A DNA stretch of 64,000 nucleotides, taken from assembly GCA_034670305.1 (NCBI GenBank), contig JAXMNT010000030.1, positions 29,026 to 93,025 on the forward strand, read 5' to 3'. Positions 1 to 64,000 of this stretch are shown piece after piece. Made by a program: the position numbers and the translations under genes. The notes under the pieces were generated by a model. It was not told the DNA's origin and ran no database searches. It saw only the letters and a program-made list of their open reading frames with translations. The first letter of the stretch is position 1. Every line of letters starts with the position of its first letter. The stretch comes from Deltaproteobacteria bacterium (lineage in GTDB: Bacteria > Myxococcota_A > Polyangia > Polyangiales > Houyiibacteriaceae).

Positions 1-126
1 AGCTCCGAGAGCTGGAACCAGATCATGGAGAACCCGCAGGCCGCGATGCAGCTCTACTTCGCGAACGAGCTCAAGGTCTCGGGCAACGCGATGCTCGCCA
101 CCAAGCTCCAAGAGATCCTCAGCTAG
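1..126 (+). CDS. SCP2 sterol/lipid-binding domain protein, 3' end (partial)
   Basis: Frame 1 reads ...NPQAAMQLYFANELKVSGNAMLATKLQEILS*, resembling the SCP2 C-terminal motif; lies next to a CoA-transferase. Confidence 0.75.
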   Translation, partial: SSESWNQIMENPQAAMQLYFANELKVSGNAMLATKLQEILS

Positions 127-132
127 CCGACT

Positions 133-1296
133 GTGCTCGCTGGTCTCTCTGGATCCGCGCTCGAGGGAGTGCGGATCCTCGACCTCTCACGGCTCCTCCC
201 GGGGCCGTTCGCGACGATGGTGCTCCGTGATCTCGGCGCATCGGTCGACAAGGTCGAAGACCCCCGCGGTGGGGACTACATCCGCAACATGCCCCCGCAG
301 GGACCCGACGGAGTCAACACCGTCTACTCCGTGCTCAACCGTGGCAAACGAAGCCTCGTGCTCGACCTCAAGACCGAGGAGGGGCGCGGGGTTTTTCGTT
401 CGCTCATCGGCCACTACGACGTGCTCGTGGAGAGCTTCCGGCCCGGCGTGCTCGCCAAACTCGGGCTCGGGTACGAGTCGCTCCGCGCCCTGAACCCGAA
501 GCTCATCTACTGCGCGATCACCGGCTACGGACAGGACGGCCCGGACGCGCACCGCGCCGGCCACGACCTGAACTACCTCGCCCGCGCGGGTGTGCTCTCG
601 TTCACCGGACCCGTGGGCGGACCGCCTCAGGTCCCAGGCGTGCAGGTGGCAGACATCGGCGGTGGTGCGCTCTACGCGGTCATCGGGATCCTGGCCGCGC
701 TCTCCGAACGCACCCGGTCGGGGGAAGGTCGACTCGTCGACATCTCGATGTGTGAAGGCGCGGCGACGTTCGCGATGTTTGGGTTCGGCGGCGTGAGCGC
801 GCAGTGGAAGCCGCCGCCCGGCGGCGACGTGTTGATGGGCGGCATCGCGCCCTACCGGACCTACCTCACGAAGGACGGCGGCGTGGTCGCGCTGGCGTCG
901 CTGGAACCGAAATTCTGGATCGCGTTCTGCACTGCCATCGGGCGTACGCCGGAACTGCAGGCGATGGCGCCTGGCCCGCACCAGCCGGCGTTGATGGCGG
1001 AGCTCGAAGGCATCTTCGCCGCGCAGACCACCGACGCGTGGAAGACCTTCGCCGCGGCCAACGACTGCTGCATCGAGGTCGTGCCGCACGCCGACGAGGT
1101 CTTCGAGGACCCGCAGCACGTGGCGCGCGGCCTGTTCGAAGAACGCGCGGGTGTGACCCACATGCGCACCCCGGTCGCGCCGATGGCCCCTGGTCCCGCA
1201 CCCACGCAGGGCGCAGACACGGACGCAATTCTCGAAGAAGCCGGCATCGACGCGACCGCGCGCGCAGCTTTGCGGACCGCTGGCGCCATTCGCTGA
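133..1296 (+). CDS. CaiB/BaiF family III CoA-transferase (alpha-methylacyl-CoA racemase-like)
   Basis: LDLSRLLPGP, LNRGKRS, ESFRPGV, ITGYGQDGP, GHDLNY motifs. Confidence 0.93.
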   Translation: MLAGLSGSALEGVRILDLSRLLPGPFATMVLRDLGASVDKVEDPRGGDYIRNMPPQGPDGVNTVYSVLNRGKRSLVLDLKTEEGRGVFRSLIGHYDVLVESFRPGVLAKLGLGYESLRALNPKLIYCAITGYGQDGPDAHRAGHDLNYLARAGVLSFTGPVGGPPQVPGVQVADIGGGALYAVIGILAALSERTRSGEGRLVDISMCEGAATFAMFGFGGVSAQWKPPPGGDVLMGGIAPYRTYLTKDGGVVALASLEPKFWIAFCTAIGRTPELQAMAPGPHQPALMAELEGIFAAQTTDAWKTFAAANDCCIEVVPHADEVFEDPQHVARGLFEERAGVTHMRTPVAPMAPGPAPTQGADTDAILEEAGIDATARAALRTAGAIR

Positions 1297-1331
1297 CACG
1301 CCAAGTGCAACCTGCGGGTAGACTGCAGCGC

Positions 1332-1964
1332 ATGGCACGGCCGGTAGATGCGGATTCCGCCGAGACCTACGAGTCGATCGTCGCAGCGGCTCGAACGCTC
1401 CTCGCGGAACATGGCGACGTGGACTCGGTGAGCCTGCGCAAGGTAGCGGCGGTGGCTTCGGTGAGTCTTGGCACCATCCAGTACTACTTCGAGAACAAGA
1501 ACGCGCTGCTCGAGGCGTGCCTCGATGGCTACTACGCGCGGCTGACCGCGCTCGTGGGTCGGCTGATCCCAGCGTCGACGGATCCCAAGCGAACTGGCCG
1601 CCCGTTCATCGAGTACATCGCGCGCGAGCTGTTCGACTTCGCCTGTCAGGAGCGGGCGCTGGTCAAACTCCGTGTCTCGACGAACGCCAAACGGGGCGAG
1701 CTGCACCCGAAGCGCCAGGCGGAGTTCATGGGCGGCATGATCAAAGCCGCTGCAGAGGGCCTCGAGCCGCACATCGAACTCTCGGGACCCGCCGCGCGCC
1801 TCGCGATTCAATCCGCCGCGTCCGTCATGTCGCGCATGGCTGTGCTGACCGAGTCCGAACGCAAGACGCTGACCGACCGCACGGGTCCCGAAGCCCACCG
1901 GGCGATCGAAGAGCACGTGGTGGAGGCCGTTGTCGCGCTGCTTCGACCGAAGCGGGCGAGTTAG
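1332..1964 (+). CDS. TetR/AcrR family transcriptional regulator
   Basis: HTH SLRKVAAVASVSLGTIQYYFENK; start moved to ATG 1332. Confidence 0.9.
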   Translation: MARPVDADSAETYESIVAAARTLLAEHGDVDSVSLRKVAAVASVSLGTIQYYFENKNALLEACLDGYYARLTALVGRLIPASTDPKRTGRPFIEYIARELFDFACQERALVKLRVSTNAKRGELHPKRQAEFMGGMIKAAAEGLEPHIELSGPAARLAIQSAASVMSRMAVLTESERKTLTDRTGPEAHRAIEEHVVEAVVALLRPKRAS

Positions 1965-2059
1965 AGCGCGGCCGCCTTGGACTGGCAAGGCCTTGACCGA
2001 ACGTCAGGACCCAGGGCAGGGGGCGCGACCACCGGCGCGATCTCCTGTAGGTTGCCACC

Positions 2060-2500
2060 GTGTTCTGGGTCCTCCTTCAAGCTCGGCCAGAGGCCACCCT
2101 CCCCGGAGGGTACGGCGCGGCACTCGTGCAAACGTTGCTGGCACTCGGTGGTGTGTGTGTGTTGGCGTGGGTGGTCCTGCGCTGGGCTTCGCGACGCGGA
2201 CTCGGTGTCGGTCGTGGGCAGCGCATCAAGGTCGTCGAGCGCGTCCCGCTCGATGCACGCCGCGCGCTCTTTCTGGTGGAGGTCGGCGGCAAGATGTTGC
2301 TGGTCGCGACGGGCGATGGTGCACCGACGCTGTTGACCGAACTGGATCCCGCCGACGTGCCAACGCCCGAAAAGCCAGCGTCGTTCGCAGACGTACTCAA
2401 ACGCATTCGCAAACCACTCGATGGCACCGAGGATCACAAGGGCTCGACCGATCCCGAAGACGAGGACTCGGAAGTTGACGATGTCTCCAAAGCGAGCTGA
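2060..2500 (+). CDS. FliO/MopB-like membrane protein
   Basis: One TM helix followed by IKVVERVPLDARRALFLVEVGGKMLLVA, typical of the FliO family. Confidence 0.7.
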   Translation: MFWVLLQARPEATLPGGYGAALVQTLLALGGVCVLAWVVLRWASRRGLGVGRGQRIKVVERVPLDARRALFLVEVGGKMLLVATGDGAPTLLTELDPADVPTPEKPASFADVLKRIRKPLDGTEDHKGSTDPEDEDSEVDDVSKAS

Positions 2501-4064
2501 CGTGCGCCTTCGGTCCTGGATCGTGGTGTTCTCTGCGCTCGCGACGTTGGGGTGTGGAGACGATGACGGAGGCGGTGTCGATGCGGGTCCGATCGACGCC
2601 GACAGCCTCGGGGCCGCAGAGCTCTTGCCGCAGATGACCGACCTCGACACGCTCGCGGCCGGCCGGGGCGACTACCGCTCGCTGCTCGCATCTTCCTACA
2701 ACCGCATGTCGACGCGGCCCGGCGACGAGACCTGGTTCGCCAACGGCGACAAGGGCCACTTCCAGAGCCACATCACGGTCGACGGTCGCGGAGAACACGT
2801 CCTGCTCGAAGTGGAGGGCGCGGGGGTGCTGGAACGCATCTGGTCCGCCAACCCGCAGGGCACCCTGCGCATCTACCTCGACGACTTCGAGACGCCCGCG
2901 ATCGAAGCCAACATGGAGGCGCTGCTCGGAGGCGACGACCCGCGCTTCCCCGAGCCGTTCGCGTACGTGGCCGCGCGTGGGTTCAACTTCTACTTCCCGA
3001 TCGGGTTCTCGCAGCGGATCCGCGTGACCACCGACGAAGGCGACGTCGACCGAGAGGGCGGGATCGATTCGCTCTACTTCCACGTCGGCTACCGGCTCTA
3101 CCCCGGCACCCCCGTCGAGACCTGGACCGCCGCCGCGCACGAAGCGCGGCTCTCGGAAGTGCGCGCGCTCGGCGCGGAGTTGCTGGCGCCGCCCGCGGCC
3201 ACCAGCCTCCGGAGCGCGCTGCTCGGTCCGATGCCCACCGTGTTCGAAGCGACCGGGGGCGCCGCCATCCGCGAACTCCGCATCGAGGCACCCGTCGACG
3301 AGTCCCTGCTGCGGAGCGCGGTGGTCTCGATCGCGTTCGATGGACGCGAGACCGTGCGTGCACCGCTCGGAGACTTCTTCGGGTCCGGCCCGGAGCTGCA
3401 AGTCTTCAAGACCTACCCACTCGAGGTCACGGCCGACCGCGTCATGATCTGCCGGTTCGTGATGCCGTTCCGCGACTCGGCGGCGATCACGATCGAGAGC
3501 GAAGGCGACCTCTCGTTCCCGGCCGAAGTGGCGCTCGGCGGCTGGACCTTCGGACCCGGTCAGTACTTCCACGCGAAGTGGCGGGACTTCGGCCAGATCG
3601 ACGCGCAGCCCCGCCGCGACCTCACCCTCGGCACCCTCACCGGCAACGGCCGACTGGTCGGGCTGCTCTTCGAAGTCGCCAACCCCTCGCTCGCGTGGTG
3701 GGGCGAAGGCGACGAGAAGATCTTCGTCGACGACGACATGTTCCCGAGCTGGTTCGGCACCGGCACCGAGGACTACTTCGGATACGCCTACACGGACCTC
3801 GAACTCTTCGACCGTCCGTACCACGCGCAGACTCGGACCGGCGCGGACACCCAGGTCGGCCACATCTCGAACCTGCGCCTGCACGTGCTCGACCCGATCC
3901 CGTTCGAGAGCCGCCTTCAGTTCGACATGGAACTCTGGCACTGGGCCGAGACCGAGCTCTCGGTGCAAGCGCTGATGTACTGGTACGGCGAGACCACGGA
4001 CGACTTCGAACCCCTCGAACCAGGCAGCATCGCCATCCCGGTCGAAGCCCTCGTCGGAGGCTGA
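2481..4064 (+). CDS. DUF2961 / glycoside hydrolase family 172-like lipoprotein
   Basis: Lipobox TLG-C; GVLERIWSAN, APLGDFFG, WWGEGDEKIFVD, GTGTEDYFG motifs. Confidence 0.85.
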   Translation: MSPKRADVRLRSWIVVFSALATLGCGDDDGGGVDAGPIDADSLGAAELLPQMTDLDTLAAGRGDYRSLLASSYNRMSTRPGDETWFANGDKGHFQSHITVDGRGEHVLLEVEGAGVLERIWSANPQGTLRIYLDDFETPAIEANMEALLGGDDPRFPEPFAYVAARGFNFYFPIGFSQRIRVTTDEGDVDREGGIDSLYFHVGYRLYPGTPVETWTAAAHEARLSEVRALGAELLAPPAATSLRSALLGPMPTVFEATGGAAIRELRIEAPVDESLLRSAVVSIAFDGRETVRAPLGDFFGSGPELQVFKTYPLEVTADRVMICRFVMPFRDSAAITIESEGDLSFPAEVALGGWTFGPGQYFHAKWRDFGQIDAQPRRDLTLGTLTGNGRLVGLLFEVANPSLAWWGEGDEKIFVDDDMFPSWFGTGTEDYFGYAYTDLELFDRPYHAQTRTGADTQVGHISNLRLHVLDPIPFESRLQFDMELWHWAETELSVQALMYWYGETTDDFEPLEPGSIAIPVEALVGG

Positions 4065-4074
4065 CCTCAGCCAG

Positions 4075-4113
4075 CCCCTTGCCCCTGCCCCTGCCCTTGC
4101 CCTTGCCCTTGCC
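4075..4113. repeat. (CCCTTG/CCCCTG)n hexamer microsatellite between convergent genes
   Basis: About 6 tandem copies visible; a similar run occurs at 63858-63891. Confidence 0.8.
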
Positions 4114-4149
4114 CGCGCCCAGCCGGTCCGCGGCCGCGCTTGCGACCTC

Positions 4150-5364
4150 TTACGAAGCCGCGTTCAGCCAGTAGGTTTTCATCTGGCCTTTGCCTTTGAC
4201 TTCGATGACGCCGCGTTCTTCGATCTCGAAGCCATCGAGTTCAGCCAGCGCCAGTGCGGTCTTCTCGCTCACGTGCACGCGGCCGGGCGATCCGTGCGAC
4301 TCCATGCGCGACGCGGTATTCACCGCGTCGCCCCAGAGATCGTAGGCGAACTTGGACTTGCCGATCACGCCGGCCACCACCGGTCCAGTGTGCAGTCCGA
4401 TGCGGATCTGAAGCGCTTCGCCGGAGTCCTCGGCGTACTGGGCCAGCGCATCCCGCATCTCGATCGCGAGGCGCGCCATCTCAGCCGCGTGGTCGTCGGT
4501 CGGTTCGGGGATGCCGCCGCCGCACATGTACGCGTCGCCGATGGTCTTGATCTTCTCGAGCCCGCGCGCGGTGACCAGATCGTCGAACATGGCGAACACT
4601 TCGTCGAGCATCACCACGAGCTCTGTGGCCGATTTCTTCTGCGCGAGCCCGGTGAACCCCACGAGGTCCGCGAACAGAATCGTCGCTTCGGTGAACGAGT
4701 CCGCGACGACCCCGGGGGATTCGCGAAGTCGGTCGACGATCGGCTCCGGCAGGATCCCGAAGAGCAGCCGCTCGGTCCGTTCGGCCGACTCCGAGAGCGC
4801 GTCCTCGGCGATCTCCGCGCCCTTGCGGTAGAAGACGATGAACACCCAGAGGATCGCGAATGAAGAGATCGCGTTGCCCAGCCCGAGGTAGAGGGTGACC
4901 GTCTCCGGAAGGGGATACGCCGGGGTGTGGTCCGCGTAGTGATGGAGAACGAAGAGCGCCGCGAATGTACCCACCGGCACCATCGCGAACAGTGCCCCGA
5001 TGCGGGTGCTGACCCGCGGCAGCATCAGACTCAGCGGCGCGACCGTCAGCAGGTAGAACTGAAACCCCACGCCCCAGCCGCAGTAGTACACACCGAGCGA
5101 TTGGTGAATGACCACCTCGCCGACCGAGAGCGCGAGGCCGAACGCCAGTTGTCCGCGCTTCATGATCGAGCGCGCGAAGACGAAGGTGAGGATGCTCAGC
5201 ACGTTGAGCGCGGCCATCGGCCAGATCTGCAGCAGGCTGAAGGTCACCAGCAAGGACGCATGGATCACGATCGCGACGCCGGTGATCGTCTCGTAGGGCA
5301 ACTGGGCGCGGCGCGTCTCGCGCGCTGCCCCGATGAGCTCCCGAACCGTCTCTGGCTGCCCCAC
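4150..5364 (-). CDS. Membrane-bound class III adenylate/guanylate cyclase
   Basis: About 6 TM helices, then ILFADLVGFT, KIKTIGDAYM, YDLWGDAVNTASRMES; the K/D specificity residues suggest ATP. Confidence 0.93.
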   Translation of the reverse strand: MGQPETVRELIGAARETRRAQLPYETITGVAIVIHASLLVTFSLLQIWPMAALNVLSILTFVFARSIMKRGQLAFGLALSVGEVVIHQSLGVYYCGWGVGFQFYLLTVAPLSLMLPRVSTRIGALFAMVPVGTFAALFVLHHYADHTPAYPLPETVTLYLGLGNAISSFAILWVFIVFYRKGAEIAEDALSESAERTERLLFGILPEPIVDRLRESPGVVADSFTEATILFADLVGFTGLAQKKSATELVVMLDEVFAMFDDLVTARGLEKIKTIGDAYMCGGGIPEPTDDHAAEMARLAIEMRDALAQYAEDSGEALQIRIGLHTGPVVAGVIGKSKFAYDLWGDAVNTASRMESHGSPGRVHVSEKTALALAELDGFEIEERGVIEVKGKGQMKTYWLNAAS

Positions 5365-5454
5365 GCGCGCAGACTATCTTAGTCCTGTGCCGCCGCGCGA
5401 ACCCGCGCTTCACCGCGCCTGGTTCCATGGGGAAGAACTCCGGCCATCCGAGGT

Positions 5455-8400
5455 ATGACTTCGGCGATGGACCGACACGCCGCAGAAGCGACCCTCGCCG
5501 AGTTCGGCTACGACGCCCGCCAGCTGGACCTCAACGCCCGCCACGGGTTCCTACAGTCTGCGAAGAACGGACCGCTGCGACTCATGGAAGCGTTCATCGT
5601 GTGCGGCATCCCGATGCGCGCCGCGTCCGACCGAGAGCCACCGATCATCAAAGCGGCCGAGTCTGGACTGCTTGCCCACGTGGAACTGGTGCTCGCCCAC
5701 GGTGGCTCGCTCGACACACTCGACATCGCAGGCGACACCGCCCTGCACACCGCCGTCAACTGGGGGCACGAGACGCTGGTCGAACAACTCTGCGCGATGG
5801 GGGCCAAGACGGATACATCCAACAAGGGCAACTGGAGTCCGCTGGGTCAGGCCGTGCACAAGGAGAAGGTCGCCATCGTGGAGACCCTGCTCGCGGCTGG
5901 CGCCGATCCGAACTTCGGGGGGACACCCAGCACTGTGCCGCTCGCATTCGCCAAGGACGCGGCGATGGTCGAACGGCTGCTCGCGGCCGGCGCGGATCCG
6001 AACGTCCTGCTCAGCCCAGCCACGGGCAACCACCTGCTGATCTCGCGGGCGCTCGGCGGCAAGTTGGATGTCGTGCGCGCGCTGCTCGCGCACGGCGTCG
6101 AGGACCGCCCGAACCGGGCCGGGTGGACCGCCGCGATGGTGGCGCACGATCCGGCGTGTTCCGTGAACGGGCTGGCGGCGCTCTTCCCAGAGGCGGAGCT
6201 GCCAGAAACGCCCCGCGCCGACACCCGGCTGCACCGCGCCGCAACCGCCGGTGCGGTCGACCAGGTGCGCGCGCTGCTCGACGAGGGCCTCGCGATCGAC
6301 GGACCGAACGCATACGGAACCACCCCGCTCTTCAGTGCGTGCTCGAAGAAGCACTGGGGCGTGGCCGAGCTGCTGCTCGAGCGCGGCGCCGACGCGTCGA
6401 TCGCCAACCACTTCGCGAACTCGGCGCTGACCTTTGCCGCCCAGGCCGGTGAGCCCCGCTGGGTGCGGACGCTGTTGCACGCCGGCGCGCCCGCCAACGA
6501 AGCGATCCCTCACGGGGAGGAAGCCCCGCGCTCGCTCGCGCTCGTGCTGGCTGCCGCCGCCGGTCACCTGGAGGTGGTGCGGGCACTGGTCCTATCGGGC
6601 GCGTCGTTCGCGAGCCGCGACAAGTTCGAACAGACCGCGGTGTTTCTCGCCGCGTCCAAGGGACACCCCGAGGTGCTTCGGTTCCTGCTCGATGCCGGCG
6701 CGGACGCCAACGTCGGCGGACGCGAGACCACGTCGCCGCTCCACATCGCGGTCGGCGCACAGCGGGTCGCCTGCGTGGCGCTGCTCTGCGAGCGCGGCGC
6801 GGATCTGGAGGCGCTCGAGACGCTCGGCCGCACGCCGCTGCACCGCATCGCGGACGCGTACAACAACACCAAAGTCGAGTACGGCGAAGTCGCACGCATC
6901 CTGCTCGAGGCCGGCGCCGACCATCTGCGTCTGGACGACTTCGGCCGGACCCCGTTGGACATCGCGATCACCACGAAGAACCAACCCGTCCTCGACGCGA
7001 TGCTCACGTTCTTGCTCGACGACTGGGTGGCCGAACACACCCGGCGGAAGAAGGTGGACTGGGCGGCGCTGGTGCCCGACGTCACGCCCGTGCACCTCAA
7101 GGCCTGGATGCACCGCGACGCGAGCGACGCGATCGAGGCACTGCTGGACACTGGCCTCGACCCGGGCCTCTTTGCGGTCGGGAAACATCCGCTGCTGCAC
7201 GCCGCGCTCGGTCGCAAGACTCCGGAGCTGGCCACGATGTTGTTGGATCATGGCGTGGATCCCTGGTGTGAGTCGGACACCGGCACCACGACATTGATGA
7301 TCGCTGCGGGCAAGGGGCACCTGGCGCTCGTGGAGCGGCTCTTGCGACTCGGCCTCGATCCGAACGCGATGACGGTCGACTACGCGTCGACCCCGCTCAC
7401 CCGGGCAGCGTCTTCGGGCAGCCTCGAAGTGGTCCAGGTCCTGCTGCAAGCGGGCGCCGAGGTGAACCCGTTGCGGGGTGGGTGGACGCCGCTGATGCGC
7501 GCGGCGCAGGCGAAGCACCCGGAGATCGTCCGGCTGCTGCTGGAGCACGGCGCGGACGCCAACGTCGTCAGCAGCCAGAAGACTTCCGCGCTCGATGTCG
7601 CGCAGAAGGGCAAGGCGGAGGACATCGTTGCGCTCTTGGCCGAGGTCACCCAGCCCGACCTCCGGGACGCGGCCGGCAGCACCGCGCTGCTGCGCGCGTG
7701 CGTGAAAGGAGACCTGTCGGTGGCGGCGCGGTTGCTCGAAGGCGGCGCCGACCCCGACGCGAAGAACGAGGACGGGGAGACGCCGCGCAGTGTGGGGGCA
7801 CGACGGGCGAAGGTGGCGGCGCTTCTCGGAGAGACACACACCCCATGGTCGGCGTCCACAGTCGATGCCGGCGAACCGTTCGTGAATCTGTGGCGGAGCG
7901 AGGGTCGGTCCGAGTTCCTCTCCGACAGCGGGCTTCCTCCGGACGTCGAGGCGCGCAGCGCGCGGGGCGACACCGCGCTCCACATCGCGGTGTTGCTGCA
8001 GGATCGAGCCCTGGTCGTGTCCCTGTTGGAACGAGGCGCGGATCCGAACGCGAAGAACACCGTCGGCGACACCCCGTGGTCGCTGAGCATGCGAAACCGC
8101 GCCCTCGAAGAAGCCCTGCGGGGGCACGGCGCCAAGATCGACGTGAACCAGCAGGTCGTCACGGCGACGAGCGACGAGACCTTCCGGCGAGCGATGTCGT
8201 TGGGCGATCTGCGCCGCGTGGCGGAACAGTTGGTGGACCAGGCGGTTCATCCGCACGTGCTCGGGCGGTGGTCGACGCCGCTCTCCCTGGCGGTACGCGC
8301 GGAGGACGCCGAGATGGTGTCGATGTTGCTCGAGATGGGGTGCGACCCCTTCGCCCGCGTGACGGGCCGCTCGCTCCTGGAGGAGGCGGCCGGCAAAGGG

Positions 8401-8655
8401 AACGCCCCGGTGCTCCGATCGTTGCTGGCCGGTGGGGTCCAGATCGACGAAGCGGCCCTCTCGACCGCCGCGCGGTTCGGGCGAGCGGAAGCGCTGGGTG
8501 TGTTGCTGGAAGCAGGCGCGAAGCCGGTGCTGGATCTGGAGCCGCTCGGCGCCGAGGCGCTGCGGGTCTGGATCGACGTGCTCTTGGAACGGGATCTCTT
8601 CGACGAAGCCCGGGGGGCGACCGCTCAGCTGCGCACCGTCGCGGCTCGAGGTTGA
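5455..8655 (+). CDS. Large ankyrin repeat protein
   Basis: Many GxTxLH/A...LLxxGADPN repeats over 1066 aa. Confidence 0.92.
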   Translation: MTSAMDRHAAEATLAEFGYDARQLDLNARHGFLQSAKNGPLRLMEAFIVCGIPMRAASDREPPIIKAAESGLLAHVELVLAHGGSLDTLDIAGDTALHTAVNWGHETLVEQLCAMGAKTDTSNKGNWSPLGQAVHKEKVAIVETLLAAGADPNFGGTPSTVPLAFAKDAAMVERLLAAGADPNVLLSPATGNHLLISRALGGKLDVVRALLAHGVEDRPNRAGWTAAMVAHDPACSVNGLAALFPEAELPETPRADTRLHRAATAGAVDQVRALLDEGLAIDGPNAYGTTPLFSACSKKHWGVAELLLERGADASIANHFANSALTFAAQAGEPRWVRTLLHAGAPANEAIPHGEEAPRSLALVLAAAAGHLEVVRALVLSGASFASRDKFEQTAVFLAASKGHPEVLRFLLDAGADANVGGRETTSPLHIAVGAQRVACVALLCERGADLEALETLGRTPLHRIADAYNNTKVEYGEVARILLEAGADHLRLDDFGRTPLDIAITTKNQPVLDAMLTFLLDDWVAEHTRRKKVDWAALVPDVTPVHLKAWMHRDASDAIEALLDTGLDPGLFAVGKHPLLHAALGRKTPELATMLLDHGVDPWCESDTGTTTLMIAAGKGHLALVERLLRLGLDPNAMTVDYASTPLTRAASSGSLEVVQVLLQAGAEVNPLRGGWTPLMRAAQAKHPEIVRLLLEHGADANVVSSQKTSALDVAQKGKAEDIVALLAEVTQPDLRDAAGSTALLRACVKGDLSVAARLLEGGADPDAKNEDGETPRSVGARRAKVAALLGETHTPWSASTVDAGEPFVNLWRSEGRSEFLSDSGLPPDVEARSARGDTALHIAVLLQDRALVVSLLERGADPNAKNTVGDTPWSLSMRNRALEEALRGHGAKIDVNQQVVTATSDETFRRAMSLGDLRRVAEQLVDQAVHPHVLGRWSTPLSLAVRAEDAEMVSMLLEMGCDPFARVTGRSLLEEAAGKGNAPVLRSLLAGGVQIDEAALSTAARFGRAEALGVLLEAGAKPVLDLEPLGAEALRVWIDVLLERDLFDEARGATAQLRTVAARG

Positions 8656-8716
8656 CGGTGCCGAGGTCGCGGCCCCTGGCGCGGTTGCCCGGACCTGGCT
8701 ACAACCACCGACCCTC

Positions 8717-10567
8717 GTGAACCGAAACACCGCCAAAAAACTGGCCCACCTTCTCGCGGATGAGTCCCAGCGCGCGCTCGAGCAGATGCGCATCTCGGGT
8801 CATCCCAAACCCCACTTCGTCTCGCAGCTGCTCCGTCACGCCGAGGAACGGCGCATGGAGGCCCGCTTCGGCGCGCTGATGCAAGAGGACCACACGACGC
8901 GCCGCAGCGGGCTCGTCGATGTGCGCGTCGGTTCGTACCGGCGCGATCAGGTGCGCAACGGCGGGGTCAAAGACAACAGCACCGACCTCGAGTCGTTCGA
9001 CATGTTGCAGCTGCCGCTCGGCGGCCCGGGCGATGGCATCCGCCATGCGCTCTGGAAGCTGACCGAAGCCAAGTACCGAGAAGCCTGCGACGACTTCCTG
9101 CACAAACGCGCGGTCGAGCTGAACTACCTGGACGAACACCGGGCACTGCCGGCGTTCGAGCGGGTGAAACCGGTCGTCGATCTCGACATCCAGACCCCGC
9201 CGCCCTTCGACGTCGATGCGTGGCGCGACTTCGTCCTGCGCGGCAGCAAGTCGATTCAACGCTTCCCGCTCGTGCGCGATGGCCACCTGCGGGTGCAGGC
9301 GACGAACATGGTGCGGATCTTCGCCAGCACCGAGGGCACGATGATCGCGCGCAGCCAGCCGCTGCGCACGGTGGAGCTGCACTTGTGGGTGCTCTCGCCC
9401 GACGGGTGGGCGGTGCCACAGACCCGCACCTGGTTCACCACCAACGACGACGAACTGCCGGACCTCGCGGAAGTCCGGCACACGATGAACGTGCTCTACT
9501 CGCGTTCCGTCGCGCTCGCGTCGGCGCCCATGATCCGCAGCTTCGCCGGGCCGGTGTTGCTCGAGCCGCTGCCGGCCGGGCTGATGGTGCACGAAGCGCT
9601 CGGCCACCGCCTCGAAGGCGACCGACTCCTGGCCGGCCAAGAGGGACAGACGTTCCGCGACCGACTCGGTTCCGAAGTGTTGCCGGTCGGCATCACGGTG
9701 CGCGACGACCCGCGCATGACGACGTTCGAGGGGCGCTCGCTGGTGGGTGCATTCGACTACGACGACGAAGGCGTGGCGAGCCGCGAAGCGAAGCTCATCG
9801 ACGATGGCAAGTTGGCCGGGTTTCTGACCTCGCGCAGCCCCATCGGCAAAAAGCACAAGAGCAACGGACACGCGCGCAGCGCCCACCACGCGCGGCCGAT
9901 GAGCCGCATGGGCGTCACGGTGGTCGAAGCGACCTCCGACGCGATGACCGAAGCACAGCTCTTCCAAGCGTTCCTCGAAGAGATCCGCGAACAGGAGGTC
10001 CCGTTCGGCATCCGCATCGTCGAGGCCTTCGGCGGCGAGACCTCCACCGAAGCCTACGACTTCCAAGCGTTCCTCGGAGAGATCGAAGTCGCCACCCGCG
10101 TCTACCCGGATGGGCGCGAAGAGCTCGTGCGCGGAGTCGACTTCGTAGGCACGCCGCTCAACGCGATGCGCGGCATCGTGGCGGCGGGTTCCAACCGGGT
10201 GGTCGACAACGCCTGGTGTGGCGCGGAGAGCGGCTACGTGCCTGTGAGCACGATCTGCCCGGCGCTCCTGGTCGACGAACTCGAGCTTCAGTCGAAGCCG
10301 ATGCGGCCGATGACGCAGTACTCGTACCCGGTGCCTTGGCAGTCCAACGCGGAGCCGAAGAAGAAGCCGAAGAAGCCGAAGAAGCCCGGCACGCCGAAGA
10401 AGCCCCGCAAGCCGAAGAAGCCCCGTGGGCCGAAGCTCGCGACTGAATTGTCGCGGAGGGGTGGGGCAGTCGAGCGAAGCGAGCGGTCGACCCCCGCAGG
10501 CATCCGACGAGGAGGCCGAGCCCAGCCCCGCAGCGACGCTCCCAGTTCAACGGGGAAGTCCAAGTGA
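8717..10567 (+). CDS. TldD/PmbA family metalloprotease with K/P-rich C-terminal tail
   Basis: HEALGH zinc motif, YDDEGV, SNGHAR, C-terminal WCGAESGYVPVS; start moved to GTG 8717. Confidence 0.88.
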   Translation: MNRNTAKKLAHLLADESQRALEQMRISGHPKPHFVSQLLRHAEERRMEARFGALMQEDHTTRRSGLVDVRVGSYRRDQVRNGGVKDNSTDLESFDMLQLPLGGPGDGIRHALWKLTEAKYREACDDFLHKRAVELNYLDEHRALPAFERVKPVVDLDIQTPPPFDVDAWRDFVLRGSKSIQRFPLVRDGHLRVQATNMVRIFASTEGTMIARSQPLRTVELHLWVLSPDGWAVPQTRTWFTTNDDELPDLAEVRHTMNVLYSRSVALASAPMIRSFAGPVLLEPLPAGLMVHEALGHRLEGDRLLAGQEGQTFRDRLGSEVLPVGITVRDDPRMTTFEGRSLVGAFDYDDEGVASREAKLIDDGKLAGFLTSRSPIGKKHKSNGHARSAHHARPMSRMGVTVVEATSDAMTEAQLFQAFLEEIREQEVPFGIRIVEAFGGETSTEAYDFQAFLGEIEVATRVYPDGREELVRGVDFVGTPLNAMRGIVAAGSNRVVDNAWCGAESGYVPVSTICPALLVDELELQSKPMRPMTQYSYPVPWQSNAEPKKKPKKPKKPGTPKKPRKPKKPRGPKLATELSRRGGAVERSERSTPAGIRRGGRAQPRSDAPSSTGKSK

Positions 10568-11289
10568 TCGTCGTCACCGGATGCCGCCGCTCCGGCACGT
10601 CGTTGTGGATGCAGATCCTCTCCGAAGCCGGTCTGCCGATCGTGGGCGAAGCGTTCGCCCCGGAGCTCGAACCGCTCGCCGACGCGAACCCCAATGGGTT
10701 CTACGAGTCCGAACACCGCTACGGGGTGGTGGGCGAAGCGGACGCGCTTCGCGGACAGGTCTTGAAGATGTTCGCGCCCGGCCTGCTCGAAGTCGACGAG
10801 GACGAGCTCGAACGGGTTCTGTTCTGTCTCCGGCCCTGGCGCGCCCACGTCGCCTCGACGACCGCGTTCGAAGTGCTCGAGGCCGAAGCGCTCGGGGAAG
10901 AGATCCCGCAGTCGATGCCGCCCGCGCTCGAGTGGTGGTTCGAGAACTACTGCTTGCTCGGGGACTTCGCCGAGCGGGACTACCCGATGATGATGGTCGC
11001 CTACGACCTGGTCCTCGAGAAGCCGCTGGAGACGATCCAGCGGGCGCTGGTGTTCCTCGACCAGGACGAAGGGCTGGCCGAACACGCCGTGCAGGTCGTC
11101 GACCCATCGCTGCGCCACGCCGATGCCTCGACCGAGGTCGAAGTGGACCTCCCGGACGAGGTGCTGGCCACCTTCGATGCGTTCTACGACCGGGTCCGCA
11201 ACCGCGACGCGTTCGACGACGCGTTCGTCGACCGACTCAGCGCGACCCACGAAGCGGTGATGCCGCTCATCGAACCCCACCTCGAATAA
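10564..11289 (+). CDS. Sulfotransferase-like P-loop protein
   Basis: N-terminal VTGCRRSGTSLWMQIL and NPNGFYE; 4-nt overlap with the TldD gene. Confidence 0.7.
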   Translation: MIVVTGCRRSGTSLWMQILSEAGLPIVGEAFAPELEPLADANPNGFYESEHRYGVVGEADALRGQVLKMFAPGLLEVDEDELERVLFCLRPWRAHVASTTAFEVLEAEALGEEIPQSMPPALEWWFENYCLLGDFAERDYPMMMVAYDLVLEKPLETIQRALVFLDQDEGLAEHAVQVVDPSLRHADASTEVEVDLPDEVLATFDAFYDRVRNRDAFDDAFVDRLSATHEAVMPLIEPHLE

Positions 11290-11574
11290 AAGTAGCGGCC
11301 GCAGTTCGTTGCGAGGTCCCGCGAAGCGGGCCAGTCCTCGAACAGCACCAACGAGTCAGGCGGCTCCACCCGTGCACCTGCGCAGCGCAGGCCGAGCAAC
11401 TGGTGCACTCCCCAAGTGCACACAGAGCGCCTCAAGGAGCGCCTGGGCGCAGCCGCCAATCGCATCAAGAGGGTTCTCCAAGGACCCATCGAATGGCGGC
11501 GAGCACGTGCAGGCAGCGACGGGCGCGAATTGGGGCCGCCAGTCCCGCGAAGCGGGCCACGCCCGTAGTGGCAA

Positions 11575-11616
11575 TTAAAAAGCGCGGCCGCAACGAGGGG
11601 GGTCGTTGCGGCCGCG
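11575..11616 (-). terminator. Rho-independent terminator
   Basis: CGCGGCCGCAACGA-CCCCCC-TCGTTGCGGCCGCG followed by CTTTTTAA on the minus strand. Confidence 0.85.
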
Positions 11617-11684
11617 AGATTGGGAAATGGCGAGCTGAGCGTAGGGGGGGGGAACGACGCTCGGGCGCATCGCCACTTCACCCA
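11575..11684 (-). ncRNA. Putative sigma54-dependent small RNA with C-rich loops (Pxr-like architecture)
   Basis: Upstream -24/-12 motif, a long stem-loop with a C9-containing loop, then a perfect 14-bp hairpin with a C6 loop and a U-run; no credible ORF. Confidence 0.7.
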
Positions 11685-11691
11685 ACTACCT

Positions 11692-11708
11692 ATGCGATAA
11701 TGGTGCCA
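11692..11708 (-). promoter_or_regulatory. Putative sigma54 promoter of the sRNA
   Basis: TGGCACCATTATCGCAT: GG-N10-GC spacing with the TGGCAC core. Confidence 0.7.
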
Positions 11709-11774
11709 ACCGAAAAGGCGAATGATCTTCACGGATGGGATCCGCTCTGGTTTCAGACGCGCAATGGGGCCGTT

Positions 11775-12875
11775 TCAAGAATGGAATTTTCGTCTCATTT
11801 TCCTACCGAATGCAAAGAGCAGCAGTCCGCCCAGCGCGAACGCCGCCGGCCTGGCCCACTCCCGGATCCGGCCGGCATGCAGCCAGCTCTGACGGGGCGG
11901 CAGGGTCACGACTTCGGGTAGGTGCAGGGGGGCGTCCAGCGGCGCGCGCATCGGAGCCAACAAGCCCTCCATCGAAGGAGCGGTGATCGTGATGGCGTTC
12001 ATGACCTCCCGCTCGACCCCCCGGACATAGACCATCTCGCGGCCCGACTTGGTGCGGCGCGACCGGCGGACCTCGCCTTCCTCGCGGCGCACCCCGAAGC
12101 CCAGCTGCTCTTCCCAGCGACTGCCGCTCGGCGCGTTCATGACGCCGCCGAGACGCTCCACGAAGAGGGTGCTCGAGCCGCCGCCGTCCAGGTTGAGGGC
12201 ACGGTGGGCGCCGAGCTCCGCGAGGGTGCGCGCCAGCTCGTACATCGTGAGCCCGACGCTGTGCTCTTGCCGCCCGTCGGTGACGAGCAACCACAAGGTG
12301 TTGCCGGTGCGGGAGACGGCCGCGGCCGTTCGCGGCTGCCGCATGTTGGCCGTGGCGACCGGGTCGAGCGACTCGGTATCGACCTCGCCGTCGCGGACCA
12401 GCATCGGGCGGCCAGAGGTCCCTTGCAGGATGCGGTCGGGTACGGGATCGAGCACTTCTTCGGGTGGACTGATGAAGGCGCGGCCATTGCGACCGAACCC
12501 CAGAAAGCCGAAGACGTAGTTGTCGGCGGTGTCCTCCCACGGCTCGTCGTCTGTGACGTGCAGTCCGGCTGGCTGTGCGAAGGTCTCCCAGAACCCGCCG
12601 TTCACCGCGACCGCGGCCCCCTGGGTCCGCGCGTGGTCGCCCACGGTCTGCCAACGTTCGTCTCGGCCACTCACCCGCACGTCCACGCCGTCGTGGCGAA
12701 GGTCGATCTCCAGGACGTGGATGGTGCAGGGCGCCGTGGTGACGCGGCGTAGGTACCGGATGCCCGGGTTCGGCTCCGACCAGACGTCGTAGAACTCGAC
12801 CGGGGGTCGTTCGCGCTCCTGGGCAGCGGCAGGCAGGGCGGACACAAGACAGAGAACGAGGATGAAGAGGCGCAC
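11775..12875 (-). CDS. Phosphodiester glycosidase (NAGPA-like) family secreted protein with C-terminal anchor
   Basis: Signal peptide; AVNGGFW, PRTAAA, VTDGR, ALNLDGGGSSTL motifs; C-terminal TM and basic tail. Confidence 0.88.
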   Translation of the reverse strand: MRLFILVLCLVSALPAAAQERERPPVEFYDVWSEPNPGIRYLRRVTTAPCTIHVLEIDLRHDGVDVRVSGRDERWQTVGDHARTQGAAVAVNGGFWETFAQPAGLHVTDDEPWEDTADNYVFGFLGFGRNGRAFISPPEEVLDPVPDRILQGTSGRPMLVRDGEVDTESLDPVATANMRQPRTAAAVSRTGNTLWLLVTDGRQEHSVGLTMYELARTLAELGAHRALNLDGGGSSTLFVERLGGVMNAPSGSRWEEQLGFGVRREEGEVRRSRRTKSGREMVYVRGVEREVMNAITITAPSMEGLLAPMRAPLDAPLHLPEVVTLPPRQSWLHAGRIREWARPAAFALGGLLLFAFGRKMRRKFHS

Positions 12876-12987
12876 GCAGGGTTGCAGTGCAAGGGCGGAT
12901 CCCGGCGAAAACGTCAATGATTGCGGGATTCTGCGGCCGTCGTTCGCGTGTGTTCGGAGACACCGCCGCGTCTGCGCAGCCACGATC

Positions 12988-13078
12988 CGAAGAAGAAGAA
13001 GAAGCCGAAGCCGAAGCCGAAGCCGATCCCGAAGCCGAAGCCGAGGCCGAAGGCGATCCCGAAGCCGAAGCCGACCCC
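12988..13078. repeat. (GAA)n/(GCCGAA)n low-complexity tract in a divergent intergenic region
   Basis: Directly visible; similar tracts near 21627-21650 and 22785-22822. Confidence 0.8.
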
Positions 13079-13117
13079 GTCCCGTTGCTCGCTCTCTACC
13101 ATGTGGTAGGGAGCGGG

Positions 13118-14029
13118 ATGGCCATCTCCACCCGTCACGTCCGCCACCAGTGGCCGGTGCTCGGCGCGCTCGCCCGCTCCGCGGTGTTGGCCGTTCGCAA
13201 CCGCAACGTGTCGGGGGCGCCGCCCAAGACGCCGGGGCCTTGGTTTCGCGCCAGCCTGCCACCGCGGGATCCGCAGCTCATCCGCGACTACATCCGGCAC
13301 GTGGGCGGCGATCCTTCGCTCCACAAACGGACGGTGCCGGCGCACCTCTTTCCGCAGTGGACGTTCCCCCTCCAAGCCCAGGCGCTCGAAGGGCTGCCTT
13401 ACCCGATGCAGAAGGTGCTCAACGGCGGTTGCCTGCTCGAGCAGCACACGCCGCTGCCGCAAAACGAACGGCTCGAGGTCGCCACCCGGCTCGACCACGT
13501 GGACGACGACGGCCGGCGCGCGGTGCTCCGGTTTCTCGCCACGACGGGCACCAAGAGCTGCCCCGACGCGTTGACCGCCCACCTCTACGCCATCGTGCCG
13601 CTTGCGAAGAAGTCGGACGACGGACAGCCGCGCGCGAAGAAGGTCCCCGTCCGGGTCCCAGACGACGCGCGCGAGGTCGGCTGGTGGAAACTCCGCGCAG
13701 ACGCCGGGCTCGACTTCGCGAAGCTGACCGGCGACTTCAACCCCGTCCACTGGGTGCCGCCCTACGCGCGCGCGTTCGGATTCCGGAGCTGCATCTTGCA
13801 TGGCTTCTCCACGTTTGCGCGCACCTGGGAAGGGCTGCGTACCTCGCTCCGCCAAGAGCCCACCAAACTCGACGTGCGGTTCACCAAACCGTTGCTGCTG
13901 CCGGCGCGCGTCGGCCTCTACCTCTCCCCGGACGACGCCGAGCCGTCCGCGCCTCCCGCACACGCCGGACGCGTCTTCGTCGGAGACGCCCCAAGCGGCC
14001 CGGCCTACCTCGAAGGAACCTACGCATGA
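13118..14029 (+). CDS. MaoC-like double hot-dog (R)-hydratase/dehydratase (HtdX-like)
   Basis: FAKLTGDFNPVH, ILHG and VRFTKPLLLP motifs; start ATG 13118. Confidence 0.85.
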   Translation: MAISTRHVRHQWPVLGALARSAVLAVRNRNVSGAPPKTPGPWFRASLPPRDPQLIRDYIRHVGGDPSLHKRTVPAHLFPQWTFPLQAQALEGLPYPMQKVLNGGCLLEQHTPLPQNERLEVATRLDHVDDDGRRAVLRFLATTGTKSCPDALTAHLYAIVPLAKKSDDGQPRAKKVPVRVPDDAREVGWWKLRADAGLDFAKLTGDFNPVHWVPPYARAFGFRSCILHGFSTFARTWEGLRTSLRQEPTKLDVRFTKPLLLPARVGLYLSPDDAEPSAPPAHAGRVFVGDAPSGPAYLEGTYA

Positions 14030-15459
14030 GCAACGATCTCTTGCTGCAACTCAGCAGCAACCCTCAGAGCCGGAAGATGATCCAGTCGCTCGGCCTTCCA
14101 CTGCCGATGCCGCAGAAGCTCGCTCGCGCCCGCGGCGCGTACGAGGAGCGACCGATCGCGGACGCTTCGGTGCTGCTTGGCGGCGCGCTCACGGGTGAGG
14201 TCGGTCGGGCGATCGCCGGCACCGTCATCCGCGCCGGTGGCGATCCGATCGTAGGCGACCTCGACGAGTCCGCGTCGGCGATGCTGGCGCGTCTCGGGGA
14301 AGCTTGGGGCCGTCCCGCCCGCGAGGTGTCCGAGCTCGGTGAGACCGGCCGCCTCGAGTGCATCGTCTTCGATGCGACGGGCATCGAAGAACCCGCGGCG
14401 CTGCGCACGCTCTACGACCACTTTCATCCGCACCTGCGGCGTCTGCTCCCATGCGGCCGGGTCGTGGTCGTCGGACGGCCGCCCGAAGAAGGCAGCGCCG
14501 TCGCGGCCGGCGCGCGGCATGCACTCGATGGATTCGTGCGCAGCCTCGCGAAGGAGGTCGGCCGCCGCGGGTCGACCGCGAACTTGGTCGTGCTCGAGTC
14601 CGGCGCCGAAGCGCGCCTCGAACCGGTCTTGCGGTTCCTGCTCTCGAAACGATCCGCCTACGTGACTTGCCAGCCAATCCGCGTCTCGCGGCTCGCGGCC
14701 GGCGCGAACGAGTTCCCGGCGGTGCGTCCACTCGACGGCAAAACCGTGCTCGTCACCGGCGCCGCCCGCGGCATCGGTGCCGCGACCGCGGAGATCCTCG
14801 CCGCTGAAGGTGCGCACGTCGTGGTGCTCGACCGGCCCGCGGACGACGGACCCGCGAGCAAGGTCGCGCGCGCGATCGGCGGTTCGGTGCTGCTGCAAGA
14901 CATCACCGACGCGGACGCGCCGGCGGAGATCACCAAAGCGATGTCGGCCCGAGGCGGGGTCGACGTCGTGATCCACAACGCCGGCATCACCCGCGATCGC
15001 ACCCTGCCCAAGATGAAGTCCGAGAACTGGGATCTCGCCCTCGACGTGAACCTCGGCGCGGTCGCTCGGATCAACGAAGCGTTGCTGGCCGCGGACGCCA
15101 TCCGCGAGGGCGGGCGAATCGTCTGCCTGAGTTCGGTCGCCGGGCTGGCGGGCAACGTGGGCCAGACCAACTACGCCGCGTCCAAAGCGGGCATCGTCGG
15201 ATACGTCCGGCGTCTGGCGCTCGACGTCGCGGACCGCGGCATCACAGTCAACGCGATCGCGCCCGGCTTCATCGAGACCCGGCTCACTGCGGCGATGCCG
15301 GTGATGATCCGGGAAGCCGCGCGCCGGCTCTCCGCGCTCGGACAAGGCGGCCAGCCCGCCGACGTCGGGCAGGCGATCACCTTCCTCTCGACCCCCGGTT
15401 CGGTAGGCGTCAGCGGCCAGGTGCTGCGCGTCTGCGGCGGCGCCTTGGTCGGCGCCTAG
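14026..15459 (+). CDS. High-molecular-weight 3-oxoacyl reductase (FabG4-like SDR)
   Basis: Extra N-terminal domain plus TGAARGIG, NAGITRD and YAASK; ATGA overlap with the MaoC gene. Confidence 0.9.
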   Translation: MSNDLLLQLSSNPQSRKMIQSLGLPLPMPQKLARARGAYEERPIADASVLLGGALTGEVGRAIAGTVIRAGGDPIVGDLDESASAMLARLGEAWGRPAREVSELGETGRLECIVFDATGIEEPAALRTLYDHFHPHLRRLLPCGRVVVVGRPPEEGSAVAAGARHALDGFVRSLAKEVGRRGSTANLVVLESGAEARLEPVLRFLLSKRSAYVTCQPIRVSRLAAGANEFPAVRPLDGKTVLVTGAARGIGAATAEILAAEGAHVVVLDRPADDGPASKVARAIGGSVLLQDITDADAPAEITKAMSARGGVDVVIHNAGITRDRTLPKMKSENWDLALDVNLGAVARINEALLAADAIREGGRIVCLSSVAGLAGNVGQTNYAASKAGIVGYVRRLALDVADRGITVNAIAPGFIETRLTAAMPVMIREAARRLSALGQGGQPADVGQAITFLSTPGSVGVSGQVLRVCGGALVGA

Positions 15460-15545
15460 CCTTCGACCCCCATCGCGGCGATGGTCCACCTCGGCCGCGC
15501 CCAACCTTCCCTGCGTTCACGCGTCTCCATTCGAAAAGAAGCACC

Positions 15546-17084
15546 ATGGCCACCCGAAAAAAGTCCGACGACAAGAAGAAGAAGAAGAGCTCGAGCGGCG
15601 ACACCAAGAGCGAGAAAAAGAAGAAGAAGAGTTCTTCTGGGGAGATCACCGCGACCTCCAAGACCGCCGCAGGCGACAAGTCCGGCAAGACCAAACGAAA
15701 GCGCGCCGAAGCATCGGACGCCAAAGCGCCGCGTTCGCGTCGGGCGACCACCCGGAAAAGCGCTCGCAAGAGCACGTCGAGTGGCAGCGGCAATGGCCGA
15801 CGCGCGGTGATCATCGGTGGTGTGCGCACCCCGTTCGTCAAAGCGTTCGGCGCCTTCCTCGAGCTCGACACGATCGCGCTCGGCGTGGCCGCGACCAGCG
15901 CCCTGATCGAACGCACCGGCGTGCCCCGCGACGCGATCGACGCCATCGTCTGGGGCGGCGTGATCCTTCCGTCCGCCGCACCGAACGTCGGGCGTGAGAT
16001 CGCGCTCGACTTGAAGCTGCCGGCGAGCGTCGAAGGCATGACCGTGACCCGCGCATGCGCCTCGGGCTTGCAGGCGGTCACTTTGGCCGCGGCCGCGATC
16101 GAACGCGGCGAAGCCGATGTGATCATCGCCGGTGGCTCCGACTCGACCAGCAACGCCGAAGTGAAGTTGCCACAGAAGGTCGTGCACGCGATGGCGCCCA
16201 TCGCGTTCGGCAAAGCCAAGGGCGCACGCGACTACCTCGGCGTGCTCTCCCAGCTGATGCCGATCAGCGAGATCCTTCCAAAGATGCCGAAGATCGCCGA
16301 GCGCACCACCGGCGAGGTCATGGGCGAGTCCGCCGAGAAGATGGCACGCCGCAACGAAATCACGCGTGAAGCCCAAGACGCGCTCGCCGCCCGTTCCCAC
16401 GCCCGCGCCGCGGCCGCGATCGCTTCGGGGCGGTTCGACAAGGAGGTCACGCCGGTCACCACGCCGGATGGCAAGGTGGTCTATACCGACGACATCGTGC
16501 GCGACGACACGAGCGAGGCGAAGCTCGCCAAACTCCGGCCGGTCTTTGCGAAGAAGGGTCAGGGCGGCACCGTCACGGCCGGCAACGCGAGCCCCCTGAC
16601 CGACGGCGCGTCCGCGGTCTTGCTCATGAGCGAAGAAGCCGCCGAACGGCTCGGACTCGTGCCGCTGGCCGCGATCAAGAGCTGGTCCTACGTGGGCGTG
16701 GACCCCGCCGACCAGCTGCTCATCGGACCCGCGCTCGCGATGCCCAAGGCGCTCGATCGCGCCGGCATCACGCTGGACGAGTGCGAACTCGTCGACCTGC
16801 ACGAAGCGTTCGCGGCGCAGGTGCTTTGCGTCACCAAAGCGCTCGCCAGCGATGCGTTCGCGCAGGAGCGGCTCGACCGGCCGACCGCGGTCGGCACCAT
16901 CGACGAAGCGATCCTCAACGTGCACGGCGGCTCGATCGCGATCGGCCACCCGTTCGGCGCGACCGGCGCCCGCATGGTCACCACGATGGCCAACGAGCTC
17001 CACGATCGCGGCGCGAAGTACGCGATCCTCGGCCTCTGCGCCGCCGGCGGCCTGGGCGCCGCCGCGGTCCTCGAACGGATCTGA
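15546..17084 (+). CDS. Acetyl-CoA C-acyltransferase (FadI/FadA2-type thiolase) with Lys/Ser-rich N-terminal extension
   Basis: RACASG catalytic Cys, HEAFAAQ, GHPFGATG and CAAGG motifs. Confidence 0.92.
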   Translation: MATRKKSDDKKKKKSSSGDTKSEKKKKKSSSGEITATSKTAAGDKSGKTKRKRAEASDAKAPRSRRATTRKSARKSTSSGSGNGRRAVIIGGVRTPFVKAFGAFLELDTIALGVAATSALIERTGVPRDAIDAIVWGGVILPSAAPNVGREIALDLKLPASVEGMTVTRACASGLQAVTLAAAAIERGEADVIIAGGSDSTSNAEVKLPQKVVHAMAPIAFGKAKGARDYLGVLSQLMPISEILPKMPKIAERTTGEVMGESAEKMARRNEITREAQDALAARSHARAAAAIASGRFDKEVTPVTTPDGKVVYTDDIVRDDTSEAKLAKLRPVFAKKGQGGTVTAGNASPLTDGASAVLLMSEEAAERLGLVPLAAIKSWSYVGVDPADQLLIGPALAMPKALDRAGITLDECELVDLHEAFAAQVLCVTKALASDAFAQERLDRPTAVGTIDEAILNVHGGSIAIGHPFGATGARMVTTMANELHDRGAKYAILGLCAAGGLGAAAVLERI

Positions 17085-17150
17085 CCCGACCCGAACTCGC
17101 GGCGGGTTGGGTCGCGAGCGACCCATACGAACGCGCTCAGAGCGCGTTCG

Positions 17151-18323
<1,173 letters not shown>

Positions 18324-18352
18324 GTGTTCTCCTGAGACATAGGCGGGGGAGC

Positions 18353-19510
18353 CTATGCGTTGTGGTGGGCGAAAGTCGAGGGTGGCTGCAGAACCGACGC
18401 CACCGGCTGGGCCCGATCGAGGATCGACGCCGCGAACTGCACCGCGTCCTCGCCGGCCTGCTTGGCGCGTTCCACCGCGCGCGCCTGCACCGACGCCCGG
18501 TCTACGTCCTGCAGTTCGAGCAAATGTTCGAGCGGTCCCTCGTGGCGGAGCAGCGCCGGCAGAACCGCCGCGAAGAGCTCTTCGTCGCCCACGGCCGGCT
18601 CGTCCTTCGGGGTGTGGCCGGTGCGGGCGTCGAGGACCTCGAGCAGCTGCAACTCCGCGAGGAAGACGAGGGCCACGTAGAGGAACTCGGGCGGTGGGCC
18701 CAGCGCGTGCAGCACGCGGAGCGCGTGGCCGAACGGCTGCGCGATGTGGCCGGTGCCGTCCTTCACGATCGCCTGCACGATCCCGTTGCGCAGGGTCGCG
18801 TCGCTCAGACACGCGAGCGTGGCCTGTCCGAACTGCAACGTCGGCACCAGATCCGCCCGCAGCAGCTCCGTCACCGGCGACCGCGCGAGCAGCGCGCGCA
18901 GCTGGGTGTCCAACGTCAGCCCCGGTTCGTCTTCGCTCCAGAGCTGCACCATGCGCTTGCGGGTCTTCTCTTCTCGCACGAAGCGCAGGCGCGGCATGGC
19001 CGTCACGTTGGCGGGCGGGGGACGCCCGAAGAAGCGGTACGTGTACGCCCAGTTCTTCACGACGGTGTCTTCGCGCTCCGCCTCCAGCGCCCGTTGCAAG
19101 ACCGCGTGTCGGGCCAGCGCTTCCCCGCGGGTCTGGGGCGCGGGGATCTGCGCGATGATCGCCGCCGTCCACTCCAGGATCGGCCGCCGCGCGCCCCGAG
19201 AGAACGTTCGGTCGAGCATGGGATCGGTGAGGATCGTGAGGTTGTGCAGCGCCATCGCCACCTGCACCGCGCCAGCGTCCGGGAAGGGGACGTGGTCGAC
19301 CGCGGCGACCTCCGAGGCGAGCCGATGCATCCAGATCCGAATGTCCTGTTCGACGTTGGGGTCGACCGGCTGGGCGAGCGAGAAGTGTTCGGTGACGCTT
19401 GCGGAGAGCGGTCGCGTGAGCTGCGCGGTGCCGCCCACGAAGAGCGGGTGAAGAAAGCCGGTGACGAACTCCTCGTAGAGCGCGTGCACCTTGGTGGCGT
19501 CGTCTGCCAC
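18353..19510 (-). CDS. Conserved hypothetical protein, possibly FtsH-ternary-system X6-like
   Basis: Protein-like ORF co-oriented between the MoxR gene and its upstream partner; FLHPLFVGG...RP and LHNL segments recalled as similar to ternary-system domains (unverified). Confidence 0.6.
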   Translation of the reverse strand: MADDATKVHALYEEFVTGFLHPLFVGGTAQLTRPLSASVTEHFSLAQPVDPNVEQDIRIWMHRLASEVAAVDHVPFPDAGAVQVAMALHNLTILTDPMLDRTFSRGARRPILEWTAAIIAQIPAPQTRGEALARHAVLQRALEAEREDTVVKNWAYTYRFFGRPPPANVTAMPRLRFVREEKTRKRMVQLWSEDEPGLTLDTQLRALLARSPVTELLRADLVPTLQFGQATLACLSDATLRNGIVQAIVKDGTGHIAQPFGHALRVLHALGPPPEFLYVALVFLAELQLLEVLDARTGHTPKDEPAVGDEELFAAVLPALLRHEGPLEHLLELQDVDRASVQARAVERAKQAGEDAVQFAASILDRAQPVASVLQPPSTFAHHNA

Positions 19511-19512
19511 CG

Positions 19513-21030
19513 TCAGTCTTCCTCGGCGGTCTCTTCGCGCTTGGGCACACCCCACAGCGGGAACCGTCGGGGCTTGTCGTACTGGAAGAGCGGAAGCGGG
19601 GCCTCTTCGTCGATGGGTCGGTCCGCGCTCACCGGCCGAGCGCTGAGTTCGCGGAGCACCTTGCGGGAGACTGGGCCGAACGCCTCGGCGGACACGACGC
19701 GTGGTTCGGGCTGATCGGCGTCGAAGAACACGTACCCGCTGCCACGTTCGCGCACGAGCTCTTGCAGCACCGGGGCGCTCACCGCCGGCACCAAGGTCAA
19801 GCCACTCGGGACGTAGATGCGGGGCGCGACCTCGCTGTAGAAGGTGCCGAGGGGCACGCCCTCGATGCCGCTCGGATCGAGCAGGTAGAACCGGTCGTCG
19901 CCGACCGCGACCCGCAGCGCACTCAGGGTGTTCGGCGGGAGCGCATAGAGCAGACGCGAGAGCCACTCCCGCTGCGCGAGTGGCACGACCGTCGCGGTCA
20001 CCGCGCGCCACGGATCGCTGCTGGAGGCGAGCCGAAGCGGCAACGACATGCCGAGTTGCCCACCCGCTTGGCCGTCGCGGCGTTCCTTGGTGGAGACGTC
20101 TTCTTCGAGCGAGACGTTGGTTCGGACGAGCGAGCGGACCGGCGCGAAGGGCGGGAGCGGGTGCACCACCAGCACTTCGCCGTCGCCGCGAAACAGATGG
20201 AGCGTGTCGTCGTCGAACAGACTCGAACAACTCTCGAGCGCGATCGGGTGGCGGTAGCCGAGCTCCACCGCGAACGCTTTGCCGAGCGGCTCGAAGACGT
20301 TCACGCCGGGGAGCTGGCTGAAGAGTTTGGCGACGCGCTCGGGCGTGTTGCTGATGTCGAACACGTAGAGACGTTTGGGTTTGTCGTCGAACGCGCTCTG
20401 CGACGGCCACTCGGCGAGCGCGGCGCGGGCTGGGATCTGCCAGCGGAAGAGGTACGTGAGGATCGCGCCGCCCACGCCGACCTCGCTCGTGGCCCACAGC
20501 CGCGTCGGGATCGAGCCGTCCATGCCGAGCAGGCCGGTGGGTTGGCGGTAGGGCGTGAGTTTGAAGACGAGGTCCCGGAACTTGAGCTCCCGCTCGAAGC
20601 CGTAGAGCTGGCGGAAGGTGTCGTGGTAGAGCACCAGGTCCGCCGGCCGGTCGAGGAGCTCCTGCACGTCGTAGCCGAGCGGGGATCCGGTGTCGCGGTA
20701 CTTCACGAAATGGCGCGACGTGCCCGTGAAGACGAGGCCGCCCGCCAGCTTGGCCACGCCCGCGATGCGGTCCATGCGGTAGCTGGATTCGGCGTGCACC
20801 GAACACATGATCTCGCGGGTCTTGAGCGGCGTGACCAGCTGCCGGATCTGGATGGAAGGCAGCAGCTCGTCGAGGCTGCCTTCGTCTCCGTACGCACGGA
20901 AGAATGCGACCAGCCGGTCGACGGAGGGGAAGAGCACCAGGCCCCGCTGACCGAGTACGACACCACGCGCATCGGGCGAGACGCCGGGCGTTCGGAAGCG
21001 GGTCTGGTGCAGGGCAGCGCGCTCGAGCAC
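19513..21030 (-). CDS. Conserved hypothetical protein, possibly FtsH-ternary-system X7-like
   Basis: 505-aa globular ORF leading the MoxR operon; GLVLFPSVDRLVAFF and HFVKYRD...PLGYD segments; family call is from recall. Confidence 0.6.
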   Translation of the reverse strand: MLERAALHQTRFRTPGVSPDARGVVLGQRGLVLFPSVDRLVAFFRAYGDEGSLDELLPSIQIRQLVTPLKTREIMCSVHAESSYRMDRIAGVAKLAGGLVFTGTSRHFVKYRDTGSPLGYDVQELLDRPADLVLYHDTFRQLYGFERELKFRDLVFKLTPYRQPTGLLGMDGSIPTRLWATSEVGVGGAILTYLFRWQIPARAALAEWPSQSAFDDKPKRLYVFDISNTPERVAKLFSQLPGVNVFEPLGKAFAVELGYRHPIALESCSSLFDDDTLHLFRGDGEVLVVHPLPPFAPVRSLVRTNVSLEEDVSTKERRDGQAGGQLGMSLPLRLASSSDPWRAVTATVVPLAQREWLSRLLYALPPNTLSALRVAVGDDRFYLLDPSGIEGVPLGTFYSEVAPRIYVPSGLTLVPAVSAPVLQELVRERGSGYVFFDADQPEPRVVSAEAFGPVSRKVLRELSARPVSADRPIDEEAPLPLFQYDKPRRFPLWGVPKREETAEED

Positions 21031-21200
21031 GCGGCGACGGTAGCAGATCGGCCGGCGGATCGGAGCCGGATGTACGGTTCGGAAAGCCGAAGGCGTCCGG
21101 ACCCGCCGACCCCGCGAGAGACCAGCCCTGATCGGGCGGTGGGCCGCACGATTTCAAGCCGCGGCTTGGCCTGCCGATCGGAGCCGTGGGAGAGTGGCCC

Positions 21201-21665
21201 ATGGCCAGGCGCACACTGCTCACCGGGACGCTCGCAATGGGGTTGGCGTGGGGCGTCGCGACCCCGCACGCCCGCGCCTGCGAGGACGCCGATGCGGCCG
21301 AGCGGAGCCCCGACGCGCAGCTCGCGCGGCTTGCGGAGTCCTCTGAGCCCGAAGCCGCTGGGGCGATCGCGCAAGCGCGTCGGGCGCTCGAACGCGTCCG
21401 GGAACTCGCCACCACCGACCCCGCCGCGTCGCGTCGGGCCCGACAGATCGCATCGGCTGCGATCCTCTTGGCCCGCCGCCAGATCGAGCTGGTTCGTTCG
21501 CGTCAGGCGCTTCGCGAGGCCGAGGAAGAGGCCGAACGGGCACAGGCCAGACGCGCGTGGGCAGAAGGGGCGCTGGAGCGGGCCCGCGAACGCGCGCGAG
21601 AAGCGTCGGGAGACCCGCCCGCCACCGACTCCGAATCCGACTCCGACACCGAGGACGCAGAGTGA
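21201..21665 (+). CDS. Secreted helical/coiled-coil protein (DUF4398-like)
   Basis: Signal peptide with RR and AxA; Ala/Arg/Glu-rich heptads. Confidence 0.6.
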   Translation: MARRTLLTGTLAMGLAWGVATPHARACEDADAAERSPDAQLARLAESSEPEAAGAIAQARRALERVRELATTDPAASRRARQIASAAILLARRQIELVRSRQALREAEEEAERAQARRAWAEGALERARERAREASGDPPATDSESDSDTEDAE

Positions 21666-22675
21666 CCGGGGTCTCGACTGCCAAACGCACTCGGTCTCGG
21701 TCTCGCCACGCGCAGTGGTGGGTGTGCGCCCTGTGCGTGGGGTGTGCGACCAGCAGCCCGATCCACCTGCATCTGATCGAACCGGCGCGGCTGGCCGAAG
21801 CCGAGGTCGAGGCGCCCGATCTGGTCGCCTGGTCCGTGTCTGCCGCCGAGTCCGCGCAAGAAGCCGCGGATGCCGGCGACGAACCCGCGGCCCAGGATCA
21901 CGCGACCCGCTCGCGGCTCTACGCGGAGGCCGCAATCGCGGAAGCGCAGCGGGTGAAGTTCGACCGCGCCCGGATCGCACTGCTGGAGCAAGCCGAGGCC
22001 GATGCGCTGGCGGCGCGCGCCGCCCAGCGGGAGCGGGAGTCCCTGGAGTTCGCCGAGCGGCGCGCCGCGGCCGCCGCGCTCGCCCAAGGTCAGATGGCGC
22101 ACGCGTTCGCCCAAGCCGAGATCGACGAACCAAGGCGGCTCCGCCGGCGCACTGCGGAAGTCACCCGAGCACGGACACAGGCCGCGGCTGCGTTCGTCCA
22201 GCGCACCCACGGGCTCGTGGCGGCTGTGCGGGCGATGCGGACCGAGGGACCCGATGAGGCGGTCGAGCGCGAGCTCGCCGAGATCACCGAGGCACTCGAA
22301 GGCGAGGTCGACCTGCCGAGCGCGCGTTCGCTCCACGATCGCACGATGGTGTTGCTCGGACGGGTCCGGGCGGCGCGACCGGTCACCGCGGCGTCCATCG
22401 CCGCGCTGGTCGAGGCCGCGTCCGAACGCGGACTGAGACCCGAAGCCACCGCCGCCGGCATGCTCCTGCGCGCCGTCGTTCAAGAGCGTCGATTGAGGTC
22501 GACCGTGCTCGGGCCGCTGCTGCGTGCCCATCCCCATGGAGACGTCGTGGTGCGCGGACCGCTCGCGCCCAGGATGGCCGCCGCCCTGCGCCGCGAAGGC
22601 ATCCGCCCCGAGCGCCTGCAAACGGCCACCGCGACCACCGACGAGATCCTCCTTCCGGCGTACCGCGTCGAGTAG
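21662..22675 (+). CDS. Coiled-coil lipoprotein, hypothetical
   Basis: Lipobox CVG-C; long helical region; GTGA overlap with the upstream gene. Confidence 0.6.
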   Translation: MTGVSTAKRTRSRSRHAQWWVCALCVGCATSSPIHLHLIEPARLAEAEVEAPDLVAWSVSAAESAQEAADAGDEPAAQDHATRSRLYAEAAIAEAQRVKFDRARIALLEQAEADALAARAAQRERESLEFAERRAAAAALAQGQMAHAFAQAEIDEPRRLRRRTAEVTRARTQAAAAFVQRTHGLVAAVRAMRTEGPDEAVERELAEITEALEGEVDLPSARSLHDRTMVLLGRVRAARPVTAASIAALVEAASERGLRPEATAAGMLLRAVVQERRLRSTVLGPLLRAHPHGDVVVRGPLAPRMAAALRREGIRPERLQTATATTDEILLPAYRVE

Positions 22676-22829
22676 CGGCGGGCGTCGGGCCGGAGTCCTC
22701 ATCATCGGCGTCGGAATGCGAAGCGGTCTTGGCGCGGTTGGGTGTAGCGTGGGAGGGCATGGACAGGCTGGACAGGCGACCTCAGCCGACGCTGAAGCCG
22801 AAGCCGACGCCGAACCCGAATCCGACGCG

Positions 22830-23405
22830 GTGCGCCGCCCCCGACCCGTCCTCCTCCGCCGAGCGGTGGTCGTGATCCTGCTCGGCTACCTCGGCGCCGC
22901 GCTTGCCCTCGACCGCTACGGGGCCCGCGAACCCGAACCGGGTTGCTACGACGCGATCGTGGTCGCCGGTTGTCGCGTGATGCCCGATGGACGCCCGAGC
23001 ACCGCCCTCGCGCGGCGCACCGAGCGCGCGGTGCAGCTCTACGAAGCGGGACGGGCGGACACGATCGGCTTCACCGGGGGGATTGGCGACTACGGCGCGA
23101 GCGAGGCCAGCGTTGCGGCCGACTACGCCCACGCCCTCGGCGTGCCACGGGAGGCGCTGGTGCTCGAGGAGCGATCGACGTCGACCGACGAGAACGCAGC
23201 CCACATCGCGGAGGTGCTCGGATCCGACCAGCGCATCCTCGTCGTGAGCGACACCTACCACGTGTACCGCTGCCGCCGCGTGTTCGGACGGTACTTCGCG
23301 GAGGTCCACGGCGCAGGCTCGAAGGGCCATCCGTATGCGCGCGCGAAGGGCTCGCTCCGAGAGGTCGCGGCGGTTCTGATCTACGGCGCCCTCGGCCGGC
23401 TCTGA
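22830..23405 (+). CDS. YdcF/DUF218 family protein
   Basis: DAIVVAG, FTGG, SEA, EERSTSTDENA, VSDTYH and RE motifs; N-terminal TM; start uncertain. Confidence 0.88.
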   Translation: MRRPRPVLLRRAVVVILLGYLGAALALDRYGAREPEPGCYDAIVVAGCRVMPDGRPSTALARRTERAVQLYEAGRADTIGFTGGIGDYGASEASVAADYAHALGVPREALVLEERSTSTDENAAHIAEVLGSDQRILVVSDTYHVYRCRRVFGRYFAEVHGAGSKGHPYARAKGSLREVAAVLIYGALGRL

Positions 23406-23418
23406 GCGCAGCGCGCGC

Positions 23419-24048
23419 TTACGCGATCCCCGACACTTTGGACCACGCATCCGAGGGCGGCGGCGCGATGGTGCCGGGGAGCGTCTGGGCTTTGCGCAGG
23501 GACGAGGAGATCGCGGGGCTCAGCGCGGCGCCGAGGATGCAGGGAACCATGGGCAGGAGGGCGAGTTCCCACGTCCCCATCCACATCCCGCTGAGGACGA
23601 ACGAAACCACGACCGCCAAGTGGTGCAGGAGTGCATGCTTCGGGAGCGAAGCGACCTTCGCCAGATCCTCCCGCGCCAGCAGCCGCCGACCCGCCGCGAT
23701 GAGACGGGCGGCCAGGAAGAAACCGTGCAGTGAGACCAGCAACACCAGCGGGGTCGCGAGCACGTTCTCCTGAAACCCCAGTGCGACGAACACGAGACCC
23801 GCAGGCGCAAAGGCGAGCATCGTCAGGATGCCCCAGATCCCGGTGCACACCGCCGTGGCGCGAATGGACCACGGCGCCCCGTTGGCCCGTTCGTCTTGTA
23901 CCGGGCGGTCTCGGTACGGCGCCTGACCGACGTCCACGGGCGGGAGCTTTCTCTGGCCCCAGCGCTGCTCCGAGGCGCGCCCGACCGCCAGCGGGACGCC
24001 GACGCCCACGACGAGACACCCCAGGGCCAGGACCACGAAGTAGACCAT
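23419..24048 (-). CDS. Hypothetical membrane protein (about 5 TM)
   Basis: Several hydrophobic helices. Confidence 0.7.
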   Translation of the reverse strand: MVYFVVLALGCLVVGVGVPLAVGRASEQRWGQRKLPPVDVGQAPYRDRPVQDERANGAPWSIRATAVCTGIWGILTMLAFAPAGLVFVALGFQENVLATPLVLLVSLHGFFLAARLIAAGRRLLAREDLAKVASLPKHALLHHLAVVVSFVLSGMWMGTWELALLPMVPCILGAALSPAISSSLRKAQTLPGTIAPPPSDAWSKVSGIA

Positions 24049-24087
24049 GCCTAGACTACGCTCCAGGCGCGGCCGGCATTCCCGAGG

Positions 24088-24855
24088 TCAGTCGGTGAAG
24101 CGGAGCGTGACGACGGTGATGTTGTCTTCACCGCCGTTGGCGTTCGCTTCGGCGATCATCTGCTCGACGCCCGCCTCGAGGTTGTCTTGGGTCTCGGTGG
24201 CGATGTCGCGGATCCGCTCGTCGGTGATCATGCCGCTGAGCCCGTCCGAGCACAGGACGTAGAGATCGTTCGGCGCCGGCTCGTCCGGCACCATGTCGAC
24301 CGCCACCGAGTCCTGCATGCCGAGGGCCCGCGTGATGACGTTCTTCGGGAGCTCGTCCTTCTGCTCTTCGGTCATGTCGGGCATGACGAGCAGGTAGTCG
24401 TTCAACAGCGAGTGGTCGCGGGTCAACTGGGTGATGACGCCGTCCCGGATCCGGTACGCGCGGCTGTCGCCCACATGCGCGACGTACAGCTTGCCGCGCT
24501 CCTTGGAGTAGAGCGCGCCGACCACCGTGGTGCCCATGCCGTGCACCTCGCGATGTTTGACCGACGCTTCGAAGATCTTCCGGTTCGCGAGCTTGATGCC
24601 CGTGATGAGCCGGTTCTCGTCCACCGAGAGGTGGGGGTCGAAGCTGAACGGCCAAGTCGCGTCTTCGTTGGCGGTCGCCTGAAAGAAGGTCGCGATGGCG
24701 TGGGTGGCCATCTTGCTCGCGACGTCACCGGCCCGGTGACCACCCATCCCGTCCGCGACGATGAAGAGGCGGTGCTCCGGGAGGATGCAAAAGCTATCCT
24801 CGTTGTGCTCGCGTTGGAGCCCGACGTCCGATAGACCTGCGGCGATGAAGTTCAT
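24088..24855 (-). CDS. PP2C-family Ser/Thr protein phosphatase
   Basis: REHNEDS, VADGMGGH, GMGTT, HVGDSRAY, CSDGL and GGEDNIT motifs. Confidence 0.95.
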   Translation of the reverse strand: MNFIAAGLSDVGLQREHNEDSFCILPEHRLFIVADGMGGHRAGDVASKMATHAIATFFQATANEDATWPFSFDPHLSVDENRLITGIKLANRKIFEASVKHREVHGMGTTVVGALYSKERGKLYVAHVGDSRAYRIRDGVITQLTRDHSLLNDYLLVMPDMTEEQKDELPKNVITRALGMQDSVAVDMVPDEPAPNDLYVLCSDGLSGMITDERIRDIATETQDNLEAGVEQMIAEANANGGEDNITVVTLRFTD

Positions 24856-24985
24856 GGGCGTCGGTGGGAGCCGCACCAGCGGTTCACGATCGAAACCTCG
24901 TCGATCGATGCATGGCCGATGGAACGGTAACGGAAGCGTAGGCTCCGCGTTGGGTGCAGTCATGTCAAGGTTCCCGTGGCGTTCG

Positions 24986-25585
24986 ATGCCCCAGAAACTC
25001 AACTTCGATGGCCGGATGGCCCTGGCCGGCCTCGTGGCCCTGGTCCACTTGGCGGGCTGTGGCATCGGTTCGAACCCAGATCCTCGTACGATCGACGGCA
25101 TGATGGGGTACGCGGCCCTGGCGATCGAACGGGACGACCCGGAGATGCTGTTCAAGGTGATCGACGAGCGGGCCCGCCACGCCCTCCTCTCCATCGTCGC
25201 CGACCGGCAGGCCGCCGCGGCGCTGATCCGGGCCCACTACCCCGCCGCCGACCAGGCCGGCGCCCTCCAGAGCCTCGGCGACGCCTTGGACGTGGGAGAA
25301 GCGTGGCAGCTCTTTGCGGCCCGCTGCGACCAGGCGTGCCGGCGGGCGTGGTCCACCGAACTCGGGGCCGTGCAATCCAAGACGGCGGAGGGCGAAGAGT
25401 GGCTGTTGACCACCACCCGCGGGGCCGAAGTCCGGGTGTACCGCGAGCACGAAGGGGAATGGTGGGGTCTGGTCTGGCGGACCGCGGAACTCGACGCCGA
25501 GCGCGACCGGGCCAACCGGGACCTCGAGATGATCCGCCAGAACGCTGAGACCTACCAGCGCCGCGAAGCGCTGGAGCAGCACTGA
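24986..25585 (+). CDS. Hypothetical lipoprotein
   Basis: Lipobox LAG-C; start could also be ATG 25016. Confidence 0.7.
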   Translation: MPQKLNFDGRMALAGLVALVHLAGCGIGSNPDPRTIDGMMGYAALAIERDDPEMLFKVIDERARHALLSIVADRQAAAALIRAHYPAADQAGALQSLGDALDVGEAWQLFAARCDQACRRAWSTELGAVQSKTAEGEEWLLTTTRGAEVRVYREHEGEWWGLVWRTAELDAERDRANRDLEMIRQNAETYQRREALEQH

Positions 25586-25613
25586 ACCCGCGGCACACGG
25601 GGAACACGGGGAA

Positions 25614-25678
25614 CACTGGGTCGAAAGCACTGGCTCGAAAGCACTGGGTCGAAAGCACTGGGTCGAAAGCACTGGTCG
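25614..25678. repeat. 14-bp tandem repeat (CACTGGGTCGAAAG) x about 4.5
   Basis: Units start at 25614, 25628, 25642, 25656, with a partial at 25670; preceded by ACACGGGGA x2. Confidence 0.9.
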
Positions 25679-25695
25679 GGGCTGCGCCCAGCGGG

Positions 25696-26064
25696 CTAGC
25701 GGTACGCGGCGGCTTCGGTCTCCACCACCAGCAGGGTCTCGACCGAGAGACCAGTGCTGTTCACGGTGACGACCTGACAGCCCCGGACCCGGCCGGTGAC
25801 GATCTCCACCACTTCGAGATCCGCTCGGATGCCGTCCGAGTTCACGTTGACGACATGGTGGTCCACGCCCGCGGACGAGAAGAGCCAGTGGCCGCCGTAC
25901 CGAATGCCGGAGTCCAGATCGAGCACCAGCGGCTCGAGGGGGCGCACATCCGGCTCGACGGTGCCGAGGTGCCCGCGCTTGGATCCCTTGTAGAAACGCA
26001 CCTCGACCCGATGGCCGACCGGAATGGGGGCACACAGAAGGAGGGGCAGCGTGCGGAGGGGCAC
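25696..26064 (-). CDS. Hypothetical beta-rich protein
   Basis: Protein-like 122-aa ORF with a TAGGCT box 7 nt upstream of GTG. Confidence 0.6.
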   Translation of the reverse strand: MPLRTLPLLLCAPIPVGHRVEVRFYKGSKRGHLGTVEPDVRPLEPLVLDLDSGIRYGGHWLFSSAGVDHHVVNVNSDGIRADLEVVEIVTGRVRGCQVVTVNSTGLSVETLLVVETEAAAYR

Positions 26065-26099
26065 GGACCGAAGCCTACCGCCCTGGTATCCGATGGCCC

Positions 26100-27146
<1,047 letters not shown>

Positions 27147-27263
27147 ATCTCCTGAACGCCTGCCGCTCCGTCCCTTGAATGTCGCGGGCGAGCGGGCGTC
27201 CACGTTCTGACGGTGCTGCAAAAGGTCCCTCGCGTCCTTCGGCCCACGTCCTATACTTCCCTC

Positions 27264-27644
27264 ATGTCCGCCTCTCTCCAACGAACGTTCGCGCTGCTCT
27301 CGGTGCTCGTGTTGGGTCTGGCCGGTGTTTCGTGGACCTCGGGCACGGCGTCCGCGTGCGACAAGTGCCAGATGGACGGCTCGCGCGAGTACCTGCTCGA
27401 GGGTGCGTTCGTGCGGTACCAGCGGGTGACCTTCACGTTGCATGTCCAGGTCAACGACGGGGAGCGGCCCTACGTCGACACGATCGGCGTGGTGCCGATG
27501 GCGCTCCCCGAAGAACAGGGCGAGCAGGTCGCATGGTCGTCGCTGCGGCCGGGCGACCGCATCGAAGTGACGATTCGAGAGAACGACGAAGAGCGCAAAG
27601 TGCACCGCCTCGTCATTCGCCGACGCGTCGCGCCGCCGAGCTGA
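27264..27644 (+). CDS. Small secreted protein (possible OB-fold)
   Basis: Signal peptide ending ASA, then CDKC and LRPGDRIEV. Confidence 0.65.
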   Translation: MSASLQRTFALLSVLVLGLAGVSWTSGTASACDKCQMDGSREYLLEGAFVRYQRVTFTLHVQVNDGERPYVDTIGVVPMALPEEQGEQVAWSSLRPGDRIEVTIRENDEERKVHRLVIRRRVAPPS

Positions 27645-27702
27645 GCCGGTGAGCGCGCTTGCGGAGCCCACACCCGGCGATCGTGGTTAGGCTCCGGGCA
27701 CG

Positions 27703-28137
27703 ATGACCTACCGGCTGCTCGACCACACCGCAGACATCGCGATCGAGATCGATGCGGCCGACGAAGCCGGACTCTTCGATGCGCTCGCCAAAGGACTGCT
27801 GCACGTGCTCACCGATGTGCCGGGGTGCGCGGAGGGCACATCGCACATGGACGCGACCGTCGAAGGCCACGATCTGGGCGCGCTGCTCGTCGCGTTTGGG
27901 AACGAAGTGCTCTTCCTCTTCGAGGTGGAGACGTTTCTCTGGAGCGGCGCCGAACTTCTCTCGATCGAAGACGGCGAAGCGCGGATTCGGATCTTCGGCG
28001 AGCGCTTCGATCCGGAACGCCATCCGATCGCCAGGCCATTCAAGGCCGTGACACACCACGACGCCGTGGTTACTCGTTTGCCCGCCGAGGGAGAAGCCCA
28101 GCCACGCTGGACGGCAGAGATCATCGTCGATCTCTGA
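27703..28137 (+). CDS. Archease
   Basis: DHTADI, KAVTHH and terminal IVDL motifs; directly upstream of rtcB. Confidence 0.93.
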   Translation: MTYRLLDHTADIAIEIDAADEAGLFDALAKGLLHVLTDVPGCAEGTSHMDATVEGHDLGALLVAFGNEVLFLFEVETFLWSGAELLSIEDGEARIRIFGERFDPERHPIARPFKAVTHHDAVVTRLPAEGEAQPRWTAEIIVDL

Positions 28138-28240
28138 GGTGCTTCCTCGGCCCACGCCTTCGGGCGAGCATTCAAGTTGGACGAACCGCACTGCCGCCTC
28201 CCGGCACGCAGTGGTCGTCGCAGAACAGGGCAAGCGTTCG

Positions 28241-29791
28241 ATGAGTCGTCAGAAACGAAGGAAGAAGCAGAAGCAGGAGAAGCGCGACCTGGAGAAGAAG
28301 CAGGTCAAGGCGCGGGTGCCCTACGCCCCGAAGCCCTACGCGAGTCCGGTGCCGCTCGAGCCGTTTCCTTTTCCGGGAGACGACCCGGAAAGAGACTGTG
28401 TCCGTTGGCGCATCCCGCAGCGCGGCGCGATGAATGTGCCCGGCGTCGTGTTTGCAGACAGCACGCTCTTGCCCGACGTGCTCGCGGACAAGTCGCTCGA
28501 GCAGGTCGCGAACGTCGCCACCTTGCCCGGCATCGTTGGCGCGTCGTTCGCCATGCCCGACATCCACATGGGCTACGGCTTTCCCATCGGCGGGGTCGCC
28601 GCGTTCGACGCCACCCAGGGCGGGGTCGTGAGCCCGGGTGGCGTGGGCTACGACATCAACTGCGGCGTCCGCTTTCTCGCTTCCGACATGCATCTGGATC
28701 GGATCGGCAAACGCATCGAGAAACTCACCGACACCCTCTTCGAAGCGATCCCCGCCGGGGTCGGATCACGGCGCAAAGAGATCTCGCTCAGCGGCGGCGA
28801 ACTCAGCGAACTGCTGATGGACGGGATGAAGTGGGCGAAGCGCAAAGGGCTCGCCAACAACCAGGACGAAGCCCACACCGAAGACCGCGGCAAGATGGCC
28901 GCCGATCTCAAGTACGTCTCGAACCGGGCGAAGCAGCGCGGCGGCCCCCAGCTCGGCACCCTCGGTAGCGGCAACCACTTCGCAGAGATCGGCGTGGTCG
29001 ACGAGGTGTTCGACGAGGAGATCGCGGAGGCGTTCGGGCTCGAGCTCGGACAGATCACGTTGATGATCCATTCGGGTTCCCGCGGACTCGGACACCAGGT
29101 CTGCACCGACTTCCTCAAAGACATGTTCAAGGCGGTGGAGAAGTACGACATCCCGCTCGCCGACAAGCAGCTCTGCTGCGCGCCCATCCACAGCGACGAA
29201 GGCGAGCGGTACCTGAGTGCGATGGCGGCGGCGGCGAACTTCGCCTTCATGAACCGCCTCGTGATGGCGCACTGGGCACGCCAGGTCTTCGACGACATGT
29301 TCGGCGCGGAGCTGCGCACCGTCTACGACGTCTGCCACAACATCGCGAAGCGCGAGCAGCACGTGGTCGATGGGGTCTCGAAGGAGCTCGTCGTACACCG
29401 CAAAGGCGCGACCCGCGCGCTGCCGCCCCAACATCCGGACCTGCCCGAGCGCTACCAGAAGTTCGGTCAGCCGGTGGTGATCCCCGGCGACATGGGGCGC
29501 TACTCCTTCGTGATGGCCGGCGCCGCGCACTCGTCCGAGACGATGCACAGCGCGTGTCACGGCGCCGGCCGGTTGCTCTCGCGGTCGGAAGCCAAACGCC
29601 GGTTCACCGGCCGGCAGTCCGAAGTGCTCTCCAAACACGGCGTCTTCGTACGCGGCGCCTCCAAAGCGACCGTGGTCGAGGAGATGCCCGAAGCCTACAA
29701 GGACGTCGCCGACGTGGTCGGCGTGGTGGAGCGTGGCTTCATGGCCAACCCAGTGGTGCGCCTGCGCCCGCTCGGCGTCGTCAAAGGCTGA
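28241..29791 (+). CDS. rtcB: RNA ligase RtcB (archaeal/eukaryotic-like clade)
   Basis: MPDIHMGYGFPIGG, GYDINCG, GSGNHF, HSGSRG, HNIA, HRKGAT and HGAGR motifs. Confidence 0.95.
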   Translation: MSRQKRRKKQKQEKRDLEKKQVKARVPYAPKPYASPVPLEPFPFPGDDPERDCVRWRIPQRGAMNVPGVVFADSTLLPDVLADKSLEQVANVATLPGIVGASFAMPDIHMGYGFPIGGVAAFDATQGGVVSPGGVGYDINCGVRFLASDMHLDRIGKRIEKLTDTLFEAIPAGVGSRRKEISLSGGELSELLMDGMKWAKRKGLANNQDEAHTEDRGKMAADLKYVSNRAKQRGGPQLGTLGSGNHFAEIGVVDEVFDEEIAEAFGLELGQITLMIHSGSRGLGHQVCTDFLKDMFKAVEKYDIPLADKQLCCAPIHSDEGERYLSAMAAAANFAFMNRLVMAHWARQVFDDMFGAELRTVYDVCHNIAKREQHVVDGVSKELVVHRKGATRALPPQHPDLPERYQKFGQPVVIPGDMGRYSFVMAGAAHSSETMHSACHGAGRLLSRSEAKRRFTGRQSEVLSKHGVFVRGASKATVVEEMPEAYKDVADVVGVVERGFMANPVVRLRPLGVVKG

Positions 29792-29805
29792 GGCGGCACG
29801 ACGGC

Positions 29806-30777
29806 TCAGGCAGCTTCCTCGCCTTTCATCGCGAGGGTCTCTTCGGCGAGGTCGGAGAAGCTCATCGAACGAAGGCGGCGTTCGTCTTCTTCGGTGTAGA
29901 GCCGGTGAATCACGCGCGGGTCGACGCCCATGATGCGCACCACGAGCGGCCCGAAGAGGCGGCCGCCGATCGGGTGCACGAAGGTGTCTTGAAGAAACCG
30001 CAGGAACTTGTTGAACGGCTGGTCCTGCACTTCGTTCATCAGCCCGACGAGCTGGATGCGTCGGAACGCCTCGATCAATCGGGCGCCGGTCGGATCGACG
30101 CGGTCCATCGGCTCGAAGAACACCGCCTTGAGGAACGGCCGCGCGTGGAAGAGAAACTTGGAGAACGCGGCGGCGCCTTTGAGTCGATCTGCGAGCGGCG
30201 GCTCCGGTCGAGACGCGCGCCTGCGTTTGTACTCGGCCGACGCGTAGTACTCGACCATGTGGTGGTCGATCGCGATGTGCCGCGACTCGTCGCGGTTGAT
30301 GAGGTGCATCGCTTGGTGGCTCATCGCGTCGTCAACGTAGTCGTTGAGGGAACGAAGGAGCGCGATGTCGAGCAGGATCTCGCCGCTCGTGATGTAGACG
30401 TTCGCGATCTCGGGTGAGACGTGCTGCACGACGTCTTCGAACGCGGCCGCGAAGCGCACCAAACTCGGGTTCTTCTCGTAGCGCTGGTACCGGTGCACGT
30501 CGTAGTGGCGCGCGAGCCGCAGCGCGACCACCGCGTGCCGCTCCTCGTCGACCACGAACGACTCGAAGATCGCGCGCAGCGTCTCCGTCTCCGCGTTGTC
30601 CCGCTGCACCGCGAAGAGCCGACCGGCGATGCGCTCGATGCCCGCCATGTCGGTGAAGTACTGGCAGATCGCGATCTCATCGTCCCGCGACATCGGCTTC
30701 GGCGCGACGGTCCAATCGAGATCGTCCGCATGCCACTGATGCCGCCGACAACGATCCAACATGCGCTCGAGGTCCAT
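29806..30777 (-). CDS. Ferritin-like diiron protein (AurF/acyl-ACP desaturase-like)
   Basis: Two DExRH motifs (DEERH, DESRH) with preceding Glu ligands. Confidence 0.82.
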   Translation of the reverse strand: MDLERMLDRCRRHQWHADDLDWTVAPKPMSRDDEIAICQYFTDMAGIERIAGRLFAVQRDNAETETLRAIFESFVVDEERHAVVALRLARHYDVHRYQRYEKNPSLVRFAAAFEDVVQHVSPEIANVYITSGEILLDIALLRSLNDYVDDAMSHQAMHLINRDESRHIAIDHHMVEYYASAEYKRRRASRPEPPLADRLKGAAAFSKFLFHARPFLKAVFFEPMDRVDPTGARLIEAFRRIQLVGLMNEVQDQPFNKFLRFLQDTFVHPIGGRLFGPLVVRIMGVDPRVIHRLYTEEDERRLRSMSFSDLAEETLAMKGEEAA

Positions 30778-30873
30778 GGCTCCAAGGGTACACCCGGACG
30801 GTTTCCACCGCCCCTTGCCCCTTGCCGGTTGCCGGTGTCCGATGGAGGGCCAGGGTTCGACCGGCACCGGTGG

Positions 30874-30889
30874 CGGCACGGTACGTGCT
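30874..30889 (+). promoter_or_regulatory. Putative sigma54 promoter
   Basis: CGGCACGGTACGTGCT, GG-N10-GC; predicted +1 near 30900, next to ATG 30901. Confidence 0.45.
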
Positions 30890-30900
30890 CCATCGGCGGC

Positions 30901-32022
30901 ATGCGCTCGCTCGTGTTCGTCTCGCATTCCTTGCCTCCCGACCGCAGTTCGCTCGAGAACGTGGGGGGCATGCAACGCGTCGCGGACGAGCTGCTGCAGG
31001 CGCTGCGGGCGCGCCGAGACGTTCGGGTCCGGGAGATCGTGCTGCGGGTGCCTTGGCGCCACGCGCATCGAAGGGCGCTGGTCTTCTTGGCGTCGCTCGT
31101 GGTGCGTTTGCCACAGGTCGTGACGCACGGTGACACCGTGCTCTTCTCATCGGTGACCTCGGCGCTGCCGACGGCGGCCATCGGCCGGGCGCTCCGCAGG
31201 CGAGGCGCCACCCTCGCGACCATCGCGCACGGCCTCGACGTGACGCAGCCGCATCCAGTGCACCAAGCCGCGGTGCGTGCGGCGCTCGGCGCGATGGATC
31301 TGATCCTGCCGGTGAGCCGCGCCACCGAAGCGGAGGTCGCGCGCCGAACCGACACGCCGACCGAGGTCGTGCCGAACGGATTGAACCTCGATCGGTTCGA
31401 GCGTTCGGAACCCCCGACGACACGCGCTGTGTTTCGAGAAGAACGCAATGAGTGGGGCGACGATGCGTTCGTGCTGCTCTCGGTGGGTCGGCAGATCCCG
31501 CGCAAAGGGTTCGCGTGGTTCGCGGCCGAGGTGATGCCGAAGCTGCCGCCGAACGTGCATTGGTGTCTCGCCGGCGACGGTCCGGAGCGCGCACGGATCG
31601 AACACGCAGTGCGGCGCGCAGGCCTGCAGAACCGGGTGCACGTGCTCGGACTGACCTCGGAAGCGGCGCTGGCTCGGCTGCGGGCGCAAGCCGACCTCTT
31701 CGTCATGCCGAACCTGCCCATCGCGGGCGACATGGAGGGCTTTGGGATCGTGATGCTCGAAGCGGCGGCCTACGGGGTGCCCACGATCGCGGCCGACCTC
31801 GAAGGCATTCGCGACGTCGTGGACGAGACGACGGGGGTTCGGGTGCGGGCGGGCGACGCCGACGCGTTCGCCACCGCCATCCGGGATCTGTGTTCCGATC
31901 GCGCGCGACGGACCAAACTGGGAGAGGGCGCGCGGCAACGCGCGAGGGGACTCGGCTGGGACCACGTCGCGGAGCGCTACGTGACGGCGTTGACAGACGC
32001 GCGGGCGAAGCGGGGACGGTAG
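30901..32022 (+). CDS. GT4 family glycosyltransferase (PimB-like)
   Basis: GGMQR, HGLDV, VGRQIPRKG and EGFGIVMLEA motifs. Confidence 0.92.
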   Translation: MRSLVFVSHSLPPDRSSLENVGGMQRVADELLQALRARRDVRVREIVLRVPWRHAHRRALVFLASLVVRLPQVVTHGDTVLFSSVTSALPTAAIGRALRRRGATLATIAHGLDVTQPHPVHQAAVRAALGAMDLILPVSRATEAEVARRTDTPTEVVPNGLNLDRFERSEPPTTRAVFREERNEWGDDAFVLLSVGRQIPRKGFAWFAAEVMPKLPPNVHWCLAGDGPERARIEHAVRRAGLQNRVHVLGLTSEAALARLRAQADLFVMPNLPIAGDMEGFGIVMLEAAAYGVPTIAADLEGIRDVVDETTGVRVRAGDADAFATAIRDLCSDRARRTKLGEGARQRARGLGWDHVAERYVTALTDARAKRGR

Positions 32023-33512
32023 GGCCAAGCCGCCCACACGAGGGGCAGCAACCCGAACGCGAAAACCAGCGCATGGGTCCAAAGGGACATGTTGTGGAAA
32101 CGTTGGTTCACCGCAGAGAGCCCCAGGAGCCACGCGACCGCGAGACCCACCGCCGACATCGCACGCGCGACTTCGCGGTCGTAGGGTCGCCCACCGAGGT
32201 GCCGGGTCGCGAGCGCGACCAAGATGCCGACCTGGACCAGGCTCCCGACCCCGGACGCGAGGGCGGCACCGAGCACGCCGAACACGGGCGTCCACCACAC
32301 GAGCAGCACCGCCTGTACGCCCAGCGCCCAGCACGAGGCGCGCACCGTGCTCCACGCCTGGCCGAGCGCCACCAGCACCGGGCCGGCGAGCGAACCGGCC
32401 GAGGCCACCACGGCGCACGCACTCATCGCCCGCACCGCGTCCACGCCCGCGCCGAAGTCCGCCCCGAAGAGGGGCAAGAGCCACTCGGCGAAGACCACGA
32501 AGAAGAGCGCGACCGGCGCGACGAAGAGGAGCACGAGGGTGGTCGCGTGCGAGAAGCCGGCGCGGATCGCGCGCGTCGACGGAGCCTGTGCGCGGTCCCG
32601 GCCCGCGACCACCGCGACGACGATCGGATCGAACCCCACGCGGATCGAGTGGAGTGTGTTCGCGAACTGTTTGGCGATCTCGTACACACCGACCACCGCG
32701 GGACCGGCGACAAACGCCAAGAGCAGGGTGTCGCTTCGTTTGAGCACCGTCGCGAGGAGCTCGCCGAAACCGATGGGCACCGCGTACCGGCGGAACGCAT
32801 CGGGAACCGCGCCGCGCTCGAGTCGCAGATCGAGCTGGTGGGCGCGAAACACCTTCCGACACCCAACGACCGCGACGGTGCAGCCCAGCCCAACGGAGAG
32901 CACGTGGGCGGCCGCGAGCGCCTCGATCGAGTGCGCGGACCCCAGCGCGTGAAACAGGATCAGCGACAGCGGCAAGAACGAGAGTGGCACGACGATCTCT
33001 CGCACCGCGACCTGCAGCCCGAGGCGCTTGAGACCGATGGTCGCGAAGAGCGCGAGTTCCGTCATCGCCATCAGCGGCAGAGCACACGCCAGCGAGAGGA
33101 ACAGAGGCGTCGCCTCCGGGGCATGCCAATGCTCGGCTGCGAACGGTGCTGCGAAGGCGAGCACTGCCGCGGCGCCGAACGATCGGCCGAGCACCCGCTT
33201 GGCGATCGCCCACAGGCCAGTCACCCCGGCGCCTTCGGCACGGCGGCCCACCCACCAGGGCAGCGCACGGTCGTCTCCCCAAAGCGAGAGCCGCAGTCCG
33301 ATCCACGCGACCCCGACACCGGCCGCGTACAGGCCCCAGGTGCGCGCGCCGAAACTGCGAGTGGCGAACGCGAGCAACACTGGGTGAATCCATCGGACCA
33401 CATGTCCGGCGAGTGACGCCGCTGCCCCGCGGGTGAGATCCCGACGATCTCCTGCGGTTTCTACGTCTTCGGCGCGCGAAGCGGCTCGGTCCGGGCTTTG
33501 CAATGGAGTCAC
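31977..33512 (-). CDS. MOP-superfamily oligosaccharide flippase
   Basis: About 12-14 TM helices; DTLLLAFVAGPAVVGVY motif; start uncertain. Confidence 0.82.
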   Translation of the reverse strand: MTPLQSPDRAASRAEDVETAGDRRDLTRGAAASLAGHVVRWIHPVLLAFATRSFGARTWGLYAAGVGVAWIGLRLSLWGDDRALPWWVGRRAEGAGVTGLWAIAKRVLGRSFGAAAVLAFAAPFAAEHWHAPEATPLFLSLACALPLMAMTELALFATIGLKRLGLQVAVREIVVPLSFLPLSLILFHALGSAHSIEALAAAHVLSVGLGCTVAVVGCRKVFRAHQLDLRLERGAVPDAFRRYAVPIGFGELLATVLKRSDTLLLAFVAGPAVVGVYEIAKQFANTLHSIRVGFDPIVVAVVAGRDRAQAPSTRAIRAGFSHATTLVLLFVAPVALFFVVFAEWLLPLFGADFGAGVDAVRAMSACAVVASAGSLAGPVLVALGQAWSTVRASCWALGVQAVLLVWWTPVFGVLGAALASGVGSLVQVGILVALATRHLGGRPYDREVARAMSAVGLAVAWLLGLSAVNQRFHNMSLWTHALVFAFGLLPLVWAAWPYRPRFARASVNAVT

Positions 33513-33535
33513 TGCTGTGAAGCACAGCAACCTCC

Positions 33536-36085
33536 ATGCCCACCCCTGAACCCCACGCACACCCCTTGGAGCGGTGCCTTCTGCGTCTGGCCGAAGTCAC
33601 CACGCGGTGGCCGAAGGTCGTTCTGTCGATTGGACTGGTCGGGCTCGTGGCCGGCGGCGTGGCCAGCACCCGACTCGAGCTGGACGCGCGGCTGGAAGCG
33701 CTCTTGCCCACCGACACCCGCGCGGCGCACGCGATCGAGACCTACCGGACCCGGGTCTCCGCCGGTGCGCCGCTGCAGGTGCTGGTCGAAGGACCGCGGG
33801 CCGAAGTCGTCAGCGACGCGGTGCGGGATGCGCTCGCGGAGTGGCCCGACGTGGCGTGGGCACTCAACCGGCGCGAGACCTCGTCGCTCTACGAACGTCG
33901 CCTCCTGCTCCTCGGGGAATCCCGGATCGAGCAGCTCGCGGACGACCTCGAACAGAACGTCGAGCACGCGGAGTGTGAGTCGATGCCGGGGTGCGTGGCG
34001 TTCGAGGAGCCACCCGAGCTGCCCACCCGCGAAGCGCTCACCGACGAAGCCCGGTCTCTGCCGCTCCTGCGACGCCTGTCGCCGTTCGTCGGTTCATCGG
34101 AGGGAACGGAGGGAACGGAGCGGTCGACGTCCGCCGAGCTCGATCCGCGGCTGTGCAACGACTCGGTGCCGCGGGTGTGTTTGGTGCAGGCCGGACTGGA
34201 AGGCGACCCCGGCGACCTCGCGTTCGCGGCCGAGGTCGGCACGCGCGTCGACGCACTCGCCGAGCGATGGGGGGGCGGCGAGACCCGCATCGAACTCGCT
34301 GGCCGCTACCGCACGCTTCCCCAGATCCGCGCCATCGCCGCCCGTGATCTTCGCCGAACCGGCGCGCTCGGCGCCCTGCTCGTCCTCGCGATCGTGGCGT
34401 TCGCATTTCGCCGCCGAGGCCGGACCGGAGGGCTCGGTGGATGGCGCGCGCTCTTCCTGGTCGGGACGCCGCTCGCCATCGGGATGGGCGCCACGCTCTG
34501 CCTGTTGGCGTGGCTCCATCCGGTGCTGAACCTGATCGGCGCGTTCACGTTCGCCATCTTGGGCGGCGTCGGCATCGACTTCGGGCTGCACCTCGCGTCC
34601 CGACTGCGCGGCGCGCTGGCAGAAGGACTCGCGGTGGGTCCGGCGGTGCAGCGAACGCTCACCGACATCGGCCGCTCGCTCTTGGTCGCAGCGTTCACCA
34701 CGAGTCTCGCGTTCGGCGCGCTCGCGGTCGCGGACTTTCGGGGGTTCGCGGAGATGGGGGTGTTGGCCGGGGCGGGGGTGCTCTTGTCCGCGGTCTCCTT
34801 TCTCATCTTCTTCGCACCGGCGGCGGTCCTCGTCGCCCAGCCTTCGACGGCGACCACGAACGCGCAGGTCCCGCGGTCCACGCCAGCCCTACCGACGGCG
34901 AGCCGGTCCGTCGCGTGGCGCGTCGTCCTCGCCGGGTGCGTGCTGGCCGTGGTCGGTGGGTGGGTCGGACGCGGGGTCTCGTTCGAGTACGACTTCCGGC
35001 GGCTGCGACCGACGGGGGTGAGCAACTCGATCTCCGCGGACGGCACGCAGTCGGGCACGCGCGGCACCCCGGTGGTCGTGCTCGCGGACTCGGCCGAATC
35101 GCTGGCGACACTCGACCTCGAGTCGTCCGGGCCACGCTCGGCATTCGGCGTCGCACCAGACGAGGTGGCGGTGCTCGCTCCGACCGATCTCGGCGCGCTG
35201 CTCGACCCGAGCGAGGCCACGTTGGCGGCGCTCGGCCGGATGGGCCGGGCGCTCGATCGAGCGCGCGACCATGTCGATGCCGAAGTGTTCTCCGAGCTGC
35301 GCCCCCTGGCGTCCGTCGGCTCGCTCGAACCGGAAACCTTGCCCACGTGGCTGCGGGCCGCTTGGCTCGAACGCGACGGGACCATGGGGCGCATGGCGCT
35401 GATCTACGTGCCGCTCCGCGGCTCCGATGCACGGGCGATGGAACGGCTGCATGGACAGATCGAGACCTGGCGCGATGCGCACCCGGACCTCGTGTTCGCG
35501 TGTCCAGAAGCCACCCTTGGAGAGATCGTGCCGGGGCTGCGACGCGACGCGCCGCGCATGATGGGGCTGGCGCTCCTCGGACTGTTGCTCGCCACCATGG
35601 GCATCGGACGGAGTCTGCGGCGCACGCTGCTGGTGGTCGCGCCGGTGCTCTTGACGATGGCGGTGTCCGCCGGCGTGCTCGCGTGGCTCGACGTTCGACT
35701 CAACCTCTACGACGTCTTGGTGCTGCCCGTGGCGTTCGGCGTATTGATCGACGGCGCGGTCTACCTCGCATGGGCCGAGGACGACGCGGCGCGACGACAC
35801 GCCGCGGGGGCGGTGTGCACGTCGACGCTCACCACGCTGAGTGCGTTCGGCGCGCTCGCGGTCGCCGACAACCCGGGCATCGCCTCGATCGCACACGTGG
35901 CGATGGTGGTGTTCACGGTGGGATTGTTCGCCAACCTGCTTTGGTTGCCGCACCTGCTCCGACTCGTGAACCGAGCCGCCCACGATCAGGGCGCAGCAGT
36001 GTCCCCAGACACCGACACCTGTGGTGCGACACTCACGCATCCGGACGCGGCATCTCCAAAACCCACGGGTGCGATGCGCGTTTGA
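33536..36085 (+). CDS. MMPL/RND family lipid transporter
   Basis: Duplicated TM + periplasmic halves; GVGIDFGLH and GVLIDGAVY motifs. Confidence 0.88.
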   Translation: MPTPEPHAHPLERCLLRLAEVTTRWPKVVLSIGLVGLVAGGVASTRLELDARLEALLPTDTRAAHAIETYRTRVSAGAPLQVLVEGPRAEVVSDAVRDALAEWPDVAWALNRRETSSLYERRLLLLGESRIEQLADDLEQNVEHAECESMPGCVAFEEPPELPTREALTDEARSLPLLRRLSPFVGSSEGTEGTERSTSAELDPRLCNDSVPRVCLVQAGLEGDPGDLAFAAEVGTRVDALAERWGGGETRIELAGRYRTLPQIRAIAARDLRRTGALGALLVLAIVAFAFRRRGRTGGLGGWRALFLVGTPLAIGMGATLCLLAWLHPVLNLIGAFTFAILGGVGIDFGLHLASRLRGALAEGLAVGPAVQRTLTDIGRSLLVAAFTTSLAFGALAVADFRGFAEMGVLAGAGVLLSAVSFLIFFAPAAVLVAQPSTATTNAQVPRSTPALPTASRSVAWRVVLAGCVLAVVGGWVGRGVSFEYDFRRLRPTGVSNSISADGTQSGTRGTPVVVLADSAESLATLDLESSGPRSAFGVAPDEVAVLAPTDLGALLDPSEATLAALGRMGRALDRARDHVDAEVFSELRPLASVGSLEPETLPTWLRAAWLERDGTMGRMALIYVPLRGSDARAMERLHGQIETWRDAHPDLVFACPEATLGEIVPGLRRDAPRMMGLALLGLLLATMGIGRSLRRTLLVVAPVLLTMAVSAGVLAWLDVRLNLYDVLVLPVAFGVLIDGAVYLAWAEDDAARRHAAGAVCTSTLTTLSAFGALAVADNPGIASIAHVAMVVFTVGLFANLLWLPHLLRLVNRAAHDQGAAVSPDTDTCGATLTHPDAASPKPTGAMRV

Positions 36086-36086
36086 T

Positions 36087-36102
36087 TGGCACCGAAGCTG
36101 CA
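36087..36102 (+). promoter_or_regulatory. Putative sigma54 promoter
   Basis: TGGCACCGAAGCTGCA, GG-N10-GC; predicted +1 near 36113, next to ATG 36115. Confidence 0.55.
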
Positions 36103-36114
36103 ATGCCATTCGGC

Positions 36115-37545
36115 ATGACACACGCCCACTCGGACCTCCGCCGCATCGGACTCTTGAACGACTTCGTACGCGTTGGACACGCCAACGGCTCGTCGTTCGC
36201 CTCTCAGTTCCTCTACCGTGAACTGGAAGCGCGTGGCCGCGAAGTGACGGTCGTCGGTCCGCGCGACCCACGGGCCGCACCGCACGAGTTGCCGCACCGC
36301 CACCTGCTCCTCGAGTCGATGCCGCTGCGCATGCACCCCGGCGTGCATCTCGCGATGCCCACCTTCGGTGGACTGCGCCGCGTGGCGCGGGCGCGTTTCG
36401 ACCTCGTGCTCGGCCAGACCAGCAACGCGCTGATGGACGTTGGCGTCTGGCTGCGCGCAGCGCACGGCGTACCGCTGGTGATGGTCAACACCGTGCACCT
36501 TCCGAGCGTCTACAACGCGCTTCTCTCCGAACGCCTCGACCGCATCGACGCCGTCCACGCGGCGTTCGCCGAACACTTGGTGCCGTTCGCGGAACGCCAG
36601 ACCGTGGACGCCTACAACCGTGGGGACGGTCTGGTGGTGCTCAGCCCCGGACTCAAACGGTACTGGCGCGAGCGGGGGGTTCGGGTGCCGGTGCACGTGA
36701 TCGGTCGCGCGGTCGAACCGAAGATCTTCGACGCGGTGCCGGGTGCCGATCCGTTCCTGACCCTGTCGCACGTCAGCGACACGTTCCGGTCGAAGGTTCG
36801 AACGAGAGGCTCGAGGTCCCTGGTCGTCTGCCGCCTGGTGCGCGAGAAGGGCATCGCGCGCCTGCTCCGCATCTTCGCGCGGCGCATCGCACCTGCCCGG
36901 CCGGAGGCGACGCTCACCCTGGTGGGCGATGGACCCGACCGGGAGAGCTTCGAGTCTCTGGCGCGCGCACTCGGCATCGCCGAGCGGGTTTGTTTCGCGG
37001 GTGCACGGCCACTGCACGAGATGCCGACCTGGTACGCGCACGCCGATCTCTTCCTCTACACATCGTTGAGCGAGACCTACGGCCAGGTCGTCACCGAAGC
37101 CCTCTGGTGCGGGCTGCCGGTGGTCGCGTTCGCGGATGGCATGGGCGTCAGTGGACAGATCGCGGACGGTGTCGACGGCGCGCTCGTCGAGCCCGGTCCC
37201 GATGCCGACCAGGCGGACCATGCGTTCGCCCATGCGGCGCTGCGGTTGCTCTCCAACCGAGACCTGCGACGCCGCTGGGCGCAGTCGGCCCGAACGAACG
37301 CGCGGAGGCGGGCCGACCCACAGGCATGCGTCTGCCGATACCTGGAGACCTTCGAGGTGGCGCGGCGCCATCGGTTGTCCGGTGACGCGTCGCCCAGCCT
37401 GAGCCGCGAGCTCGGTCTGCTCGGTCGGTGGGCGGGCGTTCACACCCTCGCGGCCACCCTCGGGTTGATGCGCAAACCGGATCGCACGGTGTCGATTCCG
37501 AGCGCCGCCACCTGGGCGCTCGACGGCGCGGAGCAAGCGGCGTGA
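36115..37545 (+). CDS. GT4 family glycosyltransferase (diacylglycerol glycosyltransferase-like)
   Basis: NGSS, CRLVREKG, VGDGP and SETYGQVVTEALWCGLPVV motifs; alternative start ATG 36103. Confidence 0.9.
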   Translation: MTHAHSDLRRIGLLNDFVRVGHANGSSFASQFLYRELEARGREVTVVGPRDPRAAPHELPHRHLLLESMPLRMHPGVHLAMPTFGGLRRVARARFDLVLGQTSNALMDVGVWLRAAHGVPLVMVNTVHLPSVYNALLSERLDRIDAVHAAFAEHLVPFAERQTVDAYNRGDGLVVLSPGLKRYWRERGVRVPVHVIGRAVEPKIFDAVPGADPFLTLSHVSDTFRSKVRTRGSRSLVVCRLVREKGIARLLRIFARRIAPARPEATLTLVGDGPDRESFESLARALGIAERVCFAGARPLHEMPTWYAHADLFLYTSLSETYGQVVTEALWCGLPVVAFADGMGVSGQIADGVDGALVEPGPDADQADHAFAHAALRLLSNRDLRRRWAQSARTNARRRADPQACVCRYLETFEVARRHRLSGDASPSLSRELGLLGRWAGVHTLAATLGLMRKPDRTVSIPSAATWALDGAEQAA

Positions 37546-38735
37546 CCGTCGTGGCCTACTTCGTTCACGGCCGCGGCCGGGGCCACGCGGCGCGGGCGCG
37601 TTCGATCGTGCCGCACCTTCGCGCGAACGGGTTCGACGTCCGCGTCTTCGGTGGTGGGCGCGCGCAAGAGACGCTGGAGACGAGCCCGCGGTTCACCCCG
37701 GTGCGCACCGTGATGCCGGGTTCCCCGGTGCGGGTGGGCCGCGATCTGGCCGCGCGGCTGCCCCGCGACATTCGCCGACTCCGAGAACACGAAGCGCAGA
37801 TCGTGGTGACGGATGGAGACATGCCCTCCGCGCTGGCCGCCCATCTGGTCGGGATCCCCCTGGTCGCGGTTGGGCACGGGTTGCTCTTTCGACACTGCAA
37901 GGTGCCGGCGTCGCTCCCTCGGCTCCCGGTGCTGCGCGAAGCGCTCAATGCCTGGAGTGGATCCATCGGGGCACGGCGCAAGGTGGTCGTTCACTTTGCG
38001 CCGCTGGTGCCCCGAGGGGCACGGATCCGGGTCGCGCGGCCCGATGGGCTGGACGCGCTGACGGAGGGTCCGGTCCAGGACGACGGCTTCGTGCTCGCTT
38101 ACTTCCGCGACAACGACGGCCACGACATTCTCGAGCGCGTGGTGCGCAGCGGCCGACGGGTCCTGTGTTTCGGACAGCCGCAGGGTTTCGGACAGCCGCA
38201 GGGTTTCGGACAGCCGCAGGGTTTGGGACAGCCGCAGGGTTTCGGACAGCAGCAGGGTTTCGGACAGCAGGGTTTCGGACAGCCGCAGGGTTTCGGACAG
38301 CAGCAGGGTTTCGGAGAACCCGTACGGTCACGAGGGGTCGAGTACCACGCGCCGGAGGTCGACGCGTTCCGTCAGGCGCTGCGTCGGTGTTCGGCGGTCG
38401 TGGGGAGCGCGGGCAGCAACTTGATCAGCGAATGCCTGGCCGCACGCAAACCGCTGCTCGCCGTGCACGCGCCGCGCGACGTGGAGCAGCGACTCAACGC
38501 CAACATGGTGGAGGACGCGGGGATCGGCATTGGATGCAACCGCGAGGACGTGACGGATGCGGTCATTGCACAACTGCTGTCGGGCGGCCCCCCACGGACA
38601 GACGCCCGGGATGCGATGATGGACCTCGCCCCAGCCTCCGAAGCGGTCCGGGGCGCGATCGATGCCGCGCTCATCGAAGCGATGCACCGCCGGGCGAGGT
38701 TTCGGGCCATGCTTCCTCTCCGGGGCCGCGGGTGA
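37542..38735 (+). CDS. GT-B glycosyltransferase (MJ1255/GT28-like) with internal FGQPQG repeats
   Basis: HGRGRGHAAR, VTDGD, AGSNLISE and EQRLNA motifs; GTGA overlap with the upstream GT. Confidence 0.85.
   Translation: MTVVAYFVHGRGRGHAARARSIVPHLRANGFDVRVFGGGRAQETLETSPRFTPVRTVMPGSPVRVGRDLAARLPRDIRRLREHEAQIVVTDGDMPSALAAHLVGIPLVAVGHGLLFRHCKVPASLPRLPVLREALNAWSGSIGARRKVVVHFAPLVPRGARIRVARPDGLDALTEGPVQDDGFVLAYFRDNDGHDILERVVRSGRRVLCFGQPQGFGQPQGFGQPQGLGQPQGFGQQQGFGQQGFGQPQGFGQQQGFGEPVRSRGVEYHAPEVDAFRQALRRCSAVVGSAGSNLISECLAARKPLLAVHAPRDVEQRLNANMVEDAGIGIGCNREDVTDAVIAQLLSGGPPRTDARDAMMDLAPASEAVRGAIDAALIEAMHRRARFRAMLPLRGRG
38169..38321 (+). repeat. In-frame 18-bp VNTR encoding (FGQPQG) x about 8
   Basis: TTCGGACAGCCGCAGGGT units with variants. 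Confidence 0.92.
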
Positions 38736-38845
38736 ATGCACTCCGAGTGCGGGAACCGACCTGAGCAGCCGGAGGTGGTGGGGATTGATCGAGGGAACCA
38801 AGCGACAGTTACCAATCGAACCATCTGCTGTTAGATCGGAGATGC

Positions 38846-39481
38846 GTGAAGCTCCTGATCGTCGATGATGTGAAGCCCACTGGGCAGGCGTTTGCGCGAC
38901 TGGCTCGAGGCCTCGGCTGGTCGGTCTCCTGCGTGACTCGGGTCAAGACCGCGCGGCGGGAGCGCGGATTCGATGCGGCAATTGTGGACGTGAACGTGCA
39001 GGGTGAATCGGGCCTCGAACTGCTCGCACACCTGCGGTCCAAAGAGCCACGCGCGGCCTACCTCGTGCTGACGGGGGATCCGCGCGTTTCGATCGCCGCA
39101 CACGCGGCGCAACTCGGCGCGACCTACCTGCGCAAGCCGATCGGCGCACGAACCCTCAGGTTGTGGTTGATGGAAGTCGAGGCCGGCGGTGGGCGCGGCG
39201 TGCAGGAACGCGCGCTCGGTCTCGACGAGATGGAGACGTGGCAGAAACAGCACTTCGAGCAGTTGTTGTTGGAGTTCGGCGCCACGCACGGACTCTCCGA
39301 GCGACACATCGACATCATCCGGCTCACCGCACATGGATTGAACCGCAGCGAGATCGCGGAGAAGCTCGACATCACGTTGGCGACCTACCAGAAACACGTA
39401 GGCCGGTTGCAGAAACGCTCCCACACCAAGCTCCAGCGCATCGTTTCCGAGCTGACCTCGCCTCATCTTCTCGACGAGTGA
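38846..39481 (+). CDS. Response regulator, REC + LuxR-like HTH
   Basis: LLIVDD, AIVDVN, LTG and KP receiver motifs; C-terminal LSERH...GLNRSEIAEKLDIT. Confidence 0.88.
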   Translation: MKLLIVDDVKPTGQAFARLARGLGWSVSCVTRVKTARRERGFDAAIVDVNVQGESGLELLAHLRSKEPRAAYLVLTGDPRVSIAAHAAQLGATYLRKPIGARTLRLWLMEVEAGGGRGVQERALGLDEMETWQKQHFEQLLLEFGATHGLSERHIDIIRLTAHGLNRSEIAEKLDITLATYQKHVGRLQKRSHTKLQRIVSELTSPHLLDE

Positions 39482-39496
39482 CCGACCGGCGGGTGA

Positions 39497-40579
39497 TCAG
39501 CCGCCGGCGGGAAACACGATGCAGATCTCGGTGCCGCGCGGGTGCACCGGAAGGACCTCGATCGAGCCGCCGGCGCCCAACACGATGCGGCGGCACAACG
39601 TGAGCCCGGAGCCGGTGCCCGTCGGGCGCGTGGTGTAGCCGAGCCCGAACACCTCTTCGCGCAACGCCGCCGGAATGCCCGGACCGTCGTCCAACACCCG
39701 TACCGCGACGGATTCGTCGCTCCGCTTGGCCACCACCACCTGAATCCGTGAGCCACCGGCCTCGGCAATCGCGTGGCGGGCGTTGAGGATCAAGTTGACG
39801 AGCACCTGCGCCAGCTCCGATGGGCGCAACGGAACATCGGGGGTGGACGTGGAGCGGACCTTGAGCGCCGCGACCCCGCGCACATGCCGCCCAAGGATCT
39901 GCTCCACCGAATGCGCCACCGAGACCGGATCGCAACGGCCTTTCAGGCGGGAGCGGTCGGCCAAGCTCGTCATGAAACGGGTCAGCTGTTCCACGCCCTC
40001 CATGATGCCGCCCAAGTGTTCGACGACATCCACCTGGGTGGCCTGCGGCGCCAGCTTCTCCTGGAGCGCTTGGGTGTCGAGAAGCAAGAGCTGCAGCACA
40101 TTGCTCAGTTCGTGGCTGATCTCTGCGCGCACTTGATCCATCGCATCGCGCGGGAGGTCTTGGAGCAACCGCGCCTCCAACACGCGCGTCTCGGCGCGCA
40201 GGCGGTGAACCTGGTGCGCCGAATCGATCGCGTCGAAGAGCAGGTCGGCGTCGAACGGTTTGGCGAAGTACCGGTGGACCGCGCCACGGTTGATCGCGTC
40301 CACCGACGTGGTCAGGTCGGCGTAGGCGGTGAGGATCATTCGGAGTGTGTCCGGCTGGGTCTCTCGAAACCGCTCGCACAGCTCCACCCCGGTCATGCCG
40401 GGCATGCGTTGGTCCGCGATCAGTACCGACACGGGCCGCGACTGGGCGATGCGAAGTGCTTCTTCACCGGAGGCGGCTGTCTTGAGGTTGGGCAGCCGCC
40501 CGTCGAAGACGTATCGAAAGGTGGTCCGGTTGGCCTCCTCGTCGTCGACGTACAGCACGATGGCGGGGCGCACGTTCAC
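39497..40579 (-). CDS. Hybrid REC-histidine kinase
   Basis: VDDE, DQRMPG; H-box SHELSN; NLILNA, DDGPG and GSGL boxes. Confidence 0.9.
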   Translation of the reverse strand: MNVRPAIVLYVDDEEANRTTFRYVFDGRLPNLKTAASGEEALRIAQSRPVSVLIADQRMPGMTGVELCERFRETQPDTLRMILTAYADLTTSVDAINRGAVHRYFAKPFDADLLFDAIDSAHQVHRLRAETRVLEARLLQDLPRDAMDQVRAEISHELSNVLQLLLLDTQALQEKLAPQATQVDVVEHLGGIMEGVEQLTRFMTSLADRSRLKGRCDPVSVAHSVEQILGRHVRGVAALKVRSTSTPDVPLRPSELAQVLVNLILNARHAIAEAGGSRIQVVVAKRSDESVAVRVLDDGPGIPAALREEVFGLGYTTRPTGTGSGLTLCRRIVLGAGGSIEVLPVHPRGTEICIVFPAGG

Positions 40580-41706
40580 GTCTCCTCTCCCTCCGAAACG
40601 AGGGGAAGATCTAACACGAACCGCGCGCCACCGCTGGGGGGTGACTCGTACGACAACGCGCCGCCCGCATCCGCCGCCAGTCGGCTCGCCACCGCCAGCC
40701 CCATCCCGGCCCGATCCGGCCGCGTTGTGAAGTGGGGGTCGAAGATCGACGCGATCTCAGCATCGGGCACGCCTGGGCCATCGTCTTGCACCGACACCGT
40801 GGCCCGCCCGTCGCCAGCCTCTACCTGGACGTGGATTTCACCGCCCGTGTCCTGGACCGACTGCAGCGCGTTCATCATCAGCTGCACGACGAGGTGCGAG
40901 ATCTCGGAAGGCTCCATGCGCACCCGAGGCGACGCCCCGAGCGAGACCACGATCTGGGTCTGCCCGCCGGGCCGTGCCTTGATCAGTCCCCGCACCAGGC
41001 GACCGGACGCGTCCACCACCCGCGACAGGTCGACGATGGGGGGCGGCGGCCGACCCGGCAGGCCCGCCGCCAGACGCGACTGGAACTCGACGAGTCTCGA
41101 CACACAGAGGGTGAGCTCGCCAGCGCTCGACCGAAGTTCGTCGTGGAGCTGGGGCAGCCTTTCTGGACTGGCCGAGGTCAGGTCGGAGAGGTGTTTGCTC
41201 CAGGTGTCCAGCGTCTCCAAGTGCTGCGCCAGTTCGGAGTTTGCCTCCCGCGTCATCGTGTGGACCGGAACGTCCGCGCTGCTTCGCAAGAACGTGTGTT
41301 GCAGGTCCCGCACGGTGCGGGTCGCGTGCACGAAGTCGATCGCCTGCGAGAGCGCGGACTCCAGGTACTCGTTGCGGATCGGTTTGACGAGGTACCGCAT
41401 CACGCGCCCGCGGTTGACCGCGTCGATCGCCATGTTCACATCCGCGTAGGCCGTGAAGAGGATGCGGACCATGTCGGGGTGGGTCGCGAACACGCGCTCG
41501 CACAACTCGACGCCGGTCATGCCGGGCATCTTGTGGTCGGCCAGCAGCACCGCGTAGTCCGAGGCTTCGATGCGCTCGAGCGCCTCCTCGGCGGACTGGG
41601 CGATGTCCACGCGGAACCCACCCTCCAGCGCATACTGGATGGCGACGAGGTTGCCGTGGTCGTCGTCCACGTAGAGCACCGGATAGTTGGTCCGATCGAC
41701 GGTCAC
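40576..41706 (-). CDS. Hybrid REC-HATPase protein lacking the canonical H-box His
   Basis: Intact REC (DHKMPG); the H-box position reads TREANSE; N, G1, F and G2 boxes present. Confidence 0.85.
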   Translation of the reverse strand: MTVDRTNYPVLYVDDDHGNLVAIQYALEGGFRVDIAQSAEEALERIEASDYAVLLADHKMPGMTGVELCERVFATHPDMVRILFTAYADVNMAIDAVNRGRVMRYLVKPIRNEYLESALSQAIDFVHATRTVRDLQHTFLRSSADVPVHTMTREANSELAQHLETLDTWSKHLSDLTSASPERLPQLHDELRSSAGELTLCVSRLVEFQSRLAAGLPGRPPPPIVDLSRVVDASGRLVRGLIKARPGGQTQIVVSLGASPRVRMEPSEISHLVVQLMMNALQSVQDTGGEIHVQVEAGDGRATVSVQDDGPGVPDAEIASIFDPHFTTRPDRAGMGLAVASRLAADAGGALSYESPPSGGARFVLDLPLVSEGEET

Positions 41707-44453
41707 GCGCTGACCTCCAAGCTGGTCTCGAGTCGAAGAGGGAAGTTGAGTGTCACACAGGCGCCGCCCAGGCGCTCGGATGTACCCAGCACGACCGATC
41801 CTCCGTGGGCGCGCATCACGTCATCGGCCACGCTCAGACCGAGGCCGGTTCCTTCACCGGAGACACGACTCGTCACGAACGGCTCCAGCGCTCGGTCAAC
41901 GATGTCGTCGTCGAACCCGGGACCGGAGTCCTCGACGGTGATGACGTACCGACCCGCCTCCGCGGTGCCACTGACGAAGATGCGACCACGCGCCCCGACC
42001 GCCCGGGCTGCGTTGTCGATGAGGTTGAGGAACACATGGTTCAAATCTCCGGGCCGACCGGAGACCCGGGTCTCCAGATCCACTTCGGTCTCCACCGTGA
42101 TGTCGTCGGGCAAGCGGGCGCTGAGCAACCGCACGGCGGCCATCAAGCCCTGACCGGGCACGAGCTCGCCTTCTTCCTCTCGGTCCACCCGCGAGAGATC
42201 GAGCAAGTCGAGGGTGATGCGTTCGATCCGGTGCGCACACTCGACGAACAACCCGAGCATCTCCTCGGTGCGAGGGTCCACTTTGCCCTCGAGTTTCTTC
42301 CGCACCGCAGGCAAGCCACTGACCAAAGCGGTCAGTGGGTTGCGCACATGGTGGGCGACCGATGCGGCGAGCACGCCGAGCGTCGCCAGGCGCTCCTGGT
42401 GGGCGAGCCTGGCGCCGAGCCGGCGGACCCTCATGTGGACGTCCAAACGCGCGAGCAGCTCACGCCCGTGGAACGGTTTGACCAAGTAGTCGTCGGCCCC
42501 GGCGTCGAACCCTTCGAGCACATGGTGGGGCTCCCCGCGCGCCGTCACGAGCACGATGGGCAGATCGCTCGTCTTCGGTGTGTTGCGCAGACGGCCGGTC
42601 AGCTCGAGGCCGGAGATCCCCGGCAGGGACACGTCGGTCACCACCGCCGCGGGACGCAGGACCGTCGCTGCCGCAAGGGCGCTCTCCGCGTCTCCGAACG
42701 CTTGCACTTGGTAGCGGGCGCTGAGCACCTCCACGATGAAGCGCGCCAGATCGGGGTGGTCTTCCACCACCAGGACCAATGGCGCATGCACGTCGCCGAC
42801 GCGTGCACCGTCCACGCCGCGGGTCGGGTGAGAGACTTCGGTGCGAAGCACGGGCACGGGGCTGCGGCGCGCGACGACGCGGGGCAACTGAATCCGGAAG
42901 ACCGACCCCTTGTCTTGCTGGCTCTCCACCGACGCCGACCCGCCGTGGAGGCGTGCTGCTTCCTTGACGATCGCGAGGCCGAGGCCGGTGCCACTGCGCG
43001 ACCGTTCGTCCGAGGCGCGTTCGAACCGCTCGAACACGCGTTCGAGATCCTCGGCCGGAATGCCAGGCCCATCGTCGCTGACCTCGAAGGTGATGTCTCC
43101 GCCGGTGTCGTGGGCTCGAACGGAGATTCTTCCGCGGGCGTAGCGCAGCGCGTTGGCGAGCAGGTTCGTCAGCGCATTGGACATCCACTCTGCGTCGAGT
43201 TCGAGCACGTGGGGCGCGTCGACCTCGGTCTCCAACTCCAGTCCGCGTTCGGTGGCCGCCAGACGGAACGGGTCCACGCATGCGTCCACCAACTGGGTCA
43301 CATCGATCGGGGACGTCGAGAGGGTGGCCTTGCCGGCGTCGACCTTCGAGACGTCGAGGAGCTGATCGATCAACCGGTGCAAACGCCGCGCGTTCGCGTC
43401 GAGGGAGACCACCTCCGGGGAGGACTCGAGCGCCTCCGCCAGTTTTTTGGTGGCGGCGAGGATCAACGTCAGCGGGGTGCGGAGTTCGTGGGACACGTTC
43501 GCGAAGAAGTTCGTCTTCGCTTCGCTCAACCCGCGCAGCTCCTCCAACGTCTGCGCAAGCTGCCCGGTGGTGCGGTGGAGTTCGGCGGTGCGCTCTTCCA
43601 CCCGCCGCTCCACGGCACTCTTCGCGTCTTGAAGTTGCTCGAACCGCTCTTCGAGCTGGGTCACGCTCTGGGTCAGCGCCTCGTTGGTCTCGAGGACCGT
43701 GCGGGCCTGGGCGGCGACATCCCACTTCAGCTCCAGTTGCCGAAAGAAGCTCCAGATGCCCACCGCGCCGAGCAGCCCGGCGCCACCAACCACCAGCGCT
43801 GGAGAAGCGAATGCGCTCGAGGCCTGCGACGCGAGGACGGCCGCGGTCGCACCACCGGCCAGGAACCCGAGTCGCGACCGCCAGCGGGGAATGCGTGCGG
43901 TGAACTCGACTTCGTAGATGCACGCGTCGGCCCCCTCGTGCAGACACGTTGGGTGCCGGACCGTGGCCATGGGCAGATCGAAGAGCGTGGGGAGCGCGGC
44001 GATGTTCTCCAATCGGCCGAGGCAGACCAGCGGTTCGGTTTCGCGCGGCGCGCCCTCGGCGGTGACGTACCGAAGCACCACCCGACCGGCACCCCGTTCG
44101 AGCACCGAGAGTTCGCCCACCTTATTGAACCGAGCGAGCGCCTTCGTCATTTGTTCGTACGCGCTGGCCGGATGCCCGAAGGTTCGAAGCAGACCGCGCA
44201 GTGGCCCCATGTAGGTCGCGTCGTAGGCGAGCCGCGCCGTGCGCCGAACGAAGAGCGGATCCCCGCTCGCGGTCACGAGTGCGTGGACCAGGTCCTGGCA
44301 GACCTCGAGGGAGATCCACGCGCTTCGATCACTGACGAGTGCGCGGTCGACGGTTGCGGCGCGGAGCAGCCCGTCCACCTGCCCTTCTCCGAGCAGACGA
44401 TCCGCCTCGTCCACGAGTGGCGCCAGGAATGCCGCATGCACTTCCGGTTTCAC
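41703..44453 (-). CDS. Membrane hybrid sensor kinase: V4R/HNOX-like sensor-2TM-HK-REC-HK
   Basis: CLHEGADACIYE V4R-like motif, 2 TM, SHELRTPL, REC (TDVSLPG), second HK HHVRNPL; start GTG 44453. Confidence 0.88.
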   Translation of the reverse strand: MKPEVHAAFLAPLVDEADRLLGEGQVDGLLRAATVDRALVSDRSAWISLEVCQDLVHALVTASGDPLFVRRTARLAYDATYMGPLRGLLRTFGHPASAYEQMTKALARFNKVGELSVLERGAGRVVLRYVTAEGAPRETEPLVCLGRLENIAALPTLFDLPMATVRHPTCLHEGADACIYEVEFTARIPRWRSRLGFLAGGATAAVLASQASSAFASPALVVGGAGLLGAVGIWSFFRQLELKWDVAAQARTVLETNEALTQSVTQLEERFEQLQDAKSAVERRVEERTAELHRTTGQLAQTLEELRGLSEAKTNFFANVSHELRTPLTLILAATKKLAEALESSPEVVSLDANARRLHRLIDQLLDVSKVDAGKATLSTSPIDVTQLVDACVDPFRLAATERGLELETEVDAPHVLELDAEWMSNALTNLLANALRYARGRISVRAHDTGGDITFEVSDDGPGIPAEDLERVFERFERASDERSRSGTGLGLAIVKEAARLHGGSASVESQQDKGSVFRIQLPRVVARRSPVPVLRTEVSHPTRGVDGARVGDVHAPLVLVVEDHPDLARFIVEVLSARYQVQAFGDAESALAAATVLRPAAVVTDVSLPGISGLELTGRLRNTPKTSDLPIVLVTARGEPHHVLEGFDAGADDYLVKPFHGRELLARLDVHMRVRRLGARLAHQERLATLGVLAASVAHHVRNPLTALVSGLPAVRKKLEGKVDPRTEEMLGLFVECAHRIERITLDLLDLSRVDREEEGELVPGQGLMAAVRLLSARLPDDITVETEVDLETRVSGRPGDLNHVFLNLIDNAARAVGARGRIFVSGTAEAGRYVITVEDSGPGFDDDIVDRALEPFVTSRVSGEGTGLGLSVADDVMRAHGGSVVLGTSERLGGACVTLNFPLRLETSLEVSA

Positions 44454-45202
44454 CGCACGCGCCCCCACGCGATGAACAGCGGCGCGGAGGCGAAGGACCG
44501 ACTCGAAGCCAACCACTGGTCGATCTCGCGCGACCCTCGTCGGACGAACTCTGGGTCCGGATCGGCGCGGTAGTGGGTGTCGAGCAACATCCGGCCGAAC
44601 GTATCGCGCCCCAGCCGAAAACTCGTGACCATCGTGCATTGCACTTCGACCGACTCGAGGCCGGCCTCGCTCATCCGCTGCGACAAGTGCCGACCGATGT
44701 CCGGCATCGCACCGCGGGCGCGCGTTCGTTCCATCCAGCGCCGTCGGCCTTCCGCGACGGTGGGCAACACCGGATCCGACACGAACCCGGACACGTCGGT
44801 GTCGACGACCAGCACCAGTCCGCCGGGCGCGACGACACGGGACATCTCACGCAACGCCGCGGTCGGGTCCGGGACGTGTTGCAACACGAGTCGGGCGTAG
44901 GACGCGTCGAACGCACCGGATGGGAACGGCAGCTGGTGCACGCTGGCCCTCGCCCGTTGACCCGACATGCGCGAGAGGGCGTTCGCGTCGAGGTCGACCC
45001 CGACCACCTCCGGTCCAAACGAACGCAGTACCTGGGCCGGGGCGCCGGTGCCCGCGCCAACATCGAGGATGCGCCGCGCGCTCCACAGCCCGGCCCGGCT
45101 GTAGTGCGGCACCTCGATGCGTCGGATGAGCGCCGCTTGCGCTTCGAGCCGACGCGCCTCTGCATCCGCTGCCGCGTACACCGCCAAGGAGTAGCCACTC
45201 AC
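44450..45202 (-). CDS. Class I SAM-dependent methyltransferase
   Basis: ILDVGAGTG, LPFPSGAFD, LQHVPDP and PGG motifs. Confidence 0.9.
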   Translation of the reverse strand: MSGYSLAVYAAADAEARRLEAQAALIRRIEVPHYSRAGLWSARRILDVGAGTGAPAQVLRSFGPEVVGVDLDANALSRMSGQRARASVHQLPFPSGAFDASYARLVLQHVPDPTAALREMSRVVAPGGLVLVVDTDVSGFVSDPVLPTVAEGRRRWMERTRARGAMPDIGRHLSQRMSEAGLESVEVQCTMVTSFRLGRDTFGRMLLDTHYRADPDPEFVRRGSREIDQWLASSRSFASAPLFIAWGRVR

Positions 45203-47412
45203 GCGGACACCTTGGACACCTCGCGCGGCGCGCCGTAAGCCTCGGTCAAGAACGACGAGTACCGCCACAAGCCGGCCCGCGAGAGTACGTAGGCTGTGGC
45301 GTCGACCACGTGCTCGAGTCCCGCTTGCTGGAGCGACGAGGGGGCGACGCACGCCGGCGCGAGTACGAGCCGATTCGGCTCATGGGACTCGAGAGGAAGC
45401 TGCATGAGGGCTTGTTGGATCGTCGCGCCGAAGGGTTCTGCGTTCTCGTAGTGCAGAGGCAGCACCCACGTGGCGTTGAGCAGTCCAGGCAGACACAGCC
45501 CGGGGCTGCACCGTTCGGTGAGCAGGGCGACCCGCGGCCTCGGCCGATCTTCGACGAGCATGGTTCGCTGGCGCACCAGTCCGTGCTCGGCAAACGCGCC
45601 TTCGATGTCGGTCGCCAAGAGTCCTTGCGCGGTCATCGCCAAGCCGCGGGCGGCGAGGTGCCCCAGATCCCGCGACGCGGCGCGCGCGATGAGTGAGATG
45701 TCCGCCGCCCGGGCTTCGCGCATGGGGAGGGGCAGACTTGTGGTCGGCTCCACCTGACGCAGTCGGCGAACCATCCACACCCGGAGCTCCGCACACGCCA
45801 TCGCTTCCGCGGTCCCGGTGAGTTCTTGAAAACGCTGGTGAAGGCCGGCCATCTTCGCGTTGCCGGACTTCGTGAAGAACACCATGTGTCGACAGGTCGG
45901 ACGCGGAAGCACGTCCTCGAGGAACGCGAGCAACAGGGTGCCGGGCGTGCAGCCACCGCGGCCGGGGATCGCGGCGAGGTGCTCTCCAAGCCAGGTGTCG
46001 TTCCAAGCGCGCAACGCGGTGACACTGGCCACCACTTCGTCGTTCTCGACCCGGTGCAGGGTCCGGCAGATGCCAGAGTCGGGCGCATGCGCGCGCCGCC
46101 AGTTCGCCTCGGCGTCGCCCGACCGCAACTGGTCCTCCATGTACGGCATCAGCAGACCCATGCGTCGGTACAATGTCATCTGAGGTTCAAACGCCGCTCC
46201 GTCGTGCGGCGTGAGTTCGGGACGACGCAACCGCGCGACGAGATCGTAGAGGTCCCGCGAACGTTGATCGGCTGGCAGCAAGAACTGCGCATGACACTCG
46301 ATCCGTGTCGAGGTTGGCTCGAGCCCCCGAACCTCGAGGGTCCCGAGTGGAATCGTGCTGTGCGCGGTCAGCAGGTCGGCGTCTGCAAGCTTCAGTTCGT
46401 GCCAGAGGATGTTCCGCTCGCCTGCCGAGAAGCGCAGCCCGCCCACGCTCACATCCAGCACCCGCTCCTGCACCCGCGTCCCCGTGATCGGATTGGTGAA
46501 CGCAATCTGCATTGGTTCGCCCATCGGGATCTCGGTGCGCTCGTCGGTTCGCCGTTGGCAACGACGCAGCACGAGCGGGAACGACGTGCGGTCGACCGAG
46601 ACGCGTCGCACCATGGCCTCGTACGCCATGCCGAAGAGCCGGAACCGAAACCGCCACGGGTCCGCGGGCACCTCGCCCGAGAACTGGAGTCGATCGCGAG
46701 ACACCCGTTCGATGCGATGTCCGGAGTCGTCGAGGGGCACCGCGAGCAGCCCCGCGAGTTCGAGCAGACGCCGAACCTGGTCGGGGTCGTCGACGACGTC
46801 GTAGTCGATGGGCTCCGGCAGCGGCGCCACATCGAAACGGGCGCGTACCAAGAAGCTCGAGCCGCCGTCCGAACGCACGAACGGGTGCGAGCCCACGACG
46901 GCTGCGGGAGCCCGTCGGAGCACACCTCGATCGCCCACCACGATCACGGTGCCGAGCGACGTACCTGGTGGGAACCCGCGTGAAGAATGGAAGGAGCACA
47001 TGTCGTTGGAGACGTCTCGGATCGGCAGCGCCCGGAGATCACCGACGCCTCGACTGGCAACCAGCACCAGACCCTCCGCCGCGATCCTGCGACGGTCGAG
47101 CTGGTCTTCCATGCGCGCGCCCTCGAGCGCGACGGCGAGGGTCCGTGGGTCGATCGCCCGGGCGTGCCGCGCGACGAGTGTCCAGTGACCGATGCCCGGG
47201 TCGGTGGAGTGGACGTAGAGCGGTTCGGAGGAAGCCTCCGGACACAGCGCGCGTGCCGCGACGGGCGCGAGGGTCAGCCAGGACTGGCCATCGATGGTTT
47301 CGACGTGGGATGCGGACCCCTCGCACAACGGTCCACCTCCCCTGCGCACGAGCAGCGGAGCCAAGCGATGGGCCGCATGACGAGCCCGCATCTCAATCGA
47401 TGCTGTGGTCAC
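45199..47412 (-). CDS. PilZ-domain protein with C-terminal GNAT/FeeM-like acyltransferase-type domain
   Basis: QRRTDER + DVSVGG c-di-GMP motifs; an earlier degenerate PilZ (DRRR...DVSND); C-terminal alpha/beta domain LYRRMGLL...VVASVTALRAW...EHLAA (fold inferred). Confidence 0.7.
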   Translation of the reverse strand: MTTASIEMRARHAAHRLAPLLVRRGGGPLCEGSASHVETIDGQSWLTLAPVAARALCPEASSEPLYVHSTDPGIGHWTLVARHARAIDPRTLAVALEGARMEDQLDRRRIAAEGLVLVASRGVGDLRALPIRDVSNDMCSFHSSRGFPPGTSLGTVIVVGDRGVLRRAPAAVVGSHPFVRSDGGSSFLVRARFDVAPLPEPIDYDVVDDPDQVRRLLELAGLLAVPLDDSGHRIERVSRDRLQFSGEVPADPWRFRFRLFGMAYEAMVRRVSVDRTSFPLVLRRCQRRTDERTEIPMGEPMQIAFTNPITGTRVQERVLDVSVGGLRFSAGERNILWHELKLADADLLTAHSTIPLGTLEVRGLEPTSTRIECHAQFLLPADQRSRDLYDLVARLRRPELTPHDGAAFEPQMTLYRRMGLLMPYMEDQLRSGDAEANWRRAHAPDSGICRTLHRVENDEVVASVTALRAWNDTWLGEHLAAIPGRGGCTPGTLLLAFLEDVLPRPTCRHMVFFTKSGNAKMAGLHQRFQELTGTAEAMACAELRVWMVRRLRQVEPTTSLPLPMREARAADISLIARAASRDLGHLAARGLAMTAQGLLATDIEGAFAEHGLVRQRTMLVEDRPRPRVALLTERCSPGLCLPGLLNATWVLPLHYENAEPFGATIQQALMQLPLESHEPNRLVLAPACVAPSSLQQAGLEHVVDATAYVLSRAGLWRYSSFLTEAYGAPREVSKVSA

Positions 47413-47684
47413 GCCGAAAGTCTACCAGGGGGGATTGGGGCAAATCGTCGGGGTAGACTTTGTTCTACCGATCCATGGTCAGAAGTTGGCACATCCCCAT
47501 CCTGGGTACTCGCCGAGGCGTTCGGGAAATCCCAATGTTCACTTGGGGTTACAGGAAAACGATGGGCTGCTGTCAGAGACCTCGCGGAGAGTGCCTCCGG
47601 AGGTGTTCCAGCGGCCCGAGGGGCGAAGTGGCTCAAGCATCCGTAATCTTTGTCATTTTTGGCACTGAACGCTAGTCTTTTTCG

Positions 47685-49652
47685 GTGATGGGTTCGGAAG
47701 TCATCCGGCTGCTCTTGGTCGACGACGACAGCGTGGACGCCGATCTGATCCAGGAACATCTCGCCGATGGCCCGACTCCCATCGAGGTACAACACGTCCG
47801 GCGCGAAGCGGAGTACCGGACCGCGCTCTCGGCGCACGGCCCCTTCGACATCGTGGTGGCGGACTACCAACTGGGCGGCTGGAACGCGATGGATGCGTTC
47901 CGCATCATGCGCAGCCTCGGGTTGAATCTTCCGTTCGTGCTGGTTTCGGGGGAGCTGCAACGTGCGGTCGGCGCGACGATGAGTGCGGGGCTCGACGCGT
48001 TCGTCTCGAAGGACGAGATGGCGCAACTCGGTGCCGTGCTGACCCAGGTGCTCGAACGACGACGCGGGCACAAGCGGGTGGAGCTGGTCGAGCTCGCCCT
48101 CAAAGCAGAGGTGGAGCGTCATGGGCAACTGCTCGAGACGCTCCCCTTCTGTGTGTGGGAGCTCGACTTGGCGCCCGCGCTTCAGCGGCTCGCCACGGAC
48201 GAAGCCGATGTGTACGACGCCGCGGAGCAGGTGAAGATCGTGGGCTGCTCGAGACTTGCCAAGGGCCTCGGGTTGCAACCGGAACAGCTCTCGGAAGTGT
48301 TCACCGCGCTGCTGACCGCGTGGACCGAACGGTCGCCGACGAACCGACGGCTGTGTGCGAAGTTCGCATGGCGCGACTCGGGTGCGCCGGACTCGGTGCG
48401 CTCGTACCTGGCGCACGCGGAGCTCCCCCCCAAAGAAGAGACAAGACGGCCCGTGGCACTCGGGTTGATCGACATCACGAACCAGGAGCGCCTGGAATCC
48501 CAGCTGCTGGTCGCACAACGGCGCGACTCGATCGGTCAACTGGTTTCGGGCATCGCCCACGACTTCAACAACTTGCTGATGGTGCTCGGAACCTACGCGG
48601 AGTTGGTCCACGACGAGTTGCCACCTGGGCCGGTGGCCGAAGACGTGGAGGTGATGCAAGACACCGTGCAGCGGGCGACCGCGCTCGTGCGGCACCTGCT
48701 GGGATTCGGGCGCAGGCGGGGCGCAGTGCTGGAGGTCGTCTCCCTGGGAGAGATCGTTCAGAGCGCGCAGCGCATGCTGCGTCGGGTGCTCTCGGAAGAC
48801 ATCGAGATGTTCGTCGAAGTCGGCGAGGTGGTTCCCGTCACCGTGGATCGCACCCAACTCGAACAGGTGTTGATCAACTTGGTCATGAACGCGCGCGACG
48901 CGATGCCGCACGGCGGCGAACTCCACATCCGACTTCTCACCCAGACGATCGAGTCCGAAACCCACGAAGGCATGGCGTTCGAGCCGGGTCGATACGCGGT
49001 GCTCGAAGTGCGTGACACCGGGAGCGGGTTCGAGGATTCCGTCGGTGCTCAGATCTTCGAACCGTTCTTCACCACCAAAGACGAACGCGGCACGGGGCTC
49101 GGCCTCGCGGTGGTCATGGGCATCGTCGAAGAGAGTGGTGGACGCATCATCGCTGAGTCCGTGCCCGGCGAAGGGACCATGTTTCGGGTGCTCCTTCCGG
49201 AAGCGGTCGTGCAAACCGCCAGCGACCAGAAGCCCACCCGCCAATCCGGGACGCGTGTGAGGGCGAGGATCTTGCTCGTGGAGGACAACGATCAAGTGCG
49301 CTTCTCGCTCGGGAGACTTCTGGAGAAACACGGCCATCGGGTGGTGGCGACCCACCACCCAGACGAGGCCATCAAGCTCATCGACGAGGGCTCCTTCAAT
49401 GTGCTCGTCTCCGACATGGTGATGCAGGGCATGAACGGATTGGATCTCGCTCAGCGACTGCGTCTGGTCCATCCGCAGCTGGCGGTCGTGCTCTTGTCTG
49501 GGTACACAGATCACGACGCGCTCCCCGAGGTATTGCAGGCAGAGGACATCGTCTTCCTTTCCAAGCCCACCGACGGTGGACAACTGTCGGATGCGGTTCA
49601 ACGAGCGCTCGATCAACGTCCCGCCGACGCCGAGCAAGTCTCGGGCACCTAG
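47685..49652 (+). CDS. Hybrid REC-HK-REC sensor kinase (CckA-like)
   Basis: N-terminal REC; GIAHDFNNLL, NARDAM, FFTTK and GTGLGL; C-terminal REC. Confidence 0.93.
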   Translation: MMGSEVIRLLLVDDDSVDADLIQEHLADGPTPIEVQHVRREAEYRTALSAHGPFDIVVADYQLGGWNAMDAFRIMRSLGLNLPFVLVSGELQRAVGATMSAGLDAFVSKDEMAQLGAVLTQVLERRRGHKRVELVELALKAEVERHGQLLETLPFCVWELDLAPALQRLATDEADVYDAAEQVKIVGCSRLAKGLGLQPEQLSEVFTALLTAWTERSPTNRRLCAKFAWRDSGAPDSVRSYLAHAELPPKEETRRPVALGLIDITNQERLESQLLVAQRRDSIGQLVSGIAHDFNNLLMVLGTYAELVHDELPPGPVAEDVEVMQDTVQRATALVRHLLGFGRRRGAVLEVVSLGEIVQSAQRMLRRVLSEDIEMFVEVGEVVPVTVDRTQLEQVLINLVMNARDAMPHGGELHIRLLTQTIESETHEGMAFEPGRYAVLEVRDTGSGFEDSVGAQIFEPFFTTKDERGTGLGLAVVMGIVEESGGRIIAESVPGEGTMFRVLLPEAVVQTASDQKPTRQSGTRVRARILLVEDNDQVRFSLGRLLEKHGHRVVATHHPDEAIKLIDEGSFNVLVSDMVMQGMNGLDLAQRLRLVHPQLAVVLLSGYTDHDALPEVLQAEDIVFLSKPTDGGQLSDAVQRALDQRPADAEQVSGT

Positions 49653-49697
49653 CGTCTGCAGGCACCGAGCACGTCTCAGCACGCCTGGGGGCTTCGC

Positions 49698-50990
49698 CTA
49701 GGTGCCGGTCTCGCTCGAAGGCTCACTCCAGCCAGCCGGAAACTTGGGTCGGGTGCCGGTCACGGCGCCGGGGGACGTGGTCGTGGACCCAGTCGGAGCA
49801 GCCGTGGGCACAGCCGTGGCCACGACGCGAAGTTCGAACGGGTTGGTCAGGTCCCGGGAAGGACGCGCGATGTGGTAGCCCTGGACGACGTTGCAACCGA
49901 GCACACCGAGCGCAAGACACTCGTGTTCGTTCTCCACACCCTCGGAGATGATGGCCACATCGCTTTCGCGGGCAACGGCCGCAAGTGCGGAGACGAGGCG
50001 CTGTTTGATCGGGGTCGCATGCACATCTCGAACGAGCGTCATGTCCAACTTGATGACGTCGGGTTCGAGTTCCGCGATGCGGTTGAGTCCGGCGTACCCG
50101 GCACCGACATCGTCGACCGCCACGCGGAACCCGATGCGACGCAGACGCTTGAGTTGTTGCCGGGTCGCTGCGTCGAACGGCGTCTGCTCGCTGACTTCCA
50201 GCACCACGCGCTCGGCGTGGCGCCCAAGCGGTGAGTTGCTCGCGTAGAGGGTCGGGTCGTCGAAATCCTCTGGGGCGAGGTTGAGGTACAGGTCGGTGCC
50301 GGGCATCGCCTGATCCAGGAACCGACCAAGTGCGATGGAGCGAATGCGTCGACCGAGTTCGATCGTGCCACCGACTTTGCGCGCGAGTTCGAAGAGCTTG
50401 AGGGGATTGCGCAGCCCTTCGAGCGAACATCGAACCAGCGCTTCGTAGCCGAGGACCGCCTTTCGGTCCCAGTCGACGATCGGTTGAAAGTGCACGTCGA
50501 CCGCGTCCATCGCTTCGAAGAACAGTCCTTCGGTCGAGGCTCGTTCGTTCGCACCGTTGAGCTCCCGCTCGTGCTGCTCTTTGGCGGCGAGGCGGTGGGA
50601 CCGGGAGCGTGCGGTCTGGGCCACGGCCTTCGCCACGACGGCGACCAGCATCTCTTTGCCAACCGGCTTGAGCAGGAAACCGCTTGCGCCCGAGTTGACC
50701 GCCTGCATCACAGTGGCGACATCGGCGCCTCCGGTCACGAGCACGACCGCCAAGTCTTCCTCGAGCTCCTTCACCGTGTCGAGCAGCTCCAGACCACTAC
50801 CGCCCGGCATCGAGATGTCGGAGACAATCGCCACGATGGGCTCCGCGGTCAGGATCTCGATCGCCCCCTCCAGGCTGCGCGCAATGCGCGGGGTCCAGCC
50901 CACGTCCGACAGGACGCGGGCGATGGAGCGGGCAGTCTGTGCGTCGTCGTCGACGATCAGCACACGGGCTTGGGGGAGGTGGTCGTTCAT
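49698..50990 (-). CDS. REC-EAL c-di-GMP phosphodiesterase
   Basis: REC plus FQPI, YEALVR, LNL, LEVSE, DDVGAGY, IKLD, EGVE and QGY motifs. Confidence 0.92.
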   Translation of the reverse strand: MNDHLPQARVLIVDDDAQTARSIARVLSDVGWTPRIARSLEGAIEILTAEPIVAIVSDISMPGGSGLELLDTVKELEEDLAVVLVTGGADVATVMQAVNSGASGFLLKPVGKEMLVAVVAKAVAQTARSRSHRLAAKEQHERELNGANERASTEGLFFEAMDAVDVHFQPIVDWDRKAVLGYEALVRCSLEGLRNPLKLFELARKVGGTIELGRRIRSIALGRFLDQAMPGTDLYLNLAPEDFDDPTLYASNSPLGRHAERVVLEVSEQTPFDAATRQQLKRLRRIGFRVAVDDVGAGYAGLNRIAELEPDVIKLDMTLVRDVHATPIKQRLVSALAAVARESDVAIISEGVENEHECLALGVLGCNVVQGYHIARPSRDLTNPFELRVVATAVPTAAPTGSTTTSPGAVTGTRPKFPAGWSEPSSETGT

Positions 50991-51028
50991 TCTCGGAATC
51001 TCGTGGTGGCGGAATTGTCCCGAGTGAC

Positions 51029-51044
51029 TGCACTTCTCATGCCA
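51029..51044 (-). promoter_or_regulatory. Putative sigma54 promoter of the REC-EAL gene
   Basis: TGGCATGAGAAGTGCA, GG-N10-GC, about 40 nt upstream of ATG 50990. Confidence 0.6.
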
Positions 51045-51128
51045 CTTAGAATCGTGGGGAATCGGGACGGCGAGTGGTCGATTTGACCACTCGTGCCCGG
51101 TTTCGCCCCCGATCTGGCCCGCTCCTGC

Positions 51129-52460
51129 TCAGTCCACCCCGAAGCGTTTGCACTTCTTGTAGAAGAACGAGCGTTCGACCCCCAGCGCACGCGCCGCGGC
51201 GGCCTTGGAACCGTGGGTGCGCACCGCCGCCCGAATGACCTCCTGCTCGTACCCTTCGAGGTGTTCGGCCAGGGTCCGCCCACCCGAGTAGCCGACCACC
51301 GAATCGCCGAGCGCACATCCGACGGCGGATGCGTCGATGGCGGCGCCATCCGCCAAGATCACCAGTCGCTCGATGAGGTTCTGGAGTTCCCGGACGTTTC
51401 CCGGATACGGGTACCTCCGCAGGCGCTCCAGCGCATCGTGGGTCAGGTGGCAGGTCGGCCGTCGGTGCCGGCGGGCAGACACGTCGAGGAACGCGCGGGC
51501 CAGGACCCCGACGTCCTCGAGGCGGGCGCGAAGCGGAGGTGCTTCGAGACCCACCACGTGGAGCCGGTAATAGAGGTCTTCGCGGAAGGTCCCCTGCGCC
51601 ATCATCGACTTGAGGTCGCGGTGCGTCGCGGCGATCACCCGCACATCCGCGGTCTGGGCACGGGTGCCGCCCACCCGTACGAACGTGCCCTCCTGCAGCA
51701 CACGCAAGAGCTTCGGCTGCATGCTGGCCGGCATGTCCCCGATCTCGTCGAGGAAGAGGGTGCCTCCATGCGCCAACTCGAACCGCCCGCGCCGCGCCCG
51801 ATGGGCACCGGTGAACGCGCCGCGCTCGTGGCCGAAGAGTTCACTCTCGACGAGGTTCTCGGGAACTGCGCTGCAGTTGAGTGTCACGAAAGGCCCAGTG
51901 GCACGGGTCGACGCGTGGTGGAGTGCGCGGGCCACGAGACCCTTGCCGGTGCCATGTTCGCCTGTGATCATCGCCCGCCCGTCGGACCGGCCCACCGTCG
52001 CGATCAGCTCCCGCAGCGCGACCATCGACGCGCTCTCGCCGAGCAACTGCGGCGGCTCCGGAAGACTGCGCAGCTCCCGGTTCTCCACACGCAGCTGGTC
52101 CAGTTCGAGACACCGACGCAGCGACAGCTCCAGTCGTGCCGTCTGCACCGGCTTCTCGATGTAGTCGGTTGCGCCGAGTTGTACGGCGCGCACCGCATCG
52201 GGGATCGCAGCCGCCCCCGACATGACGAGCGATGGCACGCTCAGGGACTCCGCGCGGAGTTTCTCCAAGAGCTGCAGGCCGTTCATGCGCGGCATCGAGA
52301 CGTCGGTCAGGAGCAGATCGACCCCGCCCTGGCGGAGCCGATCCACCGCAGCGTGTCCGTCGGTTGCAACCTCGACGGTGTAGCCGAGCTTCTCGAGCAC
52401 CCGGCCCAACGAAGTTCGGATCGTGGGTTCGTCATCGACCAACAGTACGGTGGCAGCCAC
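51129..52460 (-). CDS. NtrC-family sigma54 enhancer-binding response regulator
   Basis: REC, GEHGTGK, GAFTGA, FLDEIG, GNVREL and Fis-type HTH. Confidence 0.95.
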   Translation of the reverse strand: MAATVLLVDDEPTIRTSLGRVLEKLGYTVEVATDGHAAVDRLRQGGVDLLLTDVSMPRMNGLQLLEKLRAESLSVPSLVMSGAAAIPDAVRAVQLGATDYIEKPVQTARLELSLRRCLELDQLRVENRELRSLPEPPQLLGESASMVALRELIATVGRSDGRAMITGEHGTGKGLVARALHHASTRATGPFVTLNCSAVPENLVESELFGHERGAFTGAHRARRGRFELAHGGTLFLDEIGDMPASMQPKLLRVLQEGTFVRVGGTRAQTADVRVIAATHRDLKSMMAQGTFREDLYYRLHVVGLEAPPLRARLEDVGVLARAFLDVSARRHRRPTCHLTHDALERLRRYPYPGNVRELQNLIERLVILADGAAIDASAVGCALGDSVVGYSGGRTLAEHLEGYEQEVIRAAVRTHGSKAAAARALGVERSFFYKKCKRFGVD

Positions 52461-52512
52461 CGACCCACTGTGGTCCGTCGTGCCATCGGTCGTCCAGCAT
52501 CGCGCACGGGAT

Positions 52513-52565
52513 CGGCACTGCAGCTCCCGAAGCCAGCACTGCGCCTCCCACAGCCGGCACTGCGC
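52513..52565. repeat. Three GCACTGC-containing units at 21-bp period in a divergent promoter region
   Basis: Units start at 52513, 52534 and 52555. Confidence 0.65.
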
Positions 52566-52581
52566 GATACACTCCGCCACC

Positions 52582-54423
52582 ATGGCCGACGTCCCCGAAC
52601 ACCGCTTTCAGATTCATCTGGGCGGCATCATCGATCTGCTCTCGAACCATCTCTACTCGAGCCCGAGCGTCTACATTCGGGAGCTGCTGCAGAACGCAAC
52701 CGACGCGATCCGCGCACGCCACCACCTCGAACCCGACCGCCCCGAAGGAACGATTCGGCTCACGGTGGGCGCGAACGCCGAAGGACGGGCGCAGCTCACG
52801 ATCGAAGACGATGGCGTCGGGCTGACGGAAGAAGAAGTCCACCGGTTCCTCGCGACGATCGGCGCCTCGAGCAAACGCGAAGAGCTGGAAGGCCGCCGCT
52901 CCGATTACATCGGACAGTTCGGCATCGGTCTGTTGAGCTGTTTCGTGGTGAGTGAGGAGATCGCAGTGCTCACCCGCAGCGCGAAAGGCGGACCGTCGAT
53001 CTCGTGGCGCGGGCGGGGCGACGGCACCTACACGATCGAGACATTCGAGGGAGACCGCGGTCTCCCAGAATCCGGCACGATGGTGCACCTGGTCGCGAAG
53101 AAGGACGCCGAAGCGTGGTTCGATCCAGAGCGCGTCTCAGAGCTCGCACGGCGGTTCGGCTCCTTGCTCCCGATCCCGATCGAGGTCTGTGCGAACGGGC
53201 GGACGGAGCGGGTGAACGAAGAACCTCCCCCGTGGCGCCGCAGCTTTGGTTCGGTGGAAGAGGCACGGGCCGCGAGCCTCGAGTTCGGCAAGAAGCACCT
53301 GAACTCCGATCTCTTCGACGTGATCCCGCTGCAGTCGGATGCAGGCGCCGTCCAGGGACTCGCCTTCGTGCTGCCCTACTCTCCGAGCCCCACCTCGCCG
53401 CCGGCCCACCGCGTCTACCTCAAGGACATGCTGCTGGCCGAGCGCGCGGAGAACCTGTTGCCGCGGTGGGCGTTCTTCGTGACGTGCGTCCTCAATACGA
53501 ACGACCTGCGGCCCACCGCTTCGCGGGAGTCGTTCTACGAAGACGCGAACCTGCAGGCCGCGCGCGAGGCACTCGGCGCGTCGATCCGCGACTACCTGGT
53601 GCGGCTTCGGACCGAGGACCCGCGGCGTTTGGAGATCCTGATCTCGCTGCACTTCCGCGCGATCAAGGCACTGGCGGCGCACGACTCGGAGTTCCTCGCG
53701 CTCTTCCTCGATCTGCTCCCGTTCGAGACCTCGATGGGGCGCATGAGTTTCGGAGAGATCCGAAAACGCTTCGACGGGAAGATCTGGTTCGCACCGACGG
53801 TGGATGTGTTCCGACAGATCGCGCAGGTCGCCTCGGCGCAGGGCATCGGGGTGATCAACGCCGGCTACAGCTACGACGCGGACCTGCTCGCGCGGGCCTC
53901 GGAAGTCTACGAAGGTCTGGATGTTCGATCGGTCGACGCCGCGGATCTGACCAGCGCACTCGACGAAGTGCGCGACCCGGCACGCTACGAGGAGTTGCTC
54001 GCGGTCGCGGCGCGCACCCTGGCGCCCTACCGCTGCGACGTCTCGCTCAAACGCTTCGACCCCGCCGAGATGCCAGTGCTCTACGCCAGTGGCGAAGACG
54101 TCGCGTTTCAGCGGGCCATCGAGCAGAGCCAGAAAGCCGACAGCGAGGACGGGCTGTGGGCGACGATGCTGGAGAAGGTCAGCGAGCCCACCCAGGACGC
54201 GAAGGCCTCGCTGGTGTTCAACGCCGCCAACCCCCTGGTCGGGCGCCTCGCGCGCACCGCCGACGAGGACGCGCTGCGTCTGACCACCCAGATGCTCTAC
54301 GTGCAGGCCCTCTTGCTCGGGCACCACCCGCTGCGCGCCGAGGAGATGTCGCTCTTGAGCGTGGGCCTGATCGACCTCATCGAGTGGGGCCTCGGCCGCG
54401 ACGACGGCCCGACGCTGCAGTAG
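52582..54423 (+). CDS. Hsp90-family GHKL ATPase (divergent HtpG-like)
   Basis: LYS...IRELLQNATDA, DDGVG, IGQFGIG, GT and LRPTASRE motifs. Confidence 0.9.
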   Translation: MADVPEHRFQIHLGGIIDLLSNHLYSSPSVYIRELLQNATDAIRARHHLEPDRPEGTIRLTVGANAEGRAQLTIEDDGVGLTEEEVHRFLATIGASSKREELEGRRSDYIGQFGIGLLSCFVVSEEIAVLTRSAKGGPSISWRGRGDGTYTIETFEGDRGLPESGTMVHLVAKKDAEAWFDPERVSELARRFGSLLPIPIEVCANGRTERVNEEPPPWRRSFGSVEEARAASLEFGKKHLNSDLFDVIPLQSDAGAVQGLAFVLPYSPSPTSPPAHRVYLKDMLLAERAENLLPRWAFFVTCVLNTNDLRPTASRESFYEDANLQAAREALGASIRDYLVRLRTEDPRRLEILISLHFRAIKALAAHDSEFLALFLDLLPFETSMGRMSFGEIRKRFDGKIWFAPTVDVFRQIAQVASAQGIGVINAGYSYDADLLARASEVYEGLDVRSVDAADLTSALDEVRDPARYEELLAVAARTLAPYRCDVSLKRFDPAEMPVLYASGEDVAFQRAIEQSQKADSEDGLWATMLEKVSEPTQDAKASLVFNAANPLVGRLARTADEDALRLTTQMLYVQALLLGHHPLRAEEMSLLSVGLIDLIEWGLGRDDGPTLQ

Positions 54424-54449
54424 TCAGCCGCCCTCGGTCCCGCGAACGA

Positions 54450-56336
54450 TCAGCGTTCGATGGTGATCAGGAGTGCGTCGCCGGCGGCCCGGACCTCGAA
54501 CTTCGGGGCCTCGCCCACGAACCGAATCTGGAGCGTCGCGCCCGCGGCGTCGTTGTTGATCTGCGCGCGGGCGACCCGCGGATGGACCGATGCGATTCGG
54601 CGCGCGCCCTCGGCCGCTCGGTTGCCGGGGACCACGACTTCGAAGCCTTCGCTCGTGCGGGTGCCGCGAAGTCCGGCGATGGGCTGGCCCATGCGGATCC
54701 GAAACTGTGGGCCGCGGGGGGACTCGTCGCCGAACCGTCGTTCACCCGCGGGCGCGGGTTCGGCGGCGTAGGGGGAGTCGCTCGGCACCGTGCGGGGCGC
54801 CGCGGAAGGGCGCGCCCCGCCCTGAAGTGAACTCAGGGGTCCGGCCCGACGCGACGGTTCGGGCATCGCGCGCGGTGTCTCGGGTTCCACGTCGCCCGCG
54901 AGTTCCGCGGCGGTCGGTACGCTGGGCGCATCGGCCGCCTCGGCGTCGAAGCCAGTGTCCCCCATCTCGGGATCGTTCGGTGCCTGCGGCAAGATCTTGG
55001 CGAAGTTCGCCGCCACCGCGGGGCTGGCCTGGGTCGGCCAGGCCACGAACGCGACGGCCGTGAGCACCACCGCCACGAGCACGTAGCGGCCGTAGCGGCG
55101 CTTCTTCGGAGCCTGCGTTTCGGCAGAGGCTCCTGGGCGCGCGTCGCTGCTCGGCGCGGGCGCCGGTCGGGTGGTCCGGCGGCGTTTGGGGGTGCGGGTC
55201 GCCTCGGACTTCTGACGGCGCATCTTCGACTTGGCCTGCCCGAGCGCCGGTCCCACGCGGCGGCGCAAGCTGCCGGCCAGGTGGCGGGTGCGGGCCCAGT
55301 AGCGCCGGCAGAGTGGAAGCGTCTTCGCCCAGAGGAGGACCATCCATGCCTTGACCTTGGGCACCGCGGCTTTCGCCTTCGCCATGAGCTCGATGCCCGG
55401 CCGGGACTTGAGCGCGGCGATCTCGGCATCGACCGAATCGGGCGCCTCTGCCGTCTCTGCGGGATCGGGCGTCTCGAGCTTGAAGGAACGCGAGAAGTTC
55501 GCTTCGCGTCCGTCGACCGCGGGCTTCTTGGGCGCGTCGGCAAGGGCCGGCCCAGCAACCACGTCGTCCATCGAGTCGTCCATCGAATCGTCGTCGAGAT
55601 CCTGGTCCAGCCCCGAGTCTCCGGAGTCGAACGCGTCGTCGCGCATGTCGTGCGCATCCATCGACGCGAGGTCGGCCGCGGAGGCCGGTGAGGGCGCCTC
55701 GAGCAAGGTGGTCTCCGCCGGTTCGACATCGTCGAACCCGATGGTGAGCACGAGCTTCGGCACATCGCCGTCGATCCGAAGATCCACCGCCGCAAGAATG
55801 CCCTGGCGGCCGCCTTCGGTGACGCCGGTCCCGATGGTCAGAAACGGCAGCGCCTGTTCCACGAGCAACGCGTCGTGGGTGTCGTGTAGGACGGTGGCTT
55901 CCACCCGCTGGGCGACGCCTTCGAGTTTGAGCGCGACCACACCGGGTTCGGTTTCCGGATCGAGGTCGGCCGCGAGCTGCTTCGACCACGCATCGACCAG
56001 CCGCCCGATCGCATCGGCGTCTTCGCCTTCGAGTTCGGTGAACCGCAGACCGAACTCACCGAGGTGCGCTCCGCTGTCGTCGGCCCAGACGACTTCGCAG
56101 TCGGCATCCACGTACACCCCATCGTGCGGGGAGGTGAACCGGCAGCGCAGCTTGGCGCCGACGTCTGGCAAGAACGAGGCACGCATGGACAGACCGCCCA
56201 TACCGACGTCGAGCCCATCCGCTTCGAACGACTCTTCATACCCATCGGGTGCGAGTTCGACGAGCACATCGTCCAGGGGGACGCGGGCCCCATGCGGGTC
56301 GCGTCGGTCCATTGCCTCTTGCATCGATTTCTCCAT
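54450..56336 (-). CDS. PilZ-domain membrane protein with acidic/Pro-rich linkers and a C-terminal periplasmic domain (AMIN-like?)
   Basis: DRR...R and DVGMGG, CEVVW, FGLRF PilZ features; a TM helix after a basic tract. Confidence 0.8.
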   Translation of the reverse strand: MEKSMQEAMDRRDPHGARVPLDDVLVELAPDGYEESFEADGLDVGMGGLSMRASFLPDVGAKLRCRFTSPHDGVYVDADCEVVWADDSGAHLGEFGLRFTELEGEDADAIGRLVDAWSKQLAADLDPETEPGVVALKLEGVAQRVEATVLHDTHDALLVEQALPFLTIGTGVTEGGRQGILAAVDLRIDGDVPKLVLTIGFDDVEPAETTLLEAPSPASAADLASMDAHDMRDDAFDSGDSGLDQDLDDDSMDDSMDDVVAGPALADAPKKPAVDGREANFSRSFKLETPDPAETAEAPDSVDAEIAALKSRPGIELMAKAKAAVPKVKAWMVLLWAKTLPLCRRYWARTRHLAGSLRRRVGPALGQAKSKMRRQKSEATRTPKRRRTTRPAPAPSSDARPGASAETQAPKKRRYGRYVLVAVVLTAVAFVAWPTQASPAVAANFAKILPQAPNDPEMGDTGFDAEAADAPSVPTAAELAGDVEPETPRAMPEPSRRAGPLSSLQGGARPSAAPRTVPSDSPYAAEPAPAGERRFGDESPRGPQFRIRMGQPIAGLRGTRTSEGFEVVVPGNRAAEGARRIASVHPRVARAQINNDAAGATLQIRFVGEAPKFEVRAAGDALLITIER

Positions 56337-56527
56337 GTTCCTTGGGAGCACGCCCCCAAAACCCGTCCCGGGGACAGGCCTCACTCCGCTCTCGCTTCAC
56401 TTCGCCCGTGATGTCCGCGTGCATCGCACTGTTCGCCCTGGCGATGCGCGGCCTGTACACGTGGGTAGCGACTGCGACCCCAACCCGTCCAGTTTCCGAC
56501 AAGAGTTGGCAGCGCGAATCGACCCGC

Positions 56528-56640
56528 TCCCGGACGGCACTGCGATTCCCGGACGGCACTGCGATTCCCGGACGGCACTGCGATTCCCGGACGGCGCTGC
56601 GATTCCCGGACGGCGCTGCGACTTCCCGGATGGCACTGCG
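56528..56640. repeat. 19-bp tandem repeat (TCCCGGACGGCACTGCGAT) x about 6
   Basis: Units start at 56528, 56547, 56566, 56585, 56604 and 56624; no spacers. Confidence 0.93.
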
Positions 56641-56680
56641 TCGAACTTGACCCGATCGGAATCGCAGCGATGCTCCCTCC

Positions 56681-57679
56681 ATGGGCGTACGCCTCACGGT
56701 GCGGTCGTCGTGGACGACACGAGCCGACGCGCAGCGACCGACCTTCGAGTTCGATCACGCGCGCGTCGTGGTGGGCCGCAGCGCCGGCTCGGACGTGACG
56801 CTCCCACATCCTTCCGTCAGCTCCACCCACGCCACGCTCACCGCCGAAGGCGCGGGGTATGTCCTGGTGGACGAGGGCTCGACCAACGGCACCCGCGTCA
56901 ACGGCAAGACCGTTCCGGCGGGGCGCCCCAAGGTGTTGCGCGCCGGCGACCAAATCGAGATCGGCGGGTTCTCGATCGAGGTCGCGTTCGGGGTGGCCCA
57001 GCCGCAATCCAATGAACTGACGTCCGCCCTCGTACAGCAACTGCTGCGCGCGTCGCGGGACGACGGGGAGTCGCTTCGACCGCAGCTGCGCGTACTCAAC
57101 GGCGAGCTTGCGGGCCGGGTGCATCCGCTCCCGCCGCCGCCTTCGAGCACGATCGTCGGCCGCGGAGACCACTGCGACCTCTCGCTCCCCGACGCGGACG
57201 CGTCTCGGGAACATGCCGAGTTCGTCTGCGCTCAGACGCACGTGCTCGTGCGAGACCTGCGGAGCAAGAACGGCATCGAAGTGGACGGGGCCGCGGTCGT
57301 CGAAACCGAACTTCGGGACCGCCAAGAGATCGTCGTCGGCGCGACCCGAATCGCATTCGAGGACCCCGCTCCACAAGTGCTTCGAGAGGTGCTGAAGGAG
57401 CCGGTCGTCAAGATGACCCGGCTCCCGGTTCCAGTGGACCCGGAACCCGAGGCCGCGCTGCCCGAGGCTTCCCAACGCGACATCGACACCGAAGACGTCC
57501 CGCCCATCAGCGATGCCTCCGTCGACCCCGCGCTCGAGCAGACCCCGCTCGCGCAGGACGCACCCAAGGCGCCCGCGCCACCCAAGGAAGGCACGAGCGG
57601 GGATCTGGTCGTCTACATCCTCGCAGGCGCCGTGTTGGCGATCAGCCTTGCCGGCCTGACCTGGCTGCTCTGGCGCTGA
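56681..57679 (+). CDS. Double FHA domain protein with C-terminal TM anchor
   Basis: Two GR...S.xHA...S.NG FHA motifs; C-terminal hydrophobic helix. Confidence 0.9.
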   Translation: MGVRLTVRSSWTTRADAQRPTFEFDHARVVVGRSAGSDVTLPHPSVSSTHATLTAEGAGYVLVDEGSTNGTRVNGKTVPAGRPKVLRAGDQIEIGGFSIEVAFGVAQPQSNELTSALVQQLLRASRDDGESLRPQLRVLNGELAGRVHPLPPPPSSTIVGRGDHCDLSLPDADASREHAEFVCAQTHVLVRDLRSKNGIEVDGAAVVETELRDRQEIVVGATRIAFEDPAPQVLREVLKEPVVKMTRLPVPVDPEPEAALPEASQRDIDTEDVPPISDASVDPALEQTPLAQDAPKAPAPPKEGTSGDLVVYILAGAVLAISLAGLTWLLWR

Positions 57680-57709
57680 CAGCGGAGCGCCTCGCTTGCG
57701 CTGACGGAA

Positions 57710-57768
57710 TGAAGAACGGCCGCCTCCGGAGAAGCGGCCGTCGTTCAGTCATGCCTTCCGGGGAAGGC
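57710..57768. terminator. Hairpins between convergent genes (possible terminator)
   Basis: ACGGCCGC/GCGGCCGT (57716-57741) and GCCTTCC/GGAAGGC (57753-57768); U-tracts are weak. Confidence 0.45.
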
Positions 57769-57781
57769 GGAGGCGCTGGGT

Positions 57782-59800
57782 TCAGTCCGGACCGTCGGGG
57801 CCGTCCGGCTCACCGGGCACGAGGAAGAACACGTCGCGTGCGTCGAGCTCCGTGAAGCCGTCGCCGAGGACGCGAAGCGTCGCGCGGAAGACCTGCGGGT
57901 CGACCGTGGGCATGACGGTGTCGTTCTGCTTCACGACGATGTCGAAGCAGACGCGCCCACCTGAGACATCGCGGAACGTGTCCGGGTAGCCGTCGCCGGT
58001 GGTGTCGTCGGCCGGGCGGGGATCGCACCCGCGCGCCGCGTCACCCGCGGTGTTGGCTTCGATGTGGTCGACGAACGCAGCGAACGACTCGACGCTGTCG
58101 CTCGGGTCGTCGATGTAGTCCACCGAGATGTCGAACTCGGCGCTGTTGGCCAGCGCGCGGATCTGGTTCACGACGGTCGTGGTCAGTGCCGCGTCGCCGC
58201 CGGCGTAGGTGGAGACGAACGGTGCGCCGGTGCCATCGACCGACCCGACGTCTCGACCGAACTGCTGCATGTGCGCGATGCCGCCCGAGCCCTGGCCGAC
58301 GCCGATGAAGCGGACGTTGTTGTCGACCGTTGCGGCGACCACGTCTGCGTACGAAGGCTCTCCGGTGATGCCGCTGTACGGGTAGATGTCGGCCGGCCCG
58401 TTGTGCCAGTAGATGTCGGTGATCATCACGACGATGGAGACCGCGCCGTCGCGGAAACACGGCCACCCGTGGGTGCCGGCCGGACAGTCGGTGCGTGCAC
58501 CCACCGAAGACCCGGGGAACGGGAGACCGTTGCCGGTGGCGAGCGCGTACATCGCCTGGCCGTGCGACTCGGGGCCGTCGTTGCCACCGCGGGGGGTGTA
58601 TCGGCTGGTCGCGGACTGTGCAGCGGCCACATCGCTTGTGATGTCCTGGAAGTTGGTGAAGGGCTGGTCGCCCGGGCTTCCGTACGGGCTGATCCCGTAG
58701 TCGCGGAACTCGCCGAGACCGAACTGGGTGCCTGCGATCTCACCCTGGATGCCCGGGATGAGCGAAGTGCGGATGGCGTTCTGCAGGGCGGTGATGGACG
58801 AACCCATCGAACCGGTCGTGTCCATCAAGAAGTACACGTCCGCGAACTGGATGTTGGTCGCGAAGTCGAGCGTGTCCCGCGGGGGGGTGGGCGGTGCTTC
58901 GAACGGCTCTTCGAAGAAGAAGCCACCGCGGGTACGTGGGCTCGAGGTCGGGTCGGTCGCGTCGTCGATGCACTCGGGCGAGCCGTCGCAGGCGCCGACT
59001 TCGATCGAGTCGGGCACTCCGTCTCCGTCCGTGTCCGCGAGCAATCGGTCGGTGCCGAGTTCACGCTCACGCGCATCGCTCAGTCCGTCGCCATCGCTGT
59101 CGCGATCGCGGAAGTCGGGCGCGAGGTCTCCGTCGGTGTCGACGGGCGGGGTGCTCGGATCCGAGTCGCCCGCTTCTTCCGCGTCGCTCCATCCATCGCC
59201 GTCCGAGTCCAGATCCTGCCGGTTCGGAATGCCGTCTTCGTCGCTGTCGAGGGGCACGGACTCGTGCAGGTCCGCGATCGTGTCGTCGTCCGAGTCGGTG
59301 TCGAGGTGATCGGGCAGTCCGTCGCCGTCGTAGTCCACCGGCGAGTCGCAGTCGCCGATCTCGACCGAGTCGCGGACCGAGTCGCCGTCGTTGTCGAGGT
59401 CGGCGTAGTCGCCGAGTCCATCGCCATCGGAGTCCGCGTTGCCTTCGATCGCGTCGGGGATGCAGTTGCCGTCGGCATCGAGATCCTGGAAGTCGGGCAC
59501 GCCGTCGCCGTCGCTGTCGACCGGGGGCCGCGAGCCGCCGCCTCCGCCGCGCTCGACGGAATCGGGGACGCCATCGCCGTCCGAGTCGAGGTCTCGGTAG
59601 TCGGGTGTGCCATCGCCGTCGGTGTCGGTGCCCGCGGAACGACCTTCGTAGTCGTCGCCGATCCCGTCGCCGTCTTCGTCGCGGTCCGGCGGCATGTCGC
59701 CACTGTCCGGACGCGGTCCACCGTCGATCCCTTCACCACCGCCCGGGGGGCAACCCGTGAGTCCAACCACCAAACACAACATCAAGCTCAAGCGATACAC
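57782..59800 (-). CDS. Lipoprotein with TSP3-like Ca-binding repeats and an integrin-beta-like vWA domain (CglD-like adhesin)
   Basis: Lipobox LTG-C; many DxDxDGxxD repeats; DVYFLMDTTGSM MIDAS, GGNDGPE and MITD motifs. Confidence 0.85.
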   Translation of the reverse strand: MYRLSLMLCLVVGLTGCPPGGGEGIDGGPRPDSGDMPPDRDEDGDGIGDDYEGRSAGTDTDGDGTPDYRDLDSDGDGVPDSVERGGGGGSRPPVDSDGDGVPDFQDLDADGNCIPDAIEGNADSDGDGLGDYADLDNDGDSVRDSVEIGDCDSPVDYDGDGLPDHLDTDSDDDTIADLHESVPLDSDEDGIPNRQDLDSDGDGWSDAEEAGDSDPSTPPVDTDGDLAPDFRDRDSDGDGLSDARERELGTDRLLADTDGDGVPDSIEVGACDGSPECIDDATDPTSSPRTRGGFFFEEPFEAPPTPPRDTLDFATNIQFADVYFLMDTTGSMGSSITALQNAIRTSLIPGIQGEIAGTQFGLGEFRDYGISPYGSPGDQPFTNFQDITSDVAAAQSATSRYTPRGGNDGPESHGQAMYALATGNGLPFPGSSVGARTDCPAGTHGWPCFRDGAVSIVVMITDIYWHNGPADIYPYSGITGEPSYADVVAATVDNNVRFIGVGQGSGGIAHMQQFGRDVGSVDGTGAPFVSTYAGGDAALTTTVVNQIRALANSAEFDISVDYIDDPSDSVESFAAFVDHIEANTAGDAARGCDPRPADDTTGDGYPDTFRDVSGGRVCFDIVVKQNDTVMPTVDPQVFRATLRVLGDGFTELDARDVFFLVPGEPDGPDGPD

Positions 59801-59966
59801 GACAATCCTCCGTCTTTTCCCAACGGAGGCATTGTACCGGATCCAGCGAACGCATGCTCAACCGCACAACGAAATGCAATCCACCCAACGCCCACCCGCA
59901 CCTACACGCGTGCCGAGGCTGGGCGGGCGAGTCTCGCGACGAGAGCCAGGCCCGAGTGGACAGCTG

Positions 59967-61697
59967 TCAGTCGCGGGGGCCCGGGGCGTCGAGGTCGTCG
60001 GGTCGGGTGAGGCCGACGACGCGGTAGTCGCCGCGCCCGAGCTGGTACAAATGCACGCGTGCCGGGCGCGATTCGTCATCGTTTGCGGACCAGAGCGCCT
60101 GCACGTCCACGATCATGTACGCAGGGTCTGCTTCGGTGGCGCCCTCGACGTTCGGCAGCCCCACGCAGATCTGGTCGGGGTGTCGGCGGGCGAGCGGCCC
60201 GACCTCGATGGGCTCGAGGGTGTCTCCGCCCAGGTGCTGCCAAGCCCGCGCCCAGTACGGCCGGGTCTCCCAGTCCACGAGCTCCGTCCGTACCACCAGG
60301 TCGGTCAAACACATGCGGGCACCGTCGGCCGTGGCCTGGATCCGAGGCGTGGTGAGTGGCGAGAGTTTGCGGAGCCAGCGCCGCAGGATTCGGTCGCGGC
60401 GACCGATCAAGATGCGGACGAGTTCTTCGCGCACGATGTCGTTCTGCACCTCGGCGGCTTCGACGATCGCCGCGACGTCGGATGCGGTGATGTTCGCGAT
60501 CGCGCGTCCCATCCACGCGTTGTCGTGCTCGCTCGCTTTGGAGAACGCCGGGTTCGGATAGCCGGGGCGGTACCGATCGGGTTCGAAGTTCTCTACGGCG
60601 AAGTAGCCGAGCACCTCGCCGGTCGGGCCCTTCTCCGCGTCGTTCCACGCCCGCGGGATCAACCCGAGCGTGAAGAAGTCCGCGAGCAAGAATCGGAGAT
60701 CGAAGTAGCTCGCGTGGCCGAGCCGGCGGCTGATGCCATCCCAGGACCATTGGCTGCCGAACGAGTCGCCGAAGTCGATGTAGTTGTGACGCACATGCCC
60801 GCGGGTCTCGCCCTCTTCGGTGATCCACATCGAGAGCGTGTTCTGCTCGCGCGCGTCGAAGTGGTTGATCCAAGACGCGAGCACGTACCCGCCGCGCAAC
60901 TCGCGCCGGTCCTCATGCGGAATCACGTCGTTGGGATCGTCGCTGCGGGTGCCCTCGTAGCGCCAGGGGCCGAGCGGGCGACCGGGCAAGAACGCGCTCG
61001 CGGTGGCGCGCATGCGGCCGTCCGGATGGCGCGACGCGCGGTCGAAGATCGGCGAGATGTGCGCCATCGTCATCGGCACGTCGTCGCCTTCGACTTCGAT
61101 GGTCGCACCGTCTTCGACTTGGAGGATCGAGGGGTCGAAGAACACGGTCCGGTTGCACGGCGCGAAGTACCCCGCCGCGTGGTAGAGCAGCGTGCCCATC
61201 ACGTCTGCTGCGGTGGCGCGCTCTGGCTGGTTCACGCTGTCGAACTTGAGAAGGAACTTGCGGCCCTCCGCGTCCTCCATGAGGAAGCCCGGGTTGGCAC
61301 CGTTCGGTTTGGCGCTCGTGACCATCCACGGACCGGCCGGATCGAGCGGATGGTCCAGACACGGTCCGCGCAACAGGGATTCGCGGTCGAGCGGCGCACG
61401 GCTCGCGCGGTTGGTGAACCAACTCGAGTCCGGCACCTCGTCCATCGCGTTGACGTTCACCGCTTCGCCGGCCGGATCGACCTGGAAGAAGCGGGACATC
61501 GGCCGGAACAACATCTGGTCCGCGCCGTCCCACGCGAAGGGCGAGTAGTACTCCTCTGGCACCGGCTCGAATGGGCGGAAGTCCTCCTCGTCCACCCACA
61601 TCGCGTCGGCGATCGGGAAACGCCGAATGGACGACGCACACCCGAGCGAGGTGACGAGCGCGAGCAGCGCCAGCTGGGTGATCCGATCAGAACTCAC
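59967..61697 (-). CDS. Lipoprotein with atypical protein-kinase-like (HipA/PI3-4K-like) motifs
   Basis: Lipobox SLG-C; LLKFD, downstream Glu, HFDAREQN and IDFG. Confidence 0.7.
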   Translation of the reverse strand: MSSDRITQLALLALVTSLGCASSIRRFPIADAMWVDEEDFRPFEPVPEEYYSPFAWDGADQMLFRPMSRFFQVDPAGEAVNVNAMDEVPDSSWFTNRASRAPLDRESLLRGPCLDHPLDPAGPWMVTSAKPNGANPGFLMEDAEGRKFLLKFDSVNQPERATAADVMGTLLYHAAGYFAPCNRTVFFDPSILQVEDGATIEVEGDDVPMTMAHISPIFDRASRHPDGRMRATASAFLPGRPLGPWRYEGTRSDDPNDVIPHEDRRELRGGYVLASWINHFDAREQNTLSMWITEEGETRGHVRHNYIDFGDSFGSQWSWDGISRRLGHASYFDLRFLLADFFTLGLIPRAWNDAEKGPTGEVLGYFAVENFEPDRYRPGYPNPAFSKASEHDNAWMGRAIANITASDVAAIVEAAEVQNDIVREELVRILIGRRDRILRRWLRKLSPLTTPRIQATADGARMCLTDLVVRTELVDWETRPYWARAWQHLGGDTLEPIEVGPLARRHPDQICVGLPNVEGATEADPAYMIVDVQALWSANDDESRPARVHLYQLGRGDYRVVGLTRPDDLDAPGPRD

Positions 61698-63156
61698 GAA
61701 CGCCTCCGAACATCACTCGGACCGATTGTACGTCGGGTCCGTTCTCGAACGTGTCGGTTCCGAACCCGACCAGGAACTCGAAGAAGTGGTCCCGCTGGTC
61801 CACCGCGGCGAGGCCGACCCCGAAACTCAAGCGCTGGTTTTGGATCGAGAAGTTCTCGAACTTGCCGTCGTACACGTTGCCCACCGCGACGTGCACCGTC
61901 GCGTCGAGCCAGTTCCAGACCGGCCAGTGGTAGTCCGCGAGCAGCGCCGCGTGGCTCTGTCCGACCAGGAACCGACCGAGGAAGCCGCGCATGGGACCGT
62001 TGCCGCTCAGGGCGGGCAGCTCGGTGAAGGGCACGTCGCCGTTGATCGATTCCGCGACCGCAAACGAGAGCTGCAGTCCGAGCACGTTCTGGCTGCCGCT
62101 CACGTCCACGTAGGCGCCCACCGATCCGCCGTAGTTGATCCAGAGCTGCTCGCCTGGGTGCCGGGCATCGAACGCGAGTTCGTACCCCGCGGTCACGCGT
62201 AGCCCGCTACCGGGTGCCGGACGGGCGCGCCGGGTGTCGATGGTGAGTTTGGCCGACTGGTAGAGGACGCTGATGCCGTCGCTGTAGCCCGGGGGCAACG
62301 CGTCCAACTGTCCGGCTTCGAAGCGGTCTTCGATCGAGATGTCGTCCGCGTCCGAGCCCACGTCCGAGTGGAACTCGGTGCGCCGGTAGCCGATGCCGAT
62401 GCGGAGGTTGCTCTGTCGCCAGAAGTTGCCCTGCGTGGTCAGCGCACCGGAGGCGCCGAGGTACCCGTACTCCGATTCGAGGTCTTCGTTGGCTTGGGAA
62501 CCAATGCCAAAGAAGCGTCCGTCGGGTCGGCGGACCGCGCCCCCAGAGACCTGGATCTGCCAGTCCTCGCTCGCCTGGTAGCGGTACGCGAGCGAACCGG
62601 TCTGCCAGGCGCGACCACCAAAGCTGAACCCCGCCCGCAGGTGGTTGTTCTTCGCGAGGAAGTCGTTGTAGCGAAAGTAGAGACCAACGTTCGGACGGAA
62701 CCCGAAATCGAACGTGAACGTCGGCGCGATGGCGATGTTGTTGCTTGGACCGAAAGTGAAGAACTGGACCACCTTGTCGGCGATCTCGTTCTCCTCGACA
62801 TTCGTGACGATGAGGCTCAGCGGCCTTCGGAGGAGAAACTCGGTGACGAGGTAGAGCGGGTAGAGCGGAATGCGGACAAACCACAAGAGCACGTCGCCCG
62901 CGGTGAGGGGCGCGTCTTGGCGACCGTCGTAGTTGGGCAGCGCGCGTTCGGGAATGTCGGGGTCGCTGTCGGGTTCGTGGTGTTCCAGCTCGAGCAGGGT
63001 CTGCGTCTCTTGCGCTCCGGGTTGCGCCAAGGCCGCGGAGACCCCCAAGCCCACGTCCGGAGCGAGGAGGGCCGTGGCCGAAACCAGCGCGACCGCGAGT
63101 GGCCAGATCCACCTGTCCGAGCGACGGCGCGGAGGTGGTTCGATCGGAGGACGCAC
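61687..63156 (-). CDS. Omp85/BamA-TamA family beta-barrel without an obvious POTRA domain
   Basis: Signal peptide, alternating beta-strands, lid-lock MRGF motif, terminal Phe. Confidence 0.8.
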   Translation of the reverse strand: MRPPIEPPPRRRSDRWIWPLAVALVSATALLAPDVGLGVSAALAQPGAQETQTLLELEHHEPDSDPDIPERALPNYDGRQDAPLTAGDVLLWFVRIPLYPLYLVTEFLLRRPLSLIVTNVEENEIADKVVQFFTFGPSNNIAIAPTFTFDFGFRPNVGLYFRYNDFLAKNNHLRAGFSFGGRAWQTGSLAYRYQASEDWQIQVSGGAVRRPDGRFFGIGSQANEDLESEYGYLGASGALTTQGNFWRQSNLRIGIGYRRTEFHSDVGSDADDISIEDRFEAGQLDALPPGYSDGISVLYQSAKLTIDTRRARPAPGSGLRVTAGYELAFDARHPGEQLWINYGGSVGAYVDVSGSQNVLGLQLSFAVAESINGDVPFTELPALSGNGPMRGFLGRFLVGQSHAALLADYHWPVWNWLDATVHVAVGNVYDGKFENFSIQNQRLSFGVGLAAVDQRDHFFEFLVGFGTDTFENGPDVQSVRVMFGGVREF

Positions 63157-63262
63157 CGCGCGACCCTACGGCCGACATCCCAGAACGGCCAGCCGTTCGT
63201 CTGCGTCCAAGCCACAGCCATGGGTTTTGGAAGAACCTCCCAAAACCAGCGTATCGTGGCTC

Positions 63263-63796
63263 ATGACACGTTCTTGCATCGCGCTGTTGTGCGCGTTTGG
63301 TTGTGCTTCTGCGCCGTCGTCTGAGTCCGAATCGACGACGAGGGAAGCAAGCACTGGGGGCGAGGTCGCCGGGGGCGAGGTCGAATCAACGGAGCAGGCG
63401 GGCGACGGATCGAGCGCAATCTCTCCGACCGCGACCGCACCCGCACCCGAGCCGTTCTCCTGCACCCGCGTCGACCTGATGTCCGTCCAGGTGCCGCGCT
63501 CCGCGTACGAGCGCCGCAACGGCAGCGGTGTCACGCGTTTCTCGGAACTCGAGACCTCGATGGAGAAACCGATGGAGGGCTGCGGGCTCGGCGAAGTGCT
63601 CGGCATGCTGGCGATGCTGAAGTGCGACGACGGCTCGAACCCGTACAGCGGTGACCCGCGCGCGGCGCATGCGTCGCGGGTTGGCAGCATGGGCGGCGGC
63701 GGCCGGTGCGGTTCGATCCTCGATCTCTACACCGCGCAGTGTCCGGAGGGCCCGCACGAGGTCTACGCCGACATGTACTTCTGCCCGGGCTCGTAG
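63263..63796 (+). CDS. Cys-rich hypothetical lipoprotein
   Basis: Lipobox AFG-C, S/T/E-rich linker, C-terminal domain with 6 Cys. Confidence 0.72.
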   Translation: MTRSCIALLCAFGCASAPSSESESTTREASTGGEVAGGEVESTEQAGDGSSAISPTATAPAPEPFSCTRVDLMSVQVPRSAYERRNGSGVTRFSELETSMEKPMEGCGLGEVLGMLAMLKCDDGSNPYSGDPRAAHASRVGSMGGGGRCGSILDLYTAQCPEGPHEVYADMYFCPGS

Positions 63797-63857
63797 TTTC
63801 GGCTCTCTCGGCCCGGCGTCGTTCGGCTCCCTAGCAGGTCGCTGAAAAGCGACCTGC

Positions 63858-63891
63858 TCCCTTGCCGTTGCCCTTGCCCGTGCCCTTGCCC
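63858..63891. repeat. (CCCTTG)n-type microsatellite downstream of a gene
   Basis: About 5 degenerate units; same motif as 4075-4113. Confidence 0.7.
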
Positions 63892-64000
63892 GCGTCGTGG
63901 ACGCCGTGTGTTTCGCGACGGCGAGGCGCGAATCGGAGCGCGATGCCCAGCGGACGAAGCCGCCGGGCATCGGTCGGTGCTACGCGGCGCAGCCGCGCGA

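Follow-up and report, generated by a model that had tools for sequence, protein, structure and literature searches.

Several bacterial small RNAs (sRNAs), including Qrr, GlmY/GlmZ and NrsZ, are sigma-54-dependent, and the Myxococcota are noted for their many sigma-54 activators. To our knowledge, the RNA regulators of this phylum are nearly undescribed beyond Myxococcus and its close relatives. Among sRNAs known for their loops, RepG uses a C/U-rich terminator loop as its seed.

The developmental sRNA Pxr of Myxococcus is described as sigma-54-driven, and in the accessible text of PMC5568312 all pxr homologues sit between pxrR/nla19 and a NADH dehydrogenase gene. According to the accessible part of PMC5684412, Pxr has three stem-loops, with SL1, SL2 and the 8-bp core of SL3 conserved, and pxr is confined to the suborder Cystobacterineae. 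[quoted passage not shown] In Actinobacteria, the 6C sRNA (B11, or ncRv13660c) takes its name from cytosines that are conserved in the stem-loops; panD and dnaB are repressed when loops L2 and L3, which are C-rich, pair with their G-rich ribosome-binding sites, and neither Hfq nor ProQ is needed, as stated in the available portion of PMC6486639. RepG of Helicobacter pylori targets a homopolymeric G-repeat in an mRNA leader, as given in the available portion of PMC8295292.

In our literature search we met neither a sigma-54-driven sRNA with C-rich loops nor any sRNA from Sandaracinaceae-like lineages. The locus analysed here combines a sigma-54-type promoter motif with a compact candidate RNA that exposes two runs of cytosines, and we compare it below with the systems just described.

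Promoter motif, predicted RNA and genomic setting

The candidate lies in a non-coding gap of 485 bp (11290-11774) between two converging genes, one sulfotransferase-like and the other of the NAGPA family (Table 1). The window, by which we mean the whole 64-kb stretch of DNA that was analysed, has a G+C content of 67.8%. GC3 periodicity is present up to ~11290 and absent in 11300-11770; the frames of 72 and 89 amino acids found in the gap have no Pfam match, and no tRNA or tmRNA was found. The stop codon of the NAGPA-family gene is located 66 nt before the -24 element of the candidate promoter, and no gene follows the candidate sRNA on the minus strand. The 11708 promoter thus has no protein-coding gene to serve, because it points into the 3' end of the converging gene and the gap is non-coding.

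Table 1. Coordinates of the candidate sRNA, its predicted signals and the neighbouring genes in the window
Feature	Position	Strand	Basis
TldD/PmbA-like peptidase	to 10567	+	Pfam, GC3 periodicity
Sulfotransferase-like protein, converging	10564..11289	+	PF13469, E 0.00099, 19.9 bits against a cut-off of 27: weak, below the curated cut-off
Structured non-coding DNA	11290..11576	.	fold z, repeats
U5 tract, 1 nt after SL2, predicted 3' end	11577..11581	-	sequence
SL2, perfect 14-bp terminator hairpin, CCCCCC loop	11583..11616	-	fold, terminator scan
C6 run in SL2 loop	11602-11597	-	sequence
Single-stranded linker AAUCU, 5 nt, between SL1 and SL2	11617..11621	-	fold
SL1, interrupted stem of 2+10+2+6 bp, ~14-nt loop CGUUCCCCCCCCCU	11622..11682	-	fold
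C9 run in SL1 loop	11652-11644	-	sequence
Predicted transcription start, G	11682	-	usual sigma-54 geometry, 12 nt downstream of the -12 C (11694)
Sigma-54-type -24/-12 promoter motif TGGCAC-cattA-TCGCAT	11692..11708	-	sequence, motif match to TGGCACNNNNNTTGCW
NAGPA-family protein (phosphodiester glycosidase)	11775..12875	-	PF09992, E 5e-34
MaoC-like dehydratase	12887-14029	+	Pfam, GC3 periodicity
Short-chain dehydrogenase	to 15459	+	Pfam, GC3 periodicity

The NAGPA-family protein has 935 homologues at E<=0.001, and its C-terminus agrees with the family alignment. The best non-self homologue is 69% identical, and those with named sources come from Myxococcota MAGs, Sandaracinaceae and Sandaracinus amylolyticus at ~50% identity. 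Judged from this one protein, the lineage would belong to the Myxococcota and would be Sandaracinaceae-like rather than a member of the Cystobacterineae. An NtrC-type activator is encoded at 51132-52607 (PF00158, E 2.7e-69), and because of this gene the organism evidently uses sigma-54. It is the only such activator found in the window, by a search that scanned 42 of 50 candidate frames, four of the other eight being covered by another Pfam scan. It stands 40 kb from the candidate sRNA, and no activator gene is adjacent to the latter.

On the minus strand, positions 11708-11692 read TGGCACCATTATCGCAT. Within it, TGGCAC-N5-TCGCA (11708-11693) has its GG at 11707-11706 and its GC at 11695-11694, which gives the correct GG-N10-GC spacing, and the consensus TGGCACNNNNNTTGCW is matched with a single mismatch, TCGC for TTGC in the -12 element. 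A spacer of 9 nt separates TGGCACCATTATCGCAT from SL1, and the predicted +1 (G11682) coincides with the first paired base of that stem-loop. Allowing at most one mismatch, TGGCACNNNNNTTGCW has three matches on both strands of the 64-kb window against 1.16 expected from shuffles; since at least three matches are reached in 17 of 100 shuffles, the window-wide count alone is not significant. The same search yields four matches in 116,227 bases from 11 other Myxococcota loci.

Two of the three matches in the window fall in the ~13% of it that lacks codon periodicity, and these two sites, at 11708 and 36087, are each just upstream of a plausible transcription unit. At the second, a GT4 glycosyltransferase gene has its ATG (36115) 2 nt after the predicted start. 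The two candidate promoters have the longer word TTGGCACC in common, apart from which no word of at least 10 bases is common to their regions. Among the motif matches in the window and the 11 loci, only the 11708 site has two C-runs of at least five within 170 nt downstream. By an after-the-fact estimate, which assumes about one motif site per 15-30 kb of double-stranded DNA and a few dozen suitable positions, a motif would place +1 at the foot of SL1 on the right strand by chance in ~1 case in 1000. No sigma-70-like site was detected in 10500-13500, and the 300 bp examined for an upstream activator dyad contain no perfect 6-nt dyad.

The candidate RNA would run on the minus strand from 11682 to ~11577. 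Its fold, computed for 11682-11578, has an energy of -56.4 kcal/mol (z -8.50), and none of 200 shuffles is as good. SL1 is 61 nt long and includes the stem AAGUGGCGA/UCGCCAUUU, which has one G-U pair, and the stem GAGCGU/ACGCUC; the C9 run is within its loop, and on its own it has -26.8 kcal/mol (z -5.16). SL2 has G-C pairs at 11 of its 14 stem positions, reaches -29.3 kcal/mol alone (z -6.87) and is followed on the minus strand by CTTTTTAA. In the partition function each C of C9 and C6 is unpaired with a probability of at least 0.87, except the last C of C9 at 0.54, and the C6 of the SL2 loop is unpaired in the ensemble with p 1.0. Neither the fold nor the exposure of the C-runs changes in a read-through context that begins at 11860, inside the upstream gene. 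The antisense strand also folds well (z -5.02), so the strand was assigned from the U-tract and the promoter motif and not from the fold.

These features agree throughout with the sequence features that a first-pass annotation of this DNA had described. It had placed a -24/-12 motif at 11708-11692 on the minus strand with +1 near 11682, and the motif is present there with correct spacing. It had then drawn a long SL1 stem with a C9 loop, followed by a 14-bp terminator with a C6 loop and a U-run, all of which we recover, and had put the RNA at ~108 nt, close to the 105-106 nt predicted here from motif geometry and terminator.

Both the cytosine runs and the terminator are rare in their surroundings. 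C9 is the longest homopolymer in the 64-kb window and the only C or G run longer than 7; runs of C or G of at least six number 19, and two of them are the SL1 and SL2 loops, 41 nt apart and each centred in its hairpin loop. T-runs of at least five are rare too, runs of A or T of this length numbering nine in the same 64 kb, both strands counted. A terminator scan of 1-60000, which stopped short of 60001-64000, returned 26 terminator-like sites against ~27.6 expected (11, 8 and 7 against 9.9, 9.1 and 8.6), which is the chance level. SL2 is the only strong canonical terminator in these 60 kb, and no other site there joins a long, perfect stem to an uninterrupted T5. Because terminators occur at chance level and only a single one is strong, a terminator of the SL2 type is not a generic gene end in this DNA.

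The rest of the gap (11290-11576) is likewise structured, the fold z value being -4.63 for the plus strand and -2.13 for the minus strand. An exact direct repeat of 18 nt, GTCCCGCGAAGCGGGCCA, occurs in it at 11316-11333 and 11542-11559; allowing three mismatches, this word is matched twice where 0.51 matches are expected, and two matches are also reached by 6 of 100 shuffles. A degenerate copy of an SL2 arm lies beside the stop codon of the converging sulfotransferase-like gene, and a hairpin GTGCAC-N7-GTGCAC occupies 11403-11421, whose loop reads UCCCCAA in plus-strand RNA and UUGGGGA in minus-strand RNA.

Search for relatives and targets

The Rfam 15 collection, which should include models for Pxr and 6C, has no match at gathering score in the whole window (4227 families). 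Matches at E<=10 in 11300-11900 are limited to mir-4672 (E 0.92) and mir-1249 (E 8), which we regard as chance. For a search beyond the window, contigs were retrieved with an alignment of 25 NAGPA homologues, taken from 120 listed of the 935. The best 80 loci were kept; they were found by a generic peptide pattern, are at most 47% identical in the NAGPA protein and do not include the relatives of 57-69% identity. With the element and the entire gap as queries, blastn against the window and these 80 loci (at most 47% identity) returned only self and chance matches, and a blastn search against plasmids returned no match.

A covariance model built from the single sequence and run on the window with filters off produced 52 matches at E<=10 and no second copy. 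Below E 0.01 it recovers nothing beyond the element and SL2's palindromic antisense, and the next best unrelated match (16.8 bits, E 0.043) is within a coding frame. Applied to the 11 of the 80 loci whose titles name Myxococcota or Deltaproteobacteria, the model finds nothing below E 0.23 (best score 14.7 bits). Synteny has already broken down in the best of the fetched loci, which comes from a Sandaracinaceae MAG: a different, co-oriented gene follows the NAGPA homologue there. With 47% identity in the neighbouring protein and synteny gone even in this locus, the failure to find a relative means little. By the searches made, the candidate sRNA appears to be a singleton that has no detectable homology to any described family.

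To look for possible targets within the 64 kb, we scanned for duplexes between loop 1 and 30-nt windows that contain 10 or more G's, setting the antisense self-hit aside. The scan gave no outlier, the top non-self duplexes ranging from -27.8 to -23.9 kcal/mol and most of them lying in coding regions. Two weak leads may be recorded, a G-rich stretch at ~33559 on the minus strand, near the start of a Wzx-like flippase gene, and, within an MMPL gene, a G7 hairpin loop at ~34263-34281. The ribosome-binding site of the converging gene, GGGGAAG, could form ~6 bp with UUCCCC, which we judged too weak to claim as a target.

Candidate sRNA and rival explanations

We give an even chance to the reading in which the locus is a free-standing ~105-nt sRNA gene that is transcribed by sigma-54 RNA polymerase under an activator and acts through its two C-runs on G-rich mRNA. 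The gap between the converging genes is non-coding and holds the motif at correct spacing, the fold with its exposed C-runs and the terminator; from these we infer transcription from the 11708 promoter, dependence on sigma-54, action in trans and G-rich targets. Under this reading, sigma-54 RNA polymerase would bind the -24/-12 motif at 11708-11693 and an enhancer-binding protein (EBP) would open the promoter on a signal. Transcription would start at the foot of SL1 and stop at the intrinsic terminator formed by SL2 and U5, and the RNA would expose two runs of cytosines, the C9 of SL1 and the C6 of the terminator hairpin, each in a loop. The C-runs could pair with single-stranded G-rich stretches of mRNA, either ribosome-binding sites or G-rich hairpin loops, and such pairing would block translation or alter mRNA stability. 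A chaperone would perhaps be unneeded, as in the actinobacterial 6C sRNA, because the contacts would mostly be G-C pairs. Taken as a whole, the element is a good but unproven candidate, plausible as an sRNA of known kinds, both sigma-54-dependent and C-rich-loop.

The main competitor is a reading that we hold to be possible but on the unlikely side, in which the NAGPA-family gene simply has these hairpins as its 3' UTR and intrinsic terminator, and the sigma-54 motif has arisen by chance or is unused. With comparable reserve, SL2 and U5 would then end the NAGPA mRNA and SL1 would shield it from 3' exonucleases. The geometry suits such a role as well as it does the sRNA reading: the hairpins are on the NAGPA strand, SL1 starts 92 nt past the stop codon (11775), SL2 with its T5 begins 159 nt and ends 198 nt past it, which is within reach, and the fold is the same when transcription is taken to read through from 11860. 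It is also consistent with the three motif matches reached window-wide by 17 of 100 shuffles, and with the finding of neither an adjacent activator nor an upstream binding site. However, with canonical terminators at chance level in the window, a 14-bp/U5 terminator combined with a 20-bp hairpin would be unusual for a single gene, and the 3' UTR reading leaves unexplained why the two longest nearby C-runs are placed exactly in the loops and why a rare motif sets +1 on the first paired base of SL1. The 3' UTR and sRNA readings are not exclusive, and a mixed form is possible, in which an sRNA embedded in the 3' UTR is made both from its own promoter and by processing. Should the element be a terminator and no more, there would be no notable loss.

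The other explanations appear less probable. It is improbable that the element acts in cis or as an antisense RNA rather than in trans; equally improbable are its two specific forms, control of the sulfotransferase-like gene by convergent transcription through a complementary long structured 3' region, and service as a leader to the 72-codon frame (11574-11356). In its favour, the other ~285 bp of the gap are structured, the plus strand more strongly (z -4.63), the gap and the terminator region have short repeats in common, and the minus-strand hairpin at 11421-11403 carries a UUGGGGA loop complementary to the C-loops. Against a role of this kind, 11300-11770 has no coding periodicity and the frames of 72 and 89 amino acids are without a Pfam match, a strong terminator separates the promoter from the 72-codon frame, and no plus-strand terminator or promoter was found. 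We think it quite improbable that the element serves as a protein-binding (sponge) RNA or acts at the DNA level, whether by being a repeat or a recombination site or by forming a G-rich structure on the plus strand. Homopolymeric C loops could form a protein-binding platform, but we know of no candidate protein that binds such loops. The plus strand has G6, G3, G9 and G3 tracts within ~70 nt, but the stems would probably out-compete a long-looped quadruplex, and a dispersed repeat is at odds with the single copy seen in the window and the fetched loci. Descent from Pxr is very improbable. The two RNAs are alike in size (the pxr coding region is 108 nt in the accessible text of PMC5568312), and both have a predicted or known sigma-54 promoter in the same phylum. 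The candidate, however, matches no Rfam family even at E<=10, has two stem-loops in both the MFE and the centroid structure and not three, and is flanked by the NAGPA-family and sulfotransferase-like genes instead of pxrR/nla19 or NADH dehydrogenase; pxr is reported only in Cystobacterineae, and the nearest named relatives here are Sandaracinaceae and Sandaracinus. The first-pass annotation had interpreted the element as a Pxr analogue or distant homologue, or else as a new sRNA family of another myxobacterial lineage. Of that interpretation, the sigma-54-type motif, the compact two-hairpin RNA, the C-only loops, the terminator and the non-coding gap stand, whereas kinship with Pxr is unsupported: the number of stem-loops, the neighbours and the lineage all differ, only the sigma-54 motif is shared, and the Rfam search brought up no family, be it at gathering score across the window or, chance miRNA matches aside, at E<=10 within 11300-11900. 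Pxr had also been credited with C-rich loops, a term that does not occur in the available portions of two Pxr papers searched for it, PMC5684412 included.

Returning to the sRNA reading, we consider a bolder version of it speculative and fairly unlikely, namely that the candidate is the first member of a class of sigma-54-controlled poly-C-loop sRNAs in non-Cystobacterineae Myxococcota, convergent with 6C, in which G-C kissing with G-rich ribosome-binding sites, independent of a chaperone and set in a high-G+C genome, would couple an EBP signal to translation. Such a class would link a signal, for example starvation or development, to translation, and its C9 seed, a homopolymer prone to slippage, could make the strength of regulation hypermutable.

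If the candidate is indeed an sRNA, it would provide a second type of sigma-54-controlled sRNA for the Myxococcota. It would also imply that a mechanism of the 6C style, with C-runs acting on G-rich ribosome-binding sites, arises independently in high-G+C bacteria. Further genes of this type could be sought with the compact pattern of the locus itself, in which a -24/-12 promoter precedes a hairpin and a terminator whose loops each carry a C-run.

Comparison with known systems

Pxr resembles the candidate in its phylum, in a length of ~105-108 nt, in a predicted sigma-54 promoter and in having multiple stem-loops. The surroundings differ, since pxr has the NtrC-like pxrR/nla19 immediately upstream and NADH dehydrogenase or pxrA beside it, and neither occurs at the candidate. 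With the other sigma-54 sRNAs the candidate would have in common an RNA gene with a -24/-12 promoter and an activator. In those systems, however, the activator is usually adjacent, as in the pairs pxrR-pxr and DVU0679-Dv_sRNA2, whereas here the only one in the 64 kb is 40 kb off, and there is no sequence similarity.

RepG offers a parallel for SL2, which is also a terminator with a C-run (C6) in its loop. The two RNAs belong to different phyla and are unrelated in sequence, and the variable repeat is in the target of RepG, whereas the candidate carries its long homopolymer (C9) in the sRNA itself; the scan with loop 1 identified no G-repeat target.

The 6C sRNA and the candidate have no detectable homology in sequence or structure (no Rfam match at E<=10), and they differ in host, a high-G+C Gram-positive bacterium as against a member of the Myxococcota. 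The candidate further differs in having a predicted sigma-54 promoter and in that one of its C-loops is the terminator loop. Both are short RNAs of a high-G+C organism with two hairpin loops of at least six cytosines, as far as 6C is described in the available text, and C9 and C6 are equally exposed here. We therefore regard 6C as the closest working analogue; the likeness would be one of architecture and not of family membership, and it would be convergent.

Structured sequence beside the candidate sRNA

The remaining 285 bp of the non-coding gap that holds the candidate sRNA (positions 11290-11576) are strongly structured, with a plus-strand fold z of -4.63, and contain an exact direct repeat and a hairpin (Table). 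On the minus strand the loop of this hairpin reads UUGGGGA, which complements the C-rich loops of the candidate. This segment could be a second RNA, or it could belong to the sulfotransferase-like gene as an extended 3' UTR. Another hairpin, within an MMPL-family gene, exposes G7 in its loop on the mRNA strand, the type of G-run that an sRNA with C-rich loops might kiss. It is part of a coding region, however, and the duplex scan of loop 1, the C9 loop of the candidate, against the window did not single it out.

Features in the window and, where indicated, in the Sandaracinaceae locus
Feature	Position	Strand	Details
Adenylate/guanylate cyclase gene	4153-5373	minus	adjoins the ankyrin-protein gene
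Ankyrin protein, ~1,090 aa	5383-8652		mostly ankyrin repeats; PF12796 matched over 10 stretches (E 9.5e-130)
Direct repeat, 18 nt, exact	11316-11333 and 11542-11559		within 11290-11576
Hairpin GTGCAC-N7-GTGCAC	11403-11421		within 11290-11576
Archease gene, then RtcB RNA ligase gene	27691-29788		PF01951; PF01139
Hairpin TCGCCG-AGCGATGGGGGGG-CGGCGA	34257-34287		within MMPL-family gene
Second intergenic sigma-54-type motif, TGGCACCGAAGCTGCA	36087-36117		predicted +1 ~36113
NtrC-type sigma-54 activator	51132-52607		receiver domain, PF00158, HTH
Sigma-54-like motif, TGGAACCATGCTTGCA	5740-5755 of L001		Sandaracinaceae MAG

Ankyrin and low-complexity coding sequences

The ankyrin protein is unusually large among bacterial proteins of this type. 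Low-complexity repeats occur within two coding frames, namely a MaoC-like protein with an acidic, E/A/D/P-rich N-terminus (12887-13100) and a glycosyltransferase bearing GFGQPQ repeats (37428-38735). The acidic N-terminus of the former matched Trypan_PARP by chance.

Sigma-54-related sites and genes

The NtrC-type activator is housed in a dense signalling cluster (38789-57676) together with several hybrid histidine kinases, receiver proteins, an EAL response regulator, a PilZ protein and an FHA/YscD-like protein. The second intergenic motif shares TTGGCACC with the predicted promoter of the candidate sRNA. Its predicted +1 falls 2 nt ahead of the ATG of a GT4 glycosyltransferase gene (36115-37545), and a sigma-54 transcript would therefore be nearly leaderless.

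In the best fetched locus with a NAGPA homologue (L001), the sigma-54-like motif lies roughly 190 nt 5' of the estimated start of that homologue; motif scans revealed no counterpart upstream of the NAGPA gene in the window. The rtc genes of E. coli are sigma-54-dependent (PMC5175333); the archease and RtcB genes of the window showed no strict sigma-54 motif in their upstream sequence.

Follow-up and report, generated by a model that had tools for sequence, protein, structure and literature searches.

PixB (MXAN_2604) of Myxococcus xanthus, a PilZ-PilZ-GNAT protein that binds c-di-GMP in vitro, has been studied genetically and cannot function without its acetyltransferase domain (PMC8316039). 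Its authors state that the substrate is not determinable from sequence and that GNAT substrates include proteins, and they liken the mechanism to that of a cAMP-activated mycobacterial protein acetyltransferase; the portions of their paper used here propose neither a small-molecule signal nor a kinase receptor (PMC8316039). Two genes downstream of pixB may belong to its operon (PMC8316039). MXAN_2606, two genes from pixB, encodes an orphan HK-RR-HK protein, and insertions in it change aggregation and spore enrichment (bioRxiv 10.64898/2026.08.28.747804).

The window, that is the whole stretch of 64,000 nt analysed here, comes from a Deltaproteobacteria bacterium (GCA_034670305.1, contig JAXMNT010000030.1, positions 29,026–93,025 of the forward strand) of the GTDB lineage Bacteria; Myxococcota_A; Polyangia; Polyangiales; Houyiibacteriaceae. 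It carries a module that is probably a relative of the pixB locus, PixB being compared by its published description alone. The likeness lies in the PilZ-PilZ-GNAT order and in MXAN_2606, whose HK-RR-HK core is that of the window kinase. Furthermore, the mutated residues R121 and R331 of PixB coincide with the two PilZ matches of distant relatives of the window enzyme (residues ~119–222 and ~320–450). Both PilZ domains of PixB, as described there, keep RxxxR without the serine of the second motif, whereas the window protein has a degenerate first PilZ and a second one with the two motifs intact. A preliminary description of this DNA had called the circuit possibly undescribed. This gives way to the genetic work on PixB (PMC8316039), but the reading as a synthase with its receptor was not found in the literature searched.

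Other systems share parts of this organization. HfsK of Caulobacter crescentus is an acyltransferase-family protein acting on holdfast polysaccharide; to our knowledge it has no PilZ domain, and we know of no kinase paired with it. It has been described as a c-di-GMP effector (PMC5362036). Ralstonia PhcB/PhcS, LuxI/LuxR, and FeeM resemble the locus in logic alone (synthase, tailoring or methylating enzyme, and kinase receptor). The likeness to LuxI and FeeM previously proposed for the C-terminal domain of the enzyme was not borne out, neither being among the 50 Foldseek matches listed.

Organization of the Locus

Five minus-strand ORFs (39497–47412) form the operon. They encode, in order, the PilZ-tandem-GNAT protein P0001 (gene 1, 45199–47412), the class I SAM-dependent methyltransferase P0007 (gene 2, 44450–45202), the HK-REC-HK hybrid sensor kinase P0006 (gene 3, 41703–44453), a 376-aa REC-histidine-kinase-like protein (gene 4, 40576–41706), and a 360-aa REC-histidine kinase with the H-box ISHELSN (gene 5, 39497–40579), the last two recognized by Pfam REC and HATPase matches. 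Each of the four junctions is a GTGA overlap on the minus strand (45199–45202, 44450–44453, 41703–41706, and 40576–40579), by which the genes are translationally coupled. On re-reading, all coordinates of the five genes and of their 4-nt overlaps given in the preliminary description proved exact, and Pfam, structural models, and Foldseek upheld every domain that it had assigned to the operon and flanking genes.

Upstream of gene 1, the divergent intergenic region 47413–47684 is, from its position, the presumed promoter region of the operon; searches of it gave neither a sigma-70-like site nor an Rfam match at E ≤ 1. Beyond it lies a divergent plus-strand gene for a REC-HisKA-HATPase-REC kinase (47685–49652), followed on the minus strand by a gene for a REC-EAL c-di-GMP phosphodiesterase-type protein (49698–50990; Pfam EAL, E 2e-45). 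A 757-aa ORF on the minus strand (47409–49682), without Pfam match, was rejected as a shadow ORF antisense to the REC-HK-REC gene. At the other end, a plus-strand gene for a REC-GerE/LuxR response regulator (38846–39481) converges on the operon. The presence and the Pfam domains of these three genes agree with the preliminary description, but their conservation does not follow that of the module: tblastn at E ≤ 1e-5 finds the LuxR-type regulator in none of the six related loci, the REC-HK-REC kinase has just domain-level matches of 24–32% across these loci, and those of the REC-EAL gene are confined to the receiver domain. By these comparisons we place all three outside the conserved module, as neighbours.

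The PilZ-GNAT Protein

P0001 is 737 aa long when read from GTG 47412. Its start is more probably ATG 47391, because the 98%-identical database protein P0003 begins there and orthologues align from residues 7–13. The protein consists of beta-rich N-terminal modules, including a degenerate first PilZ (residues ~105–200), a second PilZ with the c-di-GMP motifs (residues 286–377), and a tandem GNAT (residues ~400–726). Pfam matches lie under the cut-offs for both PilZ (residues 286–377, E 0.0037, 18 bits for a cut-off of 22.5) and GNAT (residues 435–528, E 0.0075, 17 bits for a cut-off of 20.7). In the family, represented by 162 sequences at E ≤ 1e-3, Pfam detects PilZ in 20 and GNAT in just 1 of the 45 close members; among the 41 distant ones it detects GNAT in just 2. 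The AlphaFold model has a pLDDT of 89.9 and a pTM of 0.89, and shows no membrane segment.

The second PilZ domain (46282–46557, minus strand) carries RxxxR (R288, R292) and DxSxxG (D320, S322, G325). These residues are conserved in the alignment of 45 sequences (A1): R288 in 44, R292 in 43, D320 in 39 (and N in three others), S322 in 44, and G325 in 43. By Foldseek, the PilZ part matches the c-di-GMP receptors MrkH, PP4397, and YcgR (E 1e-8 to 2e-7, TM by target 0.62–0.73). The two-barrel PilZN-PilZ module and both motifs are common to these receptors and gene 1, but the former act via partner or DNA binding, whereas the module of gene 1 is fused to an enzyme. The protein may thus bind c-di-GMP and be gated by it.

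The GNAT assignment had been considered the weakest link of the preliminary description. The model and Foldseek give the C-terminal ~330 aa a GNAT fold, modelled as a tandem GNAT with halves at residues ~400–560 and ~565–726 (45235–46215, minus strand). Its PDB matches include 2wpw (E 3e-8), 9en3 (E 9e-8), 6wqb, 7q3a, NMT, Eis, and 2c27, and the structural neighbours among the matches listed are tandem GNATs, namely CBG, HisAT/NAT16, VipF, NMT, Eis, and MshD. Of the non-PilZ structural matches listed, the best (E 3e-8 to 1e-5) are CBG (2wpw) of clavulanic acid biosynthesis, HisAT/NAT16 (9en3/9emp), and the mycothiol synthase MshD (2c27). These small-molecule N-acyltransferases likewise have two GNAT halves in ~300–330 residues, but they share just 13–16% identity with the window protein, at a TM by target of only 0.39–0.51, and have no PilZ modules. 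NAT16 is HisAT, and one solved entry is recorded as carrying N-myristoyl-histidine. Similarly, the Atlas structure of the stand-alone homologue P0038 has as neighbours GNAT proteins of 325–339 aa (TM 0.59–0.64). W474, R614, R616, and P652 are invariant in all 45 family members. We did not find by eye the canonical Q/RxxGxG/A acyl-CoA loop in the gene 1 protein; of the residues at that site, only G491 is conserved (40/45). Position 477 is E in the window protein versus Q in 42 of 45 family members.

The Methyltransferase and the Hybrid Kinase

P0007 (250 aa; Pfam Methyltransf_11, E 3e-21) reaches no NCBIfam cut-off: it is a generic enzyme and does not match the PhcB type. Of the 41 long, distant relatives of the gene 1 protein, two have a methyltransferase domain fused at the C terminus; the one in P0084 shares 34.6% identity with P0007 over 246 aa (E 1.7e-27). 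Because of these fusions and of the substitute tailoring enzymes encoded in other loci (see below), the tailoring role attributed earlier to the methyltransferase is supported.

P0006 (916 aa; Pfam, H-boxes, hydropathy) comprises an H-NOX/V4R-like domain, a hydrophobic stretch (residues ~196–238), a coiled coil, HisKA (H322), HATPase, REC, a second H-box (H701–702), and a second HATPase. The N-terminal domain (residues 1–190; 43884–44453, minus strand) is a putative ligand-binding domain and is predicted to be cytoplasmic, neither periplasmic nor transmembrane. The V4R/HNOX-like character assigned to it from the sequence was confirmed: the N-terminal 200 aa match PF12625 above the cut-off (31.5 versus 27.6 bits), and the model (pLDDT 89.4) resembles, by Foldseek, H-NOX proteins (TM 0.61–0.72), the drug-bound N-terminal domain of VirS (8rcw), and the phenol sensors MopR, DmpR, and PoxR. 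Those sensors are stand-alone or have an AAA+ or AraC output, whereas here the domain is N-terminal on a membrane-anchored hybrid kinase. No haem ligand was found in the seven sensor-domain sequences, helix 95–109 lacking His in 7/7 and YxSxR, the H-NOX haem motif, being absent. C144, C170, and C178 are invariant in 7/7 with a 26/8 spacing, which equals that of the zinc ligands reported for DmpR (C151, C177, and C185; PMC7264223).

Conservation in Related Myxococcota

We compared the window with six related Myxococcota loci (L001–L006), all metagenome-assembled. All six have the kinase orthologue, sensor domain included, downstream of their enzyme gene. Its identity is 44–55% over the full length in L001–L005; in L006, whose contig breaks off inside the kinase gene, it is 37% over 398 aa. 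The enzyme and kinase protein trees agree broadly, having their two principal clades and the pairing of L003 with L005 in common. Because of this pairing of enzyme and kinase and of the agreement of the trees, the arrangement is more than chance. We read the locus as a conserved Myxococcota signalling module. Among the first three genes, conservation extends to the enzyme and kinase but not to the gene between them. The methyltransferase occupies this position in the window, L001, and L002 (41–45% identity). The intervening genes are those of ThiF, PALP, a methyltransferase, and a halogenase in L003, of a halogenase, a P450, an O-methyltransferase, and a cupin in L004, of a FAD halogenase-like enzyme and a desaturase in L005, and of a desaturase in L006. 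Judged by their families, the intervening genes of every locus encode small-molecule enzymes, save a 252-aa ORF without Pfam family in L006. Relatives of gene 4 (37–46% identity) adjoin the module in L001, L002, L003, and L005, and relatives of gene 5 (42–44%) are present in L001 and L002. As for exporters and DNA-binding regulators, none is conserved alongside the module in the six loci. In L004, a second PF12625 protein adjoins a desaturase. Directly upstream, L002, L004, and L006 carry an ABC-2/GldG-like transporter set.

Proposed Function and Alternatives

These data lend partial support to the earlier reading of the locus as synthase, tailoring enzyme, and receptor. We tentatively propose, with a probability of roughly 45%, that c-di-GMP gates the synthesis of a small acylated and tailored molecule sensed by the kinase. 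Binding of c-di-GMP to the second PilZ domain would switch on the tandem-GNAT N-acyltransferase, which would acylate a small molecule, possibly joining an amino-acid-like head group and an acyl chain. The product would be tailored by the adjacent SAM methyltransferase or, in other lineages, by a halogenase, P450, O-methyltransferase, or desaturase. The HK-REC-HK kinase of the following gene would then bind this hydrophobic product at its H-NOX/V4R-like domain with the putative zinc site, and would feed a phosphorelay with the two REC-kinases. The kinase might sense something unrelated instead.

An unlikely alternative course is that the PilZ-GNAT protein acetylates a protein in response to c-di-GMP, either the adjacent kinases and receivers or a motility regulator, and that the neighbouring enzymes do not form one pathway. 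GNATs include protein acetylases, the Foldseek neighbours VipF, NMT, and Eis act on proteins, and the comparison drawn in the PixB discussion points the same way (PMC8316039); the pTM of 0.89 would also fit a compact regulatory packing of the PilZ modules on the GNAT. However, protein acetylation leaves unexplained the halogenase, P450, O-methyltransferase, desaturase, and ThiF/PALP genes that separate the kinase from the enzyme gene elsewhere, the fusion of a small-molecule-type methyltransferase to the enzyme, and the putative ligand domain kept by the kinase. It is likewise doubtful that the enzymes make a secondary metabolite or modified lipid while the kinase, rather than being a product receptor, reads an unrelated cue (redox, gas, xenobiotic, or membrane state) and regulates the cluster or other targets. 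Such a role would be in keeping with the regulators that biosynthetic clusters often bring, with the diverse ligands of relatives of the sensor domain (haem/NO for H-NOX, phenols for DmpR, MopR, and PoxR, and a synthetic lead compound for VirS), and with the second PF12625 protein beside a desaturase in L004. It fits poorly with the kinase alone remaining linked to the enzyme as tailoring genes change, with the shared clades of their trees, with the lack of a conserved DNA-binding response regulator in the six loci, and with the missing haem ligands.

The tailoring enzymes also bear on envelope-lipid remodelling, in which the acyltransferase, methyltransferase, and desaturases would alter a membrane lipid under c-di-GMP and the membrane-anchored kinase would monitor it. 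Tryptophan-halogenase-type enzymes, P450, phenol-type O-methyltransferase, and ThiF/PALP make an aromatic or amino-acid-derived moiety likelier than a bulk lipid, and the enzyme is modelled without membrane segment. We thus hold remodelling to be improbable, despite the membrane fatty-acid desaturase-family genes in L004, L005, and L006, the hydrophobic membrane stretch of the kinase, and the ABC-2/GldG-like transporter sets. Finally, shared ancestry could preserve gene order, all related loci being from one phylum, and the genes might adjoin by descent alone, without functional link. This seems very improbable: the enzyme-kinase pairing persists at just 29–55% protein identity between loci while the intervening genes swap, and the methyltransferase fusion and the four translationally coupled overlaps argue for a link.

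Organization of the Operon

The GC content across the window is 0.65–0.72, and many of its ORFs are therefore shadows. Five minus-strand genes, numbered 1 to 5 from upstream to downstream (45199–47412, 44450–45202, 41703–44453, 40576–41706, and 39497–40579), encode proteins with real domains according to Pfam. The sequence GTGA is found on the minus strand at all four junctions between them, and the overlaps reported in the preliminary description proved exact in their coordinates. Gene 1 encodes a protein with PilZ and tandem GNAT domains, gene 2 a methyltransferase, gene 3 a hybrid kinase, and genes 4 (40576–41706) and 5 (39497–40579), as judged from Pfam and from their translations, REC-kinase proteins. 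According to Pfam, a REC-GerE/LuxR regulator gene (38846–39481, plus strand) converges on this operon, and on the other side lie a divergent REC-HisKA-HATPase-REC gene (47685–49652, plus strand) and a REC-EAL gene (49698–50990, minus strand). A 757-aa minus-strand ORF (47409–49682), which overlaps gene 1 by GTGA, was considered as a sixth gene and rejected: it encodes no Pfam domain and is an antisense shadow of the REC-HisKA-HATPase-REC gene. Gene 1 more likely starts at the ATG at 47391 than at the GTG at 47412, since this ATG is also where a 98%-identical database protein starts; residues are counted here from the GTG.

An Rfam search of 38500–51200 revealed no riboswitch or other family at E ≤ 1, the promoter search at the operon found no sigma-70-like site, and the terminator-like sites (4 vs. 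3.9 expected) were not above chance. A polysaccharide-type gene set adjoins the operon (30421–38735), with glycosyltransferases, a Polysacc_synt flippase-like gene, and an MMPL-family ORF. In this set, the ORFs 33536–36085 and 34441–37545 overlap and both have Pfam matches, making the gene calls there ambiguous.

A Family of Proteins Combining PilZ and Tandem GNAT Domains

Word-indexed protein searches were shallow: they returned three matches for the gene 1 protein, three for the kinase sensor region, and five, among longer proteins, for the profile of that region. An exhaustive search was needed to reveal the gene 1 family, which comprises 162 representatives at E ≤ 1e-3, 57 of them at E ≤ 1e-30. 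Most are 700–820 aa long, whereas some correspond to the C-terminal ~340 aa standing alone. A methyltransferase domain is fused to the C terminus of two of 41 further long members (P0084 and P0137); that of P0084, which comes from a Myxococcaceae MAG, is 34.6% identical over 246 aa to the methyltransferase of the window. The 20 family members that we looked up are annotated as hypothetical proteins, or as methyltransferases in the two fused forms, and none of them comes from a named Myxococcus strain.

The window protein matches Pfam PilZ (PF07238) at residues 286–377 with 18–19.9 bits, below the gathering score of 22.5. PF07238 was matched by 20 of the 45 close full-length members at E ≤ 0.01 (best 4e-10) and by 36 of the 41 distant long members at E ≤ 0.001, at positions ~119–222, ~320–450, or both. 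In the second PilZ domain of the window protein, both the RxxxR (R288/R292) and the D/NxSxxG (D320/S322/G325) motifs are present, and their columns are conserved in the alignment of 45 sequences (R288 in 44, R292 in 43, D320 in 39, S322 in 44, and G325 in 43). The first PilZ-like barrel is degenerate in the same alignment (R107 in 36, S135 in 14, and G138 in 11 of 45). Sequence searches of the PDB gave weak PilZ matches only (Alg44, E 0.011–0.24; YcgR and MrkH, ~0.1), and searches of NCBIfam with the protein and its pieces returned no family or insignificant matches only. Foldseek matched the PilZ β-barrel fold to MrkH, PP4397, and YcgR, which are two-barrel c-di-GMP receptors (E 1e-8 to 2e-7; TM by target 0.62–0.73).

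The GNAT assignment had been considered the weakest link of the preliminary description. By sequence it is faint: the Pfam GNAT match (PF00583) at residues 435–528 scores 17–18.7 bits, below the gathering score of 20.7, and weak matches occur in 1 of 45 close and 2 of 41 distant relatives. The AlphaFold model based on the 45-sequence alignment is confident (pLDDT 89.9, pTM 0.89), and its C-terminal part matches tandem GNATs of the PDB (E 3e-8 to 1e-5), namely CBG of clavulanic-acid biosynthesis, HisAT/NAT16, VipF, MAB_4324, N-myristoyltransferases, Eis, and MshD. One of the HisAT/NAT16 entries matched carries N-myristoyl-histidine. The Atlas model of P0038, a stand-alone homologue, has the same tandem-GNAT structure neighbors. 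On the strength of these models and matches, the link holds as a fold, and the C-terminal part of gene 1 is predicted to be a GNAT fold, twice. The proposed likeness to a LuxI/FeeM-type signal synthase was rejected: neither LuxI nor FeeM is among the 50 Foldseek matches listed, and no such match was obtained with Pfam or NCBIfam. The acyl-CoA pyrophosphate loop of GNATs has the sequence Q/RxxGxG/A. This canonical loop was not found on inspection of the 45-sequence alignment by eye; the loop that follows strand 473–481 reads PGRGGCTPG, where, as read from the alignment, only G491 is kept (40/45). The first GNAT half has a nearly invariant WxxQH motif, in which the window protein carries Glu at residue 477 and 42 of the 45 members carry Gln.

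The product of gene 2 is a class I SAM methyltransferase of a generic type (Methyltransf_11, E 3e-21). Its best NCBIfam match, to the DVU_1556 family, scores 67.9 bits where 155 are required, and no NCBIfam cut-off is reached. No specific match to a PhcB-type signal methyltransferase was obtained; the matches are generic class I only.

A Predicted Non-haem, Small-Ligand Sensor Domain in the Kinase

The gene 3 protein contains two kinase cores with a receiver between them (H-boxes at residues 322 and ~701) and a single hydrophobic stretch at residues ~196–238. Its N-terminal 190 residues, the sensor domain, reach PF12625 (31.5 bits vs. a gathering score of 27.6; E 2.4e-7). No Pfam V4R match was obtained for this domain, nothing meaningful was found by searching PDB sequences with it, and the Atlas features of the P0174 sensor domain led to DUF2378 and V4R clusters only at values below 0.9. 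Its model, built from seven sequences (pLDDT 89.4), is similar to H-NOX proteins of Shewanella, Kordia, and Nostoc (TM 0.61–0.72) and matches the drug-bound N-terminal domain of VirS (8rcw, E 3.5e-4). The phenol sensors MopR, DmpR, and PoxR are matched more weakly (E 2e-3 to 3e-3).

Haem-binding H-NOX domains possess a proximal His and a YxSxR motif. All seven aligned orthologues lack both a His in helix 95–109 and YxSxR, and a haem-binding H-NOX was rejected on this basis. Three cysteines, C144, C170, and C178, are invariant in the seven sequences. Their 26/8 spacing is identical to that of C151, C177, and C185, described as zinc ligands of DmpR (PMC7264223); the fourth ligand differs. Taken together, the PF12625 match, the structural similarity to H-NOX, VirS, and, more weakly, DmpR, the spacing of the cysteines, and the absence of haem ligands point to a non-haem domain for a small ligand, probably stabilized by zinc. 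The initial designation of this domain as V4R/HNOX-like was correct. Its position ahead of the hydrophobic stretch and its cysteine-rich site make a cytoplasmic location of the domain probable, in which case the signal would be intracellular or membrane-permeant.

The Enzyme and the Kinase Are Conserved around Exchangeable Genes

One scan of species-representative genomes, with an alignment of 12 sequences as the query, matched 15 stretches, of which six encode a relative of gene 1. These six loci (L001–L006) all belong to Myxococcota MAGs. In each of them, a kinase orthologue lies downstream of the enzyme gene on the same strand, so that the pairing is kept in 6/6. The kinases are 44–55% identical to that of the window over their full length in L001–L005; in L006, whose contig breaks off there, the identity is 37% over 398 aa. 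These orthologues include the sensor domain (32–51% identity). The trees of the enzymes and of the kinases agree on two main clades and on the pairing of L003 with L005.

The genes between the enzyme and the kinase vary. An orthologous methyltransferase gene (41–45% identity) separates the two, as in the window, in L001 and L002. In L003, the interval contains ThiF, a split PALP gene, a methyltransferase, and a tryptophan-halogenase-type gene. In L004, it encodes a halogenase, a P450, an O-methyltransferase, and a cupin/JmjC-like protein, and a desaturase gene follows the kinase gene. An FAD halogenase-like gene and a desaturase gene are found in L005, and a desaturase gene with a 252-aa ORF without family in L006. 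Relatives of the REC-kinases lie beside the module in L001, L002, L003, and L005; in L004, the module has no such neighbor. None of the six loci has a match to the LuxR gene or an orthologue of the REC-HK-REC or REC-EAL gene.

Several other features of these loci were noted. In three of the six loci (L002, 1789–6902; L004, 5149–9834; L006, 4530–9549), the PilZ-GNAT gene is immediately preceded by codirectional genes for an ABC ATPase, an ABC-2 permease, a GldG-like ABC_transp_aux/DUF7088 protein, and a DUF4340 protein, with 39–79% identity between loci. Neither the window nor L001, L003, or L005 has this set; it could be an exporter or only reflect old synteny. In L004, the stretch after the kinase gene (stretch coordinates 20590–22256) encodes a fatty-acid-desaturase-family protein and a second PF12625 protein (E 1e-31), the latter ended by the locus edge, and a stand-alone PilZ protein (17878–18300, minus strand, 140 aa, E 8e-14) is encoded just after the L005 kinase gene. 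In L003, the PALP gene (12849–13944) runs through two different frames, and the halogenase alignment spans 14646–16211 (region 14646–16289) vs. an ORF of 15339–16289. The cause is a frameshift or, alternatively, misassembly of that MAG.

Possible Function of the Operon

A constant core enzyme and a constant kinase with a ligand domain, surrounding exchangeable tailoring enzymes, are what would be expected if a small biosynthetic cassette brought along the receptor for its product. This combination leads us to favor c-di-GMP-gated acylation and tailoring of a molecule whose product is sensed by the kinase of the operon, with a probability of about 45%. C-di-GMP would bind the second PilZ domain of gene 1, whose tandem GNAT would acylate a small molecule; the methyltransferase would tailor the acylated molecule, the product would bind the H-NOX/V4R-like domain of the gene 3 kinase, and a multi-kinase phosphorelay would respond. 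The halogenases, P450, phenol-type O-methyltransferase, and ThiF/PALP genes hint that the head group may be aromatic or derived from an amino acid. The desaturases may hint at an acyl chain.

The GNAT fold could also be that of a protein acetylase. The linkage to the kinase, the exchangeable tailoring genes, and the methyltransferase fusions suggest that the substrate would rather be a small molecule and the adjacent kinase its receptor, and we consider a protein acetylase unlikely. That the kinase only regulates the cluster is, in our view, just as unlikely. Lipid remodelling, a use to which desaturases might also be put, appears improbable. That the genes have no functional link at all is hardly credible, given the enzyme–kinase pairing and the agreement of the two trees. 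As to the preliminary description as a whole, its gene layout and domains are as observed; its interpretation, a c-di-GMP-gated operon for the synthesis and sensing of a signal, is only partly supported.

Comparison with PixB of Myxococcus xanthus

In PixB (MXAN_2604), a GNAT domain accompanies two PilZ domains, and the protein binds c-di-GMP in vitro; motility control needs the acetyltransferase domain, and development needs all domains as well as c-di-GMP binding (PMC8316039). Two genes away, MXAN_2606 is presented in a 2026 preprint as an "uncharacterized orphan hybrid HK-RR-HK," and insertions in it are reported to cause poor aggregation yet spore enrichment in pools (bioRxiv 10.64898/2026.08.28.747804). 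These were the only two reports retrieved in a literature search on the MXAN locus tags. Judged by the published description, gene 1 shares with PixB the architecture of two PilZ domains plus a GNAT, of which it is a new, distant member. As gene 3 of the operon likewise encodes an HK-RR-HK two genes away, the layout of the pixB locus, as described, probably matches that of the operon.

We tentatively extend the favored mechanism to PixB-type enzymes in general, a generalization that we hold to be doubtful. They may be c-di-GMP-gated synthases of acyl signals tailored in a lineage-specific manner (methylated, halogenated, or desaturated), each read by the zinc-site H-NOX/V4R-like kinase of the same operon. 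The c-di-GMP level would then be converted into a phosphorelay, possibly between cells, which would explain the effects of PixB on Myxococcus motility and development, and a previously unrecognized synthase–receptor pair would be at hand. Few c-di-GMP effectors have a clear phenotype in the motility and development of myxobacteria, PixB being one of them, and the comparative evidence turns into a concrete, testable proposal for the substrate and downstream path of PixB. Should gene 1 act as proposed, gating the synthesis of a second chemical signal would be a new mode of c-di-GMP action, and non-haem H-NOX-like domains would gain a new ligand class. No description of such a circuit was found in the papers retrieved on PilZ, GNAT, kinases, and gene clusters combined. 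Read as a whole, with a gated synthase, its tailoring enzymes, and a sensor kinase cognate to the product, the operon would be a variant that is new and testable; this reading draws on the six comparison loci.

Other Genes of the Window

A second PilZ protein of 644 aa is encoded at 54450–56384 (minus strand), with a Pfam PilZ match at residues 51–131 (E 2e-9) and a remainder without Pfam family. A class III adenylate/guanylate cyclase gene (4150–5364, minus strand) adjoins a gene whose 1066-aa product is densely filled with ankyrin repeats (5455–8655, plus strand), and an archease and RtcB RNA-ligase gene pair is located at 27703–29791 (plus strand).
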